From an uncultured Desulfobacter sp. (GTDB taxonomy: Bacteria; Desulfobacterota; Desulfobacteria; Desulfobacterales; Desulfobacteraceae), in assembly GCA_963665095.1 (NCBI GenBank), contig OY762069.1:1600001-1664000 (forward strand): a stretch of DNA of 64,000 nucleotides, given 5' to 3'. Positions 1-64,000 of this stretch are shown here, one piece after another; position 1 is the first letter of the stretch; each line of letters opens with the position of its first letter. Both the position numbers and the translations under genes were made by a program. The notes under the pieces were generated by a model. The model saw nothing but the letters and a program-made list of their open reading frames with translations. It had not been told where the DNA came from and searched no databases.

Positions 1-126
1 TTTTTTCAAAAAAGTCTTCTGTTTTTTTTGCTGTTTCCATTTTTTCAAATTTTCAATCATCCAGCACAACATTTTATGGATCCAGCGTCTTCCGTGACAC
101 TTATCAAGCTCACCTTTATCATCCAT
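1..126 (-). CDS. Possible 5' end of a gene running off the window (hypothetical)
   Basis: Open frame from ATG at 126 (in-frame ATG at 60: MIENLKKWKQQKKQKTFLKK) to the window edge; no recognisable family. Confidence 0.3.
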   Translation of the reverse strand, partial: MDDKGELDKCHGRRWIHKMLCWMIENLKKWKQQKKQKTFLKK

Positions 127-186
127 TTAAACCAGTGAACTGTCTTTATTCAGGCTCCGCCCGTCAGTTAAAATCCACTAAGAATA

Positions 187-221
187 ACGGTATAATTTTC
201 ACATGGCGTAAATTATACCGT
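187..221. repeat. Inverted repeat (hairpin or operator) downstream of the ECF sigma gene
   Basis: ACGGTATAATTT-N11-AAATTATACCGT, perfect 12-bp arms. Confidence 0.6.
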
Positions 222-343
222 CAATTTCCCCTCTTAAGAAATTAACGAATGAAGTGGATAAATCCGTCGGAAAAATAGAATATTTTTCTTAATTTTTTTG
301 TTTTGAATTTATTACATTCTTATGAGGAAGAACATGGCCCAAG

Positions 344-901
344 TCAGACAGTGTCATCATAGATATTAAGTTCGGCACGCAGGGTTTTTCTACCCCTTGC
401 CAGAAGTGATTCCACTGCTCGAACTGTAATATCAAGGGTTCGGGCAATATCACGGTAGTTCATTCCATGGATATGACGCAGGTATAGGGCTGAGCGCTGG
501 TTTTTAGGCAGGGTTAAAAAAATCGACTCAATTTTATCTTTTAACTCAAAGGCGCATAACTGACTTAAGGGGGTGGAAAGAGAAATCTGCTCGGGCAGGT
601 CGGAGACAGCAAGGGGACGTTTTTTGCGCAAGTGATCAATACACAGGTTGCGTGCAATTTTAAACAGGTAGGTTTCCAGGCGGCCATAATAAATTTGGGC
701 ATCCGCATTGGCGTACAATCTTAAAAACACTTCCTGGGCAATATCCTCAGCTTCATGACTATTACGAAGAAGATTAAAGGCAAACCCATATATCCCGTTT
801 TGATAACGGTCCAGGATCTCCTCAAATGCCTTTTTGTCACCCTTGGAAATCAAGGTCATCAAATCAGCATCTGTCTTTTGGGAATACAAAAGCGATGTCA
901 T
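344..901 (-). CDS. ECF (group 4) RNA polymerase sigma factor
   Basis: Region 2 AEDIAQEVFLRLY...YLFKIARNLCIDHLRK; region 4 HTH GMNYRDIARTLDITVRAVESLLARGRKTLR; 185 aa. Confidence 0.95.
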   Translation of the reverse strand: MTSLLYSQKTDADLMTLISKGDKKAFEEILDRYQNGIYGFAFNLLRNSHEAEDIAQEVFLRLYANADAQIYYGRLETYLFKIARNLCIDHLRKKRPLAVSDLPEQISLSTPLSQLCAFELKDKIESIFLTLPKNQRSALYLRHIHGMNYRDIARTLDITVRAVESLLARGRKTLRAELNIYDDTV

Positions 902-1470
902 TAATTGGCAGGTTTTATTTCCATCTCTGGCCGTTTCATCATGCCGGGGGATTCCATCATTGGTGGCGGCGGCGGCGGCGCCCCCTTCCCGGACCGTTCC
1001 ATCATTGTCCTTTCTTGAAATCGTTTTCTGACCTCGGAAAAATAATATCTTGTTTTTTCCGGTCCAATAAGGTCTCTGATTTCAATGAGGTGTTCAATTT
1101 TATCTGAAACGGTCTGACCCAGCATCCGGCTGAGCACTTCCTTTTGTCTTTCAAATGCGATTTTATCCAGTGGCCCGGGCTGACTGATCACTTCAATCAG
1201 TTTGTCCTCTTCCTTCATAACCTGTTGCATAAAGTCAAAGTGACGTTTATTCATGTGCTGAAGGGCCGCGGCCATCTTATCTTTTACATCATCGGAAAGA
1301 TCCATTCCTGCAAGCACTTGAATGCCGGTGTTTTCAGGCCCTGGAAGCCTTTGCATCGGTATATGGTTTGGCGGTTTGAAAGCAATAACCGTAGCTATCA
1401 CCCCGATATTTAGGGCGACTGAAAAGGCCAGCACTATCCACACCCCTTTTTTTAAAAAATTTATACCCAT
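901..1470 (-). CDS. Periplasmic Spy/CpxP/ZraP-like (heavy-metal sensor family) protein
   Basis: N-terminal TM with SVALNIG motif, helical Met/His-rich body, LSDD.K and IGPEK resembling LTxxQ motifs, Pro/Met-rich tail; lies between anti-sigma and sigma. Confidence 0.75.
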   Translation of the reverse strand: MGINFLKKGVWIVLAFSVALNIGVIATVIAFKPPNHIPMQRLPGPENTGIQVLAGMDLSDDVKDKMAAALQHMNKRHFDFMQQVMKEEDKLIEVISQPGPLDKIAFERQKEVLSRMLGQTVSDKIEHLIEIRDLIGPEKTRYYFSEVRKRFQERTMMERSGKGAPPPPPPMMESPGMMKRPEMEIKPAN

Positions 1471-1877
1471 GACAGCAGAAGTCCTCCTGAAAAATAGAGA
1501 ACAGATGATACAAAACCATGAACCGTGTCGGAATTTGACGCCAGATCAAGGCCCAGCCGGCAGCCGGTGTATAGCCCCGCGGCCATCCCCATGGCCATGG
1601 CAGTACGCATAAGCCAGTCAAATTGAAAAAGGCTCGTTTTAACAGGGCCTGCGGCCACAAGGTCCTCAAAACGGTCAAGCGTTTTAAATTTTAAATCTCT
1701 GGAAGGAAGGCGGGCTGGAATACGCTCAAGCATTTCGGAAAGGCGTTTCAGTTCCAGGGCCTGCCTGTGACACTGTCTGCACGTGGAAAGGTGTTGATCA
1801 ACAGCCCTTTCAGCTTCCGGTGCCAGCTCACCATCAATCCAGGAATCGATTTTTTCATTTGCTTCCATGCATTTCAT
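1461..1877 (-). CDS. Zinc-finger (zf-HC2/ZAS) transmembrane anti-sigma factor
   Basis: C...WIDGEL...HLSTCRQC (HxxxCxxC) plus C-terminal hydrophobic segments; GGAGG RBS favours ATG at 1877 over 1892. Confidence 0.9.
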   Translation of the reverse strand: MKCMEANEKIDSWIDGELAPEAERAVDQHLSTCRQCHRQALELKRLSEMLERIPARLPSRDLKFKTLDRFEDLVAAGPVKTSLFQFDWLMRTAMAMGMAAGLYTGCRLGLDLASNSDTVHGFVSSVLYFSGGLLLSWV

Positions 1878-2090
1878 ATGATCTACCTCCATGAATACTC
1901 ATCCTTTTAGTATTAACGATCGAGCAGGGAAAAACCGGCGGTATTTTTTTCTAAATCTGACTATTTTTTAAGGGGTCAAATTCTACTCTATTTTTTAATT
2001 TTACACCATAGCGTATACGATCTCCTCCTATGGCATAAAACATACAACCGAACACTATATTAACACCTTGAATTAATAGGTAAAATCATT

Positions 2091-2107
2091 CAGGCATGGT
2101 TTGTGCC
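2091..2107 (+). promoter_or_regulatory. Candidate sigma54 (-24/-12) promoter of the IS481-like gene
   Basis: CAGGCATGGTTTGTGCC has GG-N10-GC spacing and resembles YTGGCACGN4TTGCW; about 80 bp upstream of a GAGGAG RBS and ATG. Confidence 0.55.
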
Positions 2108-2187
2108 ATCATGGAACTCAACCAGTGAGACTTTTGCAGATTTATCTTTAAAAGCAACCTTGGAAAAGAGACATTTGAGGAGCAGCC

Positions 2188-3114
2188 ATGAAAATACATC
2201 TTCATAAAAATGCCACAACCACACCAGCCCAAAGGGCGTTTATTCAAAATAATCCCCACCTCACCGTGGCCGCTCTTGCGGAAAAAACAGGCGTCAGCAA
2301 AACCACAATCCGGCGGTGGCAGAAACGTATGGATGTATATGACCGTCCACACACCCCGAAACGAATTAAAACCGCCCTGTCTCCCATTGAGGAAATCAAG
2401 ATCACTATGTGCCGCATGGCTTTCAGGGCCGGACTCGATGATCTGAACCAGATCGCTGAAAACTTTTTTAACATCAAGTGCTCACGAGCCAGCTTGAACA
2501 GATGTCTTAAACGATATGAAATATCAAAACTGCCCAACCTGAAATCTTTTGTGCCCTTTGACCTTAAAGACTATACTGGTACCTATTTTTATTATTCCTG
2601 TTTTCACCTGCCTTCATTTTCGGAATCTGAACCGCCAGTGGTATTGCAATGTCTTCTAGACTGCACATTTCGGACGTTTCATGCACAATATTCCACTGCA
2701 CCCAGCAGGTTTTTACTGGATTATATCCAGCATTTCCCTTTGCGGGTTTTAGGCATTATTTACAGTGCCCCCATAATCCTTGGGGATCGGCATCCCGACA
2801 TGGCGTCCTCCCAGAGATCTATCCTGCAATTGTGCCGAACCTTAGGCCTGACATCAAGCTTTATTGACAACCAGCATTCCCAGGCCGAAGACAAACTGAA
2901 CCATACGTTGCAAAAGATGCTTAAAAACAGTGAAAAACAGGATTTAACAAATATCTGGAAAACCAACGACGATTTATTTAAACAGATTCATCAATATAAT
3001 TTTGATCTCCCCCTGGGTTTTTTAAAACAAAAAACCCCTTTTAAAGCTCTGGAATCTCACTATACTCACTTCCCAAACAGCTTCAAATTAAAGCCGGAAG
3101 CGCTTGCTTCTTAA
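2188..3114 (+). CDS. IS481-family transposase-derived HTH protein, DDE triad apparently lost
   Basis: N-terminus HLHKNATTTP...HTH...DRPHTP...LDDL...SRASLNRCLKR and C-terminus YN..LP...L..KTP match IS481-family transposases; expected D/D/E positions read S137, S193 and about N238; intact 308-aa ORF. Confidence 0.75.
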   Translation: MKIHLHKNATTTPAQRAFIQNNPHLTVAALAEKTGVSKTTIRRWQKRMDVYDRPHTPKRIKTALSPIEEIKITMCRMAFRAGLDDLNQIAENFFNIKCSRASLNRCLKRYEISKLPNLKSFVPFDLKDYTGTYFYYSCFHLPSFSESEPPVVLQCLLDCTFRTFHAQYSTAPSRFLLDYIQHFPLRVLGIIYSAPIILGDRHPDMASSQRSILQLCRTLGLTSSFIDNQHSQAEDKLNHTLQKMLKNSEKQDLTNIWKTNDDLFKQIHQYNFDLPLGFLKQKTPFKALESHYTHFPNSFKLKPEALAS

Positions 3115-3126
3115 CCTGTCTTTTCT

Positions 3127-3156
3127 GTTCCCTGCAGAAAATTTTCTGCAGGGAAC
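3127..3156. terminator. Perfect 30-bp palindrome after the IS481-like gene (terminator-like hairpin or protein-binding site)
   Basis: GTTCCCTGCAGAAAA|TTTTCTGCAGGGAAC, 12 bp after the stop; no strong U-tract. Confidence 0.55.
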
Positions 3157-3314
3157 CAGCCTTTAACAATAAATTTTTCCGTATCTTTCTTTTAAAGAAA
3201 ATCTCATATGATTAATTTTAGATAAAATTATAATCCATAAATACATGGATAACCCTTTAAGAACTAATCATATGAAACTTTCTATAATCATATTTTTTCA
3301 CTAGTTTTACCGAC

Positions 3315-3342
3315 TAAAGATTGACTAATCATCACACGATAC
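3315..3342 (+). promoter_or_regulatory. Candidate sigma28 (FliA) promoter of flagellin
   Basis: TAAAGA-N14-CACGATAC; the same pattern and spacing occur upstream of fliD (23256-23283). Confidence 0.6.
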
Positions 3343-3349
3343 CATGGCA

Positions 3350-3514
3350 GAATAACGGATCGATCCAGGCAGATAGCATCTGCCGCAACCCAAACCCTTC
3401 CTGAATATGTCTATTCAGACGGATCTGATCAGACTGTTTAGGAAAGAACTCCTAAAGGTGGACCGGCACTGATGCCGGCACTTAATTTACACCCAAATTC
3501 ACGGAGGAAATCAC
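3350..3514 (+). promoter_or_regulatory. Structured flagellin 5' leader with CsrA-type ACGGA motifs
   Basis: Hairpins GGCAGAT-agc-ATCTGCC, TCAGA-cgga-TCTGA, TTTAGGA-aagaac-TCCTAAA, CCGGCA-ctga-TGCCGG; ACGGA at about 3355, 3419 and 3501 (overlapping the RBS). Confidence 0.55.
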
Positions 3515-5935
3515 ATGAGTTTAAGTATCAATACCAACCTGGCCGCACTCACCGCCCACAGAAACATGGTCGCCACAGACAATGATATGAGCACATCCCT
3601 TACCCGTCTCTCCACAGGGTTGCGGATCAACTCTGCGGCAGACGATGCATCCGGTCTGACCATTGCTGATTCTCTGGCAGCTCAGGCAGACGGCCTGGGC
3701 CAGGGCATTCAGAATGCCAATGACGGCGTTTCAATTGTCCAGACTGCAGATGGCGCTCTTGAAGAGTCTGTAAGCATCGTTAACACAATTAAAACCAAAG
3801 CCATCCAGGCCGCTTCTGACACCCAGACCACGGAAACCCGCTCGGCTATTCAGGAGGACATTGACAAGCTGTTGGAAGAACTGGACAGCATTGCCACCAC
3901 AACTTCCTACAACGGCATGCAGCTTCTTAACGGCACATACACCAACAAGGTCATCCAGACCGGGGCCTCTGCCAATGAAACTGCATCCATCAGCATTGGT
4001 AACAGCGAATCAGATTCCATTGGCCATATCTCCACCGCCACCCTGGAACTCGACGTTGATGACGGCGATGAAGTGCAGCTGACCATTACCTCATCCATCA
4101 CCGGAGAGGATGTGGAACTTGAATCAATCACCATCGAAGCAAATAATGAGGAGGAAAACGGCCTGGGTGCCCTGGCTGACGAAATCAATTCCGTATCATC
4201 TGTCACAGGCGTGTCTGCGGTGGCAGTTGTGGAAACCACTACAGAGTCGGCTATCCAGCAAGGCACCACTGGTTCTGATTTCTCCATCAACGGCGTGACC
4301 ATAGGTGCCGTTAATGTGGAAGACAATGACTCAGATGCATCGTTAGTGACGGCCATTAATGATGCCACCACAGAGACCGGTGTTTCAGCCGCAATCAATG
4401 ATGACGGCACCATTACTCTGACGTCTGAAGACGGTCGCGTCATCAGTGTTACCGGAGATCTGGGCGATGTGTTTGGCGAAGGCGTGACTGCGGATGACCT
4501 GTCAACCATCGGATACATCACTCTGACCCAGGACGGATCCAGCCAGTTTAATATTACAGCGTCTGCCACATCCAGTCTGGATACAAACCTTACAACAAAT
4601 GCGACGTATGAAACTGCGGATGACATGACCCTGGCGAAAGGGTCAACCATACAATCCGGTTCCACCCTTGCTGCAGGAAGTGTGGTTGGTGCTGATATAG
4701 AGGTTATAACGGCTGCTGTTGATGATACCCTCTATGACTATGAACTGGCATCCGGTTCCACCCTTAAAACGGGTTCTGAGTTAGCCCAAGGGACAACCAT
4801 AGGCGGGACTATTACGGTTGATTCAGCAGATGCAACTTTGAATACGGATATGACAATTGAAGCAGGATCGACCCTTGAGTCAGGGAGTATACTTGCCGCA
4901 GGCACTGTCCTGACTGCCACGTTTACGGCCGGCGGCGAAACCTATGAAGCGGGCGATACCTTGACTGCAAAGGTGACTCTTACCTCAGACTTAACTTTAA
5001 CTGAAGACATGACACTGTCAGCTTCCTCAGCGCTTGAGTCAGGGACGGTCCTTACGGCCGGCACGGAACTTGGAGCCGATATAACCCTGGCTGCCACGTT
5101 AACAACAACGGAGGATATGACACTGGAAGCCGGGTCTTCGATCCTGACAGGATCTACCCTTGCCGCGGGGACCACCCTGGGCGATGATACGGTGGTGGCA
5201 TCGACAACAGGTGGAGACATTACAACCACTGAAGAGACTGAAATCTCTGCCGGATCAACCCTATTAACCGGCCTTATTATTGCTGAAGATTCGGAAGTCA
5301 ATGGCACGATTACCATTGCCCAGACAGATTTATCTACCGGAGATTCCGTAACATTGGAGGAAGGCAGCACTCTTGCCGCGGGTACCACCATTGCGGCGGG
5401 TACAACCATTACCACAGATATTAGTGCAGGTTCCATTACTAGTGCAACATCTGATATTGAAGCAGGAACGACGATTACAACAGACATTGTGCTTTCAAGT
5501 GCCGTAACCCTTACTGACTCAATGACGTTGACAGGCACTGGCAATAGAATTGCCGCCGGATCGGAGGTCAATATCTCCAGCGGGGATTCAGGGGATGTGG
5601 TCCTTTCTGACCAGGAGAGTCTGACCCTGTCGGATATCAGCGTCATGACACAGGAGGATGCGGAAATCGCCATAGAAATTGCAGAAGCGGCACTGGCGGA
5701 TCTGGATTCCATACGTGCGTCTCTGGGTTCCACGGAAAATCAGCTGACATCCACCATCTCCAACCTGTCAGTTACCAAAACCAACGTCACGGCGTCTGAA
5801 TCCACTATCCGTGATGTTGACTTTGCAGAAGAGACATCCAACTATGCAAGACTGGCACTTTTGGCCCAGACAAGCTCCTATGCCCTGAGTCAGGCCAATG
5901 CATCAACCTCGAACATTACAAGCCTGCTGCAGTAA
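3515..5935 (+). CDS. fliC: Flagellin, large and acidic with a repetitive hypervariable region
   Basis: N-term SINTN...RLSTGLRINSAADDASGL; C-term RASLGSTENQL...SESTIRDVDFAEE...LLQ; 806 aa. Confidence 0.97.
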   Translation: MSLSINTNLAALTAHRNMVATDNDMSTSLTRLSTGLRINSAADDASGLTIADSLAAQADGLGQGIQNANDGVSIVQTADGALEESVSIVNTIKTKAIQAASDTQTTETRSAIQEDIDKLLEELDSIATTTSYNGMQLLNGTYTNKVIQTGASANETASISIGNSESDSIGHISTATLELDVDDGDEVQLTITSSITGEDVELESITIEANNEEENGLGALADEINSVSSVTGVSAVAVVETTTESAIQQGTTGSDFSINGVTIGAVNVEDNDSDASLVTAINDATTETGVSAAINDDGTITLTSEDGRVISVTGDLGDVFGEGVTADDLSTIGYITLTQDGSSQFNITASATSSLDTNLTTNATYETADDMTLAKGSTIQSGSTLAAGSVVGADIEVITAAVDDTLYDYELASGSTLKTGSELAQGTTIGGTITVDSADATLNTDMTIEAGSTLESGSILAAGTVLTATFTAGGETYEAGDTLTAKVTLTSDLTLTEDMTLSASSALESGTVLTAGTELGADITLAATLTTTEDMTLEAGSSILTGSTLAAGTTLGDDTVVASTTGGDITTTEETEISAGSTLLTGLIIAEDSEVNGTITIAQTDLSTGDSVTLEEGSTLAAGTTIAAGTTITTDISAGSITSATSDIEAGTTITTDIVLSSAVTLTDSMTLTGTGNRIAAGSEVNISSGDSGDVVLSDQESLTLSDISVMTQEDAEIAIEIAEAALADLDSIRASLGSTENQLTSTISNLSVTKTNVTASESTIRDVDFAEETSNYARLALLAQTSSYALSQANASTSNITSLLQ

Positions 5936-5956
5936 TAAAAAGCATTGCTTAAGTTC

Positions 5957-5992
5957 AAAAACCTGCCGGAAAAATATTTCCGGCAGGTTTTT
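5957..5992. terminator. Bidirectional rho-independent terminator
   Basis: AAAAACCTGCCGGAAA-aata-TTTCCGGCAGGTTTTT between convergent fliC and the kinase gene. Confidence 0.9.
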
Positions 5993-6015
5993 CATGGCTT
6001 GAAATAATTGGGGGC

Positions 6016-8919
6016 TTAAAACCGATTCTCATGAACACGGTCAAGCAGACTTCGTACGGACTGGATCATCTGTCTGACATCAATGGGCTTTACAAGTTTG
6101 CCTGTTATGTCCTCTTCTCCGGGAATGTCAGGAATTTTTTTACCACTAAATCCGGTACAAAATAGAATAGGCAGTTCCTTACGAATACCCCGAAGTTGTT
6201 CGGCCAGGGCAGCCCCTGACAGGCCGGGCATGGTAAGATCAGTAATCACCAGATGAAAATCCTCAGGAGACTGTCTGAACGTATCCAGCGCCTCATAGCC
6301 ATTGTTCATGCCGGTTACCCGGTATCCGAAACGCTCCAGCATGGCCTTTTCAATCACCATGACATCGGGCTCATCATCCACAACAAGGATGTGCTCATCC
6401 CCCCCTGACAGATCCGGAACCTCACTGCCTTTCCCGGTCTCCTTCTCCTCATCAGAAGCCACCCCATTCTCCAGCACGGGCAAATATACCCTGAAGGTGG
6501 TTCCATGCCCCGGTCGGGTGGTTACATTTACAGCGCCTCCCATCTGGCTGACGACCCCGTGTACCACTGCCAGCCCCATGCCGGTGCCCTTTCCCAGCTC
6601 TTTTGTGGTAAAATAAGGATCAAATATCTTTTCCTGCACCTGGGCAGACATGCCCACGCCGGTGTCAGTTACAGTCAACAGATTATATACCCCTTCGGAA
6701 ACGCTAAAAGATTCAGGAGATCCAGAGGTGATAGTTTTCTCCTCAAGGCATATGGTCATGATCCCTCCGGACTCTTCCATGGCATGAAAGGCATTGGTAG
6801 CCAGATTCATTATAATTTGATGGATCTGAACGGGGTCCGCCATAATTGGTTTGCAATGTGACGAAATGCGAATATCCATTTCAATGGTGGCAGGAATGGA
6901 CGCCCTCAAAAGATTCAGGGCTTCGTGAATGACATCCGGCACTTCCAAAAGCCGGGTCTCTCCCCTGTCCTGTCGGGAAAAGGCCAGAATCCGGCTGACA
7001 AGCTCTTTGGCACGTTTGGCTCCGGCATAAATTTTTTCCAGCCCCTTGCGCAACAGTCCCTGCTCCGGCGCATCCTGAAGCAGGATCTCGGTATATCCCA
7101 TAATCGGGAAAAGAATATTATTAAAATCATGGGCAATGCCGCCTGCCAATGTGCCAATGGACTCCATTTTCTGAGCATGAAGCAGTTGATTTTCCAGCTG
7201 TTTTACTTCTGTTATATCTCTGTATATGAACAACTTGAGCCTTTGGTCGTCGGACATGACAATGGATGAACAAGATATATTATAAAACCGGCCGTCAAGG
7301 GGACTTGAAATCTCTTTTGAATAGTCGTCCAGAAATGTTTCATCCTGCCAGCCGCACCAGGGGCAGATATCATCCAGCCCATGGATGGTCCGGTAACATT
7401 TGTGCCCTGTGACATCGGTGCAGGTTCTTTCAATCATGGCAGGATTCATATAAATTACGGTATAATCGGGAGAACAGATATACACCGGGTCTTTCATGGT
7501 CTCCATCATGGAGCGGTATTTTTCCTCACTCTGCCTTAACGCCTTTTCCACGGCTTTGCGCTGGGTAATGTCCCTGACATAAAGCAGGTACATCTGATTT
7601 TCAGGGACCTCAATACGTCCGTCAAACCGGTCATAGATACTTGTCTTGATCAGTGACAGCTTCACTTCAGCGGGCATCAGGCTTTTATCTTTACGCTGGT
7701 AGGTGCGGTACACGGTAACAGTTTGTTCACTGATCAGGCGGTTGTACAGCACGTCACCGTCATTATCATGGACAAGGTTTACATCTATTTGATCTGCTGT
7801 TTTTGAAAGCAGCTCCTCTCTGGTATATCCGAGCATCCGGCAGGCCTCGGTATTGATATCAATAAACCTGCCATCCAAACCTAAAATGGCTATGGCATCT
7901 GCCGCATTGAAAAATATATTCCAATACCGTTCCCGTGCCCGGGAAAGGCTTTGGGCAAGATTTTTCATCCCAAGGGAGAGATCTCCGATTTCATCATTTG
8001 ATGGCGGGGGAAAGTCATATTCAAAATTTTCAGACTTAATGGCCTGAATTGCATTTTTCTGTGATTCAAGAAACCGGTTAAAATATCTTGAGATAACCAG
8101 CCACAGCCCAAGATTTATTAAGACCGCGAAGAGGCTGACAATAATCACCATTGATTTATACTCGGCCTGACGGGTTGCATTTTCTTCCTGAATTACCCTG
8201 ATACCGTCGTTAATCAATACAAAAAACCGGTGGGAACTATTCTTAAGAAACTGCTCCTGATATCTCAGAGAAAAATGCAGTACCAGATCATCTTCAATAT
8301 TGTGGATCAAATCACGAACGGCACTGTTTATAGCCGGATCTTTAGTGATCTCGGCAATTGTCTTTTGGGTCTGCATCAGCCCTGGATACTGATCAAGATC
8401 ATGGTGTTCAAAGGAATGCGTGACCTGTACCCACAGCGTGTTTATAACTTGATAAAACTGTTTATGATCAATATCAGACAATACGTCTGCCTGTTTGGCA
8501 ATAACTGAAAGTATGCTGTAATTTTCCTCTGGTATCTGGCGGTGCCGGTCGTACTGTTCCAGCAGATATATAAAACTTTTTTGGAAGCTGTTAAATACAT
8601 GGGGTAATTCCTCGAAGCGCCTGGCGATCTTGAACGAATGGATATAACTGAAATCGGGAATATTTTTTATTTGGGCCTTCACGTGTTCAAGCTCATCAAG
8701 AATATCTTTTTCCATGGCAGGTGTGTGGTTTAAGAACACTTGGGCCGACATCACATTAAGTCTTTCCAGATGCAGTGAAAAATCTTTAAGCGCCATAATA
8801 CGGGCAGCTGACTTTATACTGGCGTCATAACTGAAAAAAGAGGTGACACTAAGACCAATGGTAATTACAGTCAAGGTGGAAAACAAAAAAAATACTTTTA
8901 CAGAAAGGCTAATTCTCAT
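6016..8919 (-). CDS. Hybrid sensor histidine kinase (2 TM, HAMP, 2 PAS, HisKA/HATPase, receiver)
   Basis: H-box LAGGIAHDFNNIL, N-box QIIMNLATNA, G-boxes DTGVGM and GKGTGMGL, receiver ILVVDDE...DLTMPG...KP. Confidence 0.95.
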   Translation of the reverse strand: MRISLSVKVFFLFSTLTVITIGLSVTSFFSYDASIKSAARIMALKDFSLHLERLNVMSAQVFLNHTPAMEKDILDELEHVKAQIKNIPDFSYIHSFKIARRFEELPHVFNSFQKSFIYLLEQYDRHRQIPEENYSILSVIAKQADVLSDIDHKQFYQVINTLWVQVTHSFEHHDLDQYPGLMQTQKTIAEITKDPAINSAVRDLIHNIEDDLVLHFSLRYQEQFLKNSSHRFFVLINDGIRVIQEENATRQAEYKSMVIIVSLFAVLINLGLWLVISRYFNRFLESQKNAIQAIKSENFEYDFPPPSNDEIGDLSLGMKNLAQSLSRARERYWNIFFNAADAIAILGLDGRFIDINTEACRMLGYTREELLSKTADQIDVNLVHDNDGDVLYNRLISEQTVTVYRTYQRKDKSLMPAEVKLSLIKTSIYDRFDGRIEVPENQMYLLYVRDITQRKAVEKALRQSEEKYRSMMETMKDPVYICSPDYTVIYMNPAMIERTCTDVTGHKCYRTIHGLDDICPWCGWQDETFLDDYSKEISSPLDGRFYNISCSSIVMSDDQRLKLFIYRDITEVKQLENQLLHAQKMESIGTLAGGIAHDFNNILFPIMGYTEILLQDAPEQGLLRKGLEKIYAGAKRAKELVSRILAFSRQDRGETRLLEVPDVIHEALNLLRASIPATIEMDIRISSHCKPIMADPVQIHQIIMNLATNAFHAMEESGGIMTICLEEKTITSGSPESFSVSEGVYNLLTVTDTGVGMSAQVQEKIFDPYFTTKELGKGTGMGLAVVHGVVSQMGGAVNVTTRPGHGTTFRVYLPVLENGVASDEEKETGKGSEVPDLSGGDEHILVVDDEPDVMVIEKAMLERFGYRVTGMNNGYEALDTFRQSPEDFHLVITDLTMPGLSGAALAEQLRGIRKELPILFCTGFSGKKIPDIPGEEDITGKLVKPIDVRQMIQSVRSLLDRVHENRF

Positions 8920-10058
8920 GGCACGGTATTCTTGTCATCTGTAAATATACGATCTTCATATATCAGCTGTTCAAGGGTATGCGCCTCGTACGCCTGTTTT
9001 ACCCGGCCGGTAAGCCGCCCCTGTTCAATCATGGATTTTACCCAGAAATCCACGCCTCTATTCCATTGCACATCCGTTTCATTGTGAAATCGTATCAAGG
9101 GCAAGGATTTGTGTTCTACATCCATCGGAATACGTAACCAGCCGGCAACCTGCCGGGCACTTTTTTCCGGATATTGCCGGATAAACAGGTTGGCATTTTT
9201 CATCAGTTTCAGAAAAATTTCAGTTTCACGGGGATGTTGACTGACAAACAACTCATTTGCGGCCAGGACACAACAGGGATATCCTTTATGACTGCCTTTA
9301 GGGGGCAAATCTTTAAGACGGGCAATGGTCTTTCCCACACCTTTTGATTCAGCCAGGACAGGATACGGCTGCATGACCACAAATCCATCTATAAAACTGT
9401 TTTCCATTGCCGGTATCAGGTTGCGGGCACCGTAAAGATTAATGAGAACAATTTGAGCGTCTGTGTCATGAATATTTTTAGACCATTTGATATTACAGGC
9501 AGTCAGGGCGGTTTCGAATATCAGATTTTGAACAGAAACAGACCCTTTGTATCCAATCCTCAAAGGCCTGGTTCGACAACTGACCATATCTCCGAACGAG
9601 TCCCAGTCATGGGCCGGCAAAGCATTTGACACAACCAGCCCAGCGCCTTCGGACATCACCGGTGCTAAAATTTTTATAGGGGCTCCCTGGTCAATAAAAT
9701 GAAGAAGAGCAGGCATGCCGCCAAAGGAGATATCAGTATAGTGTTCATAAAGCTTGCGAATCAATTCGCCGCCCCCAAGTCCCGGTTCAATCACAACCTT
9801 TGCAACGTCCCTGTTATCTTTGATTAAGATATATTCCATGGGCAGATCAGTGGCTTTAAGATAAATGCCACCGTTCTGCATGAAGTAATCCGGATTCAGG
9901 GCCGCCACAAACAAAGGGGCATGATGATCATGCATGGCATGACCAACTTTTAAAACCGCCAGCTCATTGATCTGGGGTTTACAGGAAAGGCAGGAAAGGG
10001 CCAGGCTCCATCCTGCCAACATAAATACTGTTCTAAAAGGAATAGAAAATTTTCCCAC
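8916..10058 (-). CDS. SsuA/NMT1/NrtA-like substrate-binding lipoprotein
   Basis: Lipoprotein-like signal (LSCLSC), DHHAPLFVA, GSVSVQ, PCCVLA motifs; ATGA overlap with the kinase start. Confidence 0.8.
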   Translation of the reverse strand: MGKFSIPFRTVFMLAGWSLALSCLSCKPQINELAVLKVGHAMHDHHAPLFVAALNPDYFMQNGGIYLKATDLPMEYILIKDNRDVAKVVIEPGLGGGELIRKLYEHYTDISFGGMPALLHFIDQGAPIKILAPVMSEGAGLVVSNALPAHDWDSFGDMVSCRTRPLRIGYKGSVSVQNLIFETALTACNIKWSKNIHDTDAQIVLINLYGARNLIPAMENSFIDGFVVMQPYPVLAESKGVGKTIARLKDLPPKGSHKGYPCCVLAANELFVSQHPRETEIFLKLMKNANLFIRQYPEKSARQVAGWLRIPMDVEHKSLPLIRFHNETDVQWNRGVDFWVKSMIEQGRLTGRVKQAYEAHTLEQLIYEDRIFTDDKNTVP

Positions 10059-10240
10059 GGTATCGCAGTCTCAACTTTTACCTGGATTTCGTCATGATGT
10101 TAAGAATTACCTGACCGACAAGGCCAGTTACAATCATTTTGCCAACTTAAGTACTAATACCTATAAGCCATTTAATAGGTATTATCAATTCCTTTTAAAA
10201 ACGAGGCAGGGTAAAAGAGTGTTTTTACTACTGCTTATGA

Positions 10241-11113
10241 TCAGTTCCGCTGGGTCAACTGAGATAAAAGCATGCCGGCAAGGATCAGAATACATCCGGC
10301 AATGCCGCGGCCGGACAAAATCTCTCCTAAAAGCAGGCATCCTCCCACCGCAGCAAAAACAGACTCAAGACTGAAAATAACTGCCGCATGAGAAGCAGGG
10401 GTATTTTTCTGGGCATAGACCTGGAGCGAATAGGCAATCCCCACGGACATAAAGCCACCGTATGCAAGGGGAATGGTTGCGGCCTGGATGTCAGGAAACG
10501 TGGTGTGCTCCGTGAATGCGGAAACAATCATGCTGAGCACAGCACAGACAAAAAACTGAGTAAATGAGAGAAATACCGATGGAAACCGGTTAACAAAATG
10601 CCCGACGATCAGAAGGTGACCGGCAAATCCAAATGCGCAGGCCAGGACCAGAAGATCGCCCGGACCAATGTGAAGATCCTGTTTAACGCTGAGCAGAAAT
10701 ATCCCGGCCAGGGCCAGCAAGGCACTGATCCAGGTGGCAAGATTAATTTTTTCCTGATGCAGAAACAGATTGAAAAAAGGCACCAGCACCACGTATATAC
10801 CTGTAATAAATCCAGCTTTGCCGGCTGTGGTATACAGCAATCCCACCTGTTGAAAATTGGCTGCAAAGAAAAGCACAATACCGCAGGCTGTCCCGGCAAT
10901 GGCCAGCCCTATATATGAGCGGACTTTCATTTTTTCTCTGTTAAGTATCAGTAACGGTATAAGGGCAAAACACCCTAAAAAAAAACGGATACCGCTATAG
11001 GCAAATGGCCCGAGATGATCCATGCCCACACGCTGGGCCACAAAGGCAAACCCCCAGATCATAGCGGTAATTACCAGCAGGGCATCTGATTTTAAAGTTG
11101 CACGTGATATCAT
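10241..11113 (-). CDS. DMT/EamA family transporter
   Basis: IWGFAFVAQR, TTAGKAGFITG, AAVIFSLESVFA; about 10 TM. Confidence 0.93.
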   Translation of the reverse strand: MISRATLKSDALLVITAMIWGFAFVAQRVGMDHLGPFAYSGIRFFLGCFALIPLLILNREKMKVRSYIGLAIAGTACGIVLFFAANFQQVGLLYTTAGKAGFITGIYVVLVPFFNLFLHQEKINLATWISALLALAGIFLLSVKQDLHIGPGDLLVLACAFGFAGHLLIVGHFVNRFPSVFLSFTQFFVCAVLSMIVSAFTEHTTFPDIQAATIPLAYGGFMSVGIAYSLQVYAQKNTPASHAAVIFSLESVFAAVGGCLLLGEILSGRGIAGCILILAGMLLSQLTQRN

Positions 11114-11361
11114 TAAGGTTATCCTAAATTTTTACAGATCAATGCTTACATGCACAGCAGATACTGAGTTATCTGATAATGCCAAAAATATCAGATATTA
11201 CAGGCTCATTGTTGCAGACATGGTGGCCCATTCTTTTATCCTATGATCCAGGATCCGGTCAAGACAATTTGACACCGGTTGACAAGGCCACCTGTTTACT
11301 ATAGCCTTCTGCGGGCCTGGCCAGAAGAACGGTATCTTTATTTATTTGGAAGCAAATTTAC

Positions 11362-12075
11362 ATGATTATCAGTTTTATCCTTTGCATGGCAGCCTTTGCT
11401 TTCAGTTTTGCAGGATTTGGTTATGGCCTGATCGCCGTCCCGCTTCTGGCATTGATTGTCCCTGTAAAAACAGCCGTGGCCATTCAATTTCCCTTTTCAG
11501 TGCTTCTGGTACTGATGAATACCTGCCGGTATGGACGACAACTTCAATGGCAGGATTTAAAACCGCTTTTCATAGGAGCTGCCATTGCCATTCCCCTTGG
11601 CGCACTATCTTTGCACTGGTTTCCTGAACTTGTGATGAAGCGAACGCTTGCTATATTTATTGTGCTGACGGTGATAAGCAGACGGGTGGCTTTTAAAACG
11701 GAAATACTGCACCGTATTACCGGGACTTTTCAGGGTGGTATGTTCCTGGGATTTATCAGCGGATGGTTTACAGGTGCCTATACAACAGGGGGTCCACCAG
11801 CGGTGATTTATGCCACAGGCAGATTCCCGGATATGGATAAAGCCAAAGGGGTGATGGGTGTCTATTTTCTGATTTCCGATCTCATGATTATGGGCCTGTT
11901 CTTATTCACAGGGGTGATTACCGCTGACACCCTGAAACAATCGTTCCTGTACACTCCGGCCGTACTCATTGGTCTTTTTGCAGGCCTGCTCTCCCTGAAA
12001 CGTGTCAGCTACAAGGGATACATGGCCGGTGTTGACACGCTTCTGATCATCGCGGCAGCCATGCTGAGCGTATAG
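11362..12075 (+). CDS. TauE/SafE family sulfite exporter-like membrane protein
   Basis: GFGYGLIAVPLL and SGWFTGAYTTGGPP motifs; hydrophobic, 237 aa. Confidence 0.85.
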   Translation: MIISFILCMAAFAFSFAGFGYGLIAVPLLALIVPVKTAVAIQFPFSVLLVLMNTCRYGRQLQWQDLKPLFIGAAIAIPLGALSLHWFPELVMKRTLAIFIVLTVISRRVAFKTEILHRITGTFQGGMFLGFISGWFTGAYTTGGPPAVIYATGRFPDMDKAKGVMGVYFLISDLMIMGLFLFTGVITADTLKQSFLYTPAVLIGLFAGLLSLKRVSYKGYMAGVDTLLIIAAAMLSV

Positions 12076-14028
12076 TTACATATAGTCCACAAGGCTTAGC
12101 CCCATGACAATGGATGTAGAACTCAAAGCCGCTTCATAAACCGTCTGAGTGGAATTGAGCACCATAATGGCCTCCACAGTATCCGCATCCTCCACGGTTG
12201 ACAGTTGTGTTGTCAGGGTGGATTCCGAATCAGAGATGGTGGCTTCGGTAATTGTGGTGGTATCGTAGATGCTTCCAATGGAGGAGATACTGGAGGTAAT
12301 ACTTTCATAGTGATTTTCCAGCCGGGTCATGGCCCGCTGTATGCCGTCCACATCGTTGTTTTCCAAGGCTTCCTTGAGGTCAAAAATGGTATCCCAGATG
12401 CTCCAGGTGGTCTGTTCCCCCTCCACAGGGCCTGATGAGACATCCACACCGTTGAAACCAAGGTCTGAGGAGGCACTGGTGGCAGCATTGGTGCCGCTGG
12501 AAAAAAGCAGATCAAAGGATTCAAGCTGCCTGCCGGTGTCAACATCCTCGCTGATGGTAAAGGTGTTGCTGTTCTCGTCGTATTCAACCGAATAGTTGAC
12601 CCGGTTGCCGTTCTCAGCAGAGGCAGTTTCAAGGGCTTCTTCCACAGCTTCAGCGTAAGATTCCGGATCTGAATAACTGCCGGCCTCTATTACAGCGGTC
12701 AGTTGTACACTGGCATCGCCATCCAGAGTGGTTTCAGTGAAATCAATGGTGTCATTTTCCCCTGCCACCACTGAAAATGTCTCAGCCACTTCAACATCAC
12801 TGCTTACGGGTTCAAGGGTCACTGTTTCCGAATCAAACCCAAGATCTGCCAGAATACTGGCATTTTCATACCCTTCTACAATGTCAAAGGAGATAACAGT
12901 CCCCTCTTCCGGGATGTCGTTTAAATCAATGACAATATCCGTGTCCCCGTCATCATCCACATCAATTTCTATGGTGCTGCCACTGGCTTCAATTTCAGAA
13001 GGAAGACCATATCCGGGATCATTGGAGACTTCCCAGGTACCGTCTTCGGTATATGTCAGGGTCAGCGGATCCGAACCTTCCGGCTCCGGCGTATATTCGG
13101 TTAATGCTGTGGCATTGACAATTTCAATTTCCGCATCTTCAAAATCCTGGCCGGCTGATTCAAAATTTGAAATCCGCACCGTTTCAGTCTGAATAGCCTC
13201 AAAAGTAACGGTAGTTGTGGTATCACTGCCGTCAGTGCCAATGGAAAATGTGTTGGATGCTTCATCATATGCCACTTCATAGACAATACCGTACCCCTGT
13301 TCTTCCGACGCCTCATTCAGGGTATCTTCAACAACGGCAGCCAGTGCTTCCTTACTGTAGGTGCCGCTGGTCACGGTGGCTTCAAGGACAATGATGTTTT
13401 CTTCACCCGTTCCCGGATCTTCAGTGAATATAATCTGGTTATTGGTGGTATCTACAATGATTTCATCTTCATAAAACAGATCACATCCGCAGCAGGCAAG
13501 GGATACATCCGTATTTTCAGAAATACTGATATTTACCGCGTCACTGGTGCCGTTATAGCTGACACTGGTGGGATTATCGTCGTCGTCCGGAGTAAACGGG
13601 GCAGTTTGATTATCATCCCCTGCAAAAACATATCCGCCATAAGCGTCTGAGTTGGCAAGGTCCAGAAGGGTATCGAGGTAGACCAGCATGCTTTCAGCCG
13701 CATCCGTGCGTTCCTGGGTGCTGGATGAGGCATTGGCAAGGGAAGAACACAAAAGCTTCATTTCGGACAACTGATCTGCAATGGAGTCAAGGGCGGTTTC
13801 AGCTGTGGTCAGCACGGTCTGGGCCTGGTCAACATTGGTCTGATACTGGTCCAGGCTTGCCAGGGTGGAGTTGATGCTTAATACCTGGGTCATTCCGGAA
13901 GGATCATCTGATGCCGAATTGATCTTCAGGTTGGTGGAGACGGTCTCATTGGCCTCGCTGAGATCGGAAGTAAGCCTGCCAAGCTGATATGTGGCCTGTT
14001 TATATATGCTTATTGTGGGCACTCTCAT
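12076..14028 (-). CDS. flgL: Flagellar hook-associated protein 3
   Basis: MRV..., KINSASDDPSG, LAN...GGYVFAG, C-term STVEDAD...YEAAL...LSLVDYM; follows flgK. Confidence 0.93.
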   Translation of the reverse strand: MRVPTISIYKQATYQLGRLTSDLSEANETVSTNLKINSASDDPSGMTQVLSINSTLASLDQYQTNVDQAQTVLTTAETALDSIADQLSEMKLLCSSLANASSSTQERTDAAESMLVYLDTLLDLANSDAYGGYVFAGDDNQTAPFTPDDDDNPTSVSYNGTSDAVNISISENTDVSLACCGCDLFYEDEIIVDTTNNQIIFTEDPGTGEENIIVLEATVTSGTYSKEALAAVVEDTLNEASEEQGYGIVYEVAYDEASNTFSIGTDGSDTTTTVTFEAIQTETVRISNFESAGQDFEDAEIEIVNATALTEYTPEPEGSDPLTLTYTEDGTWEVSNDPGYGLPSEIEASGSTIEIDVDDDGDTDIVIDLNDIPEEGTVISFDIVEGYENASILADLGFDSETVTLEPVSSDVEVAETFSVVAGENDTIDFTETTLDGDASVQLTAVIEAGSYSDPESYAEAVEEALETASAENGNRVNYSVEYDENSNTFTISEDVDTGRQLESFDLLFSSGTNAATSASSDLGFNGVDVSSGPVEGEQTTWSIWDTIFDLKEALENNDVDGIQRAMTRLENHYESITSSISSIGSIYDTTTITEATISDSESTLTTQLSTVEDADTVEAIMVLNSTQTVYEAALSSTSIVMGLSLVDYM

Positions 14029-14098
14029 GAAGGATCTCCCCGAAATACTGTAATTACACAGTCCTTTAAAAAGCTGCTTTCAACAATTTTTATATGCG

Positions 14099-17000
14099 TC
14101 ACCGTATGGCCAAAAGGGCCTCAAACATCTCTTCCACAGTTGTCAGCAACTGGGCCGCGGCAAGATACGCCTGCTGCTGGGCTGTCAGGTTGATCATCTC
14201 CTCGTCCAGGGAGACCGCGGAAATAGAATCCCGCTGTGACGTGAGCTGGTAAACCAGCGTTTCTGCATACTCCAGTGCAGAGGAAATACTTGAAGCGGCA
14301 GAACCCACGGACGACACCAAAGAGGCCTGGTAATCGTCAAGGGTTGTCTGGGTTACAGTAACCGAAACCCCCTCCCCTCTGGTATAGGTGTACGCCTTCA
14401 TATCCAGGGTGGTATACCGGGTATCTGACATGGCCAGGGCATTGGTGTTATCACTAGCAGCAAGCGCCCCTGTTTCAGTATCCACCATGCCGGAGGCAAG
14501 ATAATCACCGTCCGACACCACCTCATTCACACTGATGGTGGCAGCATCCGTGCCGGTAAAAAAGGTATTCACACCCAGGGCTGCGGCAAGGCCGCAATCC
14601 CCGTCAACATCCCCTGCAAAGGCATAGGAAAGGTCATCGGCATCCTTTGACTCAAAATCGATACGGATATATCCATCCCCGGTAACTGCCTTGTCAAAGA
14701 TAATTTCAATATCACCGATGCCGTCACCGTCCAGATCAATTTCAAACCCGTCGTCATCCCCGCCCTCAGGAATGATGGTAATGGTGCCGCCGGTGGGATC
14801 ATTGGCCACATACCAGGTGCCGTTGCTGCGTACAAACTGCAGGTCTTCTGCCTCAATTGTAAGGGCATTGTAGTTTAATACCGTAATTTCAAAATTTTCT
14901 TCATCAATGTTGTCAGCCCCTGAACAGGAGACATTTTCTATGGCACAATAATCGTCACTGGTTTGAAAAACGAGTGTGTTGTCCCCGGTAACAGAAGTGG
15001 CCACCCCCCCGGCACTGCGGTTGAATTCCTCGGCAAAGGATTCAAGGGTCCAGTGCCAGTCAGACAGGGTTTCAACGGTATTTCCATCGGCATCAGTTAC
15101 AGCATCACCGTTCTCATCCGTAGTAATATAAAAAACATCTCCTTCCACCAGAGTCCCGGAATCAAAGGTCAGGGTCATGCCGTCCACGGCCACGGTTATC
15201 TGGGAATTTTCATCCTCGGTACCTTCCAGTTCAATGGCGCCTGATCCGGTTTCAGATGTCCACTCAATTACAATAACATCTTCATTATCCGGCAGGGTTC
15301 CTCCGGAAACAACCGTAAACTCATAGGTATCATCGACGCTTGCAGCCGTTCCTGTCACATAAACGTCAAGCAGATCCGCCTGCCCATCCTCATCCGTATT
15401 TATCCGCAGGGTATTTCCAGCCACCAGACTGCCTTCAGAAATGTCAAAGCTTAAGATAGTTTCCCCGTCTTCGGTTATTTCCACCACACCGGATTGGTCC
15501 ACTTCTATGTACCCGGATGTACCGGTACTGTTACCCGCCTCATCCAGCACTTCCCAATAGAGTATGGCAGCATCCCCATAGGTAACAGCCGTGGTTGAGT
15601 TTTTAGTATCGGAATTGGCCACCAGGGTATCATTTTCAGGTGTTTCACTTCCGCTGCCTGTTCCCGTGGTAACACTTAAGGTGCTGTTTCCGAGAGTGGA
15701 GCTGAAATCGGTAATTTCAACGGCATCATCTCCGGTCTTTACAATGGTGATCGAGGTGCCGTTTTTAATAATCTCATAGCTTTCTGAAGGTAACACAGCT
15801 GACAGGGCGTCGTACAAATCCTGGGCGTTGGACGCATCATCCAGGCCGTTAGTTACAGTGTAGGATATTGTGTAGTCATCCACGTCAAAGGAGATAACAG
15901 ACCCGGTATAAAACTGATTATCATCCCCGTCAAAGCCCAGTGTAATCATGCTTGAGCCTGAACCTGAACTGCCTGAGGCGCCGAAAAGTCCGGTGTCAGA
16001 CGTCTGGTCCGAGGAGATTTCCATCCCGGGATCCATCACAATGGTGACACTTCCGGTGATCACGGCAGCTGTATCATACCCGCTGTATGCATCCCCAACA
16101 ATGGCAGAAACACCGGTTTGGGAGCTGGTCTCACACCCGGATAAATATACGGTCAGGTAATCAGTGGAAACAGGGGCAGAATAGATAACCTCCGAGTCAT
16201 ATGGTGTACCAAATGTCAGGATGCCGTCACCTGAATCAGTTTGTGAGCCGGACAAGGGAGTAACTGCAATAGTGGCGTCATCACCTGAATCTGCATCAGC
16301 ATCAAGTATTGACATATAATTACTGGTGGTGCCATGCAAAATAACGGCATCGTTATCTGCATCATACTCTACGCTTAAAAGCCCATTGCCCTCCTCTTCC
16401 ACGGCAGCAGACATGGCATCATAAAACGCCAGTGAGACCGCTGCCTGATCAGAGGTATCAACATCGGTTAAATCCACCTCAACATCAATGTAGGTATCCA
16501 CCCCATCCACAGTTACCATCAGGCTGAAACCGACCGTATCGCCCTGGTTGAAATTCTGAAACGAACTGAGCTGATAGCCGGCCGTGTCCACCACTTCAAA
16601 ATCCTGGATACCAAGGGTGGCGCCTGAGGCGCTTTCAATGGTGGTGCCGTCCACTGCCAGATCCGTGTCCTGCCTGGTTTCATTGATGGATTGAGCTGCA
16701 GCTGCCAGAGCATCTTCAAACTGTTCTTCAAGGGTACCGGCGGAAGAATCCACCGTAAAACTGACGGTTTCTTCCACCCCGTCAACGTATAAAGTAAACT
16801 GAACCACATCACCGTCATCAGCATCACTTATCTTTGAAATGTCAAAATTAAGTTCCGTAGTTGAGGCATAAGCAGTAATACCGTCAATGTCGGACAATTC
16901 ATCTGCAATATCTGCAGCAGAGCGAACCGCGTCTGATCCGTCATCACCGATATCAAGTGTCCAGGTATCATTACCATTGGAAATGGTTAAGGTCTGTTCC

Positions 17001-18286
17001 GACAGTGCAGCATCCAGGGCATCTGCGATATCAGAGGCGCTTGTGGTAATGCTGCCCAGATTGGTTGCGCCGGACTGCACTAAAATCTGTTCTCCCAAAG
17101 TGCCTTCATCAATCACTGTGATTTCATAGGTACTGCTCTCCTCGCCGGTTCCGGAAATATTTGAAATTTCAGAGGTAGAAATGGCCATATCTACCGTTAC
17201 GGTCTGGTATTCGGAATCAGTACCGGAGGCATCCTGGATCACCATGGAAAAATCTTTCGAATAATCTATGTCATCTCCATAGTAAAGACTGGCAAGGGTA
17301 CCGATGTCTCCGGCCTCATATGTTCCTTCAAGGGAACCTGAAAAATAGGTCTGGCCGGCGCCCTGGGAGTGGACATAATTCAGCGTCCAGATTAGGTTTG
17401 ACGCCAGTTCATCAAATTCAGCCATGGTTTCAGGGATAATGACGTCTCTGACTTCCAGCCATCCGGCAATGGCACCACAGGATATGTCATCGGTAATGTC
17501 ATAGGCGTTCCCGGATTTCCCGTTCCAGTATACGCTGCCCTGCTTTACGCTCAAGTCATAGGCAATCCCGTCCTCCACCAGGGGCAGGCCGCTGGTGGTA
17601 ATGAGATAGGTGCCGTCCTCCTTGACTGTGATATCAATGTCAATCAGTTCACCTAAGTCATCCACCAGGGCATTTCGTTCGTCTTCCAGATCATTGGCAT
17701 TGCCACCAGTGCTTTCAGCATTAATAATGGACAGATTCAATGCGGCAATCTGCTCGGCAATGGAGTTGACTTCGGATACGGCGGAAGATATTTCCGTATT
17801 CAGATTCGCAGTCAGTTCGGTTAAATCTTCCTCAATGGCATTGATACGGTCTGCCAGGGCCACACCTGCATCATACACGGCATTTTGCTCAGTTTCCCCG
17901 GAAGGGTTATTGCTCAAATCTTCCCAGGCAGACCAGTAGGCATCCAGCAGGGTGTTCAGACTGTCGTCACTGTCCTCGGAAAACAAATCCTCAATGGTGG
18001 CCATGTAGACCTCTTCCTCTTCCAGGGCCGCCTGGGTGGACAGTTCAGAGGTAAGGGCATTTTCAATGGTCTGGTTGACTGAACTTTCCACTGTTTCAAC
18101 GGTCACGCCGGTACCGTAGATATTTCCCCCGGGAGAGACCGTGGAGGTGGTGGACAAGACTGCCGTCTGGATGCTGTAATCATCATTATCCGCATTGGCA
18201 ATATTCTGGCTGGTCACGCTGATGGCGGACTGGTAGGCGGAAATGGCATTTGCCGCCGTGTTTAATATGGCATTCAGGCTGCTCAT
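14099..18286 (-). CDS. flgK: Flagellar hook-associated protein 1 (1395 aa)
   Basis: VTSQNIANA...YS.Q, NDLEDERNAL, C-term QRDSISAVSLDEEMINL...AYLAAAQLL. Confidence 0.94.
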   Translation of the reverse strand: MSSLNAILNTAANAISAYQSAISVTSQNIANADNDDYSIQTAVLSTTSTVSPGGNIYGTGVTVETVESSVNQTIENALTSELSTQAALEEEEVYMATIEDLFSEDSDDSLNTLLDAYWSAWEDLSNNPSGETEQNAVYDAGVALADRINAIEEDLTELTANLNTEISSAVSEVNSIAEQIAALNLSIINAESTGGNANDLEDERNALVDDLGELIDIDITVKEDGTYLITTSGLPLVEDGIAYDLSVKQGSVYWNGKSGNAYDITDDISCGAIAGWLEVRDVIIPETMAEFDELASNLIWTLNYVHSQGAGQTYFSGSLEGTYEAGDIGTLASLYYGDDIDYSKDFSMVIQDASGTDSEYQTVTVDMAISTSEISNISGTGEESSTYEITVIDEGTLGEQILVQSGATNLGSITTSASDIADALDAALSEQTLTISNGNDTWTLDIGDDGSDAVRSAADIADELSDIDGITAYASTTELNFDISKISDADDGDVVQFTLYVDGVEETVSFTVDSSAGTLEEQFEDALAAAAQSINETRQDTDLAVDGTTIESASGATLGIQDFEVVDTAGYQLSSFQNFNQGDTVGFSLMVTVDGVDTYIDVEVDLTDVDTSDQAAVSLAFYDAMSAAVEEEGNGLLSVEYDADNDAVILHGTTSNYMSILDADADSGDDATIAVTPLSGSQTDSGDGILTFGTPYDSEVIYSAPVSTDYLTVYLSGCETSSQTGVSAIVGDAYSGYDTAAVITGSVTIVMDPGMEISSDQTSDTGLFGASGSSGSGSSMITLGFDGDDNQFYTGSVISFDVDDYTISYTVTNGLDDASNAQDLYDALSAVLPSESYEIIKNGTSITIVKTGDDAVEITDFSSTLGNSTLSVTTGTGSGSETPENDTLVANSDTKNSTTAVTYGDAAILYWEVLDEAGNSTGTSGYIEVDQSGVVEITEDGETILSFDISEGSLVAGNTLRINTDEDGQADLLDVYVTGTAASVDDTYEFTVVSGGTLPDNEDVIVIEWTSETGSGAIELEGTEDENSQITVAVDGMTLTFDSGTLVEGDVFYITTDENGDAVTDADGNTVETLSDWHWTLESFAEEFNRSAGGVATSVTGDNTLVFQTSDDYCAIENVSCSGADNIDEENFEITVLNYNALTIEAEDLQFVRSNGTWYVANDPTGGTITIIPEGGDDDGFEIDLDGDGIGDIEIIFDKAVTGDGYIRIDFESKDADDLSYAFAGDVDGDCGLAAALGVNTFFTGTDAATISVNEVVSDGDYLASGMVDTETGALAASDNTNALAMSDTRYTTLDMKAYTYTRGEGVSVTVTQTTLDDYQASLVSSVGSAASSISSALEYAETLVYQLTSQRDSISAVSLDEEMINLTAQQQAYLAAAQLLTTVEEMFEALLAIR

Positions 18287-18759
18287 GGCGTGAGCGTTCT
18301 TCCCTGGTGAACATAGCTGGATGCCGCGTGCAGCCGGTCCAGAACACCTTTAAACAACACCCCGTTGCGGCGGGCTGAATTCATCAGCTCCCTGTGCCGG
18401 TTTTCAAGATCCCGGGCCAGCGGGAAAAGAAGCTCCTTTTGTTCAGATGTCAGATTGGGAATCATTTTAACCCGGTTGACCAGGGTCCTTGGCATGGTTG
18501 AAGGTATTTCCCTGCCGGCCATGGCCCGGAGCTGCTCACTGATGGCGCGCACCAGATGTTCAAACCGGTTGACGCAGTTTCTTTTTCTTAGGATGAGCTG
18601 GTTCAGTGATTTGGGGTCATAGGCCATACCAGCCACATATTCAGCATCCAGAATGCGGTTCAGCTCCTTATGCAGGGCCCGGGTCCTGACCATTTTTCTT
18701 TCAAGCACAGCCACCTGGTCTTCTGCTTCCATGTCCGTATAAATTAAGGGAAGTATCAT
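18283..18759 (-). CDS. FlgN-like flagellar export chaperone
   Basis: 158-aa helical protein immediately upstream of and overlapping flgK; ELMNSARRNGVL resembles the FlgN C-terminal pattern; mainly a synteny call. Confidence 0.65.
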   Translation of the reverse strand: MILPLIYTDMEAEDQVAVLERKMVRTRALHKELNRILDAEYVAGMAYDPKSLNQLILRKRNCVNRFEHLVRAISEQLRAMAGREIPSTMPRTLVNRVKMIPNLTSEQKELLFPLARDLENRHRELMNSARRNGVLFKGVLDRLHAASSYVHQGRTLTP

Positions 18760-18771
18760 GCTTTTATTCTC

Positions 18772-21504
18772 CTATCGTTTCATGGATATCACCGTGCTCA
18801 TCATCTCATCCACGGTACTGATAATTTTGGCATTGGCTTCATAGGCATTCTGCAGTTCGATCATCTCAACAAACTCCTCGGAAATATCCACGTTGGATGA
18901 TTCAAGGCAGTAGGACGATATGGTGCCAAGGCCGTTTTCGCCGGCTTTATTGGTAATGGCAGCCCCACTTTCCGTTGTAGCGGCATACAGGTTTGAGCCC
19001 ACGCTTTCAAGGCCGTTGGGGTTGTTAAAATCAGCCAGAGCCACTAGAAAAAGGGCAATTTCCTGACCATTGGAGTAGGTGCCGGTGACAAGACCGTCTG
19101 AATCCACCTCAACCCCTGTCAGGTCACCGGATGCATAACCGTCTGCATCCTGATAGGTGGTGGAGGAGGAGGTGGCATACTGTGTGGACGACAGGGAGTC
19201 ATTTATCCAGTTGTTACCGTCCCAGCTGGAACCGATATTAAATGAAATATCGGTTTCGGTTGAACCGTAACTGCCGCCAAGAAAATCAACTGTAAATTGC
19301 AGGTAGCCGGTATCTTCGGCTTCGTCCATTGTCACTTCACGCCAGGCGGTGGATCCCTCGATATCAAAGGTAATGGTGCTTGAGTCTTCATATGGATCCG
19401 TGTCTGTGCCGCTTTTAAGTTTCTCTTCAAAGGTAAAAACAATATCATCTTTGTCGTCTTCATTGCCTGAACCATCCAGATCAATGGAGATATAGGTGGC
19501 ATCACCTGACAGGGTGGCATCACTGTATTCAGACGGCGGTACATCCGGATCCACATCAAAGGTGAATGTTTCACCGCCTGAAAGGGTGGTTGTGGCACCG
19601 GAAGTAACCGCAATAGTTACATCGGCAGAGGAATCGCCATCAAAATCTATGGAGACACTGTTGTCTGTTGTAGTCAGAATTTCAGCGTCTGCGTATTCTG
19701 CAGGCGGTGTCGGATCAATGGAAAAGGAGATAGTCTGGCCGCCACCGGTTGTCATGGCCTCATCCAGGGAGTATTCAATGGTGGAGGCACCGGCTGAATC
19801 AGACGAATAGACAGTGACCTGAACCCCGTTCTCATCGCTTTCAGAAGCAACAATGGAAACCGTAAGGCCCCCGCTGTCAGTGACGGACCATGACGTCCCG
19901 TCCCATGTCAGCTCAATATCACTGGTGGTGGCAATGGCACCTTCTGATCCCGACTCAATAATGGATAATTCCGGTTCGCTGTCAATTTCAAGACTATAGG
20001 ATTCACCAGATATATCATCCTCTTTCAGGGCCTCATTCCAGTCCCAGTCCGTACCGTCAAACCTCAGGCTGATATCTTCAGACACCATGGTCATGACATC
20101 GTAGTCTGTGATAGTGATATTGCCTGAATCTGTGCTGATTGCTGCGTATGTAGTGGTCATATCGCTGATGAGCGTACCGTCTTCTGCAGCTTGTTCAGGA
20201 TTGCTCCAGGCCCAGGTCTCTGTATACGGATTCCAGACAAGGGAAAGGTCTTCGGCATCAGAGGTCATAACACCGGCATCATTAATTGACACAGTGGTGT
20301 TATTATAAGCATCTCCTGTGTAAACGGCATTTTCAATATCCTGGACATGAAGGTCTGTGGGGTCATTAATATCAAAGGTGATTGTGTCCCCGGCCATGGC
20401 ATATTCGTCCAGGGAAATTTTCAAGTCTGCCTCTTCTTCGCCGCCGCTGGAGTCAGGATCAAGTACAATGTAAACTGTTGTTTCATCTGAATAGATGATC
20501 TCAGCATTGCTGTACGCATCCGGAAGGGTGGATTCATCCAGCACCCAGTTGTCCCCGTCAAAGGTCATGGAAATGCCGTAGCCATCCACCAGCATAGCTT
20601 CGGAATCTTCGATCTCAAAATGGATATCATCAACGGCATTATTTCCTGATGCCTCCACATTGCCGATCTGCCCGGTCAGTTCCTCCATGGTCATGGAGAC
20701 AATTTCCCCGGAGCTTTCAGAAAAAGTGATGGTTCCCCTGGCCAAAAGCCCTGCCGAATCCGTATCAGTCACAAGACTGCGGCTGTCCTCATCCGGATCA
20801 CAGCAGATAATATACTCCCATTCAGTGTCTGATTTTTTATCATAGTAAACAGTTACTTCATGGGCAGATCCCAGGGAGTCGTACACGGTAACAACAGTCT
20901 GGTATTCGTAACCGTCAGAGTCCACGGTTGTCTCTTCCTCTTCATCATACTCAAAAAGATTGGACAGTACTGTGGCAAGCGATTCCGCATCTGAATCCAG
21001 ATTGGTAATCACGATGATTTCTTCCGTATCGTCCGGAGGAGACGTGAACTCAGTCAGAACAAGATCTGTTATGGCACCGTATTCCTCGCCGGTGTCCCCA
21101 TCCACATACCATCCCTGGAGAATATATCCGCTGGAGTTCACCAGTGCCCCTGATTCATCAAATGAAAAATTACCGGCTCTGGTATAGAAAGTCTCTTCAG
21201 ATCCTTCTGCAGAGACCACAAAAAAGCCGTCGCCGCCAATGGCCAGATCAGTGGAGTTGCTGGTGGTTTCAAGTGAGCCGTCCGTAAATACCTGTGACAC
21301 TGTATCAATGGACATACCAAGACCCACCTGGGAAGCGCCTGCCTGGGTGCCAATGGTCTGGTACAAGGTATCTGCAAAGGTGGAAGTCCCCTTTTTAAAC
21401 CCCACCGTATTAATATTGGATATATTGTTACTGGTTACCTGAAGGGCGCTGCCAGTGTTGGTCAGACCGCTGGTGCCTGCGTAAAGGGAACTGGTTAATG
21501 ACAT
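18772..21504 (-). CDS. flgE: Flagellar hook protein (910 aa)
   Basis: SLYAGTSGL...SNNISNINTVGFK, DLAIGGDGFF, YTRAGNF, LESSNVDISEEFVEMI..QNAYEANAK. Confidence 0.96.
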   Translation of the reverse strand: MSLTSSLYAGTSGLTNTGSALQVTSNNISNINTVGFKKGTSTFADTLYQTIGTQAGASQVGLGMSIDTVSQVFTDGSLETTSNSTDLAIGGDGFFVVSAEGSEETFYTRAGNFSFDESGALVNSSGYILQGWYVDGDTGEEYGAITDLVLTEFTSPPDDTEEIIVITNLDSDAESLATVLSNLFEYDEEEETTVDSDGYEYQTVVTVYDSLGSAHEVTVYYDKKSDTEWEYIICCDPDEDSRSLVTDTDSAGLLARGTITFSESSGEIVSMTMEELTGQIGNVEASGNNAVDDIHFEIEDSEAMLVDGYGISMTFDGDNWVLDESTLPDAYSNAEIIYSDETTVYIVLDPDSSGGEEEADLKISLDEYAMAGDTITFDINDPTDLHVQDIENAVYTGDAYNNTTVSINDAGVMTSDAEDLSLVWNPYTETWAWSNPEQAAEDGTLISDMTTTYAAISTDSGNITITDYDVMTMVSEDISLRFDGTDWDWNEALKEDDISGESYSLEIDSEPELSIIESGSEGAIATTSDIELTWDGTSWSVTDSGGLTVSIVASESDENGVQVTVYSSDSAGASTIEYSLDEAMTTGGGQTISFSIDPTPPAEYADAEILTTTDNSVSIDFDGDSSADVTIAVTSGATTTLSGGETFTFDVDPDVPPSEYSDATLSGDATYISIDLDGSGNEDDKDDIVFTFEEKLKSGTDTDPYEDSSTITFDIEGSTAWREVTMDEAEDTGYLQFTVDFLGGSYGSTETDISFNIGSSWDGNNWINDSLSSTQYATSSSTTYQDADGYASGDLTGVEVDSDGLVTGTYSNGQEIALFLVALADFNNPNGLESVGSNLYAATTESGAAITNKAGENGLGTISSYCLESSNVDISEEFVEMIELQNAYEANAKIISTVDEMMSTVISMKR

Positions 21505-21586
21505 GGGGTTCTCCTTAACATGGAAAAAATTTTATACGTTGAGCTGCGGCCGGCATAAAAATGTACCGGCTCATTTACAGCATTTT

Positions 21587-22720
21587 TTATTCAACAGTGG
21601 TTATAGTTGATACGGAGATCAGACGGCCGGTATCTCCAATGACAAGGTATTGGGTACCATCCACATAGCTGACGGCAGTAACTTCGCCGCTGATGGGGGT
21701 GGTGGCAGACCCGGAATCCGTTGTTACGGTATAGTAGTAAAGCCCGTCCGATGCCGAGTAACCCGTTGAGGAAAGCCCGTTCCAGGTGACTTCATTGGTC
21801 CCTGTGGTAGTGTCATCGGCATCCACTTCTATGGTGGCCACCTCCTCATCACTGGCATTGTAGATCGTGATGGTGACATCTGATGTGGTTTCCAGATAAT
21901 AGGTCAGGGCATCCCCCTGAACCTCGCTGTCCTCTACCTGGATAATGGGATAATTGGATGATACGGTCATACCTAAGTACTCAAGAATGGAGGTGGACTC
22001 ATCTGAACTTGATGAAGATGAAGCGGATGTCACGGTGGTAACATCTTCCGGATCCACCAGTACCCCGCTGACAACCAGATATCCTTTGCCGTCCTGGTAA
22101 CTCACCGCATCCACGGTGCCGGTAAGGTAACTTTCCACCTCATCATACCCGTCCCCGTAATTGGCCATGACCACATAGGAGTATTCACCGTCGTCCAGGC
22201 TGTTCCCCTCGTCGTCCGTGCCGTCCCAGGAGATAAGATATGATCCGGCCTCCACCTCTCCCTGGGACAGTGTGGCCACCTGGGAGCCGTCTTCGTCATA
22301 CACGTAGACAATCACTTCAGCCGGTTCATCCACCTCATAAAAACCTGAGGTGACAGAACCGTCATCAATGGTCATGGACGTAACCGATGCCGTGACTGTC
22401 AGCCCCACATAGGAATTGGCATCAATATCATCTTCAGAAGCTTCCAACTCTTCTGTCATTTCATCGAGCTTATCATTGACATTGATGAGCTGTTCCACCT
22501 GAGTGAACTGGGCCAGCTGATCGGTAAAATCATCTGTATCAGCCGGGTCAAGCGGGTTCTGGTTTTCAAGCTGGGCCAACAGAAGGGTTAAAAAATCCTC
22601 TGTTCCCAGATCATAGGTCCCTTCACTGGTAGTTGACGTATCTTCAGCATCATAAGCTTCGTAGCTTGAAATCAGGGACGAAAGAATGCTGTTTCCTACA
22701 GATGAAGTTGAATCGGACAT
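21587..22720 (-). CDS. flgD: Flagellar hook capping protein with duplicated Ig/Tudor-like module
   Basis: FLTLLLAQLENQNPLDP...QLAQFTQVEQ; two FlgD-Ig-like repeats (WDGTDDEG...DGEY and WNG...DGLY). Confidence 0.94.
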   Translation of the reverse strand: MSDSTSSVGNSILSSLISSYEAYDAEDTSTTSEGTYDLGTEDFLTLLLAQLENQNPLDPADTDDFTDQLAQFTQVEQLINVNDKLDEMTEELEASEDDIDANSYVGLTVTASVTSMTIDDGSVTSGFYEVDEPAEVIVYVYDEDGSQVATLSQGEVEAGSYLISWDGTDDEGNSLDDGEYSYVVMANYGDGYDEVESYLTGTVDAVSYQDGKGYLVVSGVLVDPEDVTTVTSASSSSSSDESTSILEYLGMTVSSNYPIIQVEDSEVQGDALTYYLETTSDVTITIYNASDEEVATIEVDADDTTTGTNEVTWNGLSSTGYSASDGLYYYTVTTDSGSATTPISGEVTAVSYVDGTQYLVIGDTGRLISVSTITTVE

Positions 22721-23255
22721 TTCCAGCTCCTTATGCTGTCGATTGTGTTATTGTCTTTAAGATCGTTTTAAACCTGTCCCAAGACATCTTTTCCTGCAGG
22801 TATTTAAACCAAAATAAATGCCGAAAGCCTTTAATGGCAGGGATTGCCAAAGCAAAAACATCAGATGTATCAAAAGATTATTTTCTAAACTTTTGCACCA
22901 CCACCGGACTGTGAATCTTCTTATTTCTTCACGAACTTTGGATCAAAACTGATAGTAAATGGCGGTTGAAAATCAGAACAGACTCGAATTAATCATATGA
23001 AACAAAAACTTAAAAAGAATGTCTTTGCCCTAACTAAATTCGGATGCTTCCTCTTCTTCAAAAGGAAAATTTTACCCATCCTTCTGATTTTATTAATTTA
23101 CCAGTCATATACAACTAAAGGGCGGATTTAAAATTTTTATTTGAATGCAAATCTCACTTATTTAGTTTTTTCGTTTTTCACCAATGATGGAATTATTGAA
23201 ATTTATATTGCGATTAATCAGTTGAGACATAGCAATTTTGTGATGTTTCCGCCTT

Positions 23256-23283
23256 TAAAGAATGGGGCGTTTACAGGCGATAC
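23256..23283 (+). promoter_or_regulatory. Candidate sigma28 promoter of fliD
   Basis: TAAAGA-N14-GGCGATAC, matching the motif upstream of fliC. Confidence 0.65.
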
Positions 23284-23351
23284 ATGCTCCAGGACACCCG
23301 GCAGAATTTTCCTGCTCCGGGTTTTTAGTAAAGCGTTAAGGAGAATAGACC

Positions 23352-25412
23352 ATGGCAACCGGCACCATTACCTCACTTGGACTGGGCTCTGACCTTGACC
23401 TGCAAAGTCTTCTGGACACCCAGCAGGAAGCGGATGAGACAATTAACGACCTCAAACTGGATGAAATTGAGGAACTTGAAGCGGAAGAAGAAGCGCTGAC
23501 ATCCGTTCAAAGTGAGCTTCTGGCCATGAAAGCCAGTGCCCTGAATCTGTCTTTATCCTCCACCTATCTCTACAGAGATGTCAACTCTTCGGATGAAGAT
23601 GTGGCTACGGCCACAGTGCTTGATGGAACAGATACCGGAACCCACACCGTTGCAACAACGCGCCTGGCCTCCAACAGTTCGTATATGTCCGACGGATTTG
23701 AATCTGAATCTTCCACTGTGTATGTTCCCACCACGCAACAGTCCACTGACAGCTATGAAAGTGTTACAGATACCATACTGGAAGATGGAGACACCCTGAC
23801 CATCTCATATGGGGATGAAGATGGCCCCACCACTTTCACCATCACTGCTGCCGGGGACATGAGTGTTGAGGAACTGGCGGAGGCGATTAACACGGATGCG
23901 TCCAATGTGGACGATGACGGCAATACACTGGTAACGGCCAGCACCTACCTGGATGATGATGGCAGTATTCATATCCAGATTGATTCAACCTCGGAAGGGA
24001 CCGGAGAAGACAACCGCGTAGAAGTATCAGGGTCAGATGGTGTCACCTCCTTTACTGCCCCCACCCTGGAACTTTCTTTCAGCGTTGGAGACGGTGAGGT
24101 GTTTACCATCTCAGTACCTGCGGAAACAACCCTCGAAGATCTTGCCGAGCGGATTAATGATGCGGATGATAATCCCGGCGTTACAGCCACAGTTATTTAC
24201 ACAGGCACCGGTGACAATCCGTATCAGCTGGTTTTAGAGGCCGATGACAGTGGTGAAGACAACCGGATTACCATTGTCAGCAATGTGGAAGCATTAGGCC
24301 TGACCGAGTCAAACGGTGACGGCTACACCATGACAGGGGACGAATCCATCTCCTTTGAATCCGCTGTTACCATCGATGACACAAACAATACTATTGTATT
24401 TGAAGAGGTGGATGAAGATGGGAAGAGTGTCTCTGTGACAGCCCGGATTGATGCAGGCACCTATGATACCGCAGAAGAGCTGGCTGAAGCGGTTGAGTTA
24501 GCCCTTGAGAACGCCTCCAAAGAAGATGGCAATAATACGGACTACTCAGTTGAAATCGACTCTGAAACCGGATTAATGACCATTTCAGAAGCAGGCACCC
24601 TGGAAAGCGTGACCATTAACTGGGAAGATGACACCTGTACTGCAGCCGACACTTTAGGCTTTACTGAAACCAAAACCATCACACCCATGGACTCCTCACT
24701 GAATGCCATGGTCACCGTTGACGGCATTACCTATCAGCGCCAGGAGAACACAGGCATTGATGACATTATTGACGGTGTGACCCTGAAACTGTACTCCACA
24801 GGAAACACCACCATTACCGTGGAAAACGATACAGAAGATATTGTGACAGAAATCACAAGCCTTGTGGAGACTTACAACACACTGCTTGCTGAGATCGATG
24901 AAAATGATGACTATGACGATGATGAGGAAACCTACGGAACCCTGGCCCAAAGTTCCACTATCAGAACCCTGAAAACCTCATTGCAGGACCTGATCACCTC
25001 GGTGGTGGATACAGGCGGAGACATTACAAGTCTTCTGGATATTGGTATTGAGATTGATGAGGATGACGGCACGCTCACTCTGGATGAAGAAACCCTTGCA
25101 CAAGTATTGGAAGATAACTATGACGAGGTTGTCGCCCTGCTCAAAGGCACAGACGATGAAGAGGGTTTAGGCGATGTTCTAAATGATGCATTCGGTTCCT
25201 ACGCCATCTCTGACGGATATATTCAGAATGAAATTGATGCCATTGAAGACAAAATTGACCGCCTGGAAGAGGACTATGAGGAAGAAGTAGAGCGTATTGA
25301 AAAAAAATATGAAATTATGGCGGCAGAATACACAGAGCTGGATTCCTACCTTTCCGAACTTGCCAATATTGAAAGCTATATTGATACCATGATGTCTACT
25401 GATGATGACTAA
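23352..25412 (+). CDS. fliD: Flagellar filament cap protein
   Basis: ITSLGLGSDLDL, VDGITYQRQEN.IDDIIDGVTLKL, coiled-coil C-terminus; 686 aa. Confidence 0.93.
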   Translation: MATGTITSLGLGSDLDLQSLLDTQQEADETINDLKLDEIEELEAEEEALTSVQSELLAMKASALNLSLSSTYLYRDVNSSDEDVATATVLDGTDTGTHTVATTRLASNSSYMSDGFESESSTVYVPTTQQSTDSYESVTDTILEDGDTLTISYGDEDGPTTFTITAAGDMSVEELAEAINTDASNVDDDGNTLVTASTYLDDDGSIHIQIDSTSEGTGEDNRVEVSGSDGVTSFTAPTLELSFSVGDGEVFTISVPAETTLEDLAERINDADDNPGVTATVIYTGTGDNPYQLVLEADDSGEDNRITIVSNVEALGLTESNGDGYTMTGDESISFESAVTIDDTNNTIVFEEVDEDGKSVSVTARIDAGTYDTAEELAEAVELALENASKEDGNNTDYSVEIDSETGLMTISEAGTLESVTINWEDDTCTAADTLGFTETKTITPMDSSLNAMVTVDGITYQRQENTGIDDIIDGVTLKLYSTGNTTITVENDTEDIVTEITSLVETYNTLLAEIDENDDYDDDEETYGTLAQSSTIRTLKTSLQDLITSVVDTGGDITSLLDIGIEIDEDDGTLTLDEETLAQVLEDNYDEVVALLKGTDDEEGLGDVLNDAFGSYAISDGYIQNEIDAIEDKIDRLEEDYEEEVERIEKKYEIMAAEYTELDSYLSELANIESYIDTMMSTDDD

Positions 25413-25414
25413 TA

Positions 25415-25523
25415 AGCTGCCGGCTAAACTTTGCTCATGTGGGACTTACACCCACGGGATAACAGTATCGAGTTTCATCCTCCTGTTCGGTTGAATCCCA
25501 ACGATTCGGATTTATCTGGACAC
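25415..25523 (-). mobile_element. 5' fragment of a group II intron RNA (domain I start)
   Basis: Minus strand reads GTGTCCAGATAAATCCGA...GTGGGTGTAAGTCCCAC...TAGCC: GUGYG-like start and GGGT-GNRA-GTCCC hairpin typical of domain I; truncated at the fliD stop. Confidence 0.55.
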
Positions 25524-25537
25524 GAGCAGCGTTTTGT

Positions 25538-26439
25538 GTGTGCCGGGCACGGCACGTGTTCTTAAAAGTGAGTCAAACGCAAACGATTTCAATGCGTTTG
25601 GCAAGTCTCAGACCCAGCCGGATGGAGGCCAAGGGTGTAGTGGTAGTGCAACGGGGGTACCGGTGACGGTGCTTCGGGAGGAAACCGCCTTGCTGAGGCA
25701 AGGTACCACGAAGGTACGGGATAACGTACAGGAATTGGATATAAGGCGCACATACCGGGACGAGCCTGCACAACAAGGTGAAGTCCTCTATCCATTACAG
25801 GGTATGTCCGTAAATCCGGCATTCACGTACTGAAAGACACGTGTTTACCCCGGGAGATCTCCCATGTGCCGGATTGGCTGAGGGCCGGGTAACTGGTCCT
25901 GACCGCATGGGAGAAGTCAGCAGAGGGCATAGTAACCGGTGGAAACGAGCCCTGCAAACCAGAGAGGACTCACCCCGGTGAAGGCCTGAACGGTGCCCGG
26001 TCCGAAGGGTCCGGGTAAATGATAACGACAAATAGGAGATGAGTACTTGTGAACAGATCGCCACAGCAGTTGGAACTGTTTCCAGCGTCACAAATTGCCG
26101 AACGTCTGGGAAACAATGCCCGGTTAATGGAGATGATTCTTGAACGTAACAACATTATCCTGGCATGGAAGCATGTCTGTGCAAACAAGGGTGCCCCAGG
26201 AGTGGATGGCATGAAAACCAGCCAGCTTGGCAGCTACCTTGCAAAGCACTGGCCTGAAATCAAACAAGACCTGCTGGAATGCAGGTACAAACCGCTGCCG
26301 GTTAAAAGGAAGGAAATCCCTAAACCGGATGAAAGATAATACGCCAATATTTAAGAGCCGGCGTGATGGTCGCAGGCGTCACTGTGACCACGGAAGAGGG
26401 AACTCCCCAGGGAGGCCCTCTTTCACCGTTGCTGTCCAA
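25538..26439 (+). mobile_element. Truncated group IIC intron (5' RNA domains plus broken RT)
   Basis: Starts GTGTGCCGGGCACGGC after TTGT; candidate EBS1 ACAA at 25773-25776; GAAGTCAGCAGAGGGCATAGTA and GAAGGCCTGAAC motifs; followed by an RT fragment; domains V/VI not seen. Confidence 0.85.
26049..26439 (+). pseudogene. ltrA: Group II intron reverse transcriptase/maturase remnant
   Basis: AWKHVCANKGAPGVDG...YKPLPVKRKEIPKPD, then in another frame KIIRQYLRAG...GTPQGGPLSPLLS (RT4); internal deletion, no YADD. Confidence 0.9.
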
Positions 26440-26445
26440 ACCGGA

Positions 26446-26992
26446 TGGCCACTTTAAAATCCCCCACCCGTGGCCGGGTCAAAATCCCCCGGCGACAGAA
26501 TATTAAGATCTAAGTTATGCTCTCAATATTTTTCATTTTCTCCTTTTTTCATCCCTCTTTATTATTGGGCAGCCGGGAGAGCCGCTGGGCGGCCTCTTTG
26601 AGCCGGTAACTCTTCCCTTCAAATTTCAGCAGATGACCATGGTGAAGCAACCGGTCCAGTATGGCCGATGATGCTGCATTGTCTTTTAGAAGCAGACCCC
26701 AGTCTTCAATGGATCGATTGGAAGTGATCACGGTACTTTTCCTTCTGGCATATCGGTTAATGATGACATCCAGCAGGTAGTCAGCTGCATCTTTAGGCAT
26801 TTTCTTCCGGAGGAACAAATCATCAATAACCAAAAGATCCGCCTGTGTAAACAGTTTGAAGACCTTTTTTCGATTTTGAATCTGCTCAGCCTCAACCATG
26901 TCTTCAAAAAACACATGGGCTTCCCGGTAAACCGTTTTCTGGAACAATTGGACGGACGCATGGGCGATGGTCTTGGCAATATGGCTCTTCCC
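26446..26992 (-). mobile_element. IS21-family element remnant A (terminal repeats plus 3' istB)
   Basis: Tandem sub-terminal repeats TGGCC..AAAATCCCCC at about 26446-26490, downstream of an istB fragment; exact end uncertain. Confidence 0.75.
26549..26992 (-). pseudogene. istB: IstB ATPase C-terminal fragment beginning inside Walker A
   Basis: GKSHIA...DLLVIDD...STVITSN...W...AILDRLLHH...GKSYRLKE; N-terminal part missing. Confidence 0.9.
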
Positions 26993-27019
26993 ATTATGTA
27001 AAGCTTTACATAATGGGAA
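26988..27019. repeat. Perfect 32-bp palindrome joining two istB fragments
   Basis: TTCCCATTATGTAAAG|CTTTACATAATGGGAA. Confidence 0.95.
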
Positions 27020-27425
27020 AACACATATTGCGACTGCTTTAGGTAACCAGGCCTGCCTGAAAAACCATACAGTTCTGTTCTCTTCTGCCATTGATATCGT
27101 CAACAATCTGATGGCAGCCCAGAAGGCGGGTCAGTTAAAGCAGGAACTGAGAAAATACCTCAAGCCAACTTTGCTGATCATGGATGAACTGGGCTACCTG
27201 CCTATTGACAAGATTGGGGCAGACCTGTTGTTCCAAATTATCAGTCAGCGCTATGAGCAAGGAGCCATCATAATAATCACAAACCGGGTGTTCAAAGATT
27301 GGCCGGAGATCTTCAACAATGACATGACATTAACATCAGCTTTGCTGGACAGGCTTCTTCACCACACCGAGCCTGTGGTCATTGAGGGTAAGAGTTTTAG
27401 AATGAAAGATGTGACGGAAGAATAA
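27015..27425 (+). pseudogene. istB: Second, distinct IstB C-terminal fragment beginning inside Walker A
   Basis: GKTHIATALG...LLIMDELGYLP...LLFQIISQRYE...ALLDRLLHH...GKSFR. Confidence 0.9.
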
Positions 27426-27524
27426 CAAAGCCGAGGCCGGTCTACATGCGTCTGGAGGCCGGCCCTTTAATCGCCTGCATTTTTAAACCGGGAGATTTAT
27501 GACATGTTCACGCCCCGCCTGACA
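27015..27524 (+). mobile_element. IS21-family element remnant B
   Basis: istB fragment followed by an IS21-like right end finishing ...CACGCCCCGCCTGACA; AT-rich DNA follows. Confidence 0.7.
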
Positions 27525-28049
27525 CCGTTTCAAGTTCCCTTCAACCTCATAAATAGCACTTTAAAATCAAAAACAAAAAAAACAGGCTATAGTGGAAAAT
27601 AAACATTCCCTGTTAAAAATTGCAACAGTCACTTTAATGCCCTGTTAAATGGGACTTAATATATTTGTTCATTTCCAACCTGCCTATCTTTATGAGCCTA
27701 ACTCTCATTGGGGACCCCAGACATATGAAAAAGAACGATGATTTATCAGTATCACAGAACACAAAGAGAATAAACAAGGAATGTGTGTGGTAAATAATAT
27801 TATAATATCAAAAACTTGCCACAGTTTATAGCTATGATATTGATAATTCTTTCATGCATGCCTCCAACGTTATTGATTTTTAGGAAAATGATACGGGGCT
27901 ATTCTATAACTTATCGGGAAAGGGTTTCAGGGGATTTGATGTAAAATATGGGGATTGATGTTTTGTGTTGGGGTTAGGCCCTGTTGTGTCTCTCAACGCT
28001 AAAAAAAGCTATGGGTTGGAAATACGGTTGGAATATATTTTTCCACTAT

Positions 28050-28088
28050 AAAAAAAGGGCCTCAGAAACCCTTCTGAAACCCTTTATT
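28050..28088 (-). terminator. Terminator of the tRNA pair
   Basis: Minus strand AAAGGGTTTCAGAAGGGTTTCTGAGGCCCTTTTTTT: hairpin plus U-tract. Confidence 0.7.
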
Positions 28089-28093
28089 ATCAA

Positions 28094-28168
28094 TGGAGGC
28101 GGCTCCCGGATTTGAACCGGGGAATAACGGCTTTGCAGGCCGTCGCCTTACCCCTTGGCTAAGCCGCC
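28094..28168 (-). tRNA. tRNA-Cys (GCA)
   Basis: GGCGGCTTAGCCAAG...CTGCAAA anticodon loop...GGTTCAAATCC...CCA. Confidence 0.97.
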
Positions 28169-28173
28169 TTTTG

Positions 28174-28248
28174 TGGAGCGGGAAACGGGATTTGAACCCG
28201 CGACTTCGACCTTGGCAAGGTCGCACTCTACCACTGAGTTATTCCCGC
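28174..28248 (-). tRNA. tRNA-Gly (GCC)
   Basis: GCGGGAATAACTCAGTGGTAGAG...TTGCCAA...GGTTCAAATCCC...CCA. Confidence 0.97.
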
Positions 28249-28264
28249 TCAGCAACAGGAGTTG

Positions 28265-28293
28265 TTTATAGTTGGATGGCAGATTTTTGTCAA
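28265..28293 (-). promoter_or_regulatory. sigma70 promoter of tRNA-Gly/tRNA-Cys
   Basis: TTGACA-N17-TATAAA on the minus strand, 16 bp upstream of tRNA-Gly. Confidence 0.85.
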
Positions 28294-28384
28294 GAAAATT
28301 TTCATCAAATGCACATTTTTCCTACCAGACAGGGATTGCTGCCAATACAGGCTCTGCTGGTTTTAAACTTCAGAGGTTTGACCG

Positions 28385-29029
28385 CTATTTGTTTTTCTGG
28401 TTCCAATCGGCCATAAAGGCATCAATCCCCTTGTCAGTCATATGGTGGAAAGCCAGCTTCTTAAGCACCCCATAGGGAATGGTGGCTATATCTGCACCTA
28501 TCAGAGCAGACTGCTGAACATGGAGCTGACTCCTGACTGAAGCCACAATAATCTGGGTGTCAAAATCATAATTGGTGTAAATCTGTACAATCTCTTCAAT
28601 CAGCCCCATGCCTTCCTGAGCCAGGTCGTCCAGGCGGCCCACAAAGGGAGAAACAAAAGTGGCACCGGCTTTGGCGGCCATCAATGCCTGAAGGGCTGAA
28701 AATACCAAAGTGACATTGGTTTTAATGCCCTCTGAGGACAAGGTCTTTACAGCTTTAAGACCTTCCACGGTCATAGGAATTTTTACAGCAATATTATCTG
28801 CAATCTTTACAAGTTCCCTGGCTTCCCTGACCATACCGTCATACTCCAGGCTAATTACTTCGGCAGACACCGGACCGTCTACAATTTTACAGATTTCGGC
28901 AATGATATCTTTGAATTCGCCTTCTTCTTTGGCAATCAAAGACGGGTTGGTGGTAACCCCGTCCACCATGCCCATGTCGTTGGCGTCCTTAATCTGTTCA
29001 ATATTGGCTGTATCAATAAAAAATTTCAC
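28385..29029 (-). CDS. fsa: Transaldolase / fructose-6-phosphate aldolase (small type)
   Basis: [39 protein letters not shown] start at 29029 with GGAGG RBS. Confidence 0.93.
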
Positions 29030-29552
29030 GGATTTCCTCCTTGTCCAGGGCAATTACCGCCTGGCTGTCATCTATGGGTAAATGTTTGAGCAGTTCGCTT
29101 ACGGTCTTTTTTTTGACCGGGTGAACCAAATTGGGATCTAAATCACAAAGGGGTGTCAGGACAAAATTTCTCTCGTGCATTCGGGGATGGGGGATCTCAA
29201 GCGTATCTGTCACCATCACAGTGTTGCCGTAAAAAATAATATCCAGGTCAATTTTACGCGGCCCGAACCGGAATGGTTTGCCATCCCTGTCCTGTTCTTT
29301 TTCAATCTCTTTAAAAACAGCTAAAAGCGCTTCCGGTGAAAAATCGGTATAAATTTTTAAAGCGGCATTTATAAACCAGTCCTGATCGACAAAATTCTGA
29401 GGCGCTGTCTTATAAAAGTCAGAAATCCCAGCCACACTGATACCGTCGATCTTTTCGAGCCGCTTGACAGCATCACACAAATTGGCAAGTTTGTCTCCCA
29501 TATTGGAACCGATGCTCAAGTATGCAGGTGTTGTTGTATCGTTGTCTGGCAT
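29013..29552 (-). CDS. folK: HPPK (folate biosynthesis pyrophosphokinase)
   Basis: [33 protein letters not shown]. Confidence 0.96.
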
Positions 29553-29566
29553 GGGTTTAAGCAGTT

Positions 29567-29998
29567 TTAAGGAAAATCTATAAAAAGTGTATCTGATACC
29601 GTGCTTTTATTATTGTCAGGACCTAACGCCTGAACCCGGAAATAGTAATGCAGATCCTGGTCAAGGGTATAGACAAAAGTAGTTTTTGGCATGGGAACCA
29701 CACCAACTGACTTAAACATGAAAGGGCACCCTTCACACCCCTCCAGGGGTTTGGTGGCCATGAAAACTTCGAATCCATCCACGTCACCTTCTGCCTGATT
29801 CCCGTTGTCATATGTCCAGGACAGAGTCGCCTCCCGGTTAATCAGGGCATAGGTCAACTGTGCAGGGGGAGCCAGAACCGTCCCCTTCTTTTCAGGGGGT
29901 ACAGGCGGTCCTTTTTTGCCACATGAAGGCAACAGACATGCAACCGCAAGGTAAACAAACAAAAAACAGCTTAAAAAGCGTTGACAGGTCCGCGTCAA
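29567..29998 (-). CDS. Lipoprotein with FN3-like domain
   Basis: Lipobox followed by CGKKGPPVPP, CEGCP, YYFRVQA. Confidence 0.75.
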   Translation of the reverse strand: MTRTCQRFLSCFLFVYLAVACLLPSCGKKGPPVPPEKKGTVLAPPAQLTYALINREATLSWTYDNGNQAEGDVDGFEVFMATKPLEGCEGCPFMFKSVGVVPMPKTTFVYTLDQDLHYYFRVQALGPDNNKSTVSDTLFIDFP

Positions 29999-31377
29999 AG
30001 TCCCAGATCCTTTTTAGCGGCATCAACGGCCGCACTGACATTGTCAAAGCCTGTACCGCCAAAAGAGTTACGCCGGGCCACCATGGCATCCAGACTGATG
30101 ACGTCGTAAATATCTTTTTCAATCAGTGCACTGAAAGTCTTCATCTCCTCAAGGGTCAAATCATCCAGGGCCCTGCCCTCTTCCAGTGCAAAAGCCACGG
30201 CCCTGCCGGCAACACCATGGGCCTGTCTGAACGGCATCCCCTTGCTTACCAGATAGTCGGCAAAATCAGTGGCATTTAAATAGCCTTTGGAACAGGCCTC
30301 ACGCATATGGTCTTTATGTATGACAATGTGACCGTCGAACATCCTGGTGTAGACCTCCAGGCAGACCTTTAGGGTATCCACCGTGTCAAACAAGGGCTCC
30401 TTGTCTTCCTGCATGTCCTTGTTATAGGCCATGGGCAAAGATTTCATAATGGTCAAAATGGTCATCAAATTGCCTACCACACGCCCGGTCTTGCCCCTGA
30501 CAAGTTCACATGCATCTGGATTCTTTTTCTGAGGCATAATGGAAGAGCCTGTGGTAAAGGCATCGGAGATGGTAATAAACGCAAACTCCGATGTGGACCA
30601 CAAAATCAGCTCTTCAGAAAGCCTGGAAAGATGAATCATGCAGATGGCAGCGTGGGAGATAAATTCCATTATAAAATCGCGGTCTGATACCGAATCAATG
30701 GAGTTGGTACTCGTACTGCAAAAACCGAGAACCTGGCTTGTATATTCCCGGTCTATGGGAAAGGTGGTCCCGGCCAAAGCGGCTGTGCCAAGGGGCATAA
30801 CATCCACCCGCTTAAGAGAGTCCTGGAGGCGCTCGGCATCCCGTTTGAACATCTCATAATAAGCCAGCATGTGATGGGCAAACAAAACAGGTTGGGCCCG
30901 CTGCATGTGGGTATACCCGGGCATGACGGTTATTCTATTGGCATCGGCCATGGCCACAAGTGTGGCCTGAAACCCTTTGAGCATCTCAATGAGATTTAAG
31001 ATCTCCTCTTTCAGGTAGATTCGGACATCCAGGGCCACCTGGTCGTTACGGCTCCTCGCAGTATGAAGTTTTTTGGCCACATCCCCGCACACATTACCCA
31101 AAGCATCTTCCACATGCATATGGATATCTTCCAGGCTATCTGTGAATACCATGTCACCATTGTCAATTTTTGCCTTGACTTTATCCAGACCCTGGACCAG
31201 GGTTTCTGACTCCTCAGTGGCGATAATCCCCTGCTTTGCCATCATTTCAAGATGGGCCTGACTCCCTTTTATATCACTTTCATAAAGACGCTTATCCACA
31301 TCAATGGAGGCATTGAAGGATTCCATCAGTTTGTCCGTGGATTCAGCAAATCGCCCGCCCCATAGTTTTTCACTCAT
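29995..31377 (-). CDS. argH: Argininosuccinate lyase
   Basis: KLWGGRF, HTARSRNDQV, GSSIMPQKKNPD. Confidence 0.98.
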   Translation of the reverse strand: MSEKLWGGRFAESTDKLMESFNASIDVDKRLYESDIKGSQAHLEMMAKQGIIATEESETLVQGLDKVKAKIDNGDMVFTDSLEDIHMHVEDALGNVCGDVAKKLHTARSRNDQVALDVRIYLKEEILNLIEMLKGFQATLVAMADANRITVMPGYTHMQRAQPVLFAHHMLAYYEMFKRDAERLQDSLKRVDVMPLGTAALAGTTFPIDREYTSQVLGFCSTSTNSIDSVSDRDFIMEFISHAAICMIHLSRLSEELILWSTSEFAFITISDAFTTGSSIMPQKKNPDACELVRGKTGRVVGNLMTILTIMKSLPMAYNKDMQEDKEPLFDTVDTLKVCLEVYTRMFDGHIVIHKDHMREACSKGYLNATDFADYLVSKGMPFRQAHGVAGRAVAFALEEGRALDDLTLEEMKTFSALIEKDIYDVISLDAMVARRNSFGGTGFDNVSAAVDAAKKDLGL

Positions 31378-31412
31378 CTAACTACTTCCCGCGCTTAACT
31401 TTCTGCGCTTTT

Positions 31413-32330
31413 TTATCTGCTTAATATCAGTTTTTCCAGAATAGCTTTATGCATATGTCGTTTATTTTCCGCCTGATCCCAGAACACGGCATTGTCTGCC
31501 TCCAGAACAGATTCGGAAATTTCCTCCCCCCGGTGGGCAGGCAGGCAATGCAGCACCATAACATCATCCTTGGCCCATTTAAGCAGTTCCTCATTTACCT
31601 GGAACCCCTCAAATATTTTAAGCCGTCCTTCCAGTTCATCTTCCTCGCCCATGCTGGCCCAGACATCAGTGTAAACCACATCCGCACCTTTTACCGCCTC
31701 CTTGGGATCGTTTGTGAACACAATATTATCTTTTGTGTCTGCCCCGGATGCGGCAATGATCTCAGGCTTGATATGATGCTGTTCCGGGCAGGCGACAATC
31801 AGATTAAACCCGAGTACGGACGCGGCATTCACCCAGGAGTTGGCCACATTATTGCCATCTCCCACCCAGGCAATTTTCACCTTTTCATACCCGTCTTTAT
31901 GCTCTATCACGGTCATGATGTCGCTTAAAATCTGACAGGGGTGAAAGGAATCGGTCAGGGCATTAATCACCGGAATAGTGGAACTTTTGGCAAAAGTTTT
32001 AACCAGTTCATGGTCAAAGGTCCTCATGGCCAGACAGTCAATGTACCGGGACAGAACCCGGGCGGTATCTTCGGCCGGTTCATTCCTTGAAATCTGGGTA
32101 TCCTGGGTACTCATGTAGATAGAGTGCCCCCCCATCTGAATCATGGCAGTTTCAAAGGCAATACGGGTCCTGGTGGATTTTTTATCAAAAATAAGACCTA
32201 AGGTTTTACCGGCCAGAATGGCATCTGCAATGCCTTTTTTATGGCGCTCTTTTAAACTTAAGGCCCGTTCAAACAGGGTTGTAAAATCATTGGGTTCAAG
32301 GTCCAGTAAAGACAGTAAATCCTTTTTCAA
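31413..32330 (-). CDS. argF: Ornithine carbamoyltransferase
   Basis: STRTR, HPCQ, DVWASMG, HCLPAHRGEE. Confidence 0.97.
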   Translation of the reverse strand: MKKDLLSLLDLEPNDFTTLFERALSLKERHKKGIADAILAGKTLGLIFDKKSTRTRIAFETAMIQMGGHSIYMSTQDTQISRNEPAEDTARVLSRYIDCLAMRTFDHELVKTFAKSSTIPVINALTDSFHPCQILSDIMTVIEHKDGYEKVKIAWVGDGNNVANSWVNAASVLGFNLIVACPEQHHIKPEIIAASGADTKDNIVFTNDPKEAVKGADVVYTDVWASMGEEDELEGRLKIFEGFQVNEELLKWAKDDVMVLHCLPAHRGEEISESVLEADNAVFWDQAENKRHMHKAILEKLILSR

Positions 32331-33523
32331 TTATCTTCTCCTGCCAGCAGGCTGTCCAAAACGGCAACCAGCTGATTAATTTCTGTTTTCCCTATAATTA
32401 GGGGCGGTGCAAATCTGAGGACTTTATCCTGAATTGCATTAATAATAAAGCCTTTTTTGAAACATTCAGTAACAAAGTCAGATGCTTTGCGTCCCTGACG
32501 AACATCAAGCTCCATCCCGATCAAAAGGCCTTTACCCCTGACATCCAGCACTTTGTCATGTTTCTGTTTCAGGATGTGCAGCTGCTCCAGGAAAAATTCG
32601 CTTTTTTCACGCACGGAGGCCAGGAACCCGTCCTCACAGAGCAGGCGGACCACTTCAAGGCCGGCAGCGGTTGCCAATGGCGTGCCACCGAAAGTAGACC
32701 CGTGGCTGCCTGCCTCAAACCCTTCAGCCGCTTTTTCAGTAGCCAGCATGGCTCCAATTGGCACGCCATTGGCCAGGGCCTTGGCAAGGGTCATGATATC
32801 CGGGGTGACGCCAAAGGATTCATGGGCAAACAAGTAACCTGTGCGCCCCATGCCAGTTTGAATTTCATCAAAAATCAACAGAGTGCTGGTGTCTGTGCAA
32901 AGCTGTCTTGCGGCCTTGATATAATCAGAATCAGCCGGGATCACCCCCCCCTCCCCCTGGACCGGTTCAATCATCACCGCGCATACGGTATCATCAACTG
33001 CTGCCTTCAAAGCGTCGATGTCATTGAATGGTACATGCTCAAACCCCTCTAACAGTGGATAAAACCCTTTCTTGATCTTATCCTGGCCTGTGGCAGACAA
33101 GGTGGCCATGGTCCGGCCATGAAAACTTTGCTGCATGGTGATTATTTTATACCGGTTATTCTCCCCCCTGGCCTGGAAAAACCTTCGTGCAAGCTTGATG
33201 GCAGCTTCATTGGCTTCTGCGCCGGAGTTGCAAAAAAACGCTCGGTCGGCAAAGGATTTTTCCGTCAGGACCTTGGCAAGTTCAGCCTGGGGACGCGAAT
33301 AAAACAGATTGGAAACATGCACCAGGGCACCTGCCTGGGCAGAAATGGCTGCCGTCAGATCAGGATGGCAATGGCCCAGGTTGCACACGGCAATGCCGGC
33401 CAAAAAATCAATATACTCTTTTCCCTGATCGTCAAAAAGTTTAACCCCCCTGCCCTTTACAAAGGGCTGTCCCTGACGCAGATAGGTTTTAAACACATGT
33501 TCTTCAGTCAGTTGGATACTCAT
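32327..33523 (-). CDS. argD: Acetylornithine aminotransferase
   Basis: NSGAEANEAA, SFHGRT, DEIQTGMGRTG, TLAKAL, HGSTFGG. Confidence 0.96.
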   Translation of the reverse strand: MSIQLTEEHVFKTYLRQGQPFVKGRGVKLFDDQGKEYIDFLAGIAVCNLGHCHPDLTAAISAQAGALVHVSNLFYSRPQAELAKVLTEKSFADRAFFCNSGAEANEAAIKLARRFFQARGENNRYKIITMQQSFHGRTMATLSATGQDKIKKGFYPLLEGFEHVPFNDIDALKAAVDDTVCAVMIEPVQGEGGVIPADSDYIKAARQLCTDTSTLLIFDEIQTGMGRTGYLFAHESFGVTPDIMTLAKALANGVPIGAMLATEKAAEGFEAGSHGSTFGGTPLATAAGLEVVRLLCEDGFLASVREKSEFFLEQLHILKQKHDKVLDVRGKGLLIGMELDVRQGRKASDFVTECFKKGFIINAIQDKVLRFAPPLIIGKTEINQLVAVLDSLLAGEDN

Positions 33524-33550
33524 TTTTTCTTCCTTATTCTTCTTTACGCA

Positions 33551-34429
33551 TCATGAGGTAAACAGCTGAGTGCCGATGCCCGAATCGGTAAACAGCTCCA
33601 GCAGTACCGCATGGGGTGTTCTGCCATTTATAATATGGGCTTTTTTCACCCCGGCATTCAGGGCGGCAAGTCCGCATTCCACTTTTGGAATCATGCCCCC
33701 TGAAATTCTTTTGTCATTTATCATCTCCCGTACCTGGACTTCATTGACGGAAGAAATCAGTTCTTTGTCCGCGCCAAGCACCCCGTCCACATCTGTAACC
33801 AGAATAAGACGTTCGGCTTCGAGTGCCGCTGCAATCCTTGCGGCCACCACATCGGCGTTAATATTATAGGTTTCTCCTCTGGAACCCACCCCCACAGGCG
33901 CTATGATAGGGATAAACCCACTGGCCGTAAGGGTATGAATTATTTCAGGGTTTACCTTGGAGACATCTCCCACCATGCCCGGATCAATGATCTCAGGCGG
34001 CTTGCTCTCATCTTCCTGATGGTAAATGGTCATTTTATCTGCCAGGATCAGCCCGGCATCTTTTCCGGAAAGGCCGACAGCCTTACCCCCTTCGATATTG
34101 ATACGGGAGACCACATCCTTATTTACCTTGCCGCCAAGCACCATCTCCACCACATCCATGGTGGCATTGTCCGTATACCGCATCCCTTTGATGAAAGTAG
34201 AGGTAATGTTCATGGCTTTTAGGACCTCATTGATCTGGGGCCCGCCACCATGCACCACCACCGGGTTGATCCCAATGGTTTTTAACAGTATGATATCTTT
34301 GGCAAAATTGGTTTTAAGATCCTCATCCACCATGGCATGCCCGCCATATTTGATCACAAGTGTTTTCCCGGTAAATTTCCGGATATAGGGCAAGGCCTCA
34401 ATTAAAATGTCTGCTACTGTATGGCTCAT
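33551..34429 (-). CDS. argB: Acetylglutamate kinase
   Basis: [28 protein letters not shown]. Confidence 0.97.
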
Positions 34430-35805
34430 AGAATATACCTGCTTAAATCCTCGTTTTTCACAATATCAATCAGCTCTTTTTCAACAAAGTCTGCATCAAT
34501 GGAGATCTTTTTATCAGCTATATCAGGTGCGTCAAATAAAATATTTTCCAAAAGCTTTTCCATAAGGGTATGCAGGCGTCTGGCACCAATATTTTCCATG
34601 GAGGCATTCACCTCAACGGCAATGTCAGCAATTTTTTCCACAGCATTCTGGGTGAAACTTAAATCCACGCCTTCGGTGCGCAACAGTGCAATATACTGGA
34701 GAATCAAGGCATTCTTGGGTTCGGTAAGGATACGGGTAAATTCATTGGCCCCTAAGGAGTGAAGTTCCACCCGAATGGGGAACCGGCCCTGCAGCTCAGG
34801 GATCAGATCACTGGGTTTGGACACATGAAAGGCGCCCGAGGCAATGAACAGGATATGATCAGTTTTTACGGTCCCGTATTTGGTGGGGACGGAACTGCCC
34901 TCCACAATGGGCAGAAGATCTCTTTGGACCCCCTCTTTGGAAACTTCCGGCCCTTGACTTTTCTCTTTGCCGGCAATTTTGTCGATCTCATCAATAAAGA
35001 TAATGCCGGACTGCTCCACCATGGCAATGGCTTCGTTTTTCACCTGTTCCATATCCACGAGATGTGCTGCTTCCTCCTGGGTGATCAGGCTTAAGGCCTC
35101 TTTTACCTTCAGAGTACGCCGTTTGGTATTTTTCGGCATCAAGCTGCCCAGCATATCCTTCATGTTGATGCCCATCTCCTCCATGCCGGCATTGGAGAAG
35201 ATCTCCACCATGGGAAAGCTTTTGTCCGGCACATCCATATCCACTTTCCGGTCATCCAGTTTTCCCTGGTCCAGCATTCTGCCAAGTTTTTCCCGGGTGT
35301 GCCCCGGGGAGGAACCGTCCGCATCTTCCCGGGACTCCTGCTCCCCGGTAAACCCAAAGGCTGGTGTTTTCTGGGAATTGGGCAAAAGGAGATCCAAAAC
35401 CCGTTCCCGTGCGATTTTCGCTGCTTTCTCCTGAACCGCCTCCTGCTGCCGCCCTTTCAGTACATTTACGGTGAGCTCTAACAAATCCCGGATCATAGAC
35501 TCCACATCCCGGCCCACATAGCCCACTTCAGTAAATTTGCTGGCCTCCACCTTATAGAATGGTGAGTCGGTCAGATTGGCCAGACGTCGGGCAATTTCAG
35601 TTTTGCCTACGCCGGTGGGACCAATGAGAATTATATTTTTAGGGGCAATCTCATCCTGGAGATCCGGGTCAATCTGACGGCGTCGCCACCGGTTTCTCAA
35701 AGCAATGGCCACTGATTTCTTGGCATCATTCTGGCCGATTATATATTTGTCCAGCTCCGTTACAATCTGATGGGGTTTTAAATCATTCATCAACAATAAT
35801 TCCAA
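34426..35805 (-). CDS. hslU: ATP-dependent protease ATPase subunit
   Basis: [33 protein letters not shown]-term DLSRYIL. Confidence 0.98.
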
Positions 35806-35837
35806 ATAGGTTCGTTGTCTTTCTGTTTATTTCGACC

Positions 35838-36383
35838 TTATCTTTCCAGGGTTTCAACAGTCACATGATGATTGGTGTATATGCAGATATCACCGGCAAT
35901 CTTCATGGCCTTTTCCACAACCTGGACCGGGGGCAGGTCTGTATTCTCGCTTAAGGCCACGGCAGCCGCCTGGGCTGCGACACTGCCCGATCCAATGGAG
36001 ATCACCCCCTCGTCCGGTTCAATCACATCTCCGTTGCCGGATAGAAGATACAGGTTTTCCTTGTCTGCTGCAATCATCATGGCTTCAAGGCGGCGCAGAT
36101 ATTTGTCCGTGCGCCATTCCCTGGCAAGTTCCACACAGGCCCGGGTGAGGCTGCCTGAGTACTGTTCAAGTTTCTGTTCCAGTTTTTCCGACAGGGTCAG
36201 CGCATCGGCTGTGGCCCCGGCAAAACCTGTAATAATCCGGTTATTGAAAATCCTGCGCACTTTTTTTGCCCTGTGTTTGGTCACGATGTTTCCCAAAGTG
36301 ACCTGCCCGTCACCGGCCACCACCACCATCTCTTTTGTTTTCACCGCCAGTATGGTTGTGCCGTGAAACGTCTGGTTCTCCAT
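35838..36383 (-). CDS. hslV: ATP-dependent protease peptidase subunit
   Basis: [34 protein letters not shown]; likely start 36383. Confidence 0.97.
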
Positions 36384-36524
36384 ATATTTTGCTCTCCTGA
36401 TATAAATCATTGGCTTTCCAGCCAGATTGTCAAACCCTTCCTTAAGGTGCCCCGGCATACGACAAAAAAACAATTCCCCAAAAATTGTCGCATTTTAATC
36501 ACACGGAAACAAATTTATCTTGGT

Positions 36525-37439
36525 CTATCGTCGGGGATGTGCCTTATCGTAAACAGCCACAAGCCGATCCATGCTGACATGGGTGTAGACCTGGGTAGTG
36601 GAAAGAGTGGCATGGCCTAAAATCTCCTGAATACCACGCAGATCAGCACCTGAATCCAGCATATGAGTGGCAAATGTATGACGCAGGGTATGTGGTGAAA
36701 TTTTCAGACCCAGACCCAGTTCCGTCACCACCTTGTCAAGGATACGCCGGATGGACCGCCGGCCAAGCCGTTGAAAATCTTTGTTTACAAATACGGCTGG
36801 ATAGTTTTCCTTCAAATGCTTCCGATAGATTTGGATGGTCTCAAGGGCACGCCTTCCCACAGGCATGATACGCTCTTTATTTCCTTTCCCCAGCACCCGG
36901 ATAAGCCCTGCATGGAAATCAATATCATAAATATTAAGCATATGCAGCTCACCGATGCGCATGCCCGTGGAATAAAAGGTTTCAAACATGGCCTGATTCC
37001 GTCGATCCAGCCAGGTATCGGTCTTCATGCCGTCCAGAAGGCGAAAAATATCATCAATGCCCATGGCTTTGGGCAATGTCTTCTCAAGCTTGGGAAAGGG
37101 GATGGCATCAGCGGGATTCAATGGGATCACCCCTGCCCGGACCAGGTAATCAAAGAAGGATTTAAGGGCGGACAGCCGCCTTGAAAGCGTCTTTTTACTC
37201 TTCTTCAACCGGGTCTGGGCTGCCAGATACCTGCGCACAGCTGTTTTATCCACCGCATGGACCTGATCCGCAAATATTTTCTGCCAGTTATCTGCTTTCA
37301 GCAAATCATCCGGGTGACAACCGCAGGCCTCAAGGAAGAAAAGGATAAAACTTTTTATGTCTGTAAAGTAGGCCCGCAGCGTATGGGCTGAGTAGCCCTT
37401 TTCCGCTTCAAGAGTAACCAGATACGTGTCAAGAATCAT
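36525..37439 (-). CDS. xerC: Tyrosine recombinase XerC
   Basis: TGMRIGEL, GKGNKER, HTLRHTFATH, LGHATLSTTQVYTHV; upstream of hslVU. Confidence 0.92.
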   Translation of the reverse strand: MILDTYLVTLEAEKGYSAHTLRAYFTDIKSFILFFLEACGCHPDDLLKADNWQKIFADQVHAVDKTAVRRYLAAQTRLKKSKKTLSRRLSALKSFFDYLVRAGVIPLNPADAIPFPKLEKTLPKAMGIDDIFRLLDGMKTDTWLDRRNQAMFETFYSTGMRIGELHMLNIYDIDFHAGLIRVLGKGNKERIMPVGRRALETIQIYRKHLKENYPAVFVNKDFQRLGRRSIRRILDKVVTELGLGLKISPHTLRHTFATHMLDSGADLRGIQEILGHATLSTTQVYTHVSMDRLVAVYDKAHPRR

Positions 37440-38055
37440 GGTTGCCCAGTCCTGCGCAGGCCATAACCTGTTTTATATCATCCCAGACAGCCCGTTTCAA
37501 AGCTGGGTTTTCCAAAAGGAAAGCTGGATGGTAGGTAGCCATCACCGGAACTCCGCAAAATTTAAAGAACCGTCCCCGGAACGTTTCTATGGACTCTTTG
37601 CTGTTTTTCAGCATCTGGCCGGCCTGCTGCCCCAGCGCAACCAAAGCTTTCGGTTGGTTCATCCGGACATGTCTTTCGATCCGGGCCAGATCTGCAATAT
37701 TGCAAATACATACGGTTTCCGGGGTGAGATGCATGGCAGAAAGGATTTTTACCAGAAGTTTTCCAGCGGGACCTTCAAAAAAAATACCTTCGGAATCAAC
37801 CAGAACAATTTTAGAGTCATAAGCGCCCTGACATATAAATTGAGGAGCCCGCCATGAGGGGGTGCCCCATTTTTCAAGAAGGCTCAATGCATCATCACCC
37901 AGATTAACCGCTTGATTTCCTAAAGTTTTCTGATAGTTCAGATGCTGTTTCAAGGCATTGAGCGTCTGAATAAAAGCACGTCCAAAATCAGGGTCAGGAA
38001 ATGGCCCGCCGCTCATCGCAGTCATAGTGTCAGCAGCATGCCTGTACCACAGCAT
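37429..38055 (-). CDS. Uracil-DNA glycosylase family 4-like protein, degenerate
   Basis: FEGPAGKLL..IL.AM.L, LVALG, ATYHPAFLL..P..KRAVW.D; GEAPG motif and Fe-S cysteines absent; start uncertain. Confidence 0.75.
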   Translation of the reverse strand: MLWYRHAADTMTAMSGGPFPDPDFGRAFIQTLNALKQHLNYQKTLGNQAVNLGDDALSLLEKWGTPSWRAPQFICQGAYDSKIVLVDSEGIFFEGPAGKLLVKILSAMHLTPETVCICNIADLARIERHVRMNQPKALVALGQQAGQMLKNSKESIETFRGRFFKFCGVPVMATYHPAFLLENPALKRAVWDDIKQVMACAGLGNHDS

Positions 38056-39229
38056 CTAAAATACTATGGGCCACTTTCTGTTTGGACATCAGCGGCAGGT
38101 CCGTGACACTGCCGTCCCGGGTGAACAGCTTGACCTTATTGGTATCGGCCTGAAACCCGGAATCACTTTCCCCCACAATATTGGCGGCAATCATGTCGAG
38201 GTTTTTCTTTTCAAGCTTTTTTGACGCGTATTCTTCAAGGTCCTGTGTTTCCGCTGCAAACCCGACCAGATACTGGTCTTGCCTTTTTTTACCGCCGATG
38301 GCTTTTAAAATATCCCTGTTCTGGGTCAGTTCAAGGCACAGTCCGTCTGTTTCACCGGTCTTCTTAATTTTATGCGCCTGTGCTGAGACAGGTTTAAAAT
38401 CCGCCACTGCCGCCACCTTAATAATGATATCAGCCTGATCCAGAGACGCCATGACCGCATCGTACATCTGATCACAGGTCTGAACGGAAACGGTCTCAAC
38501 ACCTACAGGCGCAGAAAGATTGACAGGACCGGAAACCAGGATGACCCTGGCACCCCTTTTTTCGGCCGCCTCGGCCAGGGCATAGCCCATTTTGCCAGAA
38601 GAGTGGTTGCTTAAGAATCGCACCGGGTCAATGGGTTCCACCGTAGGACCGGCAGACATCAGAATGGTTTTACCGGCCAGATCCTTTTTATAAAACAGGG
38701 CACAGGCCCTGTCAAAAATAAACCACGGCTCCGGCAGACGTCCGGCTCCGGTGGTTCTACAGGCCAGAACACCTGCATCCGGGTCAAGAATGTGCATCCC
38801 CGATTCCTCCAGAATATCCAGATTTTTTTGTACCCGGATATTTTGGTACATATCTGTGTTCATGGAGGGACAGATCATGACAGGGCAGGTCATGGCCAGC
38901 ATGGTGGTAGTCAGTGCATCATCCGCAATGCCGCCGGCAAGCTTTCCAATGCAGTTAGCCGTGGCCGGTGCGATCATGGCAAGGTCTGATCGGGACGCTG
39001 CCTCAATATGAGCGACTCCGGATCCAGAGCCTTCCCACAAATCCATGAGAACCGGATTTTCCGACAATACCTCAAAAGTGATCGGCCCAACAAACCTGGC
39101 AGCGGCTTTTGTCATTGAGACCACGACATTTGCGCCCGCCTTTTTGAACAGCCGCAACAGTTCCACGGATTTATACGCGGCAATACCGCCAGTCACGCCC
39201 AGAAAAATTTGTTTATTATCCAGAATCAT
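38030..39229 (-). CDS. coaBC: Phosphopantothenoylcysteine decarboxylase/synthetase
   Basis: GVTGGIAAYKS, APATAN, EPIDPVRFLSNHSSGKMG, VGFAAET. Confidence 0.97.
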   Translation of the reverse strand: MILDNKQIFLGVTGGIAAYKSVELLRLFKKAGANVVVSMTKAAARFVGPITFEVLSENPVLMDLWEGSGSGVAHIEAASRSDLAMIAPATANCIGKLAGGIADDALTTTMLAMTCPVMICPSMNTDMYQNIRVQKNLDILEESGMHILDPDAGVLACRTTGAGRLPEPWFIFDRACALFYKKDLAGKTILMSAGPTVEPIDPVRFLSNHSSGKMGYALAEAAEKRGARVILVSGPVNLSAPVGVETVSVQTCDQMYDAVMASLDQADIIIKVAAVADFKPVSAQAHKIKKTGETDGLCLELTQNRDILKAIGGKKRQDQYLVGFAAETQDLEEYASKKLEKKNLDMIAANIVGESDSGFQADTNKVKLFTRDGSVTDLPLMSKQKVAHSILDAVVQACC

Positions 39230-39738
39230 CAGTAGCTCAAGTCAGAGGATGAATTCTTTGATGCCCCCTTCAGAGTCGGGGCAACACCAATCTCAACATA
39301 GGTAAAAATATGTTCTTCACGGATGGTGATCACAGCACACCGCATGGCTTTCTGAAAGACCATAATGGTGGCTTCAGGGGCCTTGATGATAGAGAACACT
39401 TCCCAGTTGTCCTTCTCCATGTACACACTGAAAAATTTAAAAAGCGAGTCAGGGTCCACCCGGCCTTTCAGGGCCAGATTACCGGATATAAAGCCAGGGC
39501 TTGAAACCACAACTGTGCGGTCTTTGACTATTGTCAGCTCCTTGGGTACCGGTATATCATCAAAGTCGTGGTATACAGGCGCGTTTGTTTCGGCCGCACT
39601 GCCCGTTGCCCCTGACAGAGAAGCCTGGGACTGCCCGGAAGAAGCAGCCTGGGAGGTAGTGCATCCTGGCACGTAAAAGCAAACCAGTAAAATAAAACAG
39701 ATCAGACAAAGCAGTTTTGAGCCATTATCCTTTTTCAT
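39229..39738 (-). CDS. Putative lipoprotein
   Basis: Signal peptide ending PGC; YHDFDDIPVP motif. Confidence 0.7.
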   Translation of the reverse strand: MKKDNGSKLLCLICFILLVCFYVPGCTTSQAASSGQSQASLSGATGSAAETNAPVYHDFDDIPVPKELTIVKDRTVVVSSPGFISGNLALKGRVDPDSLFKFFSVYMEKDNWEVFSIIKAPEATIMVFQKAMRCAVITIREEHIFTYVEIGVAPTLKGASKNSSSDLSY

Positions 39739-39801
39739 AAATCTCTCCAGCGTATGCGTTCTTATAAATGTTCCTTTTTCTAAAACGAATCCCCTTAAAA
39801 G

Positions 39802-40302
39802 TCAATTCCGGTTCACTTCATCAATGGCATTGTTCACGGTCTTGACCCGGTTTTCAAACTCAGTGCGCTGCTTTTCATATTCAGCGATTTCCCTGTTCAA
39901 CGCCTCCACCTCTTTTTGATAAATTTCTGTCTGCTCTCGTGTTTTCGCTTTTTCCCGGGTGCTGAGCTGATTGCGCTTTTCAGTCAGCTGCTGGTATTTA
40001 TTGTCAAGGTCCTTTTTCAGCTGTTTTACAGCTTCAACCTCCTGATCTATCTTCTTTTTATCCTGTTGCACATCTTTTTTCGATTCCTCGTTTTTCCGGG
40101 GCTGTAGCTGTTCCGTAGATTTAATTTCTTTATAATGTGCAGCGGTTTTTCGCTGGGCCTTTGGCACATCACCCAGATTATCTGTAAAACTGACATTCCC
40201 GTTTTCATCAATGTATCTGTAGTATTCTGCCCCAACAAATCCTGTCACCCCAAAGTTAAGGGACAGAACAATCAATGCAATCCATAGTTGGCGTAATTTC
40301 AT
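39802..40302 (-). CDS. DUF4124-like exported protein with coiled-coil tail
   Basis: Signal peptide then AEYYRYIDENGNVSFTD; likely start 40302. Confidence 0.8.
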   Translation of the reverse strand: MKLRQLWIALIVLSLNFGVTGFVGAEYYRYIDENGNVSFTDNLGDVPKAQRKTAAHYKEIKSTEQLQPRKNEESKKDVQQDKKKIDQEVEAVKQLKKDLDNKYQQLTEKRNQLSTREKAKTREQTEIYQKEVEALNREIAEYEKQRTEFENRVKTVNNAIDEVNRN

Positions 40303-40630
40303 TGTATGATTCCTTAAATAGACGTTGTTATTGACACTGCTGACAGCATTGAACCGGATAATAACTTGAAATCGTATCAAAAAGCAAACCCTGAGAAGAG
40401 AAGCAAACACCAAGCCAGCGCCATGCCGGGATGCCATCTCTATTTGCCGTGCAACGGCCTTCCTGTTACAGGTCTGGCAAATTTTATGGCGTTTTTTTCA
40501 GATATATGCTTTATTAAAGAATCATCTGTTTATCGTAATAGTCACGGATTTAACCTAAAAAAACAGGTACCTGCTGTCAGCGAAAATTTAAGGTGAATTT
40601 TAAATATATAAAACCCTTAAATCGTGCCAC

Positions 40631-40647
40631 CCGGCACAAAACATGCT
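40631..40647 (+). promoter_or_regulatory. Candidate sigma54 promoter of the minor pilin operon
   Basis: CCGGCACAAAACATGCT, GG-N10-GC. Confidence 0.6.
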
Positions 40648-40825
40648 GTTATATTTATAAAAGCCCAGAGGGATTGGGAAGGCGGTTGATATAACGGAAA
40701 AACATTTTAAATAAAATCACAATGACGAAATATCACCACTTAGCTGATTTCAATTAAACACAGAGGAGTACCAAGGTCTGACAGCTTACGGCATTATAAC
40801 GACGGATTCCGTCAAAACAAGGAGA

Positions 40826-41431
40826 GTGGTTCCATTGAAATTCCGTAGAAAGACCTTTTTCTCAAGCTTGCATCTCCATGCAGACTGCTGCCTTGATATA
40901 GGCAGGCACACCCCTTTCAGGCCCGTGGCAATGGGGAAATCGGGTTTTACAATGATCGAAGTAATGATCACAGTGGCTATTATTTCTATTCTGTTTGCCC
41001 TGGCCTTTCCCTCCATGACCAACCTGATCTCCAGAAACAGGACAAAAGCGGCAGCCCGTGAACTTAAAGGAATCCTGCAGAAAGCAAAACTTGAGGCGAT
41101 TAAACAAAACACCAGCTGCCTTGTGGTATTTACAGTGTCAGCAGGGTCAGATGCAGGATCCTGTATCACCTGTATATCCACGGATAGTGACTGTGCAGAT
41201 CCAGGGGATCAAATTATCAGCCAGCTGAATTTTAACACGTATAAGAGTGTAGCGCTCACACATGCATCCTTTTCGGGAAGTGTGCCGTTATTTGTCTTCA
41301 ACTCCAGGGGAATGCCTGAAACAACTGCCGGGGCCATGTCTGCAGGGCGGGCGGACATCACCAACACCGCAGAGACCAGCTATGCATTTTCAGTTTCCAT
41401 GGTATTCAGCGGGAGGATTCAAATACAATAA
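40826..41431 (+). CDS. fimT: Type IV minor pilin FimT/FimU (GspH-like)
   Basis: Prepilin motif KSG|FTMIEVMI; true start may be downstream (MGKSGF). Confidence 0.85.
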   Translation: MVPLKFRRKTFFSSLHLHADCCLDIGRHTPFRPVAMGKSGFTMIEVMITVAIISILFALAFPSMTNLISRNRTKAAARELKGILQKAKLEAIKQNTSCLVVFTVSAGSDAGSCITCISTDSDCADPGDQIISQLNFNTYKSVALTHASFSGSVPLFVFNSRGMPETTAGAMSAGRADITNTAETSYAFSVSMVFSGRIQIQ

Positions 41432-41432
41432 A

Positions 41433-42056
41433 ATGAAAATCACATTCAAACATATGAATAATCAGTCAGATTCAAAGGGTTTTACCCTTATCGAACTGCT
41501 GGTTTCCCTGGCCATCTCAAGTATTGTACTCCTGCTTGTTACCCAGATGTTCATCTCAACCAATGAAATGAATACCATCCAGGAAAATGTAGCCACTGTT
41601 CAACAGGACATCCGGGCAGCCATGGATATTATGTCAACGGACATCCTGATGGCCGGCCTTGATCCCAGCGGTACAGCAGCAAATGCAGGATTTGTGAACG
41701 GCGGCAGTGACATCAGTGATACAGACAGCAACTCTGTTGCCGTGCGGTATGACTATGACGGTGACGGGGTCTGCGAGGTGGCCAAAAGCTACTATTACAA
41801 TGCCGCATCCGAACAGTTTCTGGTCAGAATCGGGGGGGCGTCCTATCCGTTGACAGAATCCGGCACCATTGCTTCAGCAAGTTTTTCTTATTCCCTGCAG
41901 GACGGTTCCGTGGACTCAGCACCGGATGACAATGGCAATCTTGGCAATATAAAAATCGTCACCGTGCAAATCTGCGGGAAAATATCAGGTGCCTATGCTG
42001 CTAAACATACGGCAACCTATTGCTTTGCAAAAAACATTAAGCCCAGGAATATGTAA
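41433..42056 (+). CDS. pilW: Type IV minor pilin PilW-like
   Basis: [21 protein letters not shown]-term PRN. Confidence 0.85.
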   Translation: MKITFKHMNNQSDSKGFTLIELLVSLAISSIVLLLVTQMFISTNEMNTIQENVATVQQDIRAAMDIMSTDILMAGLDPSGTAANAGFVNGGSDISDTDSNSVAVRYDYDGDGVCEVAKSYYYNAASEQFLVRIGGASYPLTESGTIASASFSYSLQDGSVDSAPDDNGNLGNIKIVTVQICGKISGAYAAKHTATYCFAKNIKPRNM

Positions 42057-42058
42057 CC

Positions 42059-42463
42059 ATGACCATGCAACTGAAAGGAAAAATCATGATGGACCATGAC
42101 CAGTCAGGATTTTCCATAATTGAAGTGCTTATATCCATTGTTGTTTTAGGTATAGGAATAATGGCCATCAGTCTGATGCAGGCCCATTTTGCCGGGGGCA
42201 ATTCCCAATCCCGCCAGATGATCCGTGCCACGGATATTGCCGTCAATCACATTGAAACACTCAACAATATCACCAACCTCTCCGACACAAGATTAAGTTC
42301 AGGCACCCAGACTCAAATTGTCGGCACATATGAACGGGATTATACACTATCCTGGACAGTCACAGACAATGGAGACGGAACACTTTCAATCAATGTATCT
42401 GTTTCATGGAATGACGGCACATTACAGCGAAGCGTTAATTTCCCCTGGGTTAAAAGTATTTAG
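42059..42463 (+). CDS. pilV: Type IV minor pilin PilV-like
   Basis: SG|FSIIEVLISIVVL, C-term VSVSW. Confidence 0.85.
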   Translation: MTMQLKGKIMMDHDQSGFSIIEVLISIVVLGIGIMAISLMQAHFAGGNSQSRQMIRATDIAVNHIETLNNITNLSDTRLSSGTQTQIVGTYERDYTLSWTVTDNGDGTLSINVSVSWNDGTLQRSVNFPWVKSI

Positions 42464-42478
42464 TAAAGGAACATAAAA

Positions 42479-43081
42479 ATGGATAATACTTTTTTTGAAA
42501 ATTTTTCAGCTGGCATGAGGCATAACCGGCACAAAAACAGTGGCCATTCATGCACAGCGGTTCTTTTACAAGACGAGAGCGGCGCTGTTCTAATTATTAC
42601 GGTAATTATTCTTCTGCTGGTTACACTTATAGGCATTTCCGGTATCAACACAGCATCCACAGACATCCAGATCACCGGTAACTATCGAATTCATCAACTC
42701 AATCTTGTCAGTGCCGATGCCGCTGTCAACAGGGCTAAAAGCCTGATTGCCTATAACCAGGCAAGCTTGTCCGACTCCTGGGTCAACAATATTACAACGC
42801 TTTACAATGGCGGTACCGGCAGCCCGTATTTCAAAGCAGGCTCCTCGTGGGATCAATCCGGTACGCCGGTGCTCAATGCCATCAATGTAAATGCCGTGAT
42901 TGCCGACTGGGACACCGGGGCTAATCCAGCCATTATACCGACCACCCTGCCCGGGGATGCAAATGTTCAGTTTGTGGTCTACAGAAACATGAACAGTACA
43001 AATGGCAATTCCGTAGTCATTGCCAGATCCAGAAAAAATGGCGGCGATGTCATTATTGAGGCGGCATTTAACACCATATAA
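42479..43081 (+). CDS. pilX: Type IV minor pilin PilX-like
   Basis: ESG|AVLIITVIILLLVTLIG (no Glu5), DIQITGNYR. Confidence 0.85.
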   Translation: MDNTFFENFSAGMRHNRHKNSGHSCTAVLLQDESGAVLIITVIILLLVTLIGISGINTASTDIQITGNYRIHQLNLVSADAAVNRAKSLIAYNQASLSDSWVNNITTLYNGGTGSPYFKAGSSWDQSGTPVLNAINVNAVIADWDTGANPAIIPTTLPGDANVQFVVYRNMNSTNGNSVVIARSRKNGGDVIIEAAFNTI

Positions 43082-43175
43082 CAGTACGGGTATTTCAGCT
43101 TTTCATCTGTGTTCACCCATAAACAGATATGAAAAACAGATAACCCAATTATTAATACTTTTAAAAAAGGACACT

Positions 43176-43913
43176 ATGTTTACAGGCCCATTTAAAATCA
43201 AGCATGGATGTATCTCAGCAATCGTGTCTGTGTTCTCATTGATTCTTCTTTCTGCCGCTCCCCTGTCTGCCTTTGAGTTCATTCCTCCCACACAGATTGT
43301 TTCCAAGGACAAACTTCCCATAAATGATTTAAACCTGGTCAGGACCAAACAGGGGCTGACCTACCTGATCTCTTCCGACAGCCGGTATGTATTTCAGGGC
43401 GGCCTGATGGATGTATGGAACGGCACCCAGATCACATCGGTTAAAGAATTGAATGATCTATCTGACCATATTAATTTTGATTACATCGGCATTGAACCGG
43501 ACAAAATGTTTACCCTGAACCTGGGCAGCGGGGATAAAGAGGTGTTTATCTTCGCAGATCCTAACTGCAGTATATGCCATACGCTTGTGGCAAAAATCCG
43601 GGATTCAAAACTGATATTAAGCCGTTTTCATGTCAGGGCCGTCATCACACCAATGCTGAAAGAGACCAGCCTGCCCAAAGCAAATAAACTGGCGGTTATG
43701 GCCAAAAAAAATTCTTCCGATGCAATCTCAGCGTTCATCAGCAACACGGTTGACATAACTGACTGTCCGGACAAAAAACAGGCCGGTATTAATTATAACC
43801 TGCTTGTGGCAAAGGCATTATCCATCCATAATTTCCCATACATGATCAATCCCCAGGGCCGCATACACATCGGCATGCCTGACGACATTTATATATTTTT
43901 ATCCAAACAATGA
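43176..43913 (+). CDS. DsbC/DsbG-like thiol:disulfide isomerase
   Basis: Signal peptide, SDSRYVFQG dimerisation-like motif, FADPNCSIC (CxxC), cis-Pro-like FP. Confidence 0.85.
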   Translation: MFTGPFKIKHGCISAIVSVFSLILLSAAPLSAFEFIPPTQIVSKDKLPINDLNLVRTKQGLTYLISSDSRYVFQGGLMDVWNGTQITSVKELNDLSDHINFDYIGIEPDKMFTLNLGSGDKEVFIFADPNCSICHTLVAKIRDSKLILSRFHVRAVITPMLKETSLPKANKLAVMAKKNSSDAISAFISNTVDITDCPDKKQAGINYNLLVAKALSIHNFPYMINPQGRIHIGMPDDIYIFLSKQ

Positions 43914-44278
43914 TTTTTTTAAGGAGTAATATTATGAAACACATTCAAATAATCATTCTGATATGCCTGCTTTTGGCACCAGTTCTTCAGGCAGATCCCC
44001 TTAAGACCCGGGATAAAAGTGCCGAGGCCCTGAACAACCTTTTGACAGAATATCAGGAACAGGGCTATGACGTCACCGGACCTGTGCAGTTTCTTGAAAA
44101 AACAAAAAAGCAGATCATTTTCTTCCGCCAGGCCCCGGTTTCATTCAGACGGCTGAGCATTATCAGCCCGGATGGCCGAAGAGCCTTTCTTAAAAGATAT
44201 GATTATGTCTATGTGCTATCAAAAGAAGAAAAAGTTGTGCTTATTTACTTAGAAAAAAAGGAGACGGATAATGTGTAA
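43910..44278 (+). CDS. Hypothetical exported protein
   Basis: Signal peptide; overlaps both neighbours in the operon. Confidence 0.6.
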   Translation: MIFLRSNIMKHIQIIILICLLLAPVLQADPLKTRDKSAEALNNLLTEYQEQGYDVTGPVQFLEKTKKQIIFFRQAPVSFRRLSIISPDGRRAFLKRYDYVYVLSKEEKVVLIYLEKKETDNV

Positions 44279-47200
44279 ACTATCCAAACCAGCCTATACC
44301 GTCATTGCCTTAATAGTATTTCTGGGATCAGTATTTTTCCACACCTTATGCCTTGCTGCCAACAGCACCTATGCATCCCTGCCCCCTTTTATCTCCTCTG
44401 AGACCAAGCCCAATGTTGTGCTGGTTGTTGATTTTTCCGGCAGCATGCAGTTTCCGGCATATTACGGTACAAATGGTTCGCCGTCCTTTTCTTCTTCAAA
44501 AGTGTATATTACCACCTATTACGGCAATGTGAATGTCACCTATGACAAGAATACGGTTTATTACGGATATTTTGACAGCGACGCCTACTACGAATACAAC
44601 AGCAGCGAAGAATACTGGGAAAAAAAAGAGCAGTCAACCTATTCAGGCAGGGAGGCCGGACATGTTGACACCCTTTCCGGCAATTTTCTAAATTTTATTG
44701 TCACCACCCGGGTTGATGCTGTTTTAAAAAACCTCATCGGTGGAAAAGCCACCTGCCCCACAGGAAAGGATTATTGTATTCTCAGACCCCAGGGCGCTGC
44801 CAGGTGCCATTACCAATCAAGCAGTTACGGATATGTAAATGTAACCAATCTGAATGCGCGCTGTGAAATTTTTCCGGAAAATTACTCCAGCGGCAGTTAT
44901 GTAGATAAAGACGTAAAGATCAACATCAGCGGTTCCTCATCAACCATTGGTACTTTTTCAGGCCGTTATGCAAAGGTAAAAGTGGATAAGAGTGAACGCA
45001 CCGGCATCATTCAGGATAATTTCAGCAGCGTCAGGTTTGCATATATCGGGTATGCCAACACCGGCAACAGTGACGCCATGTTAGGAACGATTAAATACGG
45101 AGTTCATGAAAGCGCGGACACCACTTTAACGGAAGAAACGAGAATCGCCAATTTAGTTAGTTCCCTGGAATCCAGTATACCTTATTACGGTACCAGCACC
45201 GGTGAGGCCATGCGCCAGGCATACGCCTATCTGACCCAGGACAGTACTAAGGCATACAGCTACAATAGCAGCTATATCTCAAAAGGAACTAAAAAAGATC
45301 CGTATTACAAACTTTTAGGCACCACCCTGAAACCAGCCTGGTGCAGAGAAAGCTATGTCGTGCTTATATCGGATGGAGAATGGAACGGCAGCCTTGATCC
45401 CGGTACGTGGGCACACAGCCTTCATACAGATGACCTTCGTGCAGATACCGTTAATTTCCCCGGTGACCAGATAGCAGATGTTTTCTCTTTATTTGCCTTT
45501 TCAAACAGTGCCGCCGGTTTGAACTCCATGCAGACCATTGCGGCATTTGGCAGCTATACTGAAAATAGTGGGTGCTCCAATAACCTGCCCTACGACATCT
45601 CAAAATTAACCTCATCAAACAAGAGTCTTAATATTACCTTCCCCAGACCGAACTGCAACCCGTCAGGCACGTATAAAGACTGCTGTAATGAATGGGATTC
45701 TGACGACAATGACGGGGTACCTGATACCTTTTATTATGCCAGCAGCGGTGATGCCATGGCTGAAGCCCTGTCTGAAATTTTCCAGCAGATCCAGCAGGGA
45801 ACAGCCTCCGGTACTGCTGTAACAGCACTGACATCTAAGGTATCCTCAGGAAATGTGATTGCCCAGGGTGCCTTTTATCCGGAAAAAGAGTTTGACGATT
45901 TTAAGACTGTTGTCTGGACAGGAGATGTGTTTTCCGAATGGTATCTGAACGGTTATTACGCCAATGCCAGTGGCGTCTCCACTCTGGTTCAGAATATCAG
46001 GGAAGACTCGGATCATGATTTTATACTTGATGTTGCTGATGACAGAATTCTGGAATATCTGATAGAAGATCAGTCTTTGACCATCTATGCCTATGACGCA
46101 ACCGAGTACGGTACAGCTGCAGATGCCACGCCTGACAGAACCTATTTTTCCATAGAAGATGCCGAGAATCTCTTTGACTGCGGGGAGCTGCTTATGGCAA
46201 GAAGCCCCTACGACAGAACCATCTACGCTGTGTCAGAATCAGATGAAATGCTTACCTTTACAGGCAAAAATGAGTATGATCACGCCAGCACGTTGGCTGA
46301 CAATACAGATGAGTTTGACACCCTTTTGGGTACTTTAGAATCAGAATACCCGGACTGCCTTAAAGATGCAAATGGACCAAAGTATGATGACCTGATCAGT
46401 TACACCCGAGGGGAAACAATTGGGACATGCCGGTCCAGACAGACCAGTAGCGCCACATCTTCTGAAAATGTCTGGAAAATCGGGGATATTATCTACTCAT
46501 CCCCGATAGTTGTTGAATATAATGATTTTTCAATGATCTTTGCCGGCAGCAATGCAGGTATGCTTCATGCTTTTCGCTTAGGATATCTGAAGACCTACCG
46601 CAGCACCCAGCAACCGGCAAAGCTGTGTGACGACAATACCGCGTCCACCTGCACCCACGACAGTACAGGCAAAGAGGAGTGGGCCTTTATTCCCAAAGAT
46701 GCCATGCCCTACTTAAGATATATGGCAAATCCCTATTATGATCATCTTTACGGGGTGGATCTCAAGCCCCAAATCGTTAATACAGGTTCAAAAGTCATCC
46801 TTATCGGTGGTATGCGTATGGGAGGAGCCTGTAACAACGGCAGTATCAACCCGCCATCAGACACAAACCCTGTTGGCCGCTCCGCCTATTTTGCCCTGGA
46901 TATTACAGACCCCCTCAAGCCTGAATACCTGTGGCGGTATGCACCGGACGGCATGGGATTCACCTATTCAGGCCCGGCCTATATTAAACGTAAGGATGCC
47001 AGCGGCAACTGGCATCATTTTATCATGTTCGCATCCGGCCCCACTGACTATAAGGGACATTCCACACAGAATCTGGAAATTTTTACCGTAGACCTGTTCA
47101 CAGGGGCAGAGATGAATGTATTTGGCGACGTCACCTCTGAAATGAATATTACCAATGCATTTGGGGGCAGGCTTTTCACAGACGGCGTGGATATTAACGA

Positions 47201-48164
47201 TGACGGGCAGACTGATTTTATCTTCTTGGGTATTACCTCCAATGCTGACGGAAATTTTGACAAACATCGGGGTGGAATGATCAAAATATACATCGGCTCG
47301 ACAGCTTTAGCCACAGCTGCGGCTTCTGCAGTGGCAGCGGCGGCGGCTGACCCTACAGATACAGTCAAAGCCGCGGCGGCGACAGCGGCTAAAGCGGCCG
47401 CAGCAGATGCAGCTGCAGATCCGACAAACTGGGAGTACACCACCAATTTCCTGGCATTTGCAGACAATCCCATCGTGGCACCGGTCAAGGTCATGGACTG
47501 CTTTCCGGATGAACTGGACTTCCCCTTCCTCTATTTTGGTACAGGCAGGTACTTCTCATCCGAGGATCAAACCCAGGACGGCACCAACGACTATAACCGG
47601 CTCTACGGCGTACCATTTATCTATGATGAAAATAACAATCGAATTGCGGGCGGTTCCGGTATCTCCAGTGCTTCCAATTCCAGCGCCCTGACCTGTGATG
47701 CCCTGAACGCCATTAATACCAATCCCCAGCAGGCGGCCTGGTATATTGACCTTGATCCGGCTGCAGGCAACTATTATCGGGAACGGTGTTACTCAGATCC
47801 AACCACCACCGATTATAATGTTGTTTTCTTCAGCACCACCAAGCCCATCGGCGTTGCCTGTGAGTGCGGGGGTCAGTCCAGATCATGGGTACTTAATTGT
47901 GCAACCGGACAGTCCATTTACGATATTATCTGTGACGACGCAGATGAAGATCCCAGCCAGTTTCTTGTGGACCCGGCCATCCAGTTTAATTACCTGGTTC
48001 AGCTGTCAGGTGGGGATATCAACCAGTATGATGAAACTGATTTCTCGGAAAGCGGTGGCAGGGCCACGGCCTGGGCAGAAGGTGTGAATGCGGAAACAGG
48101 CGGCCTGCCCACCTTTCCTCCTGGTTCAACCCTGGGCCAGATGCTCTATTGGAAGCAATGGTAG
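44271..48164 (+). CDS. pilY1: PilY1/PilC type IV pilus tip adhesin
   Basis: vWA MIDAS DFSGSM; WKIGDIIYSSP, GMLHAF, EEWAFIP, YFALDIT, LYFGTGRY; 1297 aa. Confidence 0.92.
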   Translation: MCKLSKPAYTVIALIVFLGSVFFHTLCLAANSTYASLPPFISSETKPNVVLVVDFSGSMQFPAYYGTNGSPSFSSSKVYITTYYGNVNVTYDKNTVYYGYFDSDAYYEYNSSEEYWEKKEQSTYSGREAGHVDTLSGNFLNFIVTTRVDAVLKNLIGGKATCPTGKDYCILRPQGAARCHYQSSSYGYVNVTNLNARCEIFPENYSSGSYVDKDVKINISGSSSTIGTFSGRYAKVKVDKSERTGIIQDNFSSVRFAYIGYANTGNSDAMLGTIKYGVHESADTTLTEETRIANLVSSLESSIPYYGTSTGEAMRQAYAYLTQDSTKAYSYNSSYISKGTKKDPYYKLLGTTLKPAWCRESYVVLISDGEWNGSLDPGTWAHSLHTDDLRADTVNFPGDQIADVFSLFAFSNSAAGLNSMQTIAAFGSYTENSGCSNNLPYDISKLTSSNKSLNITFPRPNCNPSGTYKDCCNEWDSDDNDGVPDTFYYASSGDAMAEALSEIFQQIQQGTASGTAVTALTSKVSSGNVIAQGAFYPEKEFDDFKTVVWTGDVFSEWYLNGYYANASGVSTLVQNIREDSDHDFILDVADDRILEYLIEDQSLTIYAYDATEYGTAADATPDRTYFSIEDAENLFDCGELLMARSPYDRTIYAVSESDEMLTFTGKNEYDHASTLADNTDEFDTLLGTLESEYPDCLKDANGPKYDDLISYTRGETIGTCRSRQTSSATSSENVWKIGDIIYSSPIVVEYNDFSMIFAGSNAGMLHAFRLGYLKTYRSTQQPAKLCDDNTASTCTHDSTGKEEWAFIPKDAMPYLRYMANPYYDHLYGVDLKPQIVNTGSKVILIGGMRMGGACNNGSINPPSDTNPVGRSAYFALDITDPLKPEYLWRYAPDGMGFTYSGPAYIKRKDASGNWHHFIMFASGPTDYKGHSTQNLEIFTVDLFTGAEMNVFGDVTSEMNITNAFGGRLFTDGVDINDDGQTDFIFLGITSNADGNFDKHRGGMIKIYIGSTALATAAASAVAAAAADPTDTVKAAAATAAKAAAADAAADPTNWEYTTNFLAFADNPIVAPVKVMDCFPDELDFPFLYFGTGRYFSSEDQTQDGTNDYNRLYGVPFIYDENNNRIAGGSGISSASNSSALTCDALNAINTNPQQAAWYIDLDPAAGNYYRERCYSDPTTTDYNVVFFSTTKPIGVACECGGQSRSWVLNCATGQSIYDIICDDADEDPSQFLVDPAIQFNYLVQLSGGDINQYDETDFSESGGRATAWAEGVNAETGGLPTFPPGSTLGQMLYWKQW

Positions 48165-48170
48165 GAGGGG

Positions 48171-48938
48171 CTATGTAATATCGCGCCGTTGAAAAATAAA
48201 CACGGCGGCAGCTAAAATCACTGCCGCATAACAGACCGCATACAAAAGACTTAACCCCAGTTCCTGACCCGGGATGTCCAGATGATGGACCACCCGGGTC
48301 TTGTAATTAAGATATTCCAGATTGGGCAGAATATAATAGACGCTGTCTGCCAGACCTTTAAGAAGCGCATCCTGGGATGCGGCAGCAAGCTGTTTTAAAT
48401 CCCTTGTAAAGTGCCCGATGATAAATACAGCCAGAGTAAACATGCCGCTTAAAAAAGGCGTTGAAAACGCAGAAAAGAAAACCGCAAAGGCAAGAATTAT
48501 CAAAATTTCAAAAAAAACAGGAACAATGGCCGTTAAAAGGTTCCACGGCATCAATCCTTCATAGGCGAAACAAAGGGCAAACAACAACACTGTCATCACC
48601 ATGACCTCCACCAGAATGGTCAGGCTTAACCCCATATATTTACCCATAAGAAACTGCCACCGGGCCAGGGGCTTGGAAAGAATGATATATATGGTGCGTT
48701 TTTCCATCTCCTTGTACACCATGCCGATACCCACAAAAACGGCAATAAGGGTGCCGCCGATGGATATGGCACCCAGGCCGAAATCTTTGATGATCTTCAT
48801 GGGATCACCAATGGTCAGCTTGCCTAAAACAATGGAAAAAAAGACCAGGATCACCGCAAAAAACAAAAGACTGTAAAAAATCTTGTCCCGGATGGACTCT
48901 TTGAATGTATTCAGCCCGATGGCCAGCACCTTATTCAT
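48171..48938 (-). CDS. ABC-2 type permease (Myxococcus PilI-like)
   Basis: NTFKESIRDK, KEMEKRTIYIILSKP.ARWQFLMGKY, C-term FQRRD. Confidence 0.88.
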   Translation of the reverse strand: MNKVLAIGLNTFKESIRDKIFYSLLFFAVILVFFSIVLGKLTIGDPMKIIKDFGLGAISIGGTLIAVFVGIGMVYKEMEKRTIYIILSKPLARWQFLMGKYMGLSLTILVEVMVMTVLLFALCFAYEGLMPWNLLTAIVPVFFEILIILAFAVFFSAFSTPFLSGMFTLAVFIIGHFTRDLKQLAAASQDALLKGLADSVYYILPNLEYLNYKTRVVHHLDIPGQELGLSLLYAVCYAAVILAAAVFIFQRRDIT

Positions 48939-49914
48939 GGGTTCTATTCCTGTTTTCGCTTATTGCCCCTTGCTTAGTATCCTTAGGGTTTTCTTCCGTC
49001 GTACTTTTCAAATAGATCTCTTCTATGCTTTTGCGTGCCGTGGAAAAGGAGACAAGGTCCAGCCCCTGACTTTTGATTGTCTCCAGTACCCTGTCTGCAA
49101 TATCTTTATCACCGGTTGACACAATATGCCTGTTTCCCCGGACCACTTGTGTAACATGTTTTAAGGTTCCGATGCGCGACAGGTCCAGGTGCCCGCCCTG
49201 ACAGGTAATCTCCCAGGTTGAATCCCGGGGTGAAAGGCAGTCGTCCATGGGAATAATACGTTTAAGCTCCCCTTTTGCAAGGATGCCGGCCCTGTCGCAG
49301 ATCATCTCCACATCAGAGATAATGTGGGAGGAAAAAATAATGGTCTTGCCCTGGTCCCGGCAGTTGAGGATTATGTCCCGCATGGCTTTGCGGCCCATGG
49401 GATCCAGGCCGGACATGGGCTCATCCAGAATCAGAAGTTTAGGATCATTAACCAGGGCCTGGGCAATGCCGATGCGCTGAAGCATGCCCCGGGAAAATTT
49501 GCGCAGCTGCGTGTTGCCTGCGTGGGTCAGACCCACCAGGTCTAAAAGCTCACCAACCTTTTTTTTACGTTCATTCCTTGTCATGTCAAACAGGCTGGCA
49601 TAAAAATTTAAAGCTTCGGCACCGGTGAGATAGGAATAAAAATAGGGCTGCTCTGGCAGATATCCGATCAGGGAACGGCAAATCCTCTCCTTTGCCGGCT
49701 GTCCCCAGAAAGAGATATCCCCTTTGTCCGGCCTGATCAAACCCAGCATCATTTTAAACGTCGTGGTCTTGCCGGCACCGTTGCCGCCAAGGTACCCGAA
49801 TACTTCATTGTCCCGAATCTGGAAACTAAGGTCAGAGATCACCTGCTTTTTTCCCAGCCAGCCGTTGGAAAAACTTTTGCTCAAACCCTTTATGTCAATT
49901 GCATTGGTATTCAT
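48931..49914 (-). CDS. ABC ATP-binding protein (PilH-like)
   Basis: GGNGAGKTT, FSRGMLQR, LILDEPMSGLDP. Confidence 0.93.
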   Translation of the reverse strand: MNTNAIDIKGLSKSFSNGWLGKKQVISDLSFQIRDNEVFGYLGGNGAGKTTTFKMMLGLIRPDKGDISFWGQPAKERICRSLIGYLPEQPYFYSYLTGAEALNFYASLFDMTRNERKKKVGELLDLVGLTHAGNTQLRKFSRGMLQRIGIAQALVNDPKLLILDEPMSGLDPMGRKAMRDIILNCRDQGKTIIFSSHIISDVEMICDRAGILAKGELKRIIPMDDCLSPRDSTWEITCQGGHLDLSRIGTLKHVTQVVRGNRHIVSTGDKDIADRVLETIKSQGLDLVSFSTARKSIEEIYLKSTTEENPKDTKQGAISENRNRTHE

Positions 49915-49931
49915 GAAAGGCCTCGTACGTA

Positions 49932-50864
49932 TCAGTCATAATGGGGTACCCGCATGGGAAGTGGCAGATCTTCAGGTTTCAGGGATGTCTCTTTTTTAAT
50001 TTTTACCCTCAGGTCTATTGTGGGAATGGTATTCTGCACGGAATGACCGTCCTGTGAGAGGTAATAGGTTCCCCCCCGAGGATCAACCGGAACTTTTTGA
50101 ATTATGCCGGAGGTAACCAGCTCATCTATAGAACTTGGATAGGTATAAAATTTATGGGAAAAAGCATCAACGGCTTTGTTCAACAACTTTAGATTTGCCT
50201 GGTGGACCACCTGGTTAAGACGTTCAACCAACCGGGTCTTAAGGTCTTCCCTCTCTGTGGACCGGATCATCTCCTGCAAAAACGGCACTGCCACCTGTGG
50301 CGCATCCGCATTCGCATAGAGTCGCGCCACAAGCCTGGGAAGATACGAAGGGCTTTGAGGAAAACGGGCGGCGTGCTCAAGGTACTGGGCAGCCGTCAGA
50401 TAATCACCTTTATAATACATGTAATCAAAGGCAAGGAAAAAGGGAAGATAGTAATATCTGGGATGACTGGTGGAGACATGTTCCATACCCTTTTTCAAAA
50501 GGGCAATACTGCTGTCCACATCACCTACCTCTGTTGCCAGAGCAATGCCGCCAAACTCATAGGGGGGCTGGTACAATGGATCAAGGATGGTGACAATATT
50601 TAAAATATGAGCCAGCCAGCGATAATCCTGGTCTGTTTTGGAATGACCGCCAAAATACCCAAGAGCTTTGATCCAAAGCAGATCGCCTAAAATTTCATCG
50701 TATCCTAACGCGGCTCCTTTTAAAAACGCTCCAGAAGGCAGATAGCTCAAATTTTCAATAGGAGAATGGGGATATTTTTCATCCAGAGTGTGTATACATA
50801 AAACAAAGCCTGCGACGCAGACGAGGGTGATAATCACCAGGGATATTCGCTTTGACAAAGCCAA
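49932..50864 (-). CDS. Pilin-associated TPR-like membrane-anchored protein (PilG/Xap-like)
   Basis: N-terminal TM, DLLWIKALGY, LDP.Y..PY, C-term DPRGG.Y; between pilA and the ABC genes; TTG start. Confidence 0.65.
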   Translation of the reverse strand: MALSKRISLVIITLVCVAGFVLCIHTLDEKYPHSPIENLSYLPSGAFLKGAALGYDEILGDLLWIKALGYFGGHSKTDQDYRWLAHILNIVTILDPLYQPPYEFGGIALATEVGDVDSSIALLKKGMEHVSTSHPRYYYLPFFLAFDYMYYKGDYLTAAQYLEHAARFPQSPSYLPRLVARLYANADAPQVAVPFLQEMIRSTEREDLKTRLVERLNQVVHQANLKLLNKAVDAFSHKFYTYPSSIDELVTSGIIQKVPVDPRGGTYYLSQDGHSVQNTIPTIDLRVKIKKETSLKPEDLPLPMRVPHYD

Positions 50865-50887
50865 TAGTAATTCTCAGGAATAGGTTT

Positions 50888-50920
50888 GCCCCGGGGAAAA
50901 GGCATTCTTTTTCCCGGGGC
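50888..50920 (-). terminator. Hairpin downstream of pilA (terminator or mRNA-stabilising stem)
   Basis: GCCCCGGGGAAAAG...CTTTTTCCCGGGGC; weak U-tract. Confidence 0.65.
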
Positions 50921-50963
50921 TGTAGTTTATCAAAAATATTCTGGATAAACGTGTCGCTATTAG

Positions 50964-51422
50964 TTAGAACTCATTGGCAGGCAACGGACCGGTAAGAGCG
51001 CCTGTCTGATCAAGTGTGAAGGATGCATTTGCGGAATCTGCATCCAAATTACCTGTTGCGGTTGCGGTAAATGACGTCGTACCGGTGATTGCTACAGCAT
51101 ATTGATAATATACACTTCCGGCAGGGGCAAAACCAACAACGTCAAACCCGGTGCCAGTGGCAGTCCATGCAGCTTTAACACCAGCCGGCACTGCAGACGG
51201 GTTTGCAGAACATGCCCGATATGTGTCATTTTCAGCGCGGTAACTTTCCTGAGCCGTTTTGATACCACCCAGGTTGGTTTTGGCTTCAGCCGTCTTGGAC
51301 TTCAGCTGGTAGTTGAGAAAGTTGGGAATGGCAATGGCAGCCAGGATGCCGATAATGGCAACAACGATCATCAGTTCGATCAGGGTGAAACCTTTCTGGT
51401 TTTTTCTAATAAGTTTTGTCAT
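50964..51422 (-). CDS. pilA: Type IVa major pilin
   Basis: [27 protein letters not shown]. Confidence 0.96.
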
Positions 51423-51486
51423 TTTTTACTCTCCTTTTGTTGGGTTAAATGATGTGACAAACTTTTTCGTAATTGACAATGCTACA

Positions 51487-51503
51487 TGCAACAGCAGTGC
51501 CAA
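51487..51503 (-). promoter_or_regulatory. sigma54 promoter of pilA
   Basis: TTGGCACTGCTGTTGCA, near-consensus -24/-12. Confidence 0.88.
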
Positions 51504-51629
51504 TACGAAAAATTAACTTATTTTATTTGCAATTATTTGAATTCAAAAGATATTTTTAAAAAAAACCATGCTCGTAGAAAAAAAAACAAACGAATTTTCG
51601 CCGATATTTGACAAAAAAGATAATCCGTA

Positions 51630-51644
51630 TGACAAAAAATGTCA
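51630..51644. promoter_or_regulatory. Candidate PilR enhancer site
   Basis: TGACA-AAAAA-TGTCA palindrome about 130 bp upstream of the sigma54 promoter; another TGACAAAAAA half-site nearby. Confidence 0.5.
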
Positions 51645-51669
51645 ATCAGGATTATTACTGGCAACTATT

Positions 51670-53076
51670 TTAGTCAGTTGTGCCCTCGTCTGGCATAATT
51701 TTATCAAGACGATACCTGAAAGACCTTAAAGACAGATTCAACAGATCAGCAGCTTTACTTTTATTTCCCTGGGCAATCTCCATGGCCTTTTTAATATACG
51801 ACCCTTCTACATCAGCCATAATTTTATCAAGGTCCACGCCGGATGCCACATCTTCAAGATCATAACGGCTGCCCCGGATACCTTCAATCCAGCGCCGCCT
51901 CTTGTGTGAGGATATTGTCAGGCTTTCGGGCAGAATAATATTTGTTGAAGAGAGCGCCACGGACCGTTCGATTAGATTTTCAAGTTCCCTGACATTGCCG
52001 GGAAAGGAATACTGATTTAAAAAATCAATGGCATAGGACGACAGTTTAACGATGTCTTTCCCAAGTTTTGCCGAAAACTTTTCAACAAAATGGCTGGCCA
52101 GTAACTCAATATCCCCTTTTCGATCCCGCAACGGCGGCACTTTGATGGGAATGACGTTAAGCCTGAAAAAAAGATCCTCTCTGAAATTACCGTCAATGAC
52201 CTCCTGCTCGAGCTTCTTATTGGTGGCCGAAATAATTCTGACATCCACAGAGATTTCCCTGGTACCGCCAACCGGCTTGAACCGGGTCTCCTGAACGGCA
52301 CGGAGCAGTTTGACCTGCAGAAACGTTGAGAGCTCTCCGATTTCGTCCAGAAAAATGGTGCCTGAATTGGCCGCATCAAACAGTCCCTGCTTGTCTGCCA
52401 CAGCCCCTGTGAATGCCCCTTTGACATGGCCGAAAAATTCGCTTTCCATAAGCGTATCCGGAATGCCGCCGCAATTAACCACCACAAAGGGTTTGTCTTT
52501 GCGGTCCGAGTGCTCATGAATGGCCCGGGCTATGAGCTCCTTGCCGGTACCGCTTTCACCGGTGACCAGTACATTGGTTTTAGTGGGACCGATGTGCCGT
52601 ATTCGTTTATATATCGCCTTCATGCCAGGGCTGTTGCCGATGATGCGGTTGAAATGAAGATGGCTTTTAAGCTCAGAGGAGCGGTGGGCCTTTTCCTGGT
52701 CAAGGGTCAGAAGATCTAAGGCCCGTTCAATGGTCGCACAAAGTTCATTATTGTCAAAGGGCTTGGGTACAAAATCATAGGCACCCTCGTTCATGGCCTC
52801 AACAGCAATTTCCGTTGTGGAATAGGCTGAGATCATGACGACAACGGTGTCAGGGTGTTCTTTTTTGACGGCTCTGAGCACATCCAGACCTGTGATATCG
52901 CCTAACCGGATATCAGTGAGGACCAGGTCATATCTTTTCTGTTTGATGCTGGTTAGCGCCTGCTTGCCGTTTTTGGCCAGTGTGACTTTGTATCCTTTTT
53001 TGGATAACAGCATCTCCAGAAACTCGCGCATGCTGAGCTCATCATCCACCACCAGTATGCTGTGCATCTGAGTCAT
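51670..53076 (-). CDS. pilR: sigma54-dependent response regulator (PilR-like)
   Basis: Receiver, [24 protein letters not shown], Fis-type [11 protein letters not shown]; adjacent to pilA. Confidence 0.88.
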
Positions 53077-53093
53077 AATCCTTTTGCCCTGCC

Positions 53094-54386
53094 CTACTTC
53101 CGGCTGTAAACGATTTGGCCGTCAACTATGGTCATGATGGCCCTGCCAGTAACCTCCCGGCCGGAAAAAGGGGTGTTGCGCCCTTTACTTAAAAAACAGT
53201 CCGGGTCAACTGTCCAGGGCTCATCTATGCGGATCAGGGTGAGATCTGCAGGATTCCCGGCTGTTATATCATTGTTGATCCCTAAAAGAGCGGCCGGTGC
53301 CTTGGCCATTTTTTCCACCAGCTGCTCAAGGGTAAGATGCCCCTGGGCCACCAGCTCAAGACTCAGGGCCAGAGAGGTTTCAAGCCCAACAATACCAAAG
53401 GCAGCCAGGTCAAACTCCACGTTTTTTTCATCTTCGTTGTGGGGCGCATGATCCGTGGCAATCATATCAATGGTGCCGTCTTTCAACCCCTCAATAATGG
53501 CCTGTCGGTCCTGTTCACTGCGCAAAGGCGGGTTCATCTTGAAATTAGTGTCATAGGCGGGGATATCAGCATCGGTGAGGGTAAAATAGTGGGGTGCAGT
53601 TTCACAGGTGACATTCAGACCCTTTGCCTTGGCTGCACGAATCGCTTCAATGGACTGAGCCGTACTCATGTGGCAGAAATGAACCCGGGCACCTGTAAGT
53701 TCACTCAGGGCAATGTCCCGCATCACCATGACAGATTCTGCTGCATTGGGGATGCCTTTGATCCCCATCACCGTGGCAGGAAGGCCCTCGTTCATGGCAC
53801 CGCCGTCTGCCAGCCGTTTGTCCTCGGCATGAACCAGTACCGGCAGATCAAGTGTCCGGCAGTACTCCAGGGTACGTCGCATGAGTTGGGAATCATACAC
53901 CGGCTGTCCGTCATCGGTTACTGCCCGAATGCCGGCTGTTTTCATATCAGCAATATCGTTGAGTCTTTCCCCTTCAAGATTCCAGGAGATAGCCCCTGCC
54001 GGAAACACCCTGGCACCAGGTACCTTTCTGCCCTGGCTGACAATAAAAGAGGTTACCTGGGCATTATCATTCACCGGTTTTGTATTGGGCATGGCACAAA
54101 CGGTGACAAATCCACCGGCTGCGGCCGCTTTCAGGCCGGTCTCTATGGTTTCTTTATACTCCTGGCCAGGCTCCCGTAAATGAACATGCACGTCAATGAG
54201 TCCGGGTACGGCAATCAGCCCCCGGCCATCAATTATCGTTGCTTTTTCATCGGATGCACTTCCGGATGCCTCTGTCTGGTCCGGCTCCGACACAGTTTCG
54301 AACACACCGTTGCAGATGGTGATATCTTTGATTCCGTCAATTCTGCCCGGGTCAACAACCCGGATGCCTTTAATTTGTATCTGCAT
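53094..54386 (-). CDS. pyrC: Dihydroorotase
   Basis: DVHVHLREPG, MPNTKP, KMNPPLR, ATDHAPH. Confidence 0.96.
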   Translation of the reverse strand: MQIQIKGIRVVDPGRIDGIKDITICNGVFETVSEPDQTEASGSASDEKATIIDGRGLIAVPGLIDVHVHLREPGQEYKETIETGLKAAAAGGFVTVCAMPNTKPVNDNAQVTSFIVSQGRKVPGARVFPAGAISWNLEGERLNDIADMKTAGIRAVTDDGQPVYDSQLMRRTLEYCRTLDLPVLVHAEDKRLADGGAMNEGLPATVMGIKGIPNAAESVMVMRDIALSELTGARVHFCHMSTAQSIEAIRAAKAKGLNVTCETAPHYFTLTDADIPAYDTNFKMNPPLRSEQDRQAIIEGLKDGTIDMIATDHAPHNEDEKNVEFDLAAFGIVGLETSLALSLELVAQGHLTLEQLVEKMAKAPAALLGINNDITAGNPADLTLIRIDEPWTVDPDCFLSKGRNTPFSGREVTGRAIMTIVDGQIVYSRK

Positions 54387-55308
54387 GCCTGCTGCCTCCT
54401 GCCACTAGATAAAAAAGGGCCATACGAAGGGCCACCCCGTTGGTCACCTGCTCCAGAATCACGGACTGTTCTGCATCCGCCACCAGGGTTGAAATTTCAA
54501 CCCCGCGGTTCAAGGGGCCGGGATGCATGACCAGGGCATCTTTTGCTGCAAGTGCCATCCGGGCCTTGTTCAGCCCGTAAAGGGCAGCATACTCACGTTC
54601 ACTGGGAAAAAGCAGACTTCCCTGACGTTCCTTTTGGATGCGCAGCATCATAACCACGTCAGCACCTTCTATACAGGCGTCCATATCCGAAGCAACCCTG
54701 CAGCCCATCTGCTCAATGCCCACCGGAATCATGGTCCCGGGCGCGCAGATGGTAACGGATGCACCCATTCTGGACAATCCGATGATGTTGGACCGGGCCA
54801 CTCTGGAATGGGAGATATCCCCCACAATGGAGACCTTCAGCCCCTCAATCCGTCCTTTTTTCTCCTGGATGGTCATCATGTCCAAAAGCGATTGCGAAGG
54901 ATGGGCATGGGTTCCGTCACCGGCATTGATCACGGAACAATTCACCCATTTTGACACCTGGTATGCCGCACCGGATGAAGAATGACGCATGACAATGATA
55001 TCGGGTGTCATGGATTCCAGGGTACGGACCGTATCCCTTAAAGTTTCCCCCTTAACAATACTGGAAGAACTTTTAGAAATGGAAACAGTGTCTGCAGACA
55101 GGCGCTTGCCGGCCAGCTCAAAAGAGAGCTTGGTCCGGGTGGAAGGCTCCTGGAAAAAAAGCACAATGGTTTTACCGCGTAACGTCGGTACTTTCTTGAC
55201 AGCCCGCTGGGAGATTTCTTTCATCCCCCGGGCGGTATCCAGGATGTAGGCAATCTCTTCACGGCTTAAAGAATCAATGTCAAGAATATCTTTTTTTTCA
55301 AACCGCAT
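54370..55308 (-). CDS. pyrB: Aspartate carbamoyltransferase catalytic subunit
   Basis: PSTRTKLSFE, NAGDGTHAHPSQ, HSRVARSN, MHPGPLNRGVEI. Confidence 0.97.
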   Translation of the reverse strand: MRFEKKDILDIDSLSREEIAYILDTARGMKEISQRAVKKVPTLRGKTIVLFFQEPSTRTKLSFELAGKRLSADTVSISKSSSSIVKGETLRDTVRTLESMTPDIIVMRHSSSGAAYQVSKWVNCSVINAGDGTHAHPSQSLLDMMTIQEKKGRIEGLKVSIVGDISHSRVARSNIIGLSRMGASVTICAPGTMIPVGIEQMGCRVASDMDACIEGADVVMMLRIQKERQGSLLFPSEREYAALYGLNKARMALAAKDALVMHPGPLNRGVEISTLVADAEQSVILEQVTNGVALRMALFYLVAGGSRHADTN

Positions 55309-55321
55309 AATTAAACAATCC

Positions 55322-55942
55322 TTAAAACAATAAGGTCCCGATCCGGTTCCAGCGCACTCCGAAATCTTTTTTATTCCAGGACCAGTAAATAATAACAGCC
55401 TCGCCTCTTACCTCGCTTAAATCCACAAAACCCCAGAACCTTGAATCATGGCTGTTGTCCCGGTTGTCTCCCATGACAAAAAGTTTATTGGACGGGACGG
55501 TTATCTTTTGTAAATTGTCCCGGGTGGTTAACTGGGCCGGCAGAATCCGGGTATCTTTATACTGGGCCCAGGGCTGATGGGTAACAAGCTTATCATTGAC
55601 ATACAGTTTCTTGTCCACAATCTCCAAAGTATCCCCGCCAACGGCAATGACCCGTTTAATATAATCCTTGGAAGGATCTTCAGGATATTTGAATACCACG
55701 ATGTCATCCCGTTCAGGCTTTTTCACAGGTATCAGGGTCTTTCCGTCGGTAAAGGGAACCTTTACCCCGTAAATGAATTTATTGACAAGGATCTGGTCTC
55801 CGATCTGCAATGTTTCAAGCATGGAGCCGGAGGGTATTTTAAAGGCCTGAATGATAAAGGTGCGGATGAACAGAGCAATCACAATGGCAACGAGAATCGC
55901 TTCAATATTCTCCCGCCAGGCGCTTTTCTTTTTTGTACTCAT
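55322..55942 (-). CDS. lepB: Signal peptidase I
   Basis: IPSGSM, DYIKRVI, GDNRDNSHDSRFWG. Confidence 0.97.
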   Translation of the reverse strand: MSTKKKSAWRENIEAILVAIVIALFIRTFIIQAFKIPSGSMLETLQIGDQILVNKFIYGVKVPFTDGKTLIPVKKPERDDIVVFKYPEDPSKDYIKRVIAVGGDTLEIVDKKLYVNDKLVTHQPWAQYKDTRILPAQLTTRDNLQKITVPSNKLFVMGDNRDNSHDSRFWGFVDLSEVRGEAVIIYWSWNKKDFGVRWNRIGTLLF

Positions 55943-56057
55943 TTCTTTAATTTCTTTCTAAAACTATTAATTTTAAGTGAGCATCGCGGACCGCAGGCAT
56001 CTCTTCAGCAGCTTTTTGAGCATAAGCCGTTGCATTTGATGCGCAGATCCACGCCAG

Positions 56058-57221
56058 TTAACAGAACAGGTGCTGGGGGACGCCGATAAAAAATCGGCCC
56101 TGCTGGATTTCGGTTTTTAGAATTTTGGCTATCTTGCGTGCCTTGACCATGCTGGACAACGGTACCGTTTGGACAGGTTGCCCCTTGATCATGATGGTCC
56201 CGCTTTTAAGCTCAGCATAGCTGACCTGCCCGTAAGATCTTGAAATGCCTTTGGGATAGTCATGGCCGTAATCAATGATCTGGGTGAAAATATCTTTATC
56301 AGCCACAGATGTGTATTTTAGAATCTCCTCGTTTAAAATGGGAATGGGAATGCCAAGTCCCACGGAAAGGGAGACACCGTACCCCCGGATGCTCTGACCC
56401 ACCAGCCATTCAGGGGACATCTCCTTGAGATCACCAATGACAGACAGGGTGCCTGCACCGGACAAAGGCACACCGTTAAGGCCCCTGTCCACTTCCTTTT
56501 TATGCTGGGTGCCGGTCCAGGTCACATATCCCTGGGCACCACCCAGAAAAATCCTTGTGCCTACGCCAATGGTTTTCAGATAGGGATCATTAAACAGCGG
56601 ACTTAATTCTCCGGAGGTGGAATAATTGGCATTGGCCATATTGGGCTTCAAGGTCCCCATATATGTATATTTGACCTTGTCTGACCGGTTAATGGCGCAG
56701 TTGTAATTCTGATAGGCGTTCCTTGGATTGCACAGCATGGCGTTGGGCAACTCTTTTAAAGTGACGGTTTTCTCAATTCTTAAATTGGGATAACAGTCTG
56801 TGCCGTAACTTTCCGCCCGGATATGCACGGGCTTGCCTGCCACAAGGTCCTGAATCACATGGCCGCCGCCATAGTTGAATTCGCCTGGATGGTATTTATT
56901 TAAAGGGTCATCCTCACACACGGCCGTGGCTCCAAGATAACAGTCCACCGCCGCTATGGCTGAATAGGCCGGCACATTGTTGAACCAGGTCGAAGTGGTC
57001 CGGATCACAGGCGTGGACTGGCCGATATTGATAAATGCTCCGGAAGAGCACATGGGGGCAAAGGTACCGGTGGTGACTACATCAACCTTTCGGGCCGCTT
57101 CCACCACCCCTTCATTTTCAGCAATGTCGATAATTTCTTCTGCCGTAACCACCACGGCGTTTCCAGCAGCAATTTTTGCATTGATCTCTTCGTAGGTTTT
57201 ATTCACCTGACAGGTGCTCAT
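56058..57221 (-). CDS. DUF39-family homocysteine biosynthesis protein (aspartate semialdehyde sulfurtransferase-like)
   Basis: VDVVTTGTFAPMCSSGA, YGGGHVI, NPRNAYQNY, GELSPLFNDP, IGVGTRIFLGG. Confidence 0.85.
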   Translation of the reverse strand: MSTCQVNKTYEEINAKIAAGNAVVVTAEEIIDIAENEGVVEAARKVDVVTTGTFAPMCSSGAFINIGQSTPVIRTTSTWFNNVPAYSAIAAVDCYLGATAVCEDDPLNKYHPGEFNYGGGHVIQDLVAGKPVHIRAESYGTDCYPNLRIEKTVTLKELPNAMLCNPRNAYQNYNCAINRSDKVKYTYMGTLKPNMANANYSTSGELSPLFNDPYLKTIGVGTRIFLGGAQGYVTWTGTQHKKEVDRGLNGVPLSGAGTLSVIGDLKEMSPEWLVGQSIRGYGVSLSVGLGIPIPILNEEILKYTSVADKDIFTQIIDYGHDYPKGISRSYGQVSYAELKSGTIMIKGQPVQTVPLSSMVKARKIAKILKTEIQQGRFFIGVPQHLFC

Positions 57222-57306
57222 GATTTAAATTGTCCTGATGATAATAAGCGTTTCAATGGTCGCAAGCGAACGGATCCAATTTTAGTAACGGGCTCAATTA
57301 ACTGCT

Positions 57307-58689
57307 TTAATTAAGCTGGCTTTTTACCGACTCAATTTTCGAGGTAACATTATTTTTTATCCAGGCGGCATCCCACCACTCCACTGGATTGACAAACACA
57401 TTGTGAACAATCATGGAAAAGTGCAGATGATCTCCCCCGGCAAGTCCGGTCAACCCGGTGCGGCCGATGGTATCACCTTTTTTTACCACATCGTCCTTCA
57501 TCACTGTGATTTGACTTAAATGAGCATAGAGGCTGGCAAGGCCAAGTCCATGATCAAGGATCACTGTATTCCCGAAAATACCGACATTTTCAGCCATGAT
57601 CACCCGCCCGTTGTTGGCTGCGCCCACCTGCGCCCCGGAGGTAGATGCCAGATCAATGCCCAGATGGGTGGAATGGCTGATCTTTTTACCTTTATATTTA
57701 TACGTTCTTTTATCTGCAAACCGTGCCCGGTTAGCTGCCCCTGAAAGGCGGGAGAATCGCCCCTCCCACAGCAGCTTTCCTTCTGTATCAAGCCCTGGCA
57801 CGGACAACACCTTTTTGTTGTTCTCCCGGCGCAGGGTTTCGTTGATATATAGGAACTTGGCCAGATTCGGGTTGTCCGAGCTTAAAAATTCAGCTTCTCT
57901 GGCACCCAGATCAAAGCCAGGCATTTTACGCTCTAAAAAACTGTCTGAAATATTCAGGGCGTCCGCTCTGAAACTCTTATCTTTAATATAATGATAAAAC
58001 CCCCTCCGGGTTAGATTCCCTGCAGGGTCCTGTGCCTCAACAACCATGCGGGTTTCAGGCCCCTGGGTATTATCCAGAGCAAAAAGCGCAGTCATCACCA
58101 GGGGATCATCAAATACCCCGGAGTATCCGGGGAAAAAATTTTCCCCAACCTTTACACCGCTTTGAATATTTTCCTCTTCAAGTTTATAAACAATAAGCCC
58201 TGCCCCCCCCTTTGCCACATTATGCTGAGAGGTCAATATACGAACCTTGGGCGGCGACGTATCTATAATAACCGGATGTTCTTCAGAAAGTTGATTGCCT
58301 TTACCCCATTTATACCAGGAATAGTCGGTAACCAGAATGCGGATCACAGCATCTCCGTCACTCATGCCGTACTTTCGAATTTCAACAGGGATAACAAAAC
58401 TGTCCTGCCGGATGCCGCTGTCCGAAAAAAGTGACAAAAGGGATGGTGCTTTATAATGCTTATCCAACAGGACTTTTTCATTGTCCTTTTGCACAAGAGT
58501 AATGAAAACATGCCGGAGACCGGTGCCATATTCACCGACGGTCATGTTAATTTCATAAGATTGCTTGAGATATTGAGATGGAAGACTGAGGTTTGCTTCA
58601 GGGACATCCCCCTCAAATTTATTGAAAAGAATCCAGGCCGCCGGCACAGCAACCACCAGGAACAGTATGAAAAAAACCGTCTTCTTCAT
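57307..58689 (-). CDS. M23 family metallopeptidase
   Basis: HLGID (HxxxD), YAHLS, GDHLHF; N-terminal TM. Confidence 0.92.
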   Translation of the reverse strand: MKKTVFFILFLVVAVPAAWILFNKFEGDVPEANLSLPSQYLKQSYEINMTVGEYGTGLRHVFITLVQKDNEKVLLDKHYKAPSLLSLFSDSGIRQDSFVIPVEIRKYGMSDGDAVIRILVTDYSWYKWGKGNQLSEEHPVIIDTSPPKVRILTSQHNVAKGGAGLIVYKLEEENIQSGVKVGENFFPGYSGVFDDPLVMTALFALDNTQGPETRMVVEAQDPAGNLTRRGFYHYIKDKSFRADALNISDSFLERKMPGFDLGAREAEFLSSDNPNLAKFLYINETLRRENNKKVLSVPGLDTEGKLLWEGRFSRLSGAANRARFADKRTYKYKGKKISHSTHLGIDLASTSGAQVGAANNGRVIMAENVGIFGNTVILDHGLGLASLYAHLSQITVMKDDVVKKGDTIGRTGLTGLAGGDHLHFSMIVHNVFVNPVEWWDAAWIKNNVTSKIESVKSQLN

Positions 58690-58981
58690 CGAACAGCCTT
58701 ATTTATCAAGAAGTTACACCACAACATTTAAAATCAGTCTAAAATAGCAGCAATAGCTGCAGTTATCAAGGAGTTTTCCCGGGCAAAATTCATCACCAAC
58801 CCCCTGCATGCGGTGCTGATTATCCGTCATGTTATGCACATCCGATTACGAGCAAGTCATGCGTAAATTACCATAATGTCATTAAACGGATTCATGCCGG
58901 TAACACAAGCAACTTGACTTTTACGGGTCCGGATAATAATTTGGGCGGTACCATTGCTTTTTCAAATTTAAGGATATCTAC

Positions 58982-59794
58982 ATGACCAACTTTTTTTTTG
59001 ACCTGAGCAGAACCAAATCCTCGGGTTTCTTTCTTATTGCCGGCCCCTGTGTCATAGAAGACTATGATACGAGTTTCAGCATTGCAAAACATTTAAAAAA
59101 AGTGGCTTTGAATTTAGGGATTCCATATATTTTTAAAGCATCTTATGACAAAGCCAACCGCACTTCTATCCAGTCCTTTAGAGGCCCCGGTCCTGAACGG
59201 GGGCTTGAAATCTTGCAACAGATTAAAAGCGAACTTGACATCCCTGTTATCTCAGATATACACCTGCCGGATCAGGCGGAAAAGGCGGCGCAGGTGCTTG
59301 ATATCATACAGGTTCCTGCCTTTTTATGCCGTCAGACAGATCTCATCACGGCTGCCTGCAGGACAGGAAAGCCCGTAAATATCAAAAAGGGTCAGTTTCT
59401 GGCGCCTTCCGACTGTAAAAATATCGTGAAAAAGGCAGAATTCACCGGAAATCAGAATATTGCCATCACCGAACGTGGCACCTGCTTTGGATACAACAAC
59501 CTGGTGGTGGACTTCAGATCCATACAGATCTTAAGCGAAATGGGACTGCCTGTAATCTTTGATGCCACCCACAGCGTACAACTGCCCGGGGCCGGCAACA
59601 ATGCATCCTCAGGCGATCGAGAATTTGTTCCAACACTTGCCAAAGCAGCTGTGGCCTGTGGTGTTAATGGAATATTTATGGAAACCCATCCGGAACCGGA
59701 CAAGGCACTGTGCGACGGACCGAATTCCATACCCCTGGACCAGATGCAGGATCTTTTAACCACGTTGGTCAATATCAGAAAAGCAACCGGATAA
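58982..59794 (+). CDS. kdsA: KDO8P synthase
   Basis: IAGPCVIE, KASYDKANRTS, PAFLCRQTDL, DATHSVQ. Confidence 0.97.
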   Translation: MTNFFFDLSRTKSSGFFLIAGPCVIEDYDTSFSIAKHLKKVALNLGIPYIFKASYDKANRTSIQSFRGPGPERGLEILQQIKSELDIPVISDIHLPDQAEKAAQVLDIIQVPAFLCRQTDLITAACRTGKPVNIKKGQFLAPSDCKNIVKKAEFTGNQNIAITERGTCFGYNNLVVDFRSIQILSEMGLPVIFDATHSVQLPGAGNNASSGDREFVPTLAKAAVACGVNGIFMETHPEPDKALCDGPNSIPLDQMQDLLTTLVNIRKATG

Positions 59795-59798
59795 TCCC

Positions 59799-60314
59799 AT
59801 GGCAACACAGCTTTCAGATATTAAACTGTTGCTCCTTGATGTGGACGGCGTCCTTACCGACGGCCGCATTACTTACACAGACACTGGAGAACAGATAAAA
59901 AGCTTTAATGCAAAAGACGGCCTTGGCATCCGTCTGCTCATGGAAGCCGGTGTTGATGTGGGAATTGTCACAGCACGGGTGGCAGGGGCGCTTCGCCACA
60001 GATGCGATAACTTAGGCATTCAGCTGATTTTTGAAGGAGTAAAGAATAAGGCTGCTGCTTTTGAAACTATTTCGAACACGTTGGGAATCAGGCCCGAATA
60101 TATTGCCTTTATGGGAGACGACCTCATTGACCTGCCTGCCATGACCCGGGCCGGAATAGGCATTGCAGTGGCTGATGCTGCGGCAGAAGTCAAGGCTCAT
60201 GCCGATATGGTAATGGATCTTGGTGGCGGAAAAGGTGCGGTCAGACAGGCCTGCGAAGCTATTCTTAAAGCCAAAGGCCTTTGGGAGGAAGTGATTTCAG
60301 GATTTTTGTCATGA
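59799..60314 (+). CDS. kdsC: KDO8P phosphatase (HAD)
   Basis: DVDGVLTDG, KDGLGI, GDDLID, GGKGAVR. Confidence 0.95.
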   Translation: MATQLSDIKLLLLDVDGVLTDGRITYTDTGEQIKSFNAKDGLGIRLLMEAGVDVGIVTARVAGALRHRCDNLGIQLIFEGVKNKAAAFETISNTLGIRPEYIAFMGDDLIDLPAMTRAGIGIAVADAAAEVKAHADMVMDLGGGKGAVRQACEAILKAKGLWEEVISGFLS

Positions 60315-60895
60315 CCAGTGCCGGCAAAAAAAATCTGATCTTTCCTCTGGTACTGTTGTTAGGCGCCATTCTTGCCGTGCTCGCCATCTACTACTATGTC
60401 AACCAGATACTTTCTGCACCTGTGAAAATTGAAAACATCGTGGTGGATAACAAAGCAACGTTAAAGCTGAATTCACTGGAACAGATCTCTAAAAAAAACG
60501 GCATCACGGAATGGAAGCTGAAAGCTTCAAGCGCCTCTCTTTTGAAAGATCAAAACAAGGCGGTTCTTACAGATGTGGATGTGGTCTTTTTTACCAAACA
60601 GAACACTGAAATTCACCTGACAGCAGACCAGGGGGAACTGAACACAAAAACCCACGATATGGTCTTTACACAAAATGTCAACGTGCAGTATGAGGGCTAC
60701 ACCCTGGCAAGTGAAACATTGCAATATACCAAAAAAGCACATATAATACGATCCGATTCACGGGTCAGGATGAACGACGGCAATTCCACTATTGAAGCGG
60801 ACACCATGGAGACCCAATTGAACCAGAATCTGGTCATTTTGACGGGACATGTAAAAGGACAGTTCAGTGAAAGCAGTCAGCCGGCTAATTTATAG
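60311..60895 (+). CDS. lptC: LPS export protein LptC
   Basis: Single N-terminal TM, WKLKA, beta-jellyroll pattern; synteny. Confidence 0.85.
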   Translation: MTSAGKKNLIFPLVLLLGAILAVLAIYYYVNQILSAPVKIENIVVDNKATLKLNSLEQISKKNGITEWKLKASSASLLKDQNKAVLTDVDVVFFTKQNTEIHLTADQGELNTKTHDMVFTQNVNVQYEGYTLASETLQYTKKAHIIRSDSRVRMNDGNSTIEADTMETQLNQNLVILTGHVKGQFSESSQPANL

Positions 60896-61454
60896 CAGCA
60901 TCTCCATTGGGTTAATCCTGGTATTGATACTTTCCTTTGCACAACTCTCGATATCGGCCGAGGATAATAAAACGGCTGAAAAAAAAGAGGCGCCGTCGGA
61001 TCTTAACATCACTTCCGATAAAATGGTGGCGCAAAAGGACCAGTCCATGGTGGAGTTTACAGGTGATGTAAAGGCCGTAAGGGCGGGCTCAGTGCTTTTA
61101 GCTGATTGCGTTAAGGTGTTTTTCCACACCTCTGAAACAAAAAAACAGGGACAGTCCAATATTAAAAGGATACTGGCACAGGGCCATGTGGAATATACCG
61201 AAGGGGAGAACAGGGCATTTTCCGATCAGGCTGATTATGATACAGCAAAAGAAGTTTTGATACTCACTGGAAACGAAGCAAAACTGCTGACAGGGAAAAG
61301 TTGGATCACAGGAAAAAAAATTACACTGTACAGAGCCAACGAGCGGGTCGTAGTGGAAAGTGCCGAAGACTCCCGGGTAAACGCTTTTTTTGATACCCAG
61401 GACCAGGACAAGGGTCAGCCCCAGCCTGCGGTAACGCCTGAAAATTTGAAATGA
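60867..61454 (+). CDS. lptA: LPS transport periplasmic protein LptA
   Basis: Signal peptide, ITSDKM, FTGDVKA, LILTGN; synteny. Confidence 0.87.
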   Translation: MKAVSRLIYSSISIGLILVLILSFAQLSISAEDNKTAEKKEAPSDLNITSDKMVAQKDQSMVEFTGDVKAVRAGSVLLADCVKVFFHTSETKKQGQSNIKRILAQGHVEYTEGENRAFSDQADYDTAKEVLILTGNEAKLLTGKSWITGKKITLYRANERVVVESAEDSRVNAFFDTQDQDKGQPQPAVTPENLK

Positions 61455-62185
61455 TTACTAAAATGACCCATCTGGCTCTGGAAAACCTGGTTAAAATTTA
61501 TAGCGGTAAGACCGTGGTGAACAAAGTGAGTTTGAATGTAGAGCAGGGCCAGGTAACCGGACTGCTCGGCCCAAACGGCGCAGGTAAAACCACCACATTT
61601 TACATGACCGTGGGTATGATCAGGCCAAACAGCGGAACAGTTCTGCTTGACGGAGAGGATATAACCAAATACCCCATGTATGTCAGGGCAAGAAAAGGTA
61701 TCGGCTACCTGCCCCAAGAGTCTTCTGTATTCAAGAAGCTCACGGTTAAAGAGAACATTACAGCTGTTCTGGAGGTTGTAAAAAGAAACGGGGCCGATAT
61801 CAACCGCAAGGCTGAAAGTCTTATGGAAGAACTTGGGATTGTTCGTCTTGCCGGGCAGAAAGCTGCCTCTTTGTCCGGCGGGGAACGGCGGAGACTGGAA
61901 ATTTCAAGAGTCCTTGCCACAGACCCCATGTTTATCCTGCTGGACGAGCCGTTTGCAGGGATTGATCCGCTGGCGGTGATTGATATTCAGCATATCATAT
62001 CCCAGTTAACCGACAAGGGAATCGGCGTCCTGATTTCCGATCACAATGTCCGGGAAACCTTAGGGGTATGTAACAATGCATATATAATGAGTCAGGGGGT
62101 AGTCATGGAATCAGGACCGCCGGAAAAAATCATAGAAAGCAAATTAGCCAAAAAGATCTACTTGGGAGATAATTTCAAACTCTAA
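61451..62185 (+). CDS. lptB: LPS export ABC ATPase
   Basis: GPNGAGKTTTFYM, LSGGERRRLEI, LDEPFAGIDP, DHNVRETL. Confidence 0.97.
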   Translation: MITKMTHLALENLVKIYSGKTVVNKVSLNVEQGQVTGLLGPNGAGKTTTFYMTVGMIRPNSGTVLLDGEDITKYPMYVRARKGIGYLPQESSVFKKLTVKENITAVLEVVKRNGADINRKAESLMEELGIVRLAGQKAASLSGGERRRLEISRVLATDPMFILLDEPFAGIDPLAVIDIQHIISQLTDKGIGVLISDHNVRETLGVCNNAYIMSQGVVMESGPPEKIIESKLAKKIYLGDNFKL

Positions 62186-62187
62186 TT

Positions 62188-63630
62188 ATGGAACTTGGAT
62201 TACAACAAAGCCTCTCACTGACCCAGCAGCTGGTGATGACCCCCCAGCTGCAGCAGGCAATCAAGCTGCTCCAGCTGTCCCGGCTTGAACTGGCCGAAAT
62301 GATTCAGCAGGAGATGGAGCAGAACCCGGCACTCGAAGAGTCTGTTTTGGATGAGGCTTCTGATAAAACAATCACGGCCAAGGAGACCGATACCCGGGAG
62401 ACCCAAACGGAATCCCCCATCAAGGAAGTCACCATTGAAGAACGGGTGCGCTCTGATACCGACTGGGAGAATTATATCAATGAATATAACTCTACCGGCA
62501 GAATCTACATGGAGTCTGAAAATACCGAAGCACCCAATTACGAAGCCTTTACGTCTGAAAAAAAGACTCTGGAAGACCATCTGAAATGGCAGCTGATGCT
62601 CTCAGATCTACCCGATGACGAAGAGGCTGTCGGGCATCTGATTATCGGCAATCTGAACCGGGACGGTTATTTGTGTACGGATATTGAGGAATTAGCCCAG
62701 ACCGCAGGATGCAGCACTGATACAGTGGAAAAGGTGCTGTCCATTCTGCAAACCTTTGATCCCCTGGGCGTATGTGCAAGAAATCTGTGTGAAACCCTTT
62801 TAATCCAGGTCAGGCAGCTGGGAATTGAAAACGAGATTATTACCCGAATCATCACGGACCATCTAAAAAACCTTGAAAACAGAAACAGCAAAAAAATTGC
62901 AAAAGCCTTAAAAATTTCTGTGGAGGATGTGCGGGCAGCTGTAAAAATCATTCAATACCTTGAGCCCAAACCCGGCCGGAAATTTGCGACTGAAGAACCC
63001 GCATATATTACCCCGGACATTTATGTATACAAAATCGGGGATGACTTTAAGATTGTAATGAATGACGATGGCCTGCCCAAATTAAGGATCTCCAGGTTCT
63101 ACAGGGACGCTGTGGCCAGTGGTAAAAAAATCCCCAGGGAGACCAAAGCCTATCTGAATGACAAGATGCAGTCAGCCTCCTGGCTGATCAAATCCATTCA
63201 CCAGCGCCAGAAAACGATCTATCTGGTGATGGAGAGCATCATTAAATTTCAAAGGGGATTTTTTGAAAAGGGTATTGCCTATCTGAGGCCACTGATTCTC
63301 AAAGATATTGCCGAAGATATTGAAATGCATGAATCCACTATCAGCCGGGTTACCACCAATAAATATGCCTACACCCCCCAGGGCCTGTTTGAACTGAAGT
63401 ATTTCTTCAACTCATCCATTGAACGGGTGGACGGTCCATCCATGGCATCTGCCAGTGTAAAGGAGAGGATTCGGCAGCTCATTGACAATGAGGACCCCAA
63501 TGCACCCTTAAGCGATGACAGAATTGCCGCTATTCTCCAGGAGTCCGATATCCAGATTGCCCGACGAACTGTGGCAAAATACAGAAAGGTCCTGAATATT
63601 CTACCGTCAAACAAACGCAAACAATTATAG
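62188..63630 (+). CDS. rpoN: RNA polymerase sigma54
   Basis: TPQLQQAIKLLQLS, HESTISR, RpoN box ARRTVAKYR. Confidence 0.98.
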   Translation: MELGLQQSLSLTQQLVMTPQLQQAIKLLQLSRLELAEMIQQEMEQNPALEESVLDEASDKTITAKETDTRETQTESPIKEVTIEERVRSDTDWENYINEYNSTGRIYMESENTEAPNYEAFTSEKKTLEDHLKWQLMLSDLPDDEEAVGHLIIGNLNRDGYLCTDIEELAQTAGCSTDTVEKVLSILQTFDPLGVCARNLCETLLIQVRQLGIENEIITRIITDHLKNLENRNSKKIAKALKISVEDVRAAVKIIQYLEPKPGRKFATEEPAYITPDIYVYKIGDDFKIVMNDDGLPKLRISRFYRDAVASGKKIPRETKAYLNDKMQSASWLIKSIHQRQKTIYLVMESIIKFQRGFFEKGIAYLRPLILKDIAEDIEMHESTISRVTTNKYAYTPQGLFELKYFFNSSIERVDGPSMASASVKERIRQLIDNEDPNAPLSDDRIAAILQESDIQIARRTVAKYRKVLNILPSNKRKQL

Positions 63631-63641
63631 GGAGGTTATCC

Positions 63642-64000
63642 ATGCAGGTGACGATCACATTTAAAAAAATTGATGCGTCCGAGTCCCTGAAATCCTATGT
63701 AGATAAAAAACTGAAGCGGTTTGACAAAATGCTGGACACCCCGGCAGAGGCCAATGTGGTTTTAAGTGTGGAAAAAATCCGGCATATTGCCGAAATCACC
63801 CTAAAGTCTGCAGGGCTTAACCTTCATGCCAAAGAAGAGTCCGAAAGCATGTATGCGGCCATTGATACCCTGGTGGATAAAATCAAGGGCCAGATCACCA
63901 AGCACAAAGAAAAAATCAAAAAACATATGTCGGGAAACAAGACAAGTCTTTCCGACACAAAAGAGTTCAGCCGGGATGAACAGGCTCCGGCAACCGTACA
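63642..64000 (+). CDS. hpf: Ribosome hibernation promoting factor (partial, runs off window)
   Basis: MQVTITFKKIDASESLKSYVDKKL...SMYAAID; directly after rpoN; absent from the ORF track because there is no stop in the window. Confidence 0.92.
   Translation, partial: MQVTITFKKIDASESLKSYVDKKLKRFDKMLDTPAEANVVLSVEKIRHIAEITLKSAGLNLHAKEESESMYAAIDTLVDKIKGQITKHKEKIKKHMSGNKTSLSDTKEFSRDEQAPATV

Follow-up and report, generated by a model that had tools for sequence, protein, structure and literature searches.

X, a protein encoded just upstream of the flagellin gene fliC, descends from an IS481 transposase and is, judging from sequence, probably a sequence-specific regulator of the hook, filament and cap genes of the flagellum in Desulfobacteraceae (fliC, fliD and the operon flgD-E-N-K-L). 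That it is an IS481-derived domesticated protein and no longer an IS481 element is well supported. The first-pass annotation of the window (the whole stretch of 64,000 nucleotides analysed here) had proposed this domestication, and the single copy of the gene, its synteny with fliC, a dN/dS <1 and the lack of intact IS ends all speak for it. X is under purifying selection, immobile and held at a conserved locus; there is no multi-copy spread, since its genome carries one copy plus one paralog of 36% identity.

X is a DDE-dead IS481-derived protein according to its NCBIfam match, its alignment and its structure model. It is encoded on the plus strand by an intact 308-aa open reading frame (window 2188-3114) with no internal stops or frameshifts, in agreement with the first reading. 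The collinearity with IS481 transposases reported then also holds: the NCBIfam model NF033577 covers residues 23-287 (E 1.1e-16; 61 bits, below the cut-off of 224), the homology is full-length and the fold is RNase H-like. An N-terminal helical/HTH region (aa 1-113) precedes a dead RNase H-like core (aa 129-300) with S137, S193 and N238 in the catalytic columns. The alignment comprised 96 family proteins, namely 95 of the 102 homolog matches (the seven shorter than 290 aa were left out) plus L061, and 29 distinct IS481 proteins of 300-335 aa. The three residues that the annotation had placed at the DDE positions were recovered there one for one. The first Asp is present in none of the 96 family members, the second likewise in none (Glu in 7), and the Glu in 11; not one of them keeps two or more of the three residues, against all three in 28 of the 29 IS proteins. 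An Asp one column past the second catalytic position is found in 75/96 members, and X has Ala194 there. Median identity to the IS proteins is 44% over residues 1-113 and 17% over residues 129-300. The AlphaFold model of X (pLDDT 85), a check that the first reading had suggested, finds IstA (8b4h, E 6e-9) as its best Foldseek match, followed by retroviral integrases; the triad loss is confirmed by the alignment. Searched by sequence, the PDB returned no significant match to X, and ESM Atlas returned unnamed HTH/XRE clusters and IS481/rve clusters, with no named regulator among them. A homodimer prediction scored 0.00, which counts neither for nor against.

Of 161 genomes of the bacterial family searched by profile, 29 have members of the X family: a single gene in 26, and the maximum of two in the other three. 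The names of the homologs point to Desulfobacteraceae. The genome of the window, searched with X, yielded the one paralog and one chance match. We call the close orthologs of X clade A. They lie directly upstream of fliC in 21/22 loci, with variable neighbours on the other side, and their frame is intact in 21/22. The single-copy orthologs syntenic with fliC that the annotation proposed to look for therefore exist. The median dN/dS among 21 orthologs is 0.22 (range 0.15-0.48) and lies below 1 in 82/82 usable pairs, these being the pairs out of 210 with unsaturated dS; dS is saturated when the window gene is compared with six of its orthologs. The purifying selection foreseen is stronger in the N-terminus (0.12, 97 pairs) than in the dead core (0.26, 82 pairs). 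As far as its sequence tells, X has lost catalysis and its N-terminal DNA-binding region is kept under selection.

In a quick tree of 80 proteins (all our trees are of this kind), a long branch (SH-aLRT 100) separates the 34 family members from all the others. The same tree holds 15 further full-length proteins without the triad, scattered among active IS proteins, so repeated loss is likely. Such triad-less full-length IS481 derivatives include P0138, P0141, P0142, P0222, P0133, P0128, P0118, P0140 and P0166, among others, and the first four group together. Frameshifted family genes were seen as L055 / L244 and L057 / L237; at L055 the adjacent fliC, flgL and flgK are frameshifted as well, which points either to an error of assembly or to a module that is decaying as a whole.

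The gene downstream of X encodes a type-A flagellin of 806 aa (fliC, 3515-5935, plus strand). It is preceded by a promoter (3315-3341, plus strand) that is conserved in 20/20 linked promoters and that we take to be of the sigma28 type on the established consensus. A de novo motif search in the 150 nt upstream of this promoter in 20 distinct X-linked fliC promoters returned as its top motif a single 19-mer, AAATCTCAATTGATTGTTT, at positions -116 to -119 in 20/20 of them. This motif, the box, scores at least 20 bits in 20/20 linked promoters in leave-one-out scoring, and exceeds 12 bits in 4/26 unlinked flagellin promoters, with one more at exactly 12.0. Among genomes lacking X, flagellin promoters carry boxes in G030 (15.8 bits) and G002 (12.0 bits). 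The exact consensus occurs in 16/161 genomes. Of these, 14 belong to the 29 that have the X family, and the other two (G104 and G129) are genomes in which X was not found; the reversed control occurs in two genomes. In the window, the distal box 1 (3199-3217, plus strand, 24.6 bits) and the inverted, proximal box 2 (3262-3280, minus strand, 22.2 bits), both part of the training set, are 63 bp apart, and box 2 ends 34 bp before the -35 element. An inverted proximal copy 63-65 bp nearer the promoter scores >8 bits in 9/20 loci only, so the pairing is not universal. The fliC 5' leader (3345-3514) contains conserved stem-forming blocks and several GGA-containing motifs, and CsrA-type control of it is possible.

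The box resembles the ends of active IS481 elements. A scan of genome contigs supplied true IS481 references, among them a multi-copy Tepidimonas element (L060 and its copies) with TGT...ACA ends and 6-bp target duplications, and 31 distinct IS ends gave the core GTCCCGGANGATT. The likeness of the box matrix to this core was reached by 1/3000 column shuffles when the proximal fliC sites were used, by 124/3000 with the distal sites, which matched best in reverse orientation, and by 67/3000 with all fliC sites. One IS end, L102, differs from box 1 at a single one of 13 core bases. A matrix trained on the IS ends was conversely applied directly downstream of X. At the window locus its two best matches there are the two fliC boxes, but it beat shuffles (p <=0.05) in only 3/30 loci, so the motif has drifted.

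The family also retains boxes where transposon ends once lay. We scored the IS-end positions of ten divergent family members not adjoining type-A fliC. The left position, 34-49 nt before the start codon, carries a box in 8/10 of these paralogs, and the right position (+946 to +985, at the end of the ORF) carries an inverted box in 8/10; random windows pass the 7-bit threshold in 0.7% and 1.25% of cases. TGT is found at the IS tip position in 0/16 of these end sites. The likeness of the matrix built from the paralog sites to the IS core was reached by 9/1500 shuffles, and two more metagenome loci, both with broken frames, also have both end sites. Clade A itself has a left flanking site >12 bits in 0/22 loci, its former-end sites having been lost. 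Neither 1891-2190 nor 3051-3300 contains an IS-type TGT tip followed by a core, as judged by a regular-expression search, so that the absence of TGT...ACA termini on both flanks of X, claimed earlier, stands; no target-site duplication is seen either, as no ends remain to flank. By these comparisons of motifs, the box is derived from the transposon-end core and is conserved both at flagellar promoters and where the paralogs once had their ends. The paralog in the genome of the window (L040, G000:C1:4041151-4042205; 337 aa, 36% identity) lies between two inward-facing boxes, and its neighbours are trkH-like, phospholipase A1 and sbcCD genes. Another divergent member, L232 (G011:C1:4376000-4395999), is convergent with flgL in a second hook cluster, one that lacks fliC; a box precedes the start of L232, and another (15.8 bits) lies upstream of fliD.

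Boxes are also found between flgD and fliD. In the window, the hook/junction operon, a predicted target, runs on the minus strand from 22720 to 12079 and comprises flgD (21587-22720), flgE (18772-21504), flgN (18283-18759), flgK (14099-18286) and flgL (12079-14028), the last assigned from its position and its resemblance to orthologs that carry a Flagellin_N domain. The cap gene fliD (23352-25412, plus strand) encodes 686 aa. The matrix trained on fliC promoters was applied out of sample to flgD-fliD spacers with a cut-off of 10 bits, and in the window it found four sites: flgD-proximal (22865-22883, plus strand, 18.9 bits), flgD-distal (22987-23005, minus strand, 12.8 bits), fliD-distal (23149-23167, plus strand, 19.9 bits) and fliD-proximal (23212-23230, minus strand, 18.6 bits). 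The last two form an inverted pair, and this pair and the fliC pair, the two inverted pairs of this genome, share the same 63-bp spacing. Downstream of the boxes lie a sigma28-type promoter of fliD (23256-23282, plus strand) and, in a conserved alignment block, a putative sigma54-like flgD promoter whose -12 element is a variant (22809-22822, minus strand). Upstream of the core promoters of fliC, fliD and flgD, the boxes end at distances of 34, 25 and 42 bp, respectively, and none lies on them. Mid-spacer there is also a conserved motif other than the box (23064-23076), probably the site of another regulator; similar sequences occur upstream of the sigma54 flagellin promoters of the second flagellar set described below, and the motif is probably the site of a flagellar sigma54 activator.

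In 16 flgD-fliD spacers with type-A fliD, 2-4 sites each exceed 10 bits, at four recurring positions and 53 in total, against a mean of 2.6 and a maximum of 8 in dinucleotide shuffles of the same spacers. The 14 other fliD regions gave one match of 10.1 bits, and 11 other flgD loci no site >10 bits. At least two sites precede type-A flgD in 17/17 genomes with clade-A X; since the genomes are related, these counts are not independent. Two genomes without X, G002 and G004, retain a type-A flgD (75-79% identity) together with its sigma54-like core, and have no box there (best 6.4 and -0.1 bits). They probably represent one loss event, with the upstream DNA restructured rather than point-decayed, and because they keep the flgD operon, X is not indispensable. 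Conversely, in G008 the type-A fliC and fliD have been replaced, and X and both flgD boxes are retained; this replacement accounts for the one clade-A locus without fliC.

Across the whole genome the matrix has 36 matches >15 bits, compared with 8-49 for 11 column-shuffled matrices, and two inverted pairs, compared with 0-3. As these counts lie within those of the shuffles, it is conservation that carries the case for the boxes, and single genome-wide matches were rejected as members of the regulon. The best match in the genome (G000:C1:2854608, 28.2 bits) is intergenic, 153 bp before a gene that by eye encodes a PAS/LuxR-like regulator.

The genome has two complete hook/junction/filament/cap sets, 45-59% identical, one in the window (12079-25412) and one at 5.32-5.36 Mb (G000:C1:5321822-5363238); many genomes of the same genus have the window-type set only. 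Nine genomes combine clade-A X with a second long flagellin, and in five of them one second-set promoter carries a box. It overlaps the sigma28 -10 element in G009, abuts the sigma54 -24 element in G142, and lies about 30 bp upstream in G000, G035 and G143, which share one orthologous promoter and the geometry of module A. Cross-repression of the second set was considered and set aside, as the sign cannot be read from the placement of these boxes; it remains a lead.

Around X itself, the GAGGAG ribosome binding site (2177-2182, plus strand), the GG-N10-GC motif (2093-2106, plus strand) and the hairpin past the stop codon (3128-3155) are all found where the first-pass annotation had put them; the hairpin is not called a terminator because it lacks a U-tract. 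The motif is a real sigma54-type promoter of X, restricted to some lineages: it occurs in 9/22 clade-A loci, each time with a palindrome some 87 bp farther upstream, and the other 13 have neither. In the window this palindrome (2006-2033), which co-occurs with the motif, is a probable enhancer site for a sigma54 activator of X. Divergent from X lies a minus-strand operon (344-1892) for a zf-HC2 anti-sigma protein (1461-1892), an unassigned protein of 189 aa (901-1470) and an ECF sigma factor (344-901), which adjoins X in 4/20 loci. Four of the nine loci with the sigma54 motif are shown beside this operon and a sigma54 activator in which the AAA+ domain begins around residue 24. In the window's genome the activator (G000:C1:1599014-1600052) lies just before the window, downstream of the ECF operon, with its N-terminal sensor region almost absent; it is a candidate activator of X via the palindrome. 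The first annotation had named both fliC and the ECF operon as possible targets. fliC holds up as a likely target, and fliD and the flgD operon join it. The ECF operon was rejected for want of a conserved box, the sole one nearby being a weak match in the X leader (2115-2133, minus strand, 16.3 bits) that is unconserved at orthologous loci and may be due to chance.

If X acts on these promoters, it would bind the box through its N-terminal domain. It may further bridge inverted boxes 63-64 bp (six helical turns) apart, much as a transposase pairs transposon ends, although this is the weaker inference. The paralogs probably control their own promoters, and clade A would control fliC, fliD and the flgD operon. 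As to the sign, given binding, we slightly favour an activator or architectural co-activator, which boxes ending 34, 25 and 42 bp upstream of the core promoters would suit. A repressor is a lesser yet substantial prospect, and a repressor or modulator would also explain the retention of the operon without X in G002 and G004; action in both senses seems improbable. More tentatively, with a chance that we put somewhat short of even, the whole flagellar regulon may derive from the transposon's own pair of protein and ends, X looping phased inverted cores to switch hook, filament and cap genes on, and the subfamily being a recurrent source of regulators. In such a history the dead transposase would have kept its specificity for the terminal-repeat core, with paralogs still lying between tip-less ends. 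Copies of the core would then have been installed as phased inverted pairs at fliC, fliD and flgD, where X would loop them in the manner of a transpososome, touching the second flagellin set where two exist. PfaR, discussed below, would be another case from the same IS481 subfamily.

Other explanations have to be weighed against the reading of X as a flagellar regulator that recognises the box. X might be a domesticated DNA-binding protein while another host factor reads the boxes, its association with fliC being linkage. The motif is AT-rich and quasi-palindromic like the sites of many regulators, the IS-trained matrix reaches significance in few of the spacers (3/30), and the X-loss test amounts to about one event. 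Yet at seven or more unrelated loci the fliC-trained matrix singles out both of the former IS ends that flank X paralogs, and boxes are gone with X in G002 and G004 and kept with it in G008, so we consider a separate reader improbable. A recombination or mobilisation system, in which an active IS481-type transposase acting in trans would cut box pairs and X would recruit or block it (with transposition immunity or phase variation, rather than transcription control, as the outcome), could account for boxes arranged in inward-facing pairs like the ends of miniature IS elements and for the highly variable context upstream of X-fliC, and the genome does hold multi-copy elements that match NF033577 below the cut-off. 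We regard it as very unlikely. Against it, the paralog end sites have lost the TGT tip throughout, the boxes keep fixed positions relative to promoters, and a search of the genome with X brings up only the paralog and the chance match.

Control of flagellin through a bound RNA, in the manner of TldR, was a further suggestion of the first reading. It would fit the parallel between X-fliC and the fliC-tldR loci described in the accessible part of PMC10705468, and the conserved blocks of the fliC leader. The proposal is not borne out and we give it very little credence: X has an IS481 DDE fold and not that of TnpB/RuvC, Rfam returned no significant family and a single chance-level match, and the conservation is explained by a DNA motif, so that the evidence favours readout of DNA sequence. 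Lastly, the patchy distribution of the family (29/161 genomes) and the frameshifted or truncated genes at genome loci L055 and L057 and metagenome loci L296 and L297 might suggest a decaying insertion sequence. Selection and synteny exclude this, with a frame intact in 21/22 clade-A loci, dN/dS <1 in every usable pair, one long-branch clade and at most two genes per genome, and we attach next to no weight to it.

X and the IS481 elements of the Tepidimonas subfamily are collinear end to end, share about 32% identity (44% in the N-terminus) and the same class of fold, and the terminal-repeat core of these elements resembles the box of the X clade; X differs in having no DDE triad, TGT tips or target duplication and in being a single-copy gene fixed beside flagellar genes. 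IS481 features have been described in PMC10045372. Remote homologs of X from Shewanella and Psychromonas belong to the PfaR family: X is 41% identical over 119 aa of the N-terminus to P0173, two relatives of which (P0269 and P0308) bear the name PfaR, and the members P0173, P0210, P0246, P0269, P0308 and P0314 have the IS481-type N-terminus in common with X. PfaR matches NF033577 at E 5e-18 and lacks the triad, as X does, but it aligns to the model in part, whereas X does so over its full length. It is known from Shewanella, Colwellia and Psychromonas, in a different phylum, as the regulator of pfaABCD, the omega-3 fatty-acid operon. Its target pathway differs from that of X, and the X family neighbours flagellar or unrelated genes. 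The title of a 2023 article by Wei et al. is said to call PfaR a positive regulator. According to the accessible text of PMC4744452, PfaR models on MuA, lacks catalytic residues and probably acts as a regulator; pfaRABCD has been placed under FabR (PMC5343134, in part), and in the available portion of a preprint (bioRxiv 2020.01.28.924217) deletion of pfaR gave no EPA phenotype. In those parts of the literature that were accessible we found no link between a PfaR site and IS ends. On an N-terminal tree X and PfaR form separate supported clades, and their joint monophyly is not rejected (AU p 0.67). PfaR is a homologous DDE-dead precedent that the first reading overlooked, and it is a homolog, not necessarily an ortholog, of X.

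TldR also is a nuclease-dead transposon protein recruited beside fliC with loss of the transposon ends. It is an unrelated protein, built on a TnpB/RuvC scaffold, RNA-guided and partly prophage-borne, as described in the portion of PMC10705468 available to us, whereas X derives from a DDE transposase and is predicted to recognise DNA directly, with hook and cap genes among its predicted targets as well. In eukaryotes, transcription factors that originate from transposases are well known, and some of them bind sites derived from terminal inverted repeats. FHY3/FAR1, a DDE-type transposase turned transcription factor (PMC6000157, in part), come from another transposon superfamily and another domain of life than X. 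The bacterial examples that we found are the RNA-guided TldR and PfaR, whose transposase origin is mentioned in passing. In the literature within reach, which left out most subscription papers, we found no description of the X family, of its box or of a DDE-derived flagellar regulator.

The X family appears to display, in sequence, a path from transposon to regulator: active IS elements with full ends, dead paralogs with tip-less ends, and a clade with its sites transferred to a host regulon. With exact coordinates for the predicted operators, the question of whether bacterial regulons are built from transposon ends becomes testable. If X is a flagellar regulator, marine sulfate reducers would have a layer of flagellar control not described before, and an IS481-end-like operator for PfaR would be worth seeking. 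The specific IS481 origin of the PfaR family deserves attention as well.

Some further features of the region may be recorded. The flagellar proteins are large and acidic-looking (FlgK 1395 aa, FlgE 910 aa, FliC 806 aa). At 26549-27425 of the window, two overlapping IstB-like ORFs, recognised by eye on opposite strands, are probably IS21 remnants, and shortly after them, at about 28100-28250, lies a tRNA-like sequence.

Follow-up and report, generated by a model that had tools for sequence, protein, structure and literature searches.

Two istB halves are joined by a perfect palindrome

The window analysed here is a stretch of 64,000 nucleotides, corresponding to positions 1600001-1664000 of the host genome G000, which is assembled as one contig of 6.9 Mb. 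A palindrome search of the window identified a perfect 32-bp palindrome at 26988-27019 with its centre at 27003/27004. It is flanked by the 3′ halves of two istB genes, both cut at the Gly codon of the Walker A motif and diverging from the centre. The half termed istB-A (26549-26992, minus strand) begins at Walker A Gly-Lys-Ser and matches the Pfam family IstB_IS21 (PF01695) over profile positions 104-236 with an E-value of 2.5e-27. On the other side, istB-B (27015-27425, plus strand) begins at Gly-Lys-Thr and matches the same family, again from position 104 (104-234, E 1.2e-45). Each half runs into the right end of its insertion sequence. The IS21-A right end (26441-26548, minus strand) adjoins an intron RT gene, and matches to IS21-A of relatives start at 26441. 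The IS21-B right end lies at 27426-27525 on the plus strand, and matches to other copies stop at 27524-27526. The istA transposase gene and the left end are absent from the locus, and the istB ATPase gene is present on both sides as a 3′ half only. Next to IS21-A, positions 25523-26439 (plus strand; Rfam RF02001 and RF01998) contain a group II intron reduced to its 5′ half, with the RT gene broken; this half is 96% identical to a copy at G000:2928826. The intron homology stops at 26439, and IS21-A had inserted into the RT gene.

The two istB proteins are 29.5% identical and their DNA can be aligned in short pieces only, so the junction is not a fold-back of one gene. In these respects the original prediction, which had been made from the sequence alone, was accurate: it had described fragments of two different istB genes that begin at the Walker A Gly, diverge and are joined by a perfect palindrome of 32 bp. 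It had also proposed a core of 22 bp foreign to istB, which has to be shortened. The outer A/T pair of that core belongs to istB, and the 6 bp on each side are the native hexamer of the respective gene. The istB-A hexamer (26988-26993, TGGGAA on the minus strand) is the same in intact IS21-A of the genomes G020 and G006; the intact copies in G020 are 98-99% identical to the window's half. The istB-B hexamer (27014-27019, TGGGAA on the plus strand) is present in G000 at every intact Walker A site of istB-B (15 of 15). Because each flanking hexamer is native to its own istB gene, the foreign DNA is limited to the 20 bp at 26994-27013. These consist of two 10-bp arms placed back to back with no spacer, identical to a module that adjoins the inverted repeats of RIT elements (recombinase in trio, ritA-ritB-ritC). 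The two hexamers are presumed to be crossover spacers.

A genome search of G000 found no second copy of istB-A. The istB-B half differs from the resident multicopy IS21 at 8 positions in 512 bp. Palindrome length alone is not unique, as G000 holds 24 perfect palindromes of at least 20 bp. The telling feature is the exact 20-mer, for which about 1000 metagenome matches are estimated and which adjoins a RIT repeat in two-thirds of the sites sampled.

The 20-bp palindrome is an end module of RIT elements

A 16-mer scan of genome contigs returned 119 loci, mostly chance matches, five of which carry the whole or nearly the whole palindrome. In metagenomes, the 20-mer scan covered 125 of the estimated 1000 stretches (8 of 64 parts) and yielded 123 distinct sites. 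A RIT repeat lies 6 bp from one arm in 82 of these and is lacking in the other 41 (81 and 42 under a stricter rule). Where a repeat side offered 700 bases of room, a RIT recombinase was found within 600 bases in 34 of 36 cases. The palindrome is therefore a native RIT end module and not a product of fused ends. Within the host's family, the 20-mer occurs within two mismatches in 18 of 161 genomes, compared to five for a reversed control.

A complete RIT has the order target 5′ half, hexamer, inverted repeat, ritABC, inverted repeat, hexamer, palindrome, hexamer, target 3′ half. At locus L036, three integrase genes lie between inverted repeats, followed by a hexamer, the same 20-mer, another hexamer and an istB-like half at GKS, and the far end carries a Walker A 5′ half. 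Elements with these termini thus exist, as had been predicted. The further idea that the palindrome represents two element ends fused by collapse does not hold. It is the intact 20-bp module of one RIT end, and none of the true terminal repeats remains at the locus. The locus in fact lacks what defines a RIT: the three adjacent tyrosine-recombinase genes, which are present in related loci such as L036, the terminal inverted repeats (28-34 bp) with paired arms, and a length of about 3.5 kb, of which only 20 foreign bases are found. Related elements are about 3.4-3.6 kb long.

The palindrome may stand at either end of the gene trio (24 versus 21 cases), and G020 has one element with both placements. 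Four RITs (L129, L136, L146 and L157) carry it at both ends, and the two gene halves that flank each of them face outward and belong to a single family. Among 27 complete elements with one palindrome, all three hexamers are the same in eight, two are equal in 14 and all differ in five. Mismatched spacers are tolerated, since only eight of the 27 have three equal hexamers. The symmetry of palindrome plus hexamers is perfect at the window locus and also in 32 of the 79 sites that bear an element; at most sites the hexamers are unequal, and imperfect palindromes persist uncorrected.

Several variants were met during the search. Nine loci (L285, L295, L297, L299, L300, L301, L144, L164 and L172) are miniature RITs of 279-394 bp, consisting of repeats and palindrome with no complete recombinase gene; several of them lie in PQGG codons of group II intron RT genes. 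Locus L283 (G023:2768185-2782359) contains four palindromes, with RIT copies inserted into ritC-like genes. It appears to be a RIT lineage that targets other RITs, and L292 (G016) looks like a solo scar of the ritC-like target of L283.

Target choice follows the RitC lineage

The same 20-mer borders radC, IS66, ISL3, istA-type, IS4-like, ParA-type and istB genes; of the 149 flank pieces, only some could be named by Pfam. Walker A is met in the window's register on ten element-bearing and 11 solo sides, and on five more in a register offset by 3 bases. In a tree of 32 RitC proteins, the five elements at the istB codon (L036, L127, L135, L196 and L324) form a clade with a support of 100/100, and one member comes from the host's family (G085). 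For L196, whose 3′ flank is cut short, the register was assigned from the 5′ flank. An istB pair in the offset register and an element targeting AAA_14 fall elsewhere in the tree. Target choice therefore follows lineage. The scar shares the register of the clade, that is, one base and then the Walker A Gly codon as in the same five elements, together with a palindrome identical to the RIT terminal palindrome.

These data support the earlier proposal that the scar stems from a tyrosine-recombinase element of the RIT type, from a lineage that uses the Walker A codon of istB as its insertion site, and we regard an origin from such a Walker A-targeting RIT as very likely. The palindrome itself is not specific to IS21, since the 20-mer borders other genes in other RIT lineages.

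Some further istB-related sites were noted. At L022 (4111-4136), a solo palindrome has an istB 3′ half on one side, and the other side resembles Walker A out of frame, which suggests that RITs recognize a DNA sequence rather than a type of gene. In G144, RITs with the exact 20-mer (L287-L289) lie beside IS21 genes at a different site, with a flank like Walker B on the opposite strand. The flank of L182 is an istB that ends at profile position 161. A plasmid search with the RIT of G085 gave one match of 113 bp.

Solo palindromes join targets of the same kind more often than by chance

At the 41 solo sites, the same motif class occurs on both sides in 16 cases (2.7 expected), Walker A on both sides in five (0.68 expected) and identical hexamers in 13 (0.33 expected), the hexamers differing in the remaining 28. 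None of 20000 shuffles reached the observed values; the motif labels were chosen after the data had been seen, and 45 of the 82 solo sides are unlabelled. Both sides are istB by Pfam at L171 and L195. G175 likewise contains a solo site between two istB halves, each with the hexamer TGGGAA; its shorter side falls below the Pfam cut-off. The same genome has an imperfect palindrome with the same istB half on one arm in an element-bearing contig and on the other arm in a solo istB/istB contig, which shows that either arm is used; the G175 assembly is fragmented into 1270 contigs. Where 1.5 kb was available on each side (12 solos), the locus lacked a RIT gene in 11 cases. The solo share of one-third may be inflated because assemblies break at repeated RITs.

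What the host genome keeps and lacks

A scan of G000 for arm pairs detected no terminal repeat beside the palindrome and none with a TGGGAA spacer, and the RitA of the Walker A clade had no match in G000 at 1e-40. The assignment rests on relatives because the responsible RIT is not in G000. The reciprocal 5′ istB halves, for which the original prediction had proposed a search, did not turn up in G000. No orphan 5′ half of IS21-B was found there, all 15 other istB-B 5′ halves running on intact through the hexamer TGGGAA, and the IS21-A 5′ part had no match in G000 apart from a weak match to the end repeat. Neither the orphan 3′ half of the window's group II intron nor the reciprocal junction was found in this genome.

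G000 does contain 27 matches to integrase domains and two recombinase trios, at 2.75 and 6.18 Mb. The former is a complete 3.1-kb RIT (G000:2749020-2752150) with a variant palindrome and three identical hexamers. It interrupts a gene which we take, from a motif, to be an IS91-type transposase. This element was considered as the maker of the scar and rejected, as its palindrome variant, hexamer and target differ and its RitC is distant. The second trio (G000:6182683-6185565) has no palindrome or arm pair by the rules used. In addition, a lone RIT-type repeat with hexamer (G000:1972027-1972126) ends a transposase-like frame at an SRG motif; the rest of this element appears to have been lost or displaced by another IS.

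The scar lies at a synteny break. The genes that follow fliD in six of six relatives examined are located at G000:1216478, 409 kb away, and no mobile remnant was found at that site. The break is not credited to a RIT because G000 has many breakpoints relative to G021.

The junction in sequencing runs

Most of the region was present in six runs from four studies. Two of them, X18 and X19, come from two studies and each yielded three overlapping pieces: istB-A with the palindrome, the 32-mer, and the palindrome with istB-B. These pieces carry the window's own alleles at depths similar to those of the flanks. The run data are all contigs, and none of these extends 31 bases beyond the palindrome on each side. 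The absence of a bridging contig is expected for graph contigs; it keeps the junction short of formal proof. X20 and X21 were left out of the independent support, as they may represent the window's source strain. X22 had no cover at 26866-26952, a gap from which nothing follows, X1 contained the intact IS21-B only, and 16 runs with a small share of the region were given no weight as evidence.

Two observations from these runs concern the neighbourhood of the palindrome. In X19, a contig matching window 26991-27026 carries a third istB-like half attached to the palindrome plus the same hexamer; this is another insertion or scar at the same codon in that sample. In X18, the IS21-B half (window 27040-27300) is at single-copy depth, and none of its ends runs loose into an intact copy; this hints at a scar older than the IS21-B expansion seen in G000.

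A proposed route to the scar and its alternatives

We read the locus as a RIT terminal palindrome left alone between two istB 3′ halves, the probable footprint of a Walker A-targeting RIT that joined both genes, with loss of the element and the other DNA between them (probability about 0.8). The full model of a two-arm deletion seems equally probable. In this model, each arm of the palindrome would pair with one of the terminal repeats, a 6-bp spacer lying between them, which would give the free element two crossover sites in mirror image. One of them would serve for integration, and the other, made up of inverted repeat, hexamer and arm, would stay intact in the chromosome. A RIT residing in one istB could then have brought its spare site to bear on another IS21, oriented divergently, at the Walker A hexamer. 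In this divergent geometry the hexamers are direct repeats, and the event is therefore a deletion, which would remove both istA genes, both istB 5′ halves, the 3′ half of the intron and the RIT. The absence from G000 of the IS21-A 5′ half, of any orphan IS21-B 5′ half and of the orphan intron 3′ half fits this geometry, and the native and identical hexamers of the window are supporting evidence. The chemistry of the junction would be tyrosine recombination by RitABC. Strict spacer homology does not fit, because unequal hexamers are frequent: all three agree in only 8 of 27 elements, and the two sides disagree at 28 of 41 solos. Against the route, each of its steps is read from sequence.

Insertion into two elements followed by collapse, close to the idea of the original prediction, is an alternative route within the same explanation and not a different origin. 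RIT copies in both istB genes would have recombined to give a RIT with two palindromes, whose excision left one. As a route this part of the prediction may be right; it is not required, since a single insertion can explain the structure too, and the outcome of both routes is identical. RITs carrying two palindromes do exist (the four described above), and in three of them, L129, L136 and L146, the inner hexamer of one end equals the target hexamer of the other, as excision would need. Such elements could, however, also arise by reinsertion into a solo scar, three or more events are required instead of two, and no remnant of either copy is present in G000. We modestly favour the one-step route, giving it slightly better than even weight, and consider two insertions possible but the less probable course. 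A different use of the RIT end would be replication through a hairpin-capped end, in a protelomerase-like manner, with subsequent repair onto the second istB. Hairpin intermediates have been proposed for RITs (in the part of PMC5737581 covered), and perfect symmetry of palindrome and hexamers, as at the window and in the 32 element-bearing sites, would be its natural outcome. This symmetry needs no copying, though, because both hexamers are native to their own genes, while most sites have unequal hexamers and imperfect palindromes persist uncorrected; a hairpin route thus appears improbable.

Still less probable, and about equally so, are an artefact and a resident recombinase. A chimera of assembly or library could have formed by HindIII ligation at the central AAGCTT or by a misjoin across the palindrome. 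Palindromes break graph assemblies, no contig has 31 bases on both sides, and in relatives fliD does not lie next to the tRNA/transaldolase block. Two genes cut at one and the same codon are not, however, what a chimera would give. The 20-mer occurs naturally as a RIT module, and these occurrences answer the earlier concern about the HindIII site. Both junction halves with the exact window alleles are found in X18 and X19, from two studies and at flank depth, and parallel istB/istB scars occur in L171, L195 and G175. XerCD of the host, or another resident recombinase, might instead have joined the two IS21 elements at a dif-like sequence, in line with the resemblance between the arm and a XerD site proposed in the original prediction and with the 27 integrase-domain matches in G000. 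A dif site consists of two different arms around a 6-bp spacer. At the locus, in contrast to dif, the two arms have the same sequence and meet directly, no spacer lying between them; moreover, the exact 20-mer travels with ritABC and the target motif follows the RitC lineage.

Returning to the proposed RIT-made deletion, a lone palindrome with a target on each side is the product predicted by the model with two crossover sites, and the locus indicates which substrates, which 6-bp spacers and which products to expect in RIT recombination. It is tempting to extend this to a general rule, although we hold it only tentatively, at a little under even odds: every integrated RIT may keep a second live crossover site, and RIT lineages may act as motif-specific welders of other mobile elements. 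If this is true, the Walker A lineage knocks out IS21 elements two at a time and deletes or fuses the DNA between them, and the lone palindromes, one-third of the sites sampled, form a searchable fossil record of RIT-driven rearrangement.

Relation to known elements

RIT trios of about 3.5 kb with insertions in radC and a transposase are described in PMC3414803, insertions in radC and IS66 in PMC2864759, and a classification of RitA-C in PMC8138268. According to the covered parts of these papers, RITs consist of three overlapping tyrosine-recombinase genes with terminal repeats and a palindrome at one end, as do the related loci found here (3.4-3.6 kb), which insert in radC and IS66 transposase genes as reported. 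The passages of PMC3414803 give an inverted repeat of 28-29 bp and an overlapping palindrome, and state that the ends are a poor match for the usual core/arm sites. The window locus differs from such elements in having no recombinase gene and no terminal repeat, and in that its palindrome is joined to targets on both sides. The passages covered in the RIT papers mention no solo palindromes, no istB Walker A target and no reading with two sites. The literature search, whose scope excluded the main RIT survey (Ricker 2013), likewise found no solo palindrome scars and no istB Walker A targeting. The locus is the footprint of a known element family in a form not found in the literature covered.

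RIT elements are widespread and little studied. As of 2023, RIT transposition had not been reproduced in the laboratory, according to the part of PMC10214605 covered. The same source reports 6-bp footprints for strand-biased circularizing elements (SE) and Tn554, which are multi-recombinase, target-specific elements that carry a 6-bp spacer from the donor to the new site; the unequal hexamers of RITs look similar. The gene sets differ, and no end palindrome that gives a second crossover site is described for SE and Tn554 in those passages.

With regard to the IS21 family, both flanks are true istB 3′ halves with right IS ends, and the elements are victims here, istA and the 5′ halves being gone. 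The junction lies inside Walker A and not at an IS end, and therefore IS21 transposition did not make it. Insertion sequences of the DDE type can cause adjacent deletions, in which an integrated element acts on another site of the same replicon, with loss of the intervening DNA. Here, by comparison, the second site is a conserved coding motif, tyrosine recombination would be the chemistry, the element is lost and 20 bp are left. The locus itself is inert. On the reading given above, a tag of 20 bp would point to earlier deletions or fusions of mobile elements, and one of the RIT lineages is a specialist for the helper genes of IS21.

Other palindromes were noted in the same genome. A perfect 30-bp palindrome at window 3127-3156 is unrelated to the RIT palindrome. 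A family of perfect palindromes of 58-70 bp with shared arms and variable centres occurs at G000:3493575, 3537660, 4170476, 4273391, 5938861 and 6297404, and a second family, of about 50 bp, at G000:636234, 2783539 and 5842172.
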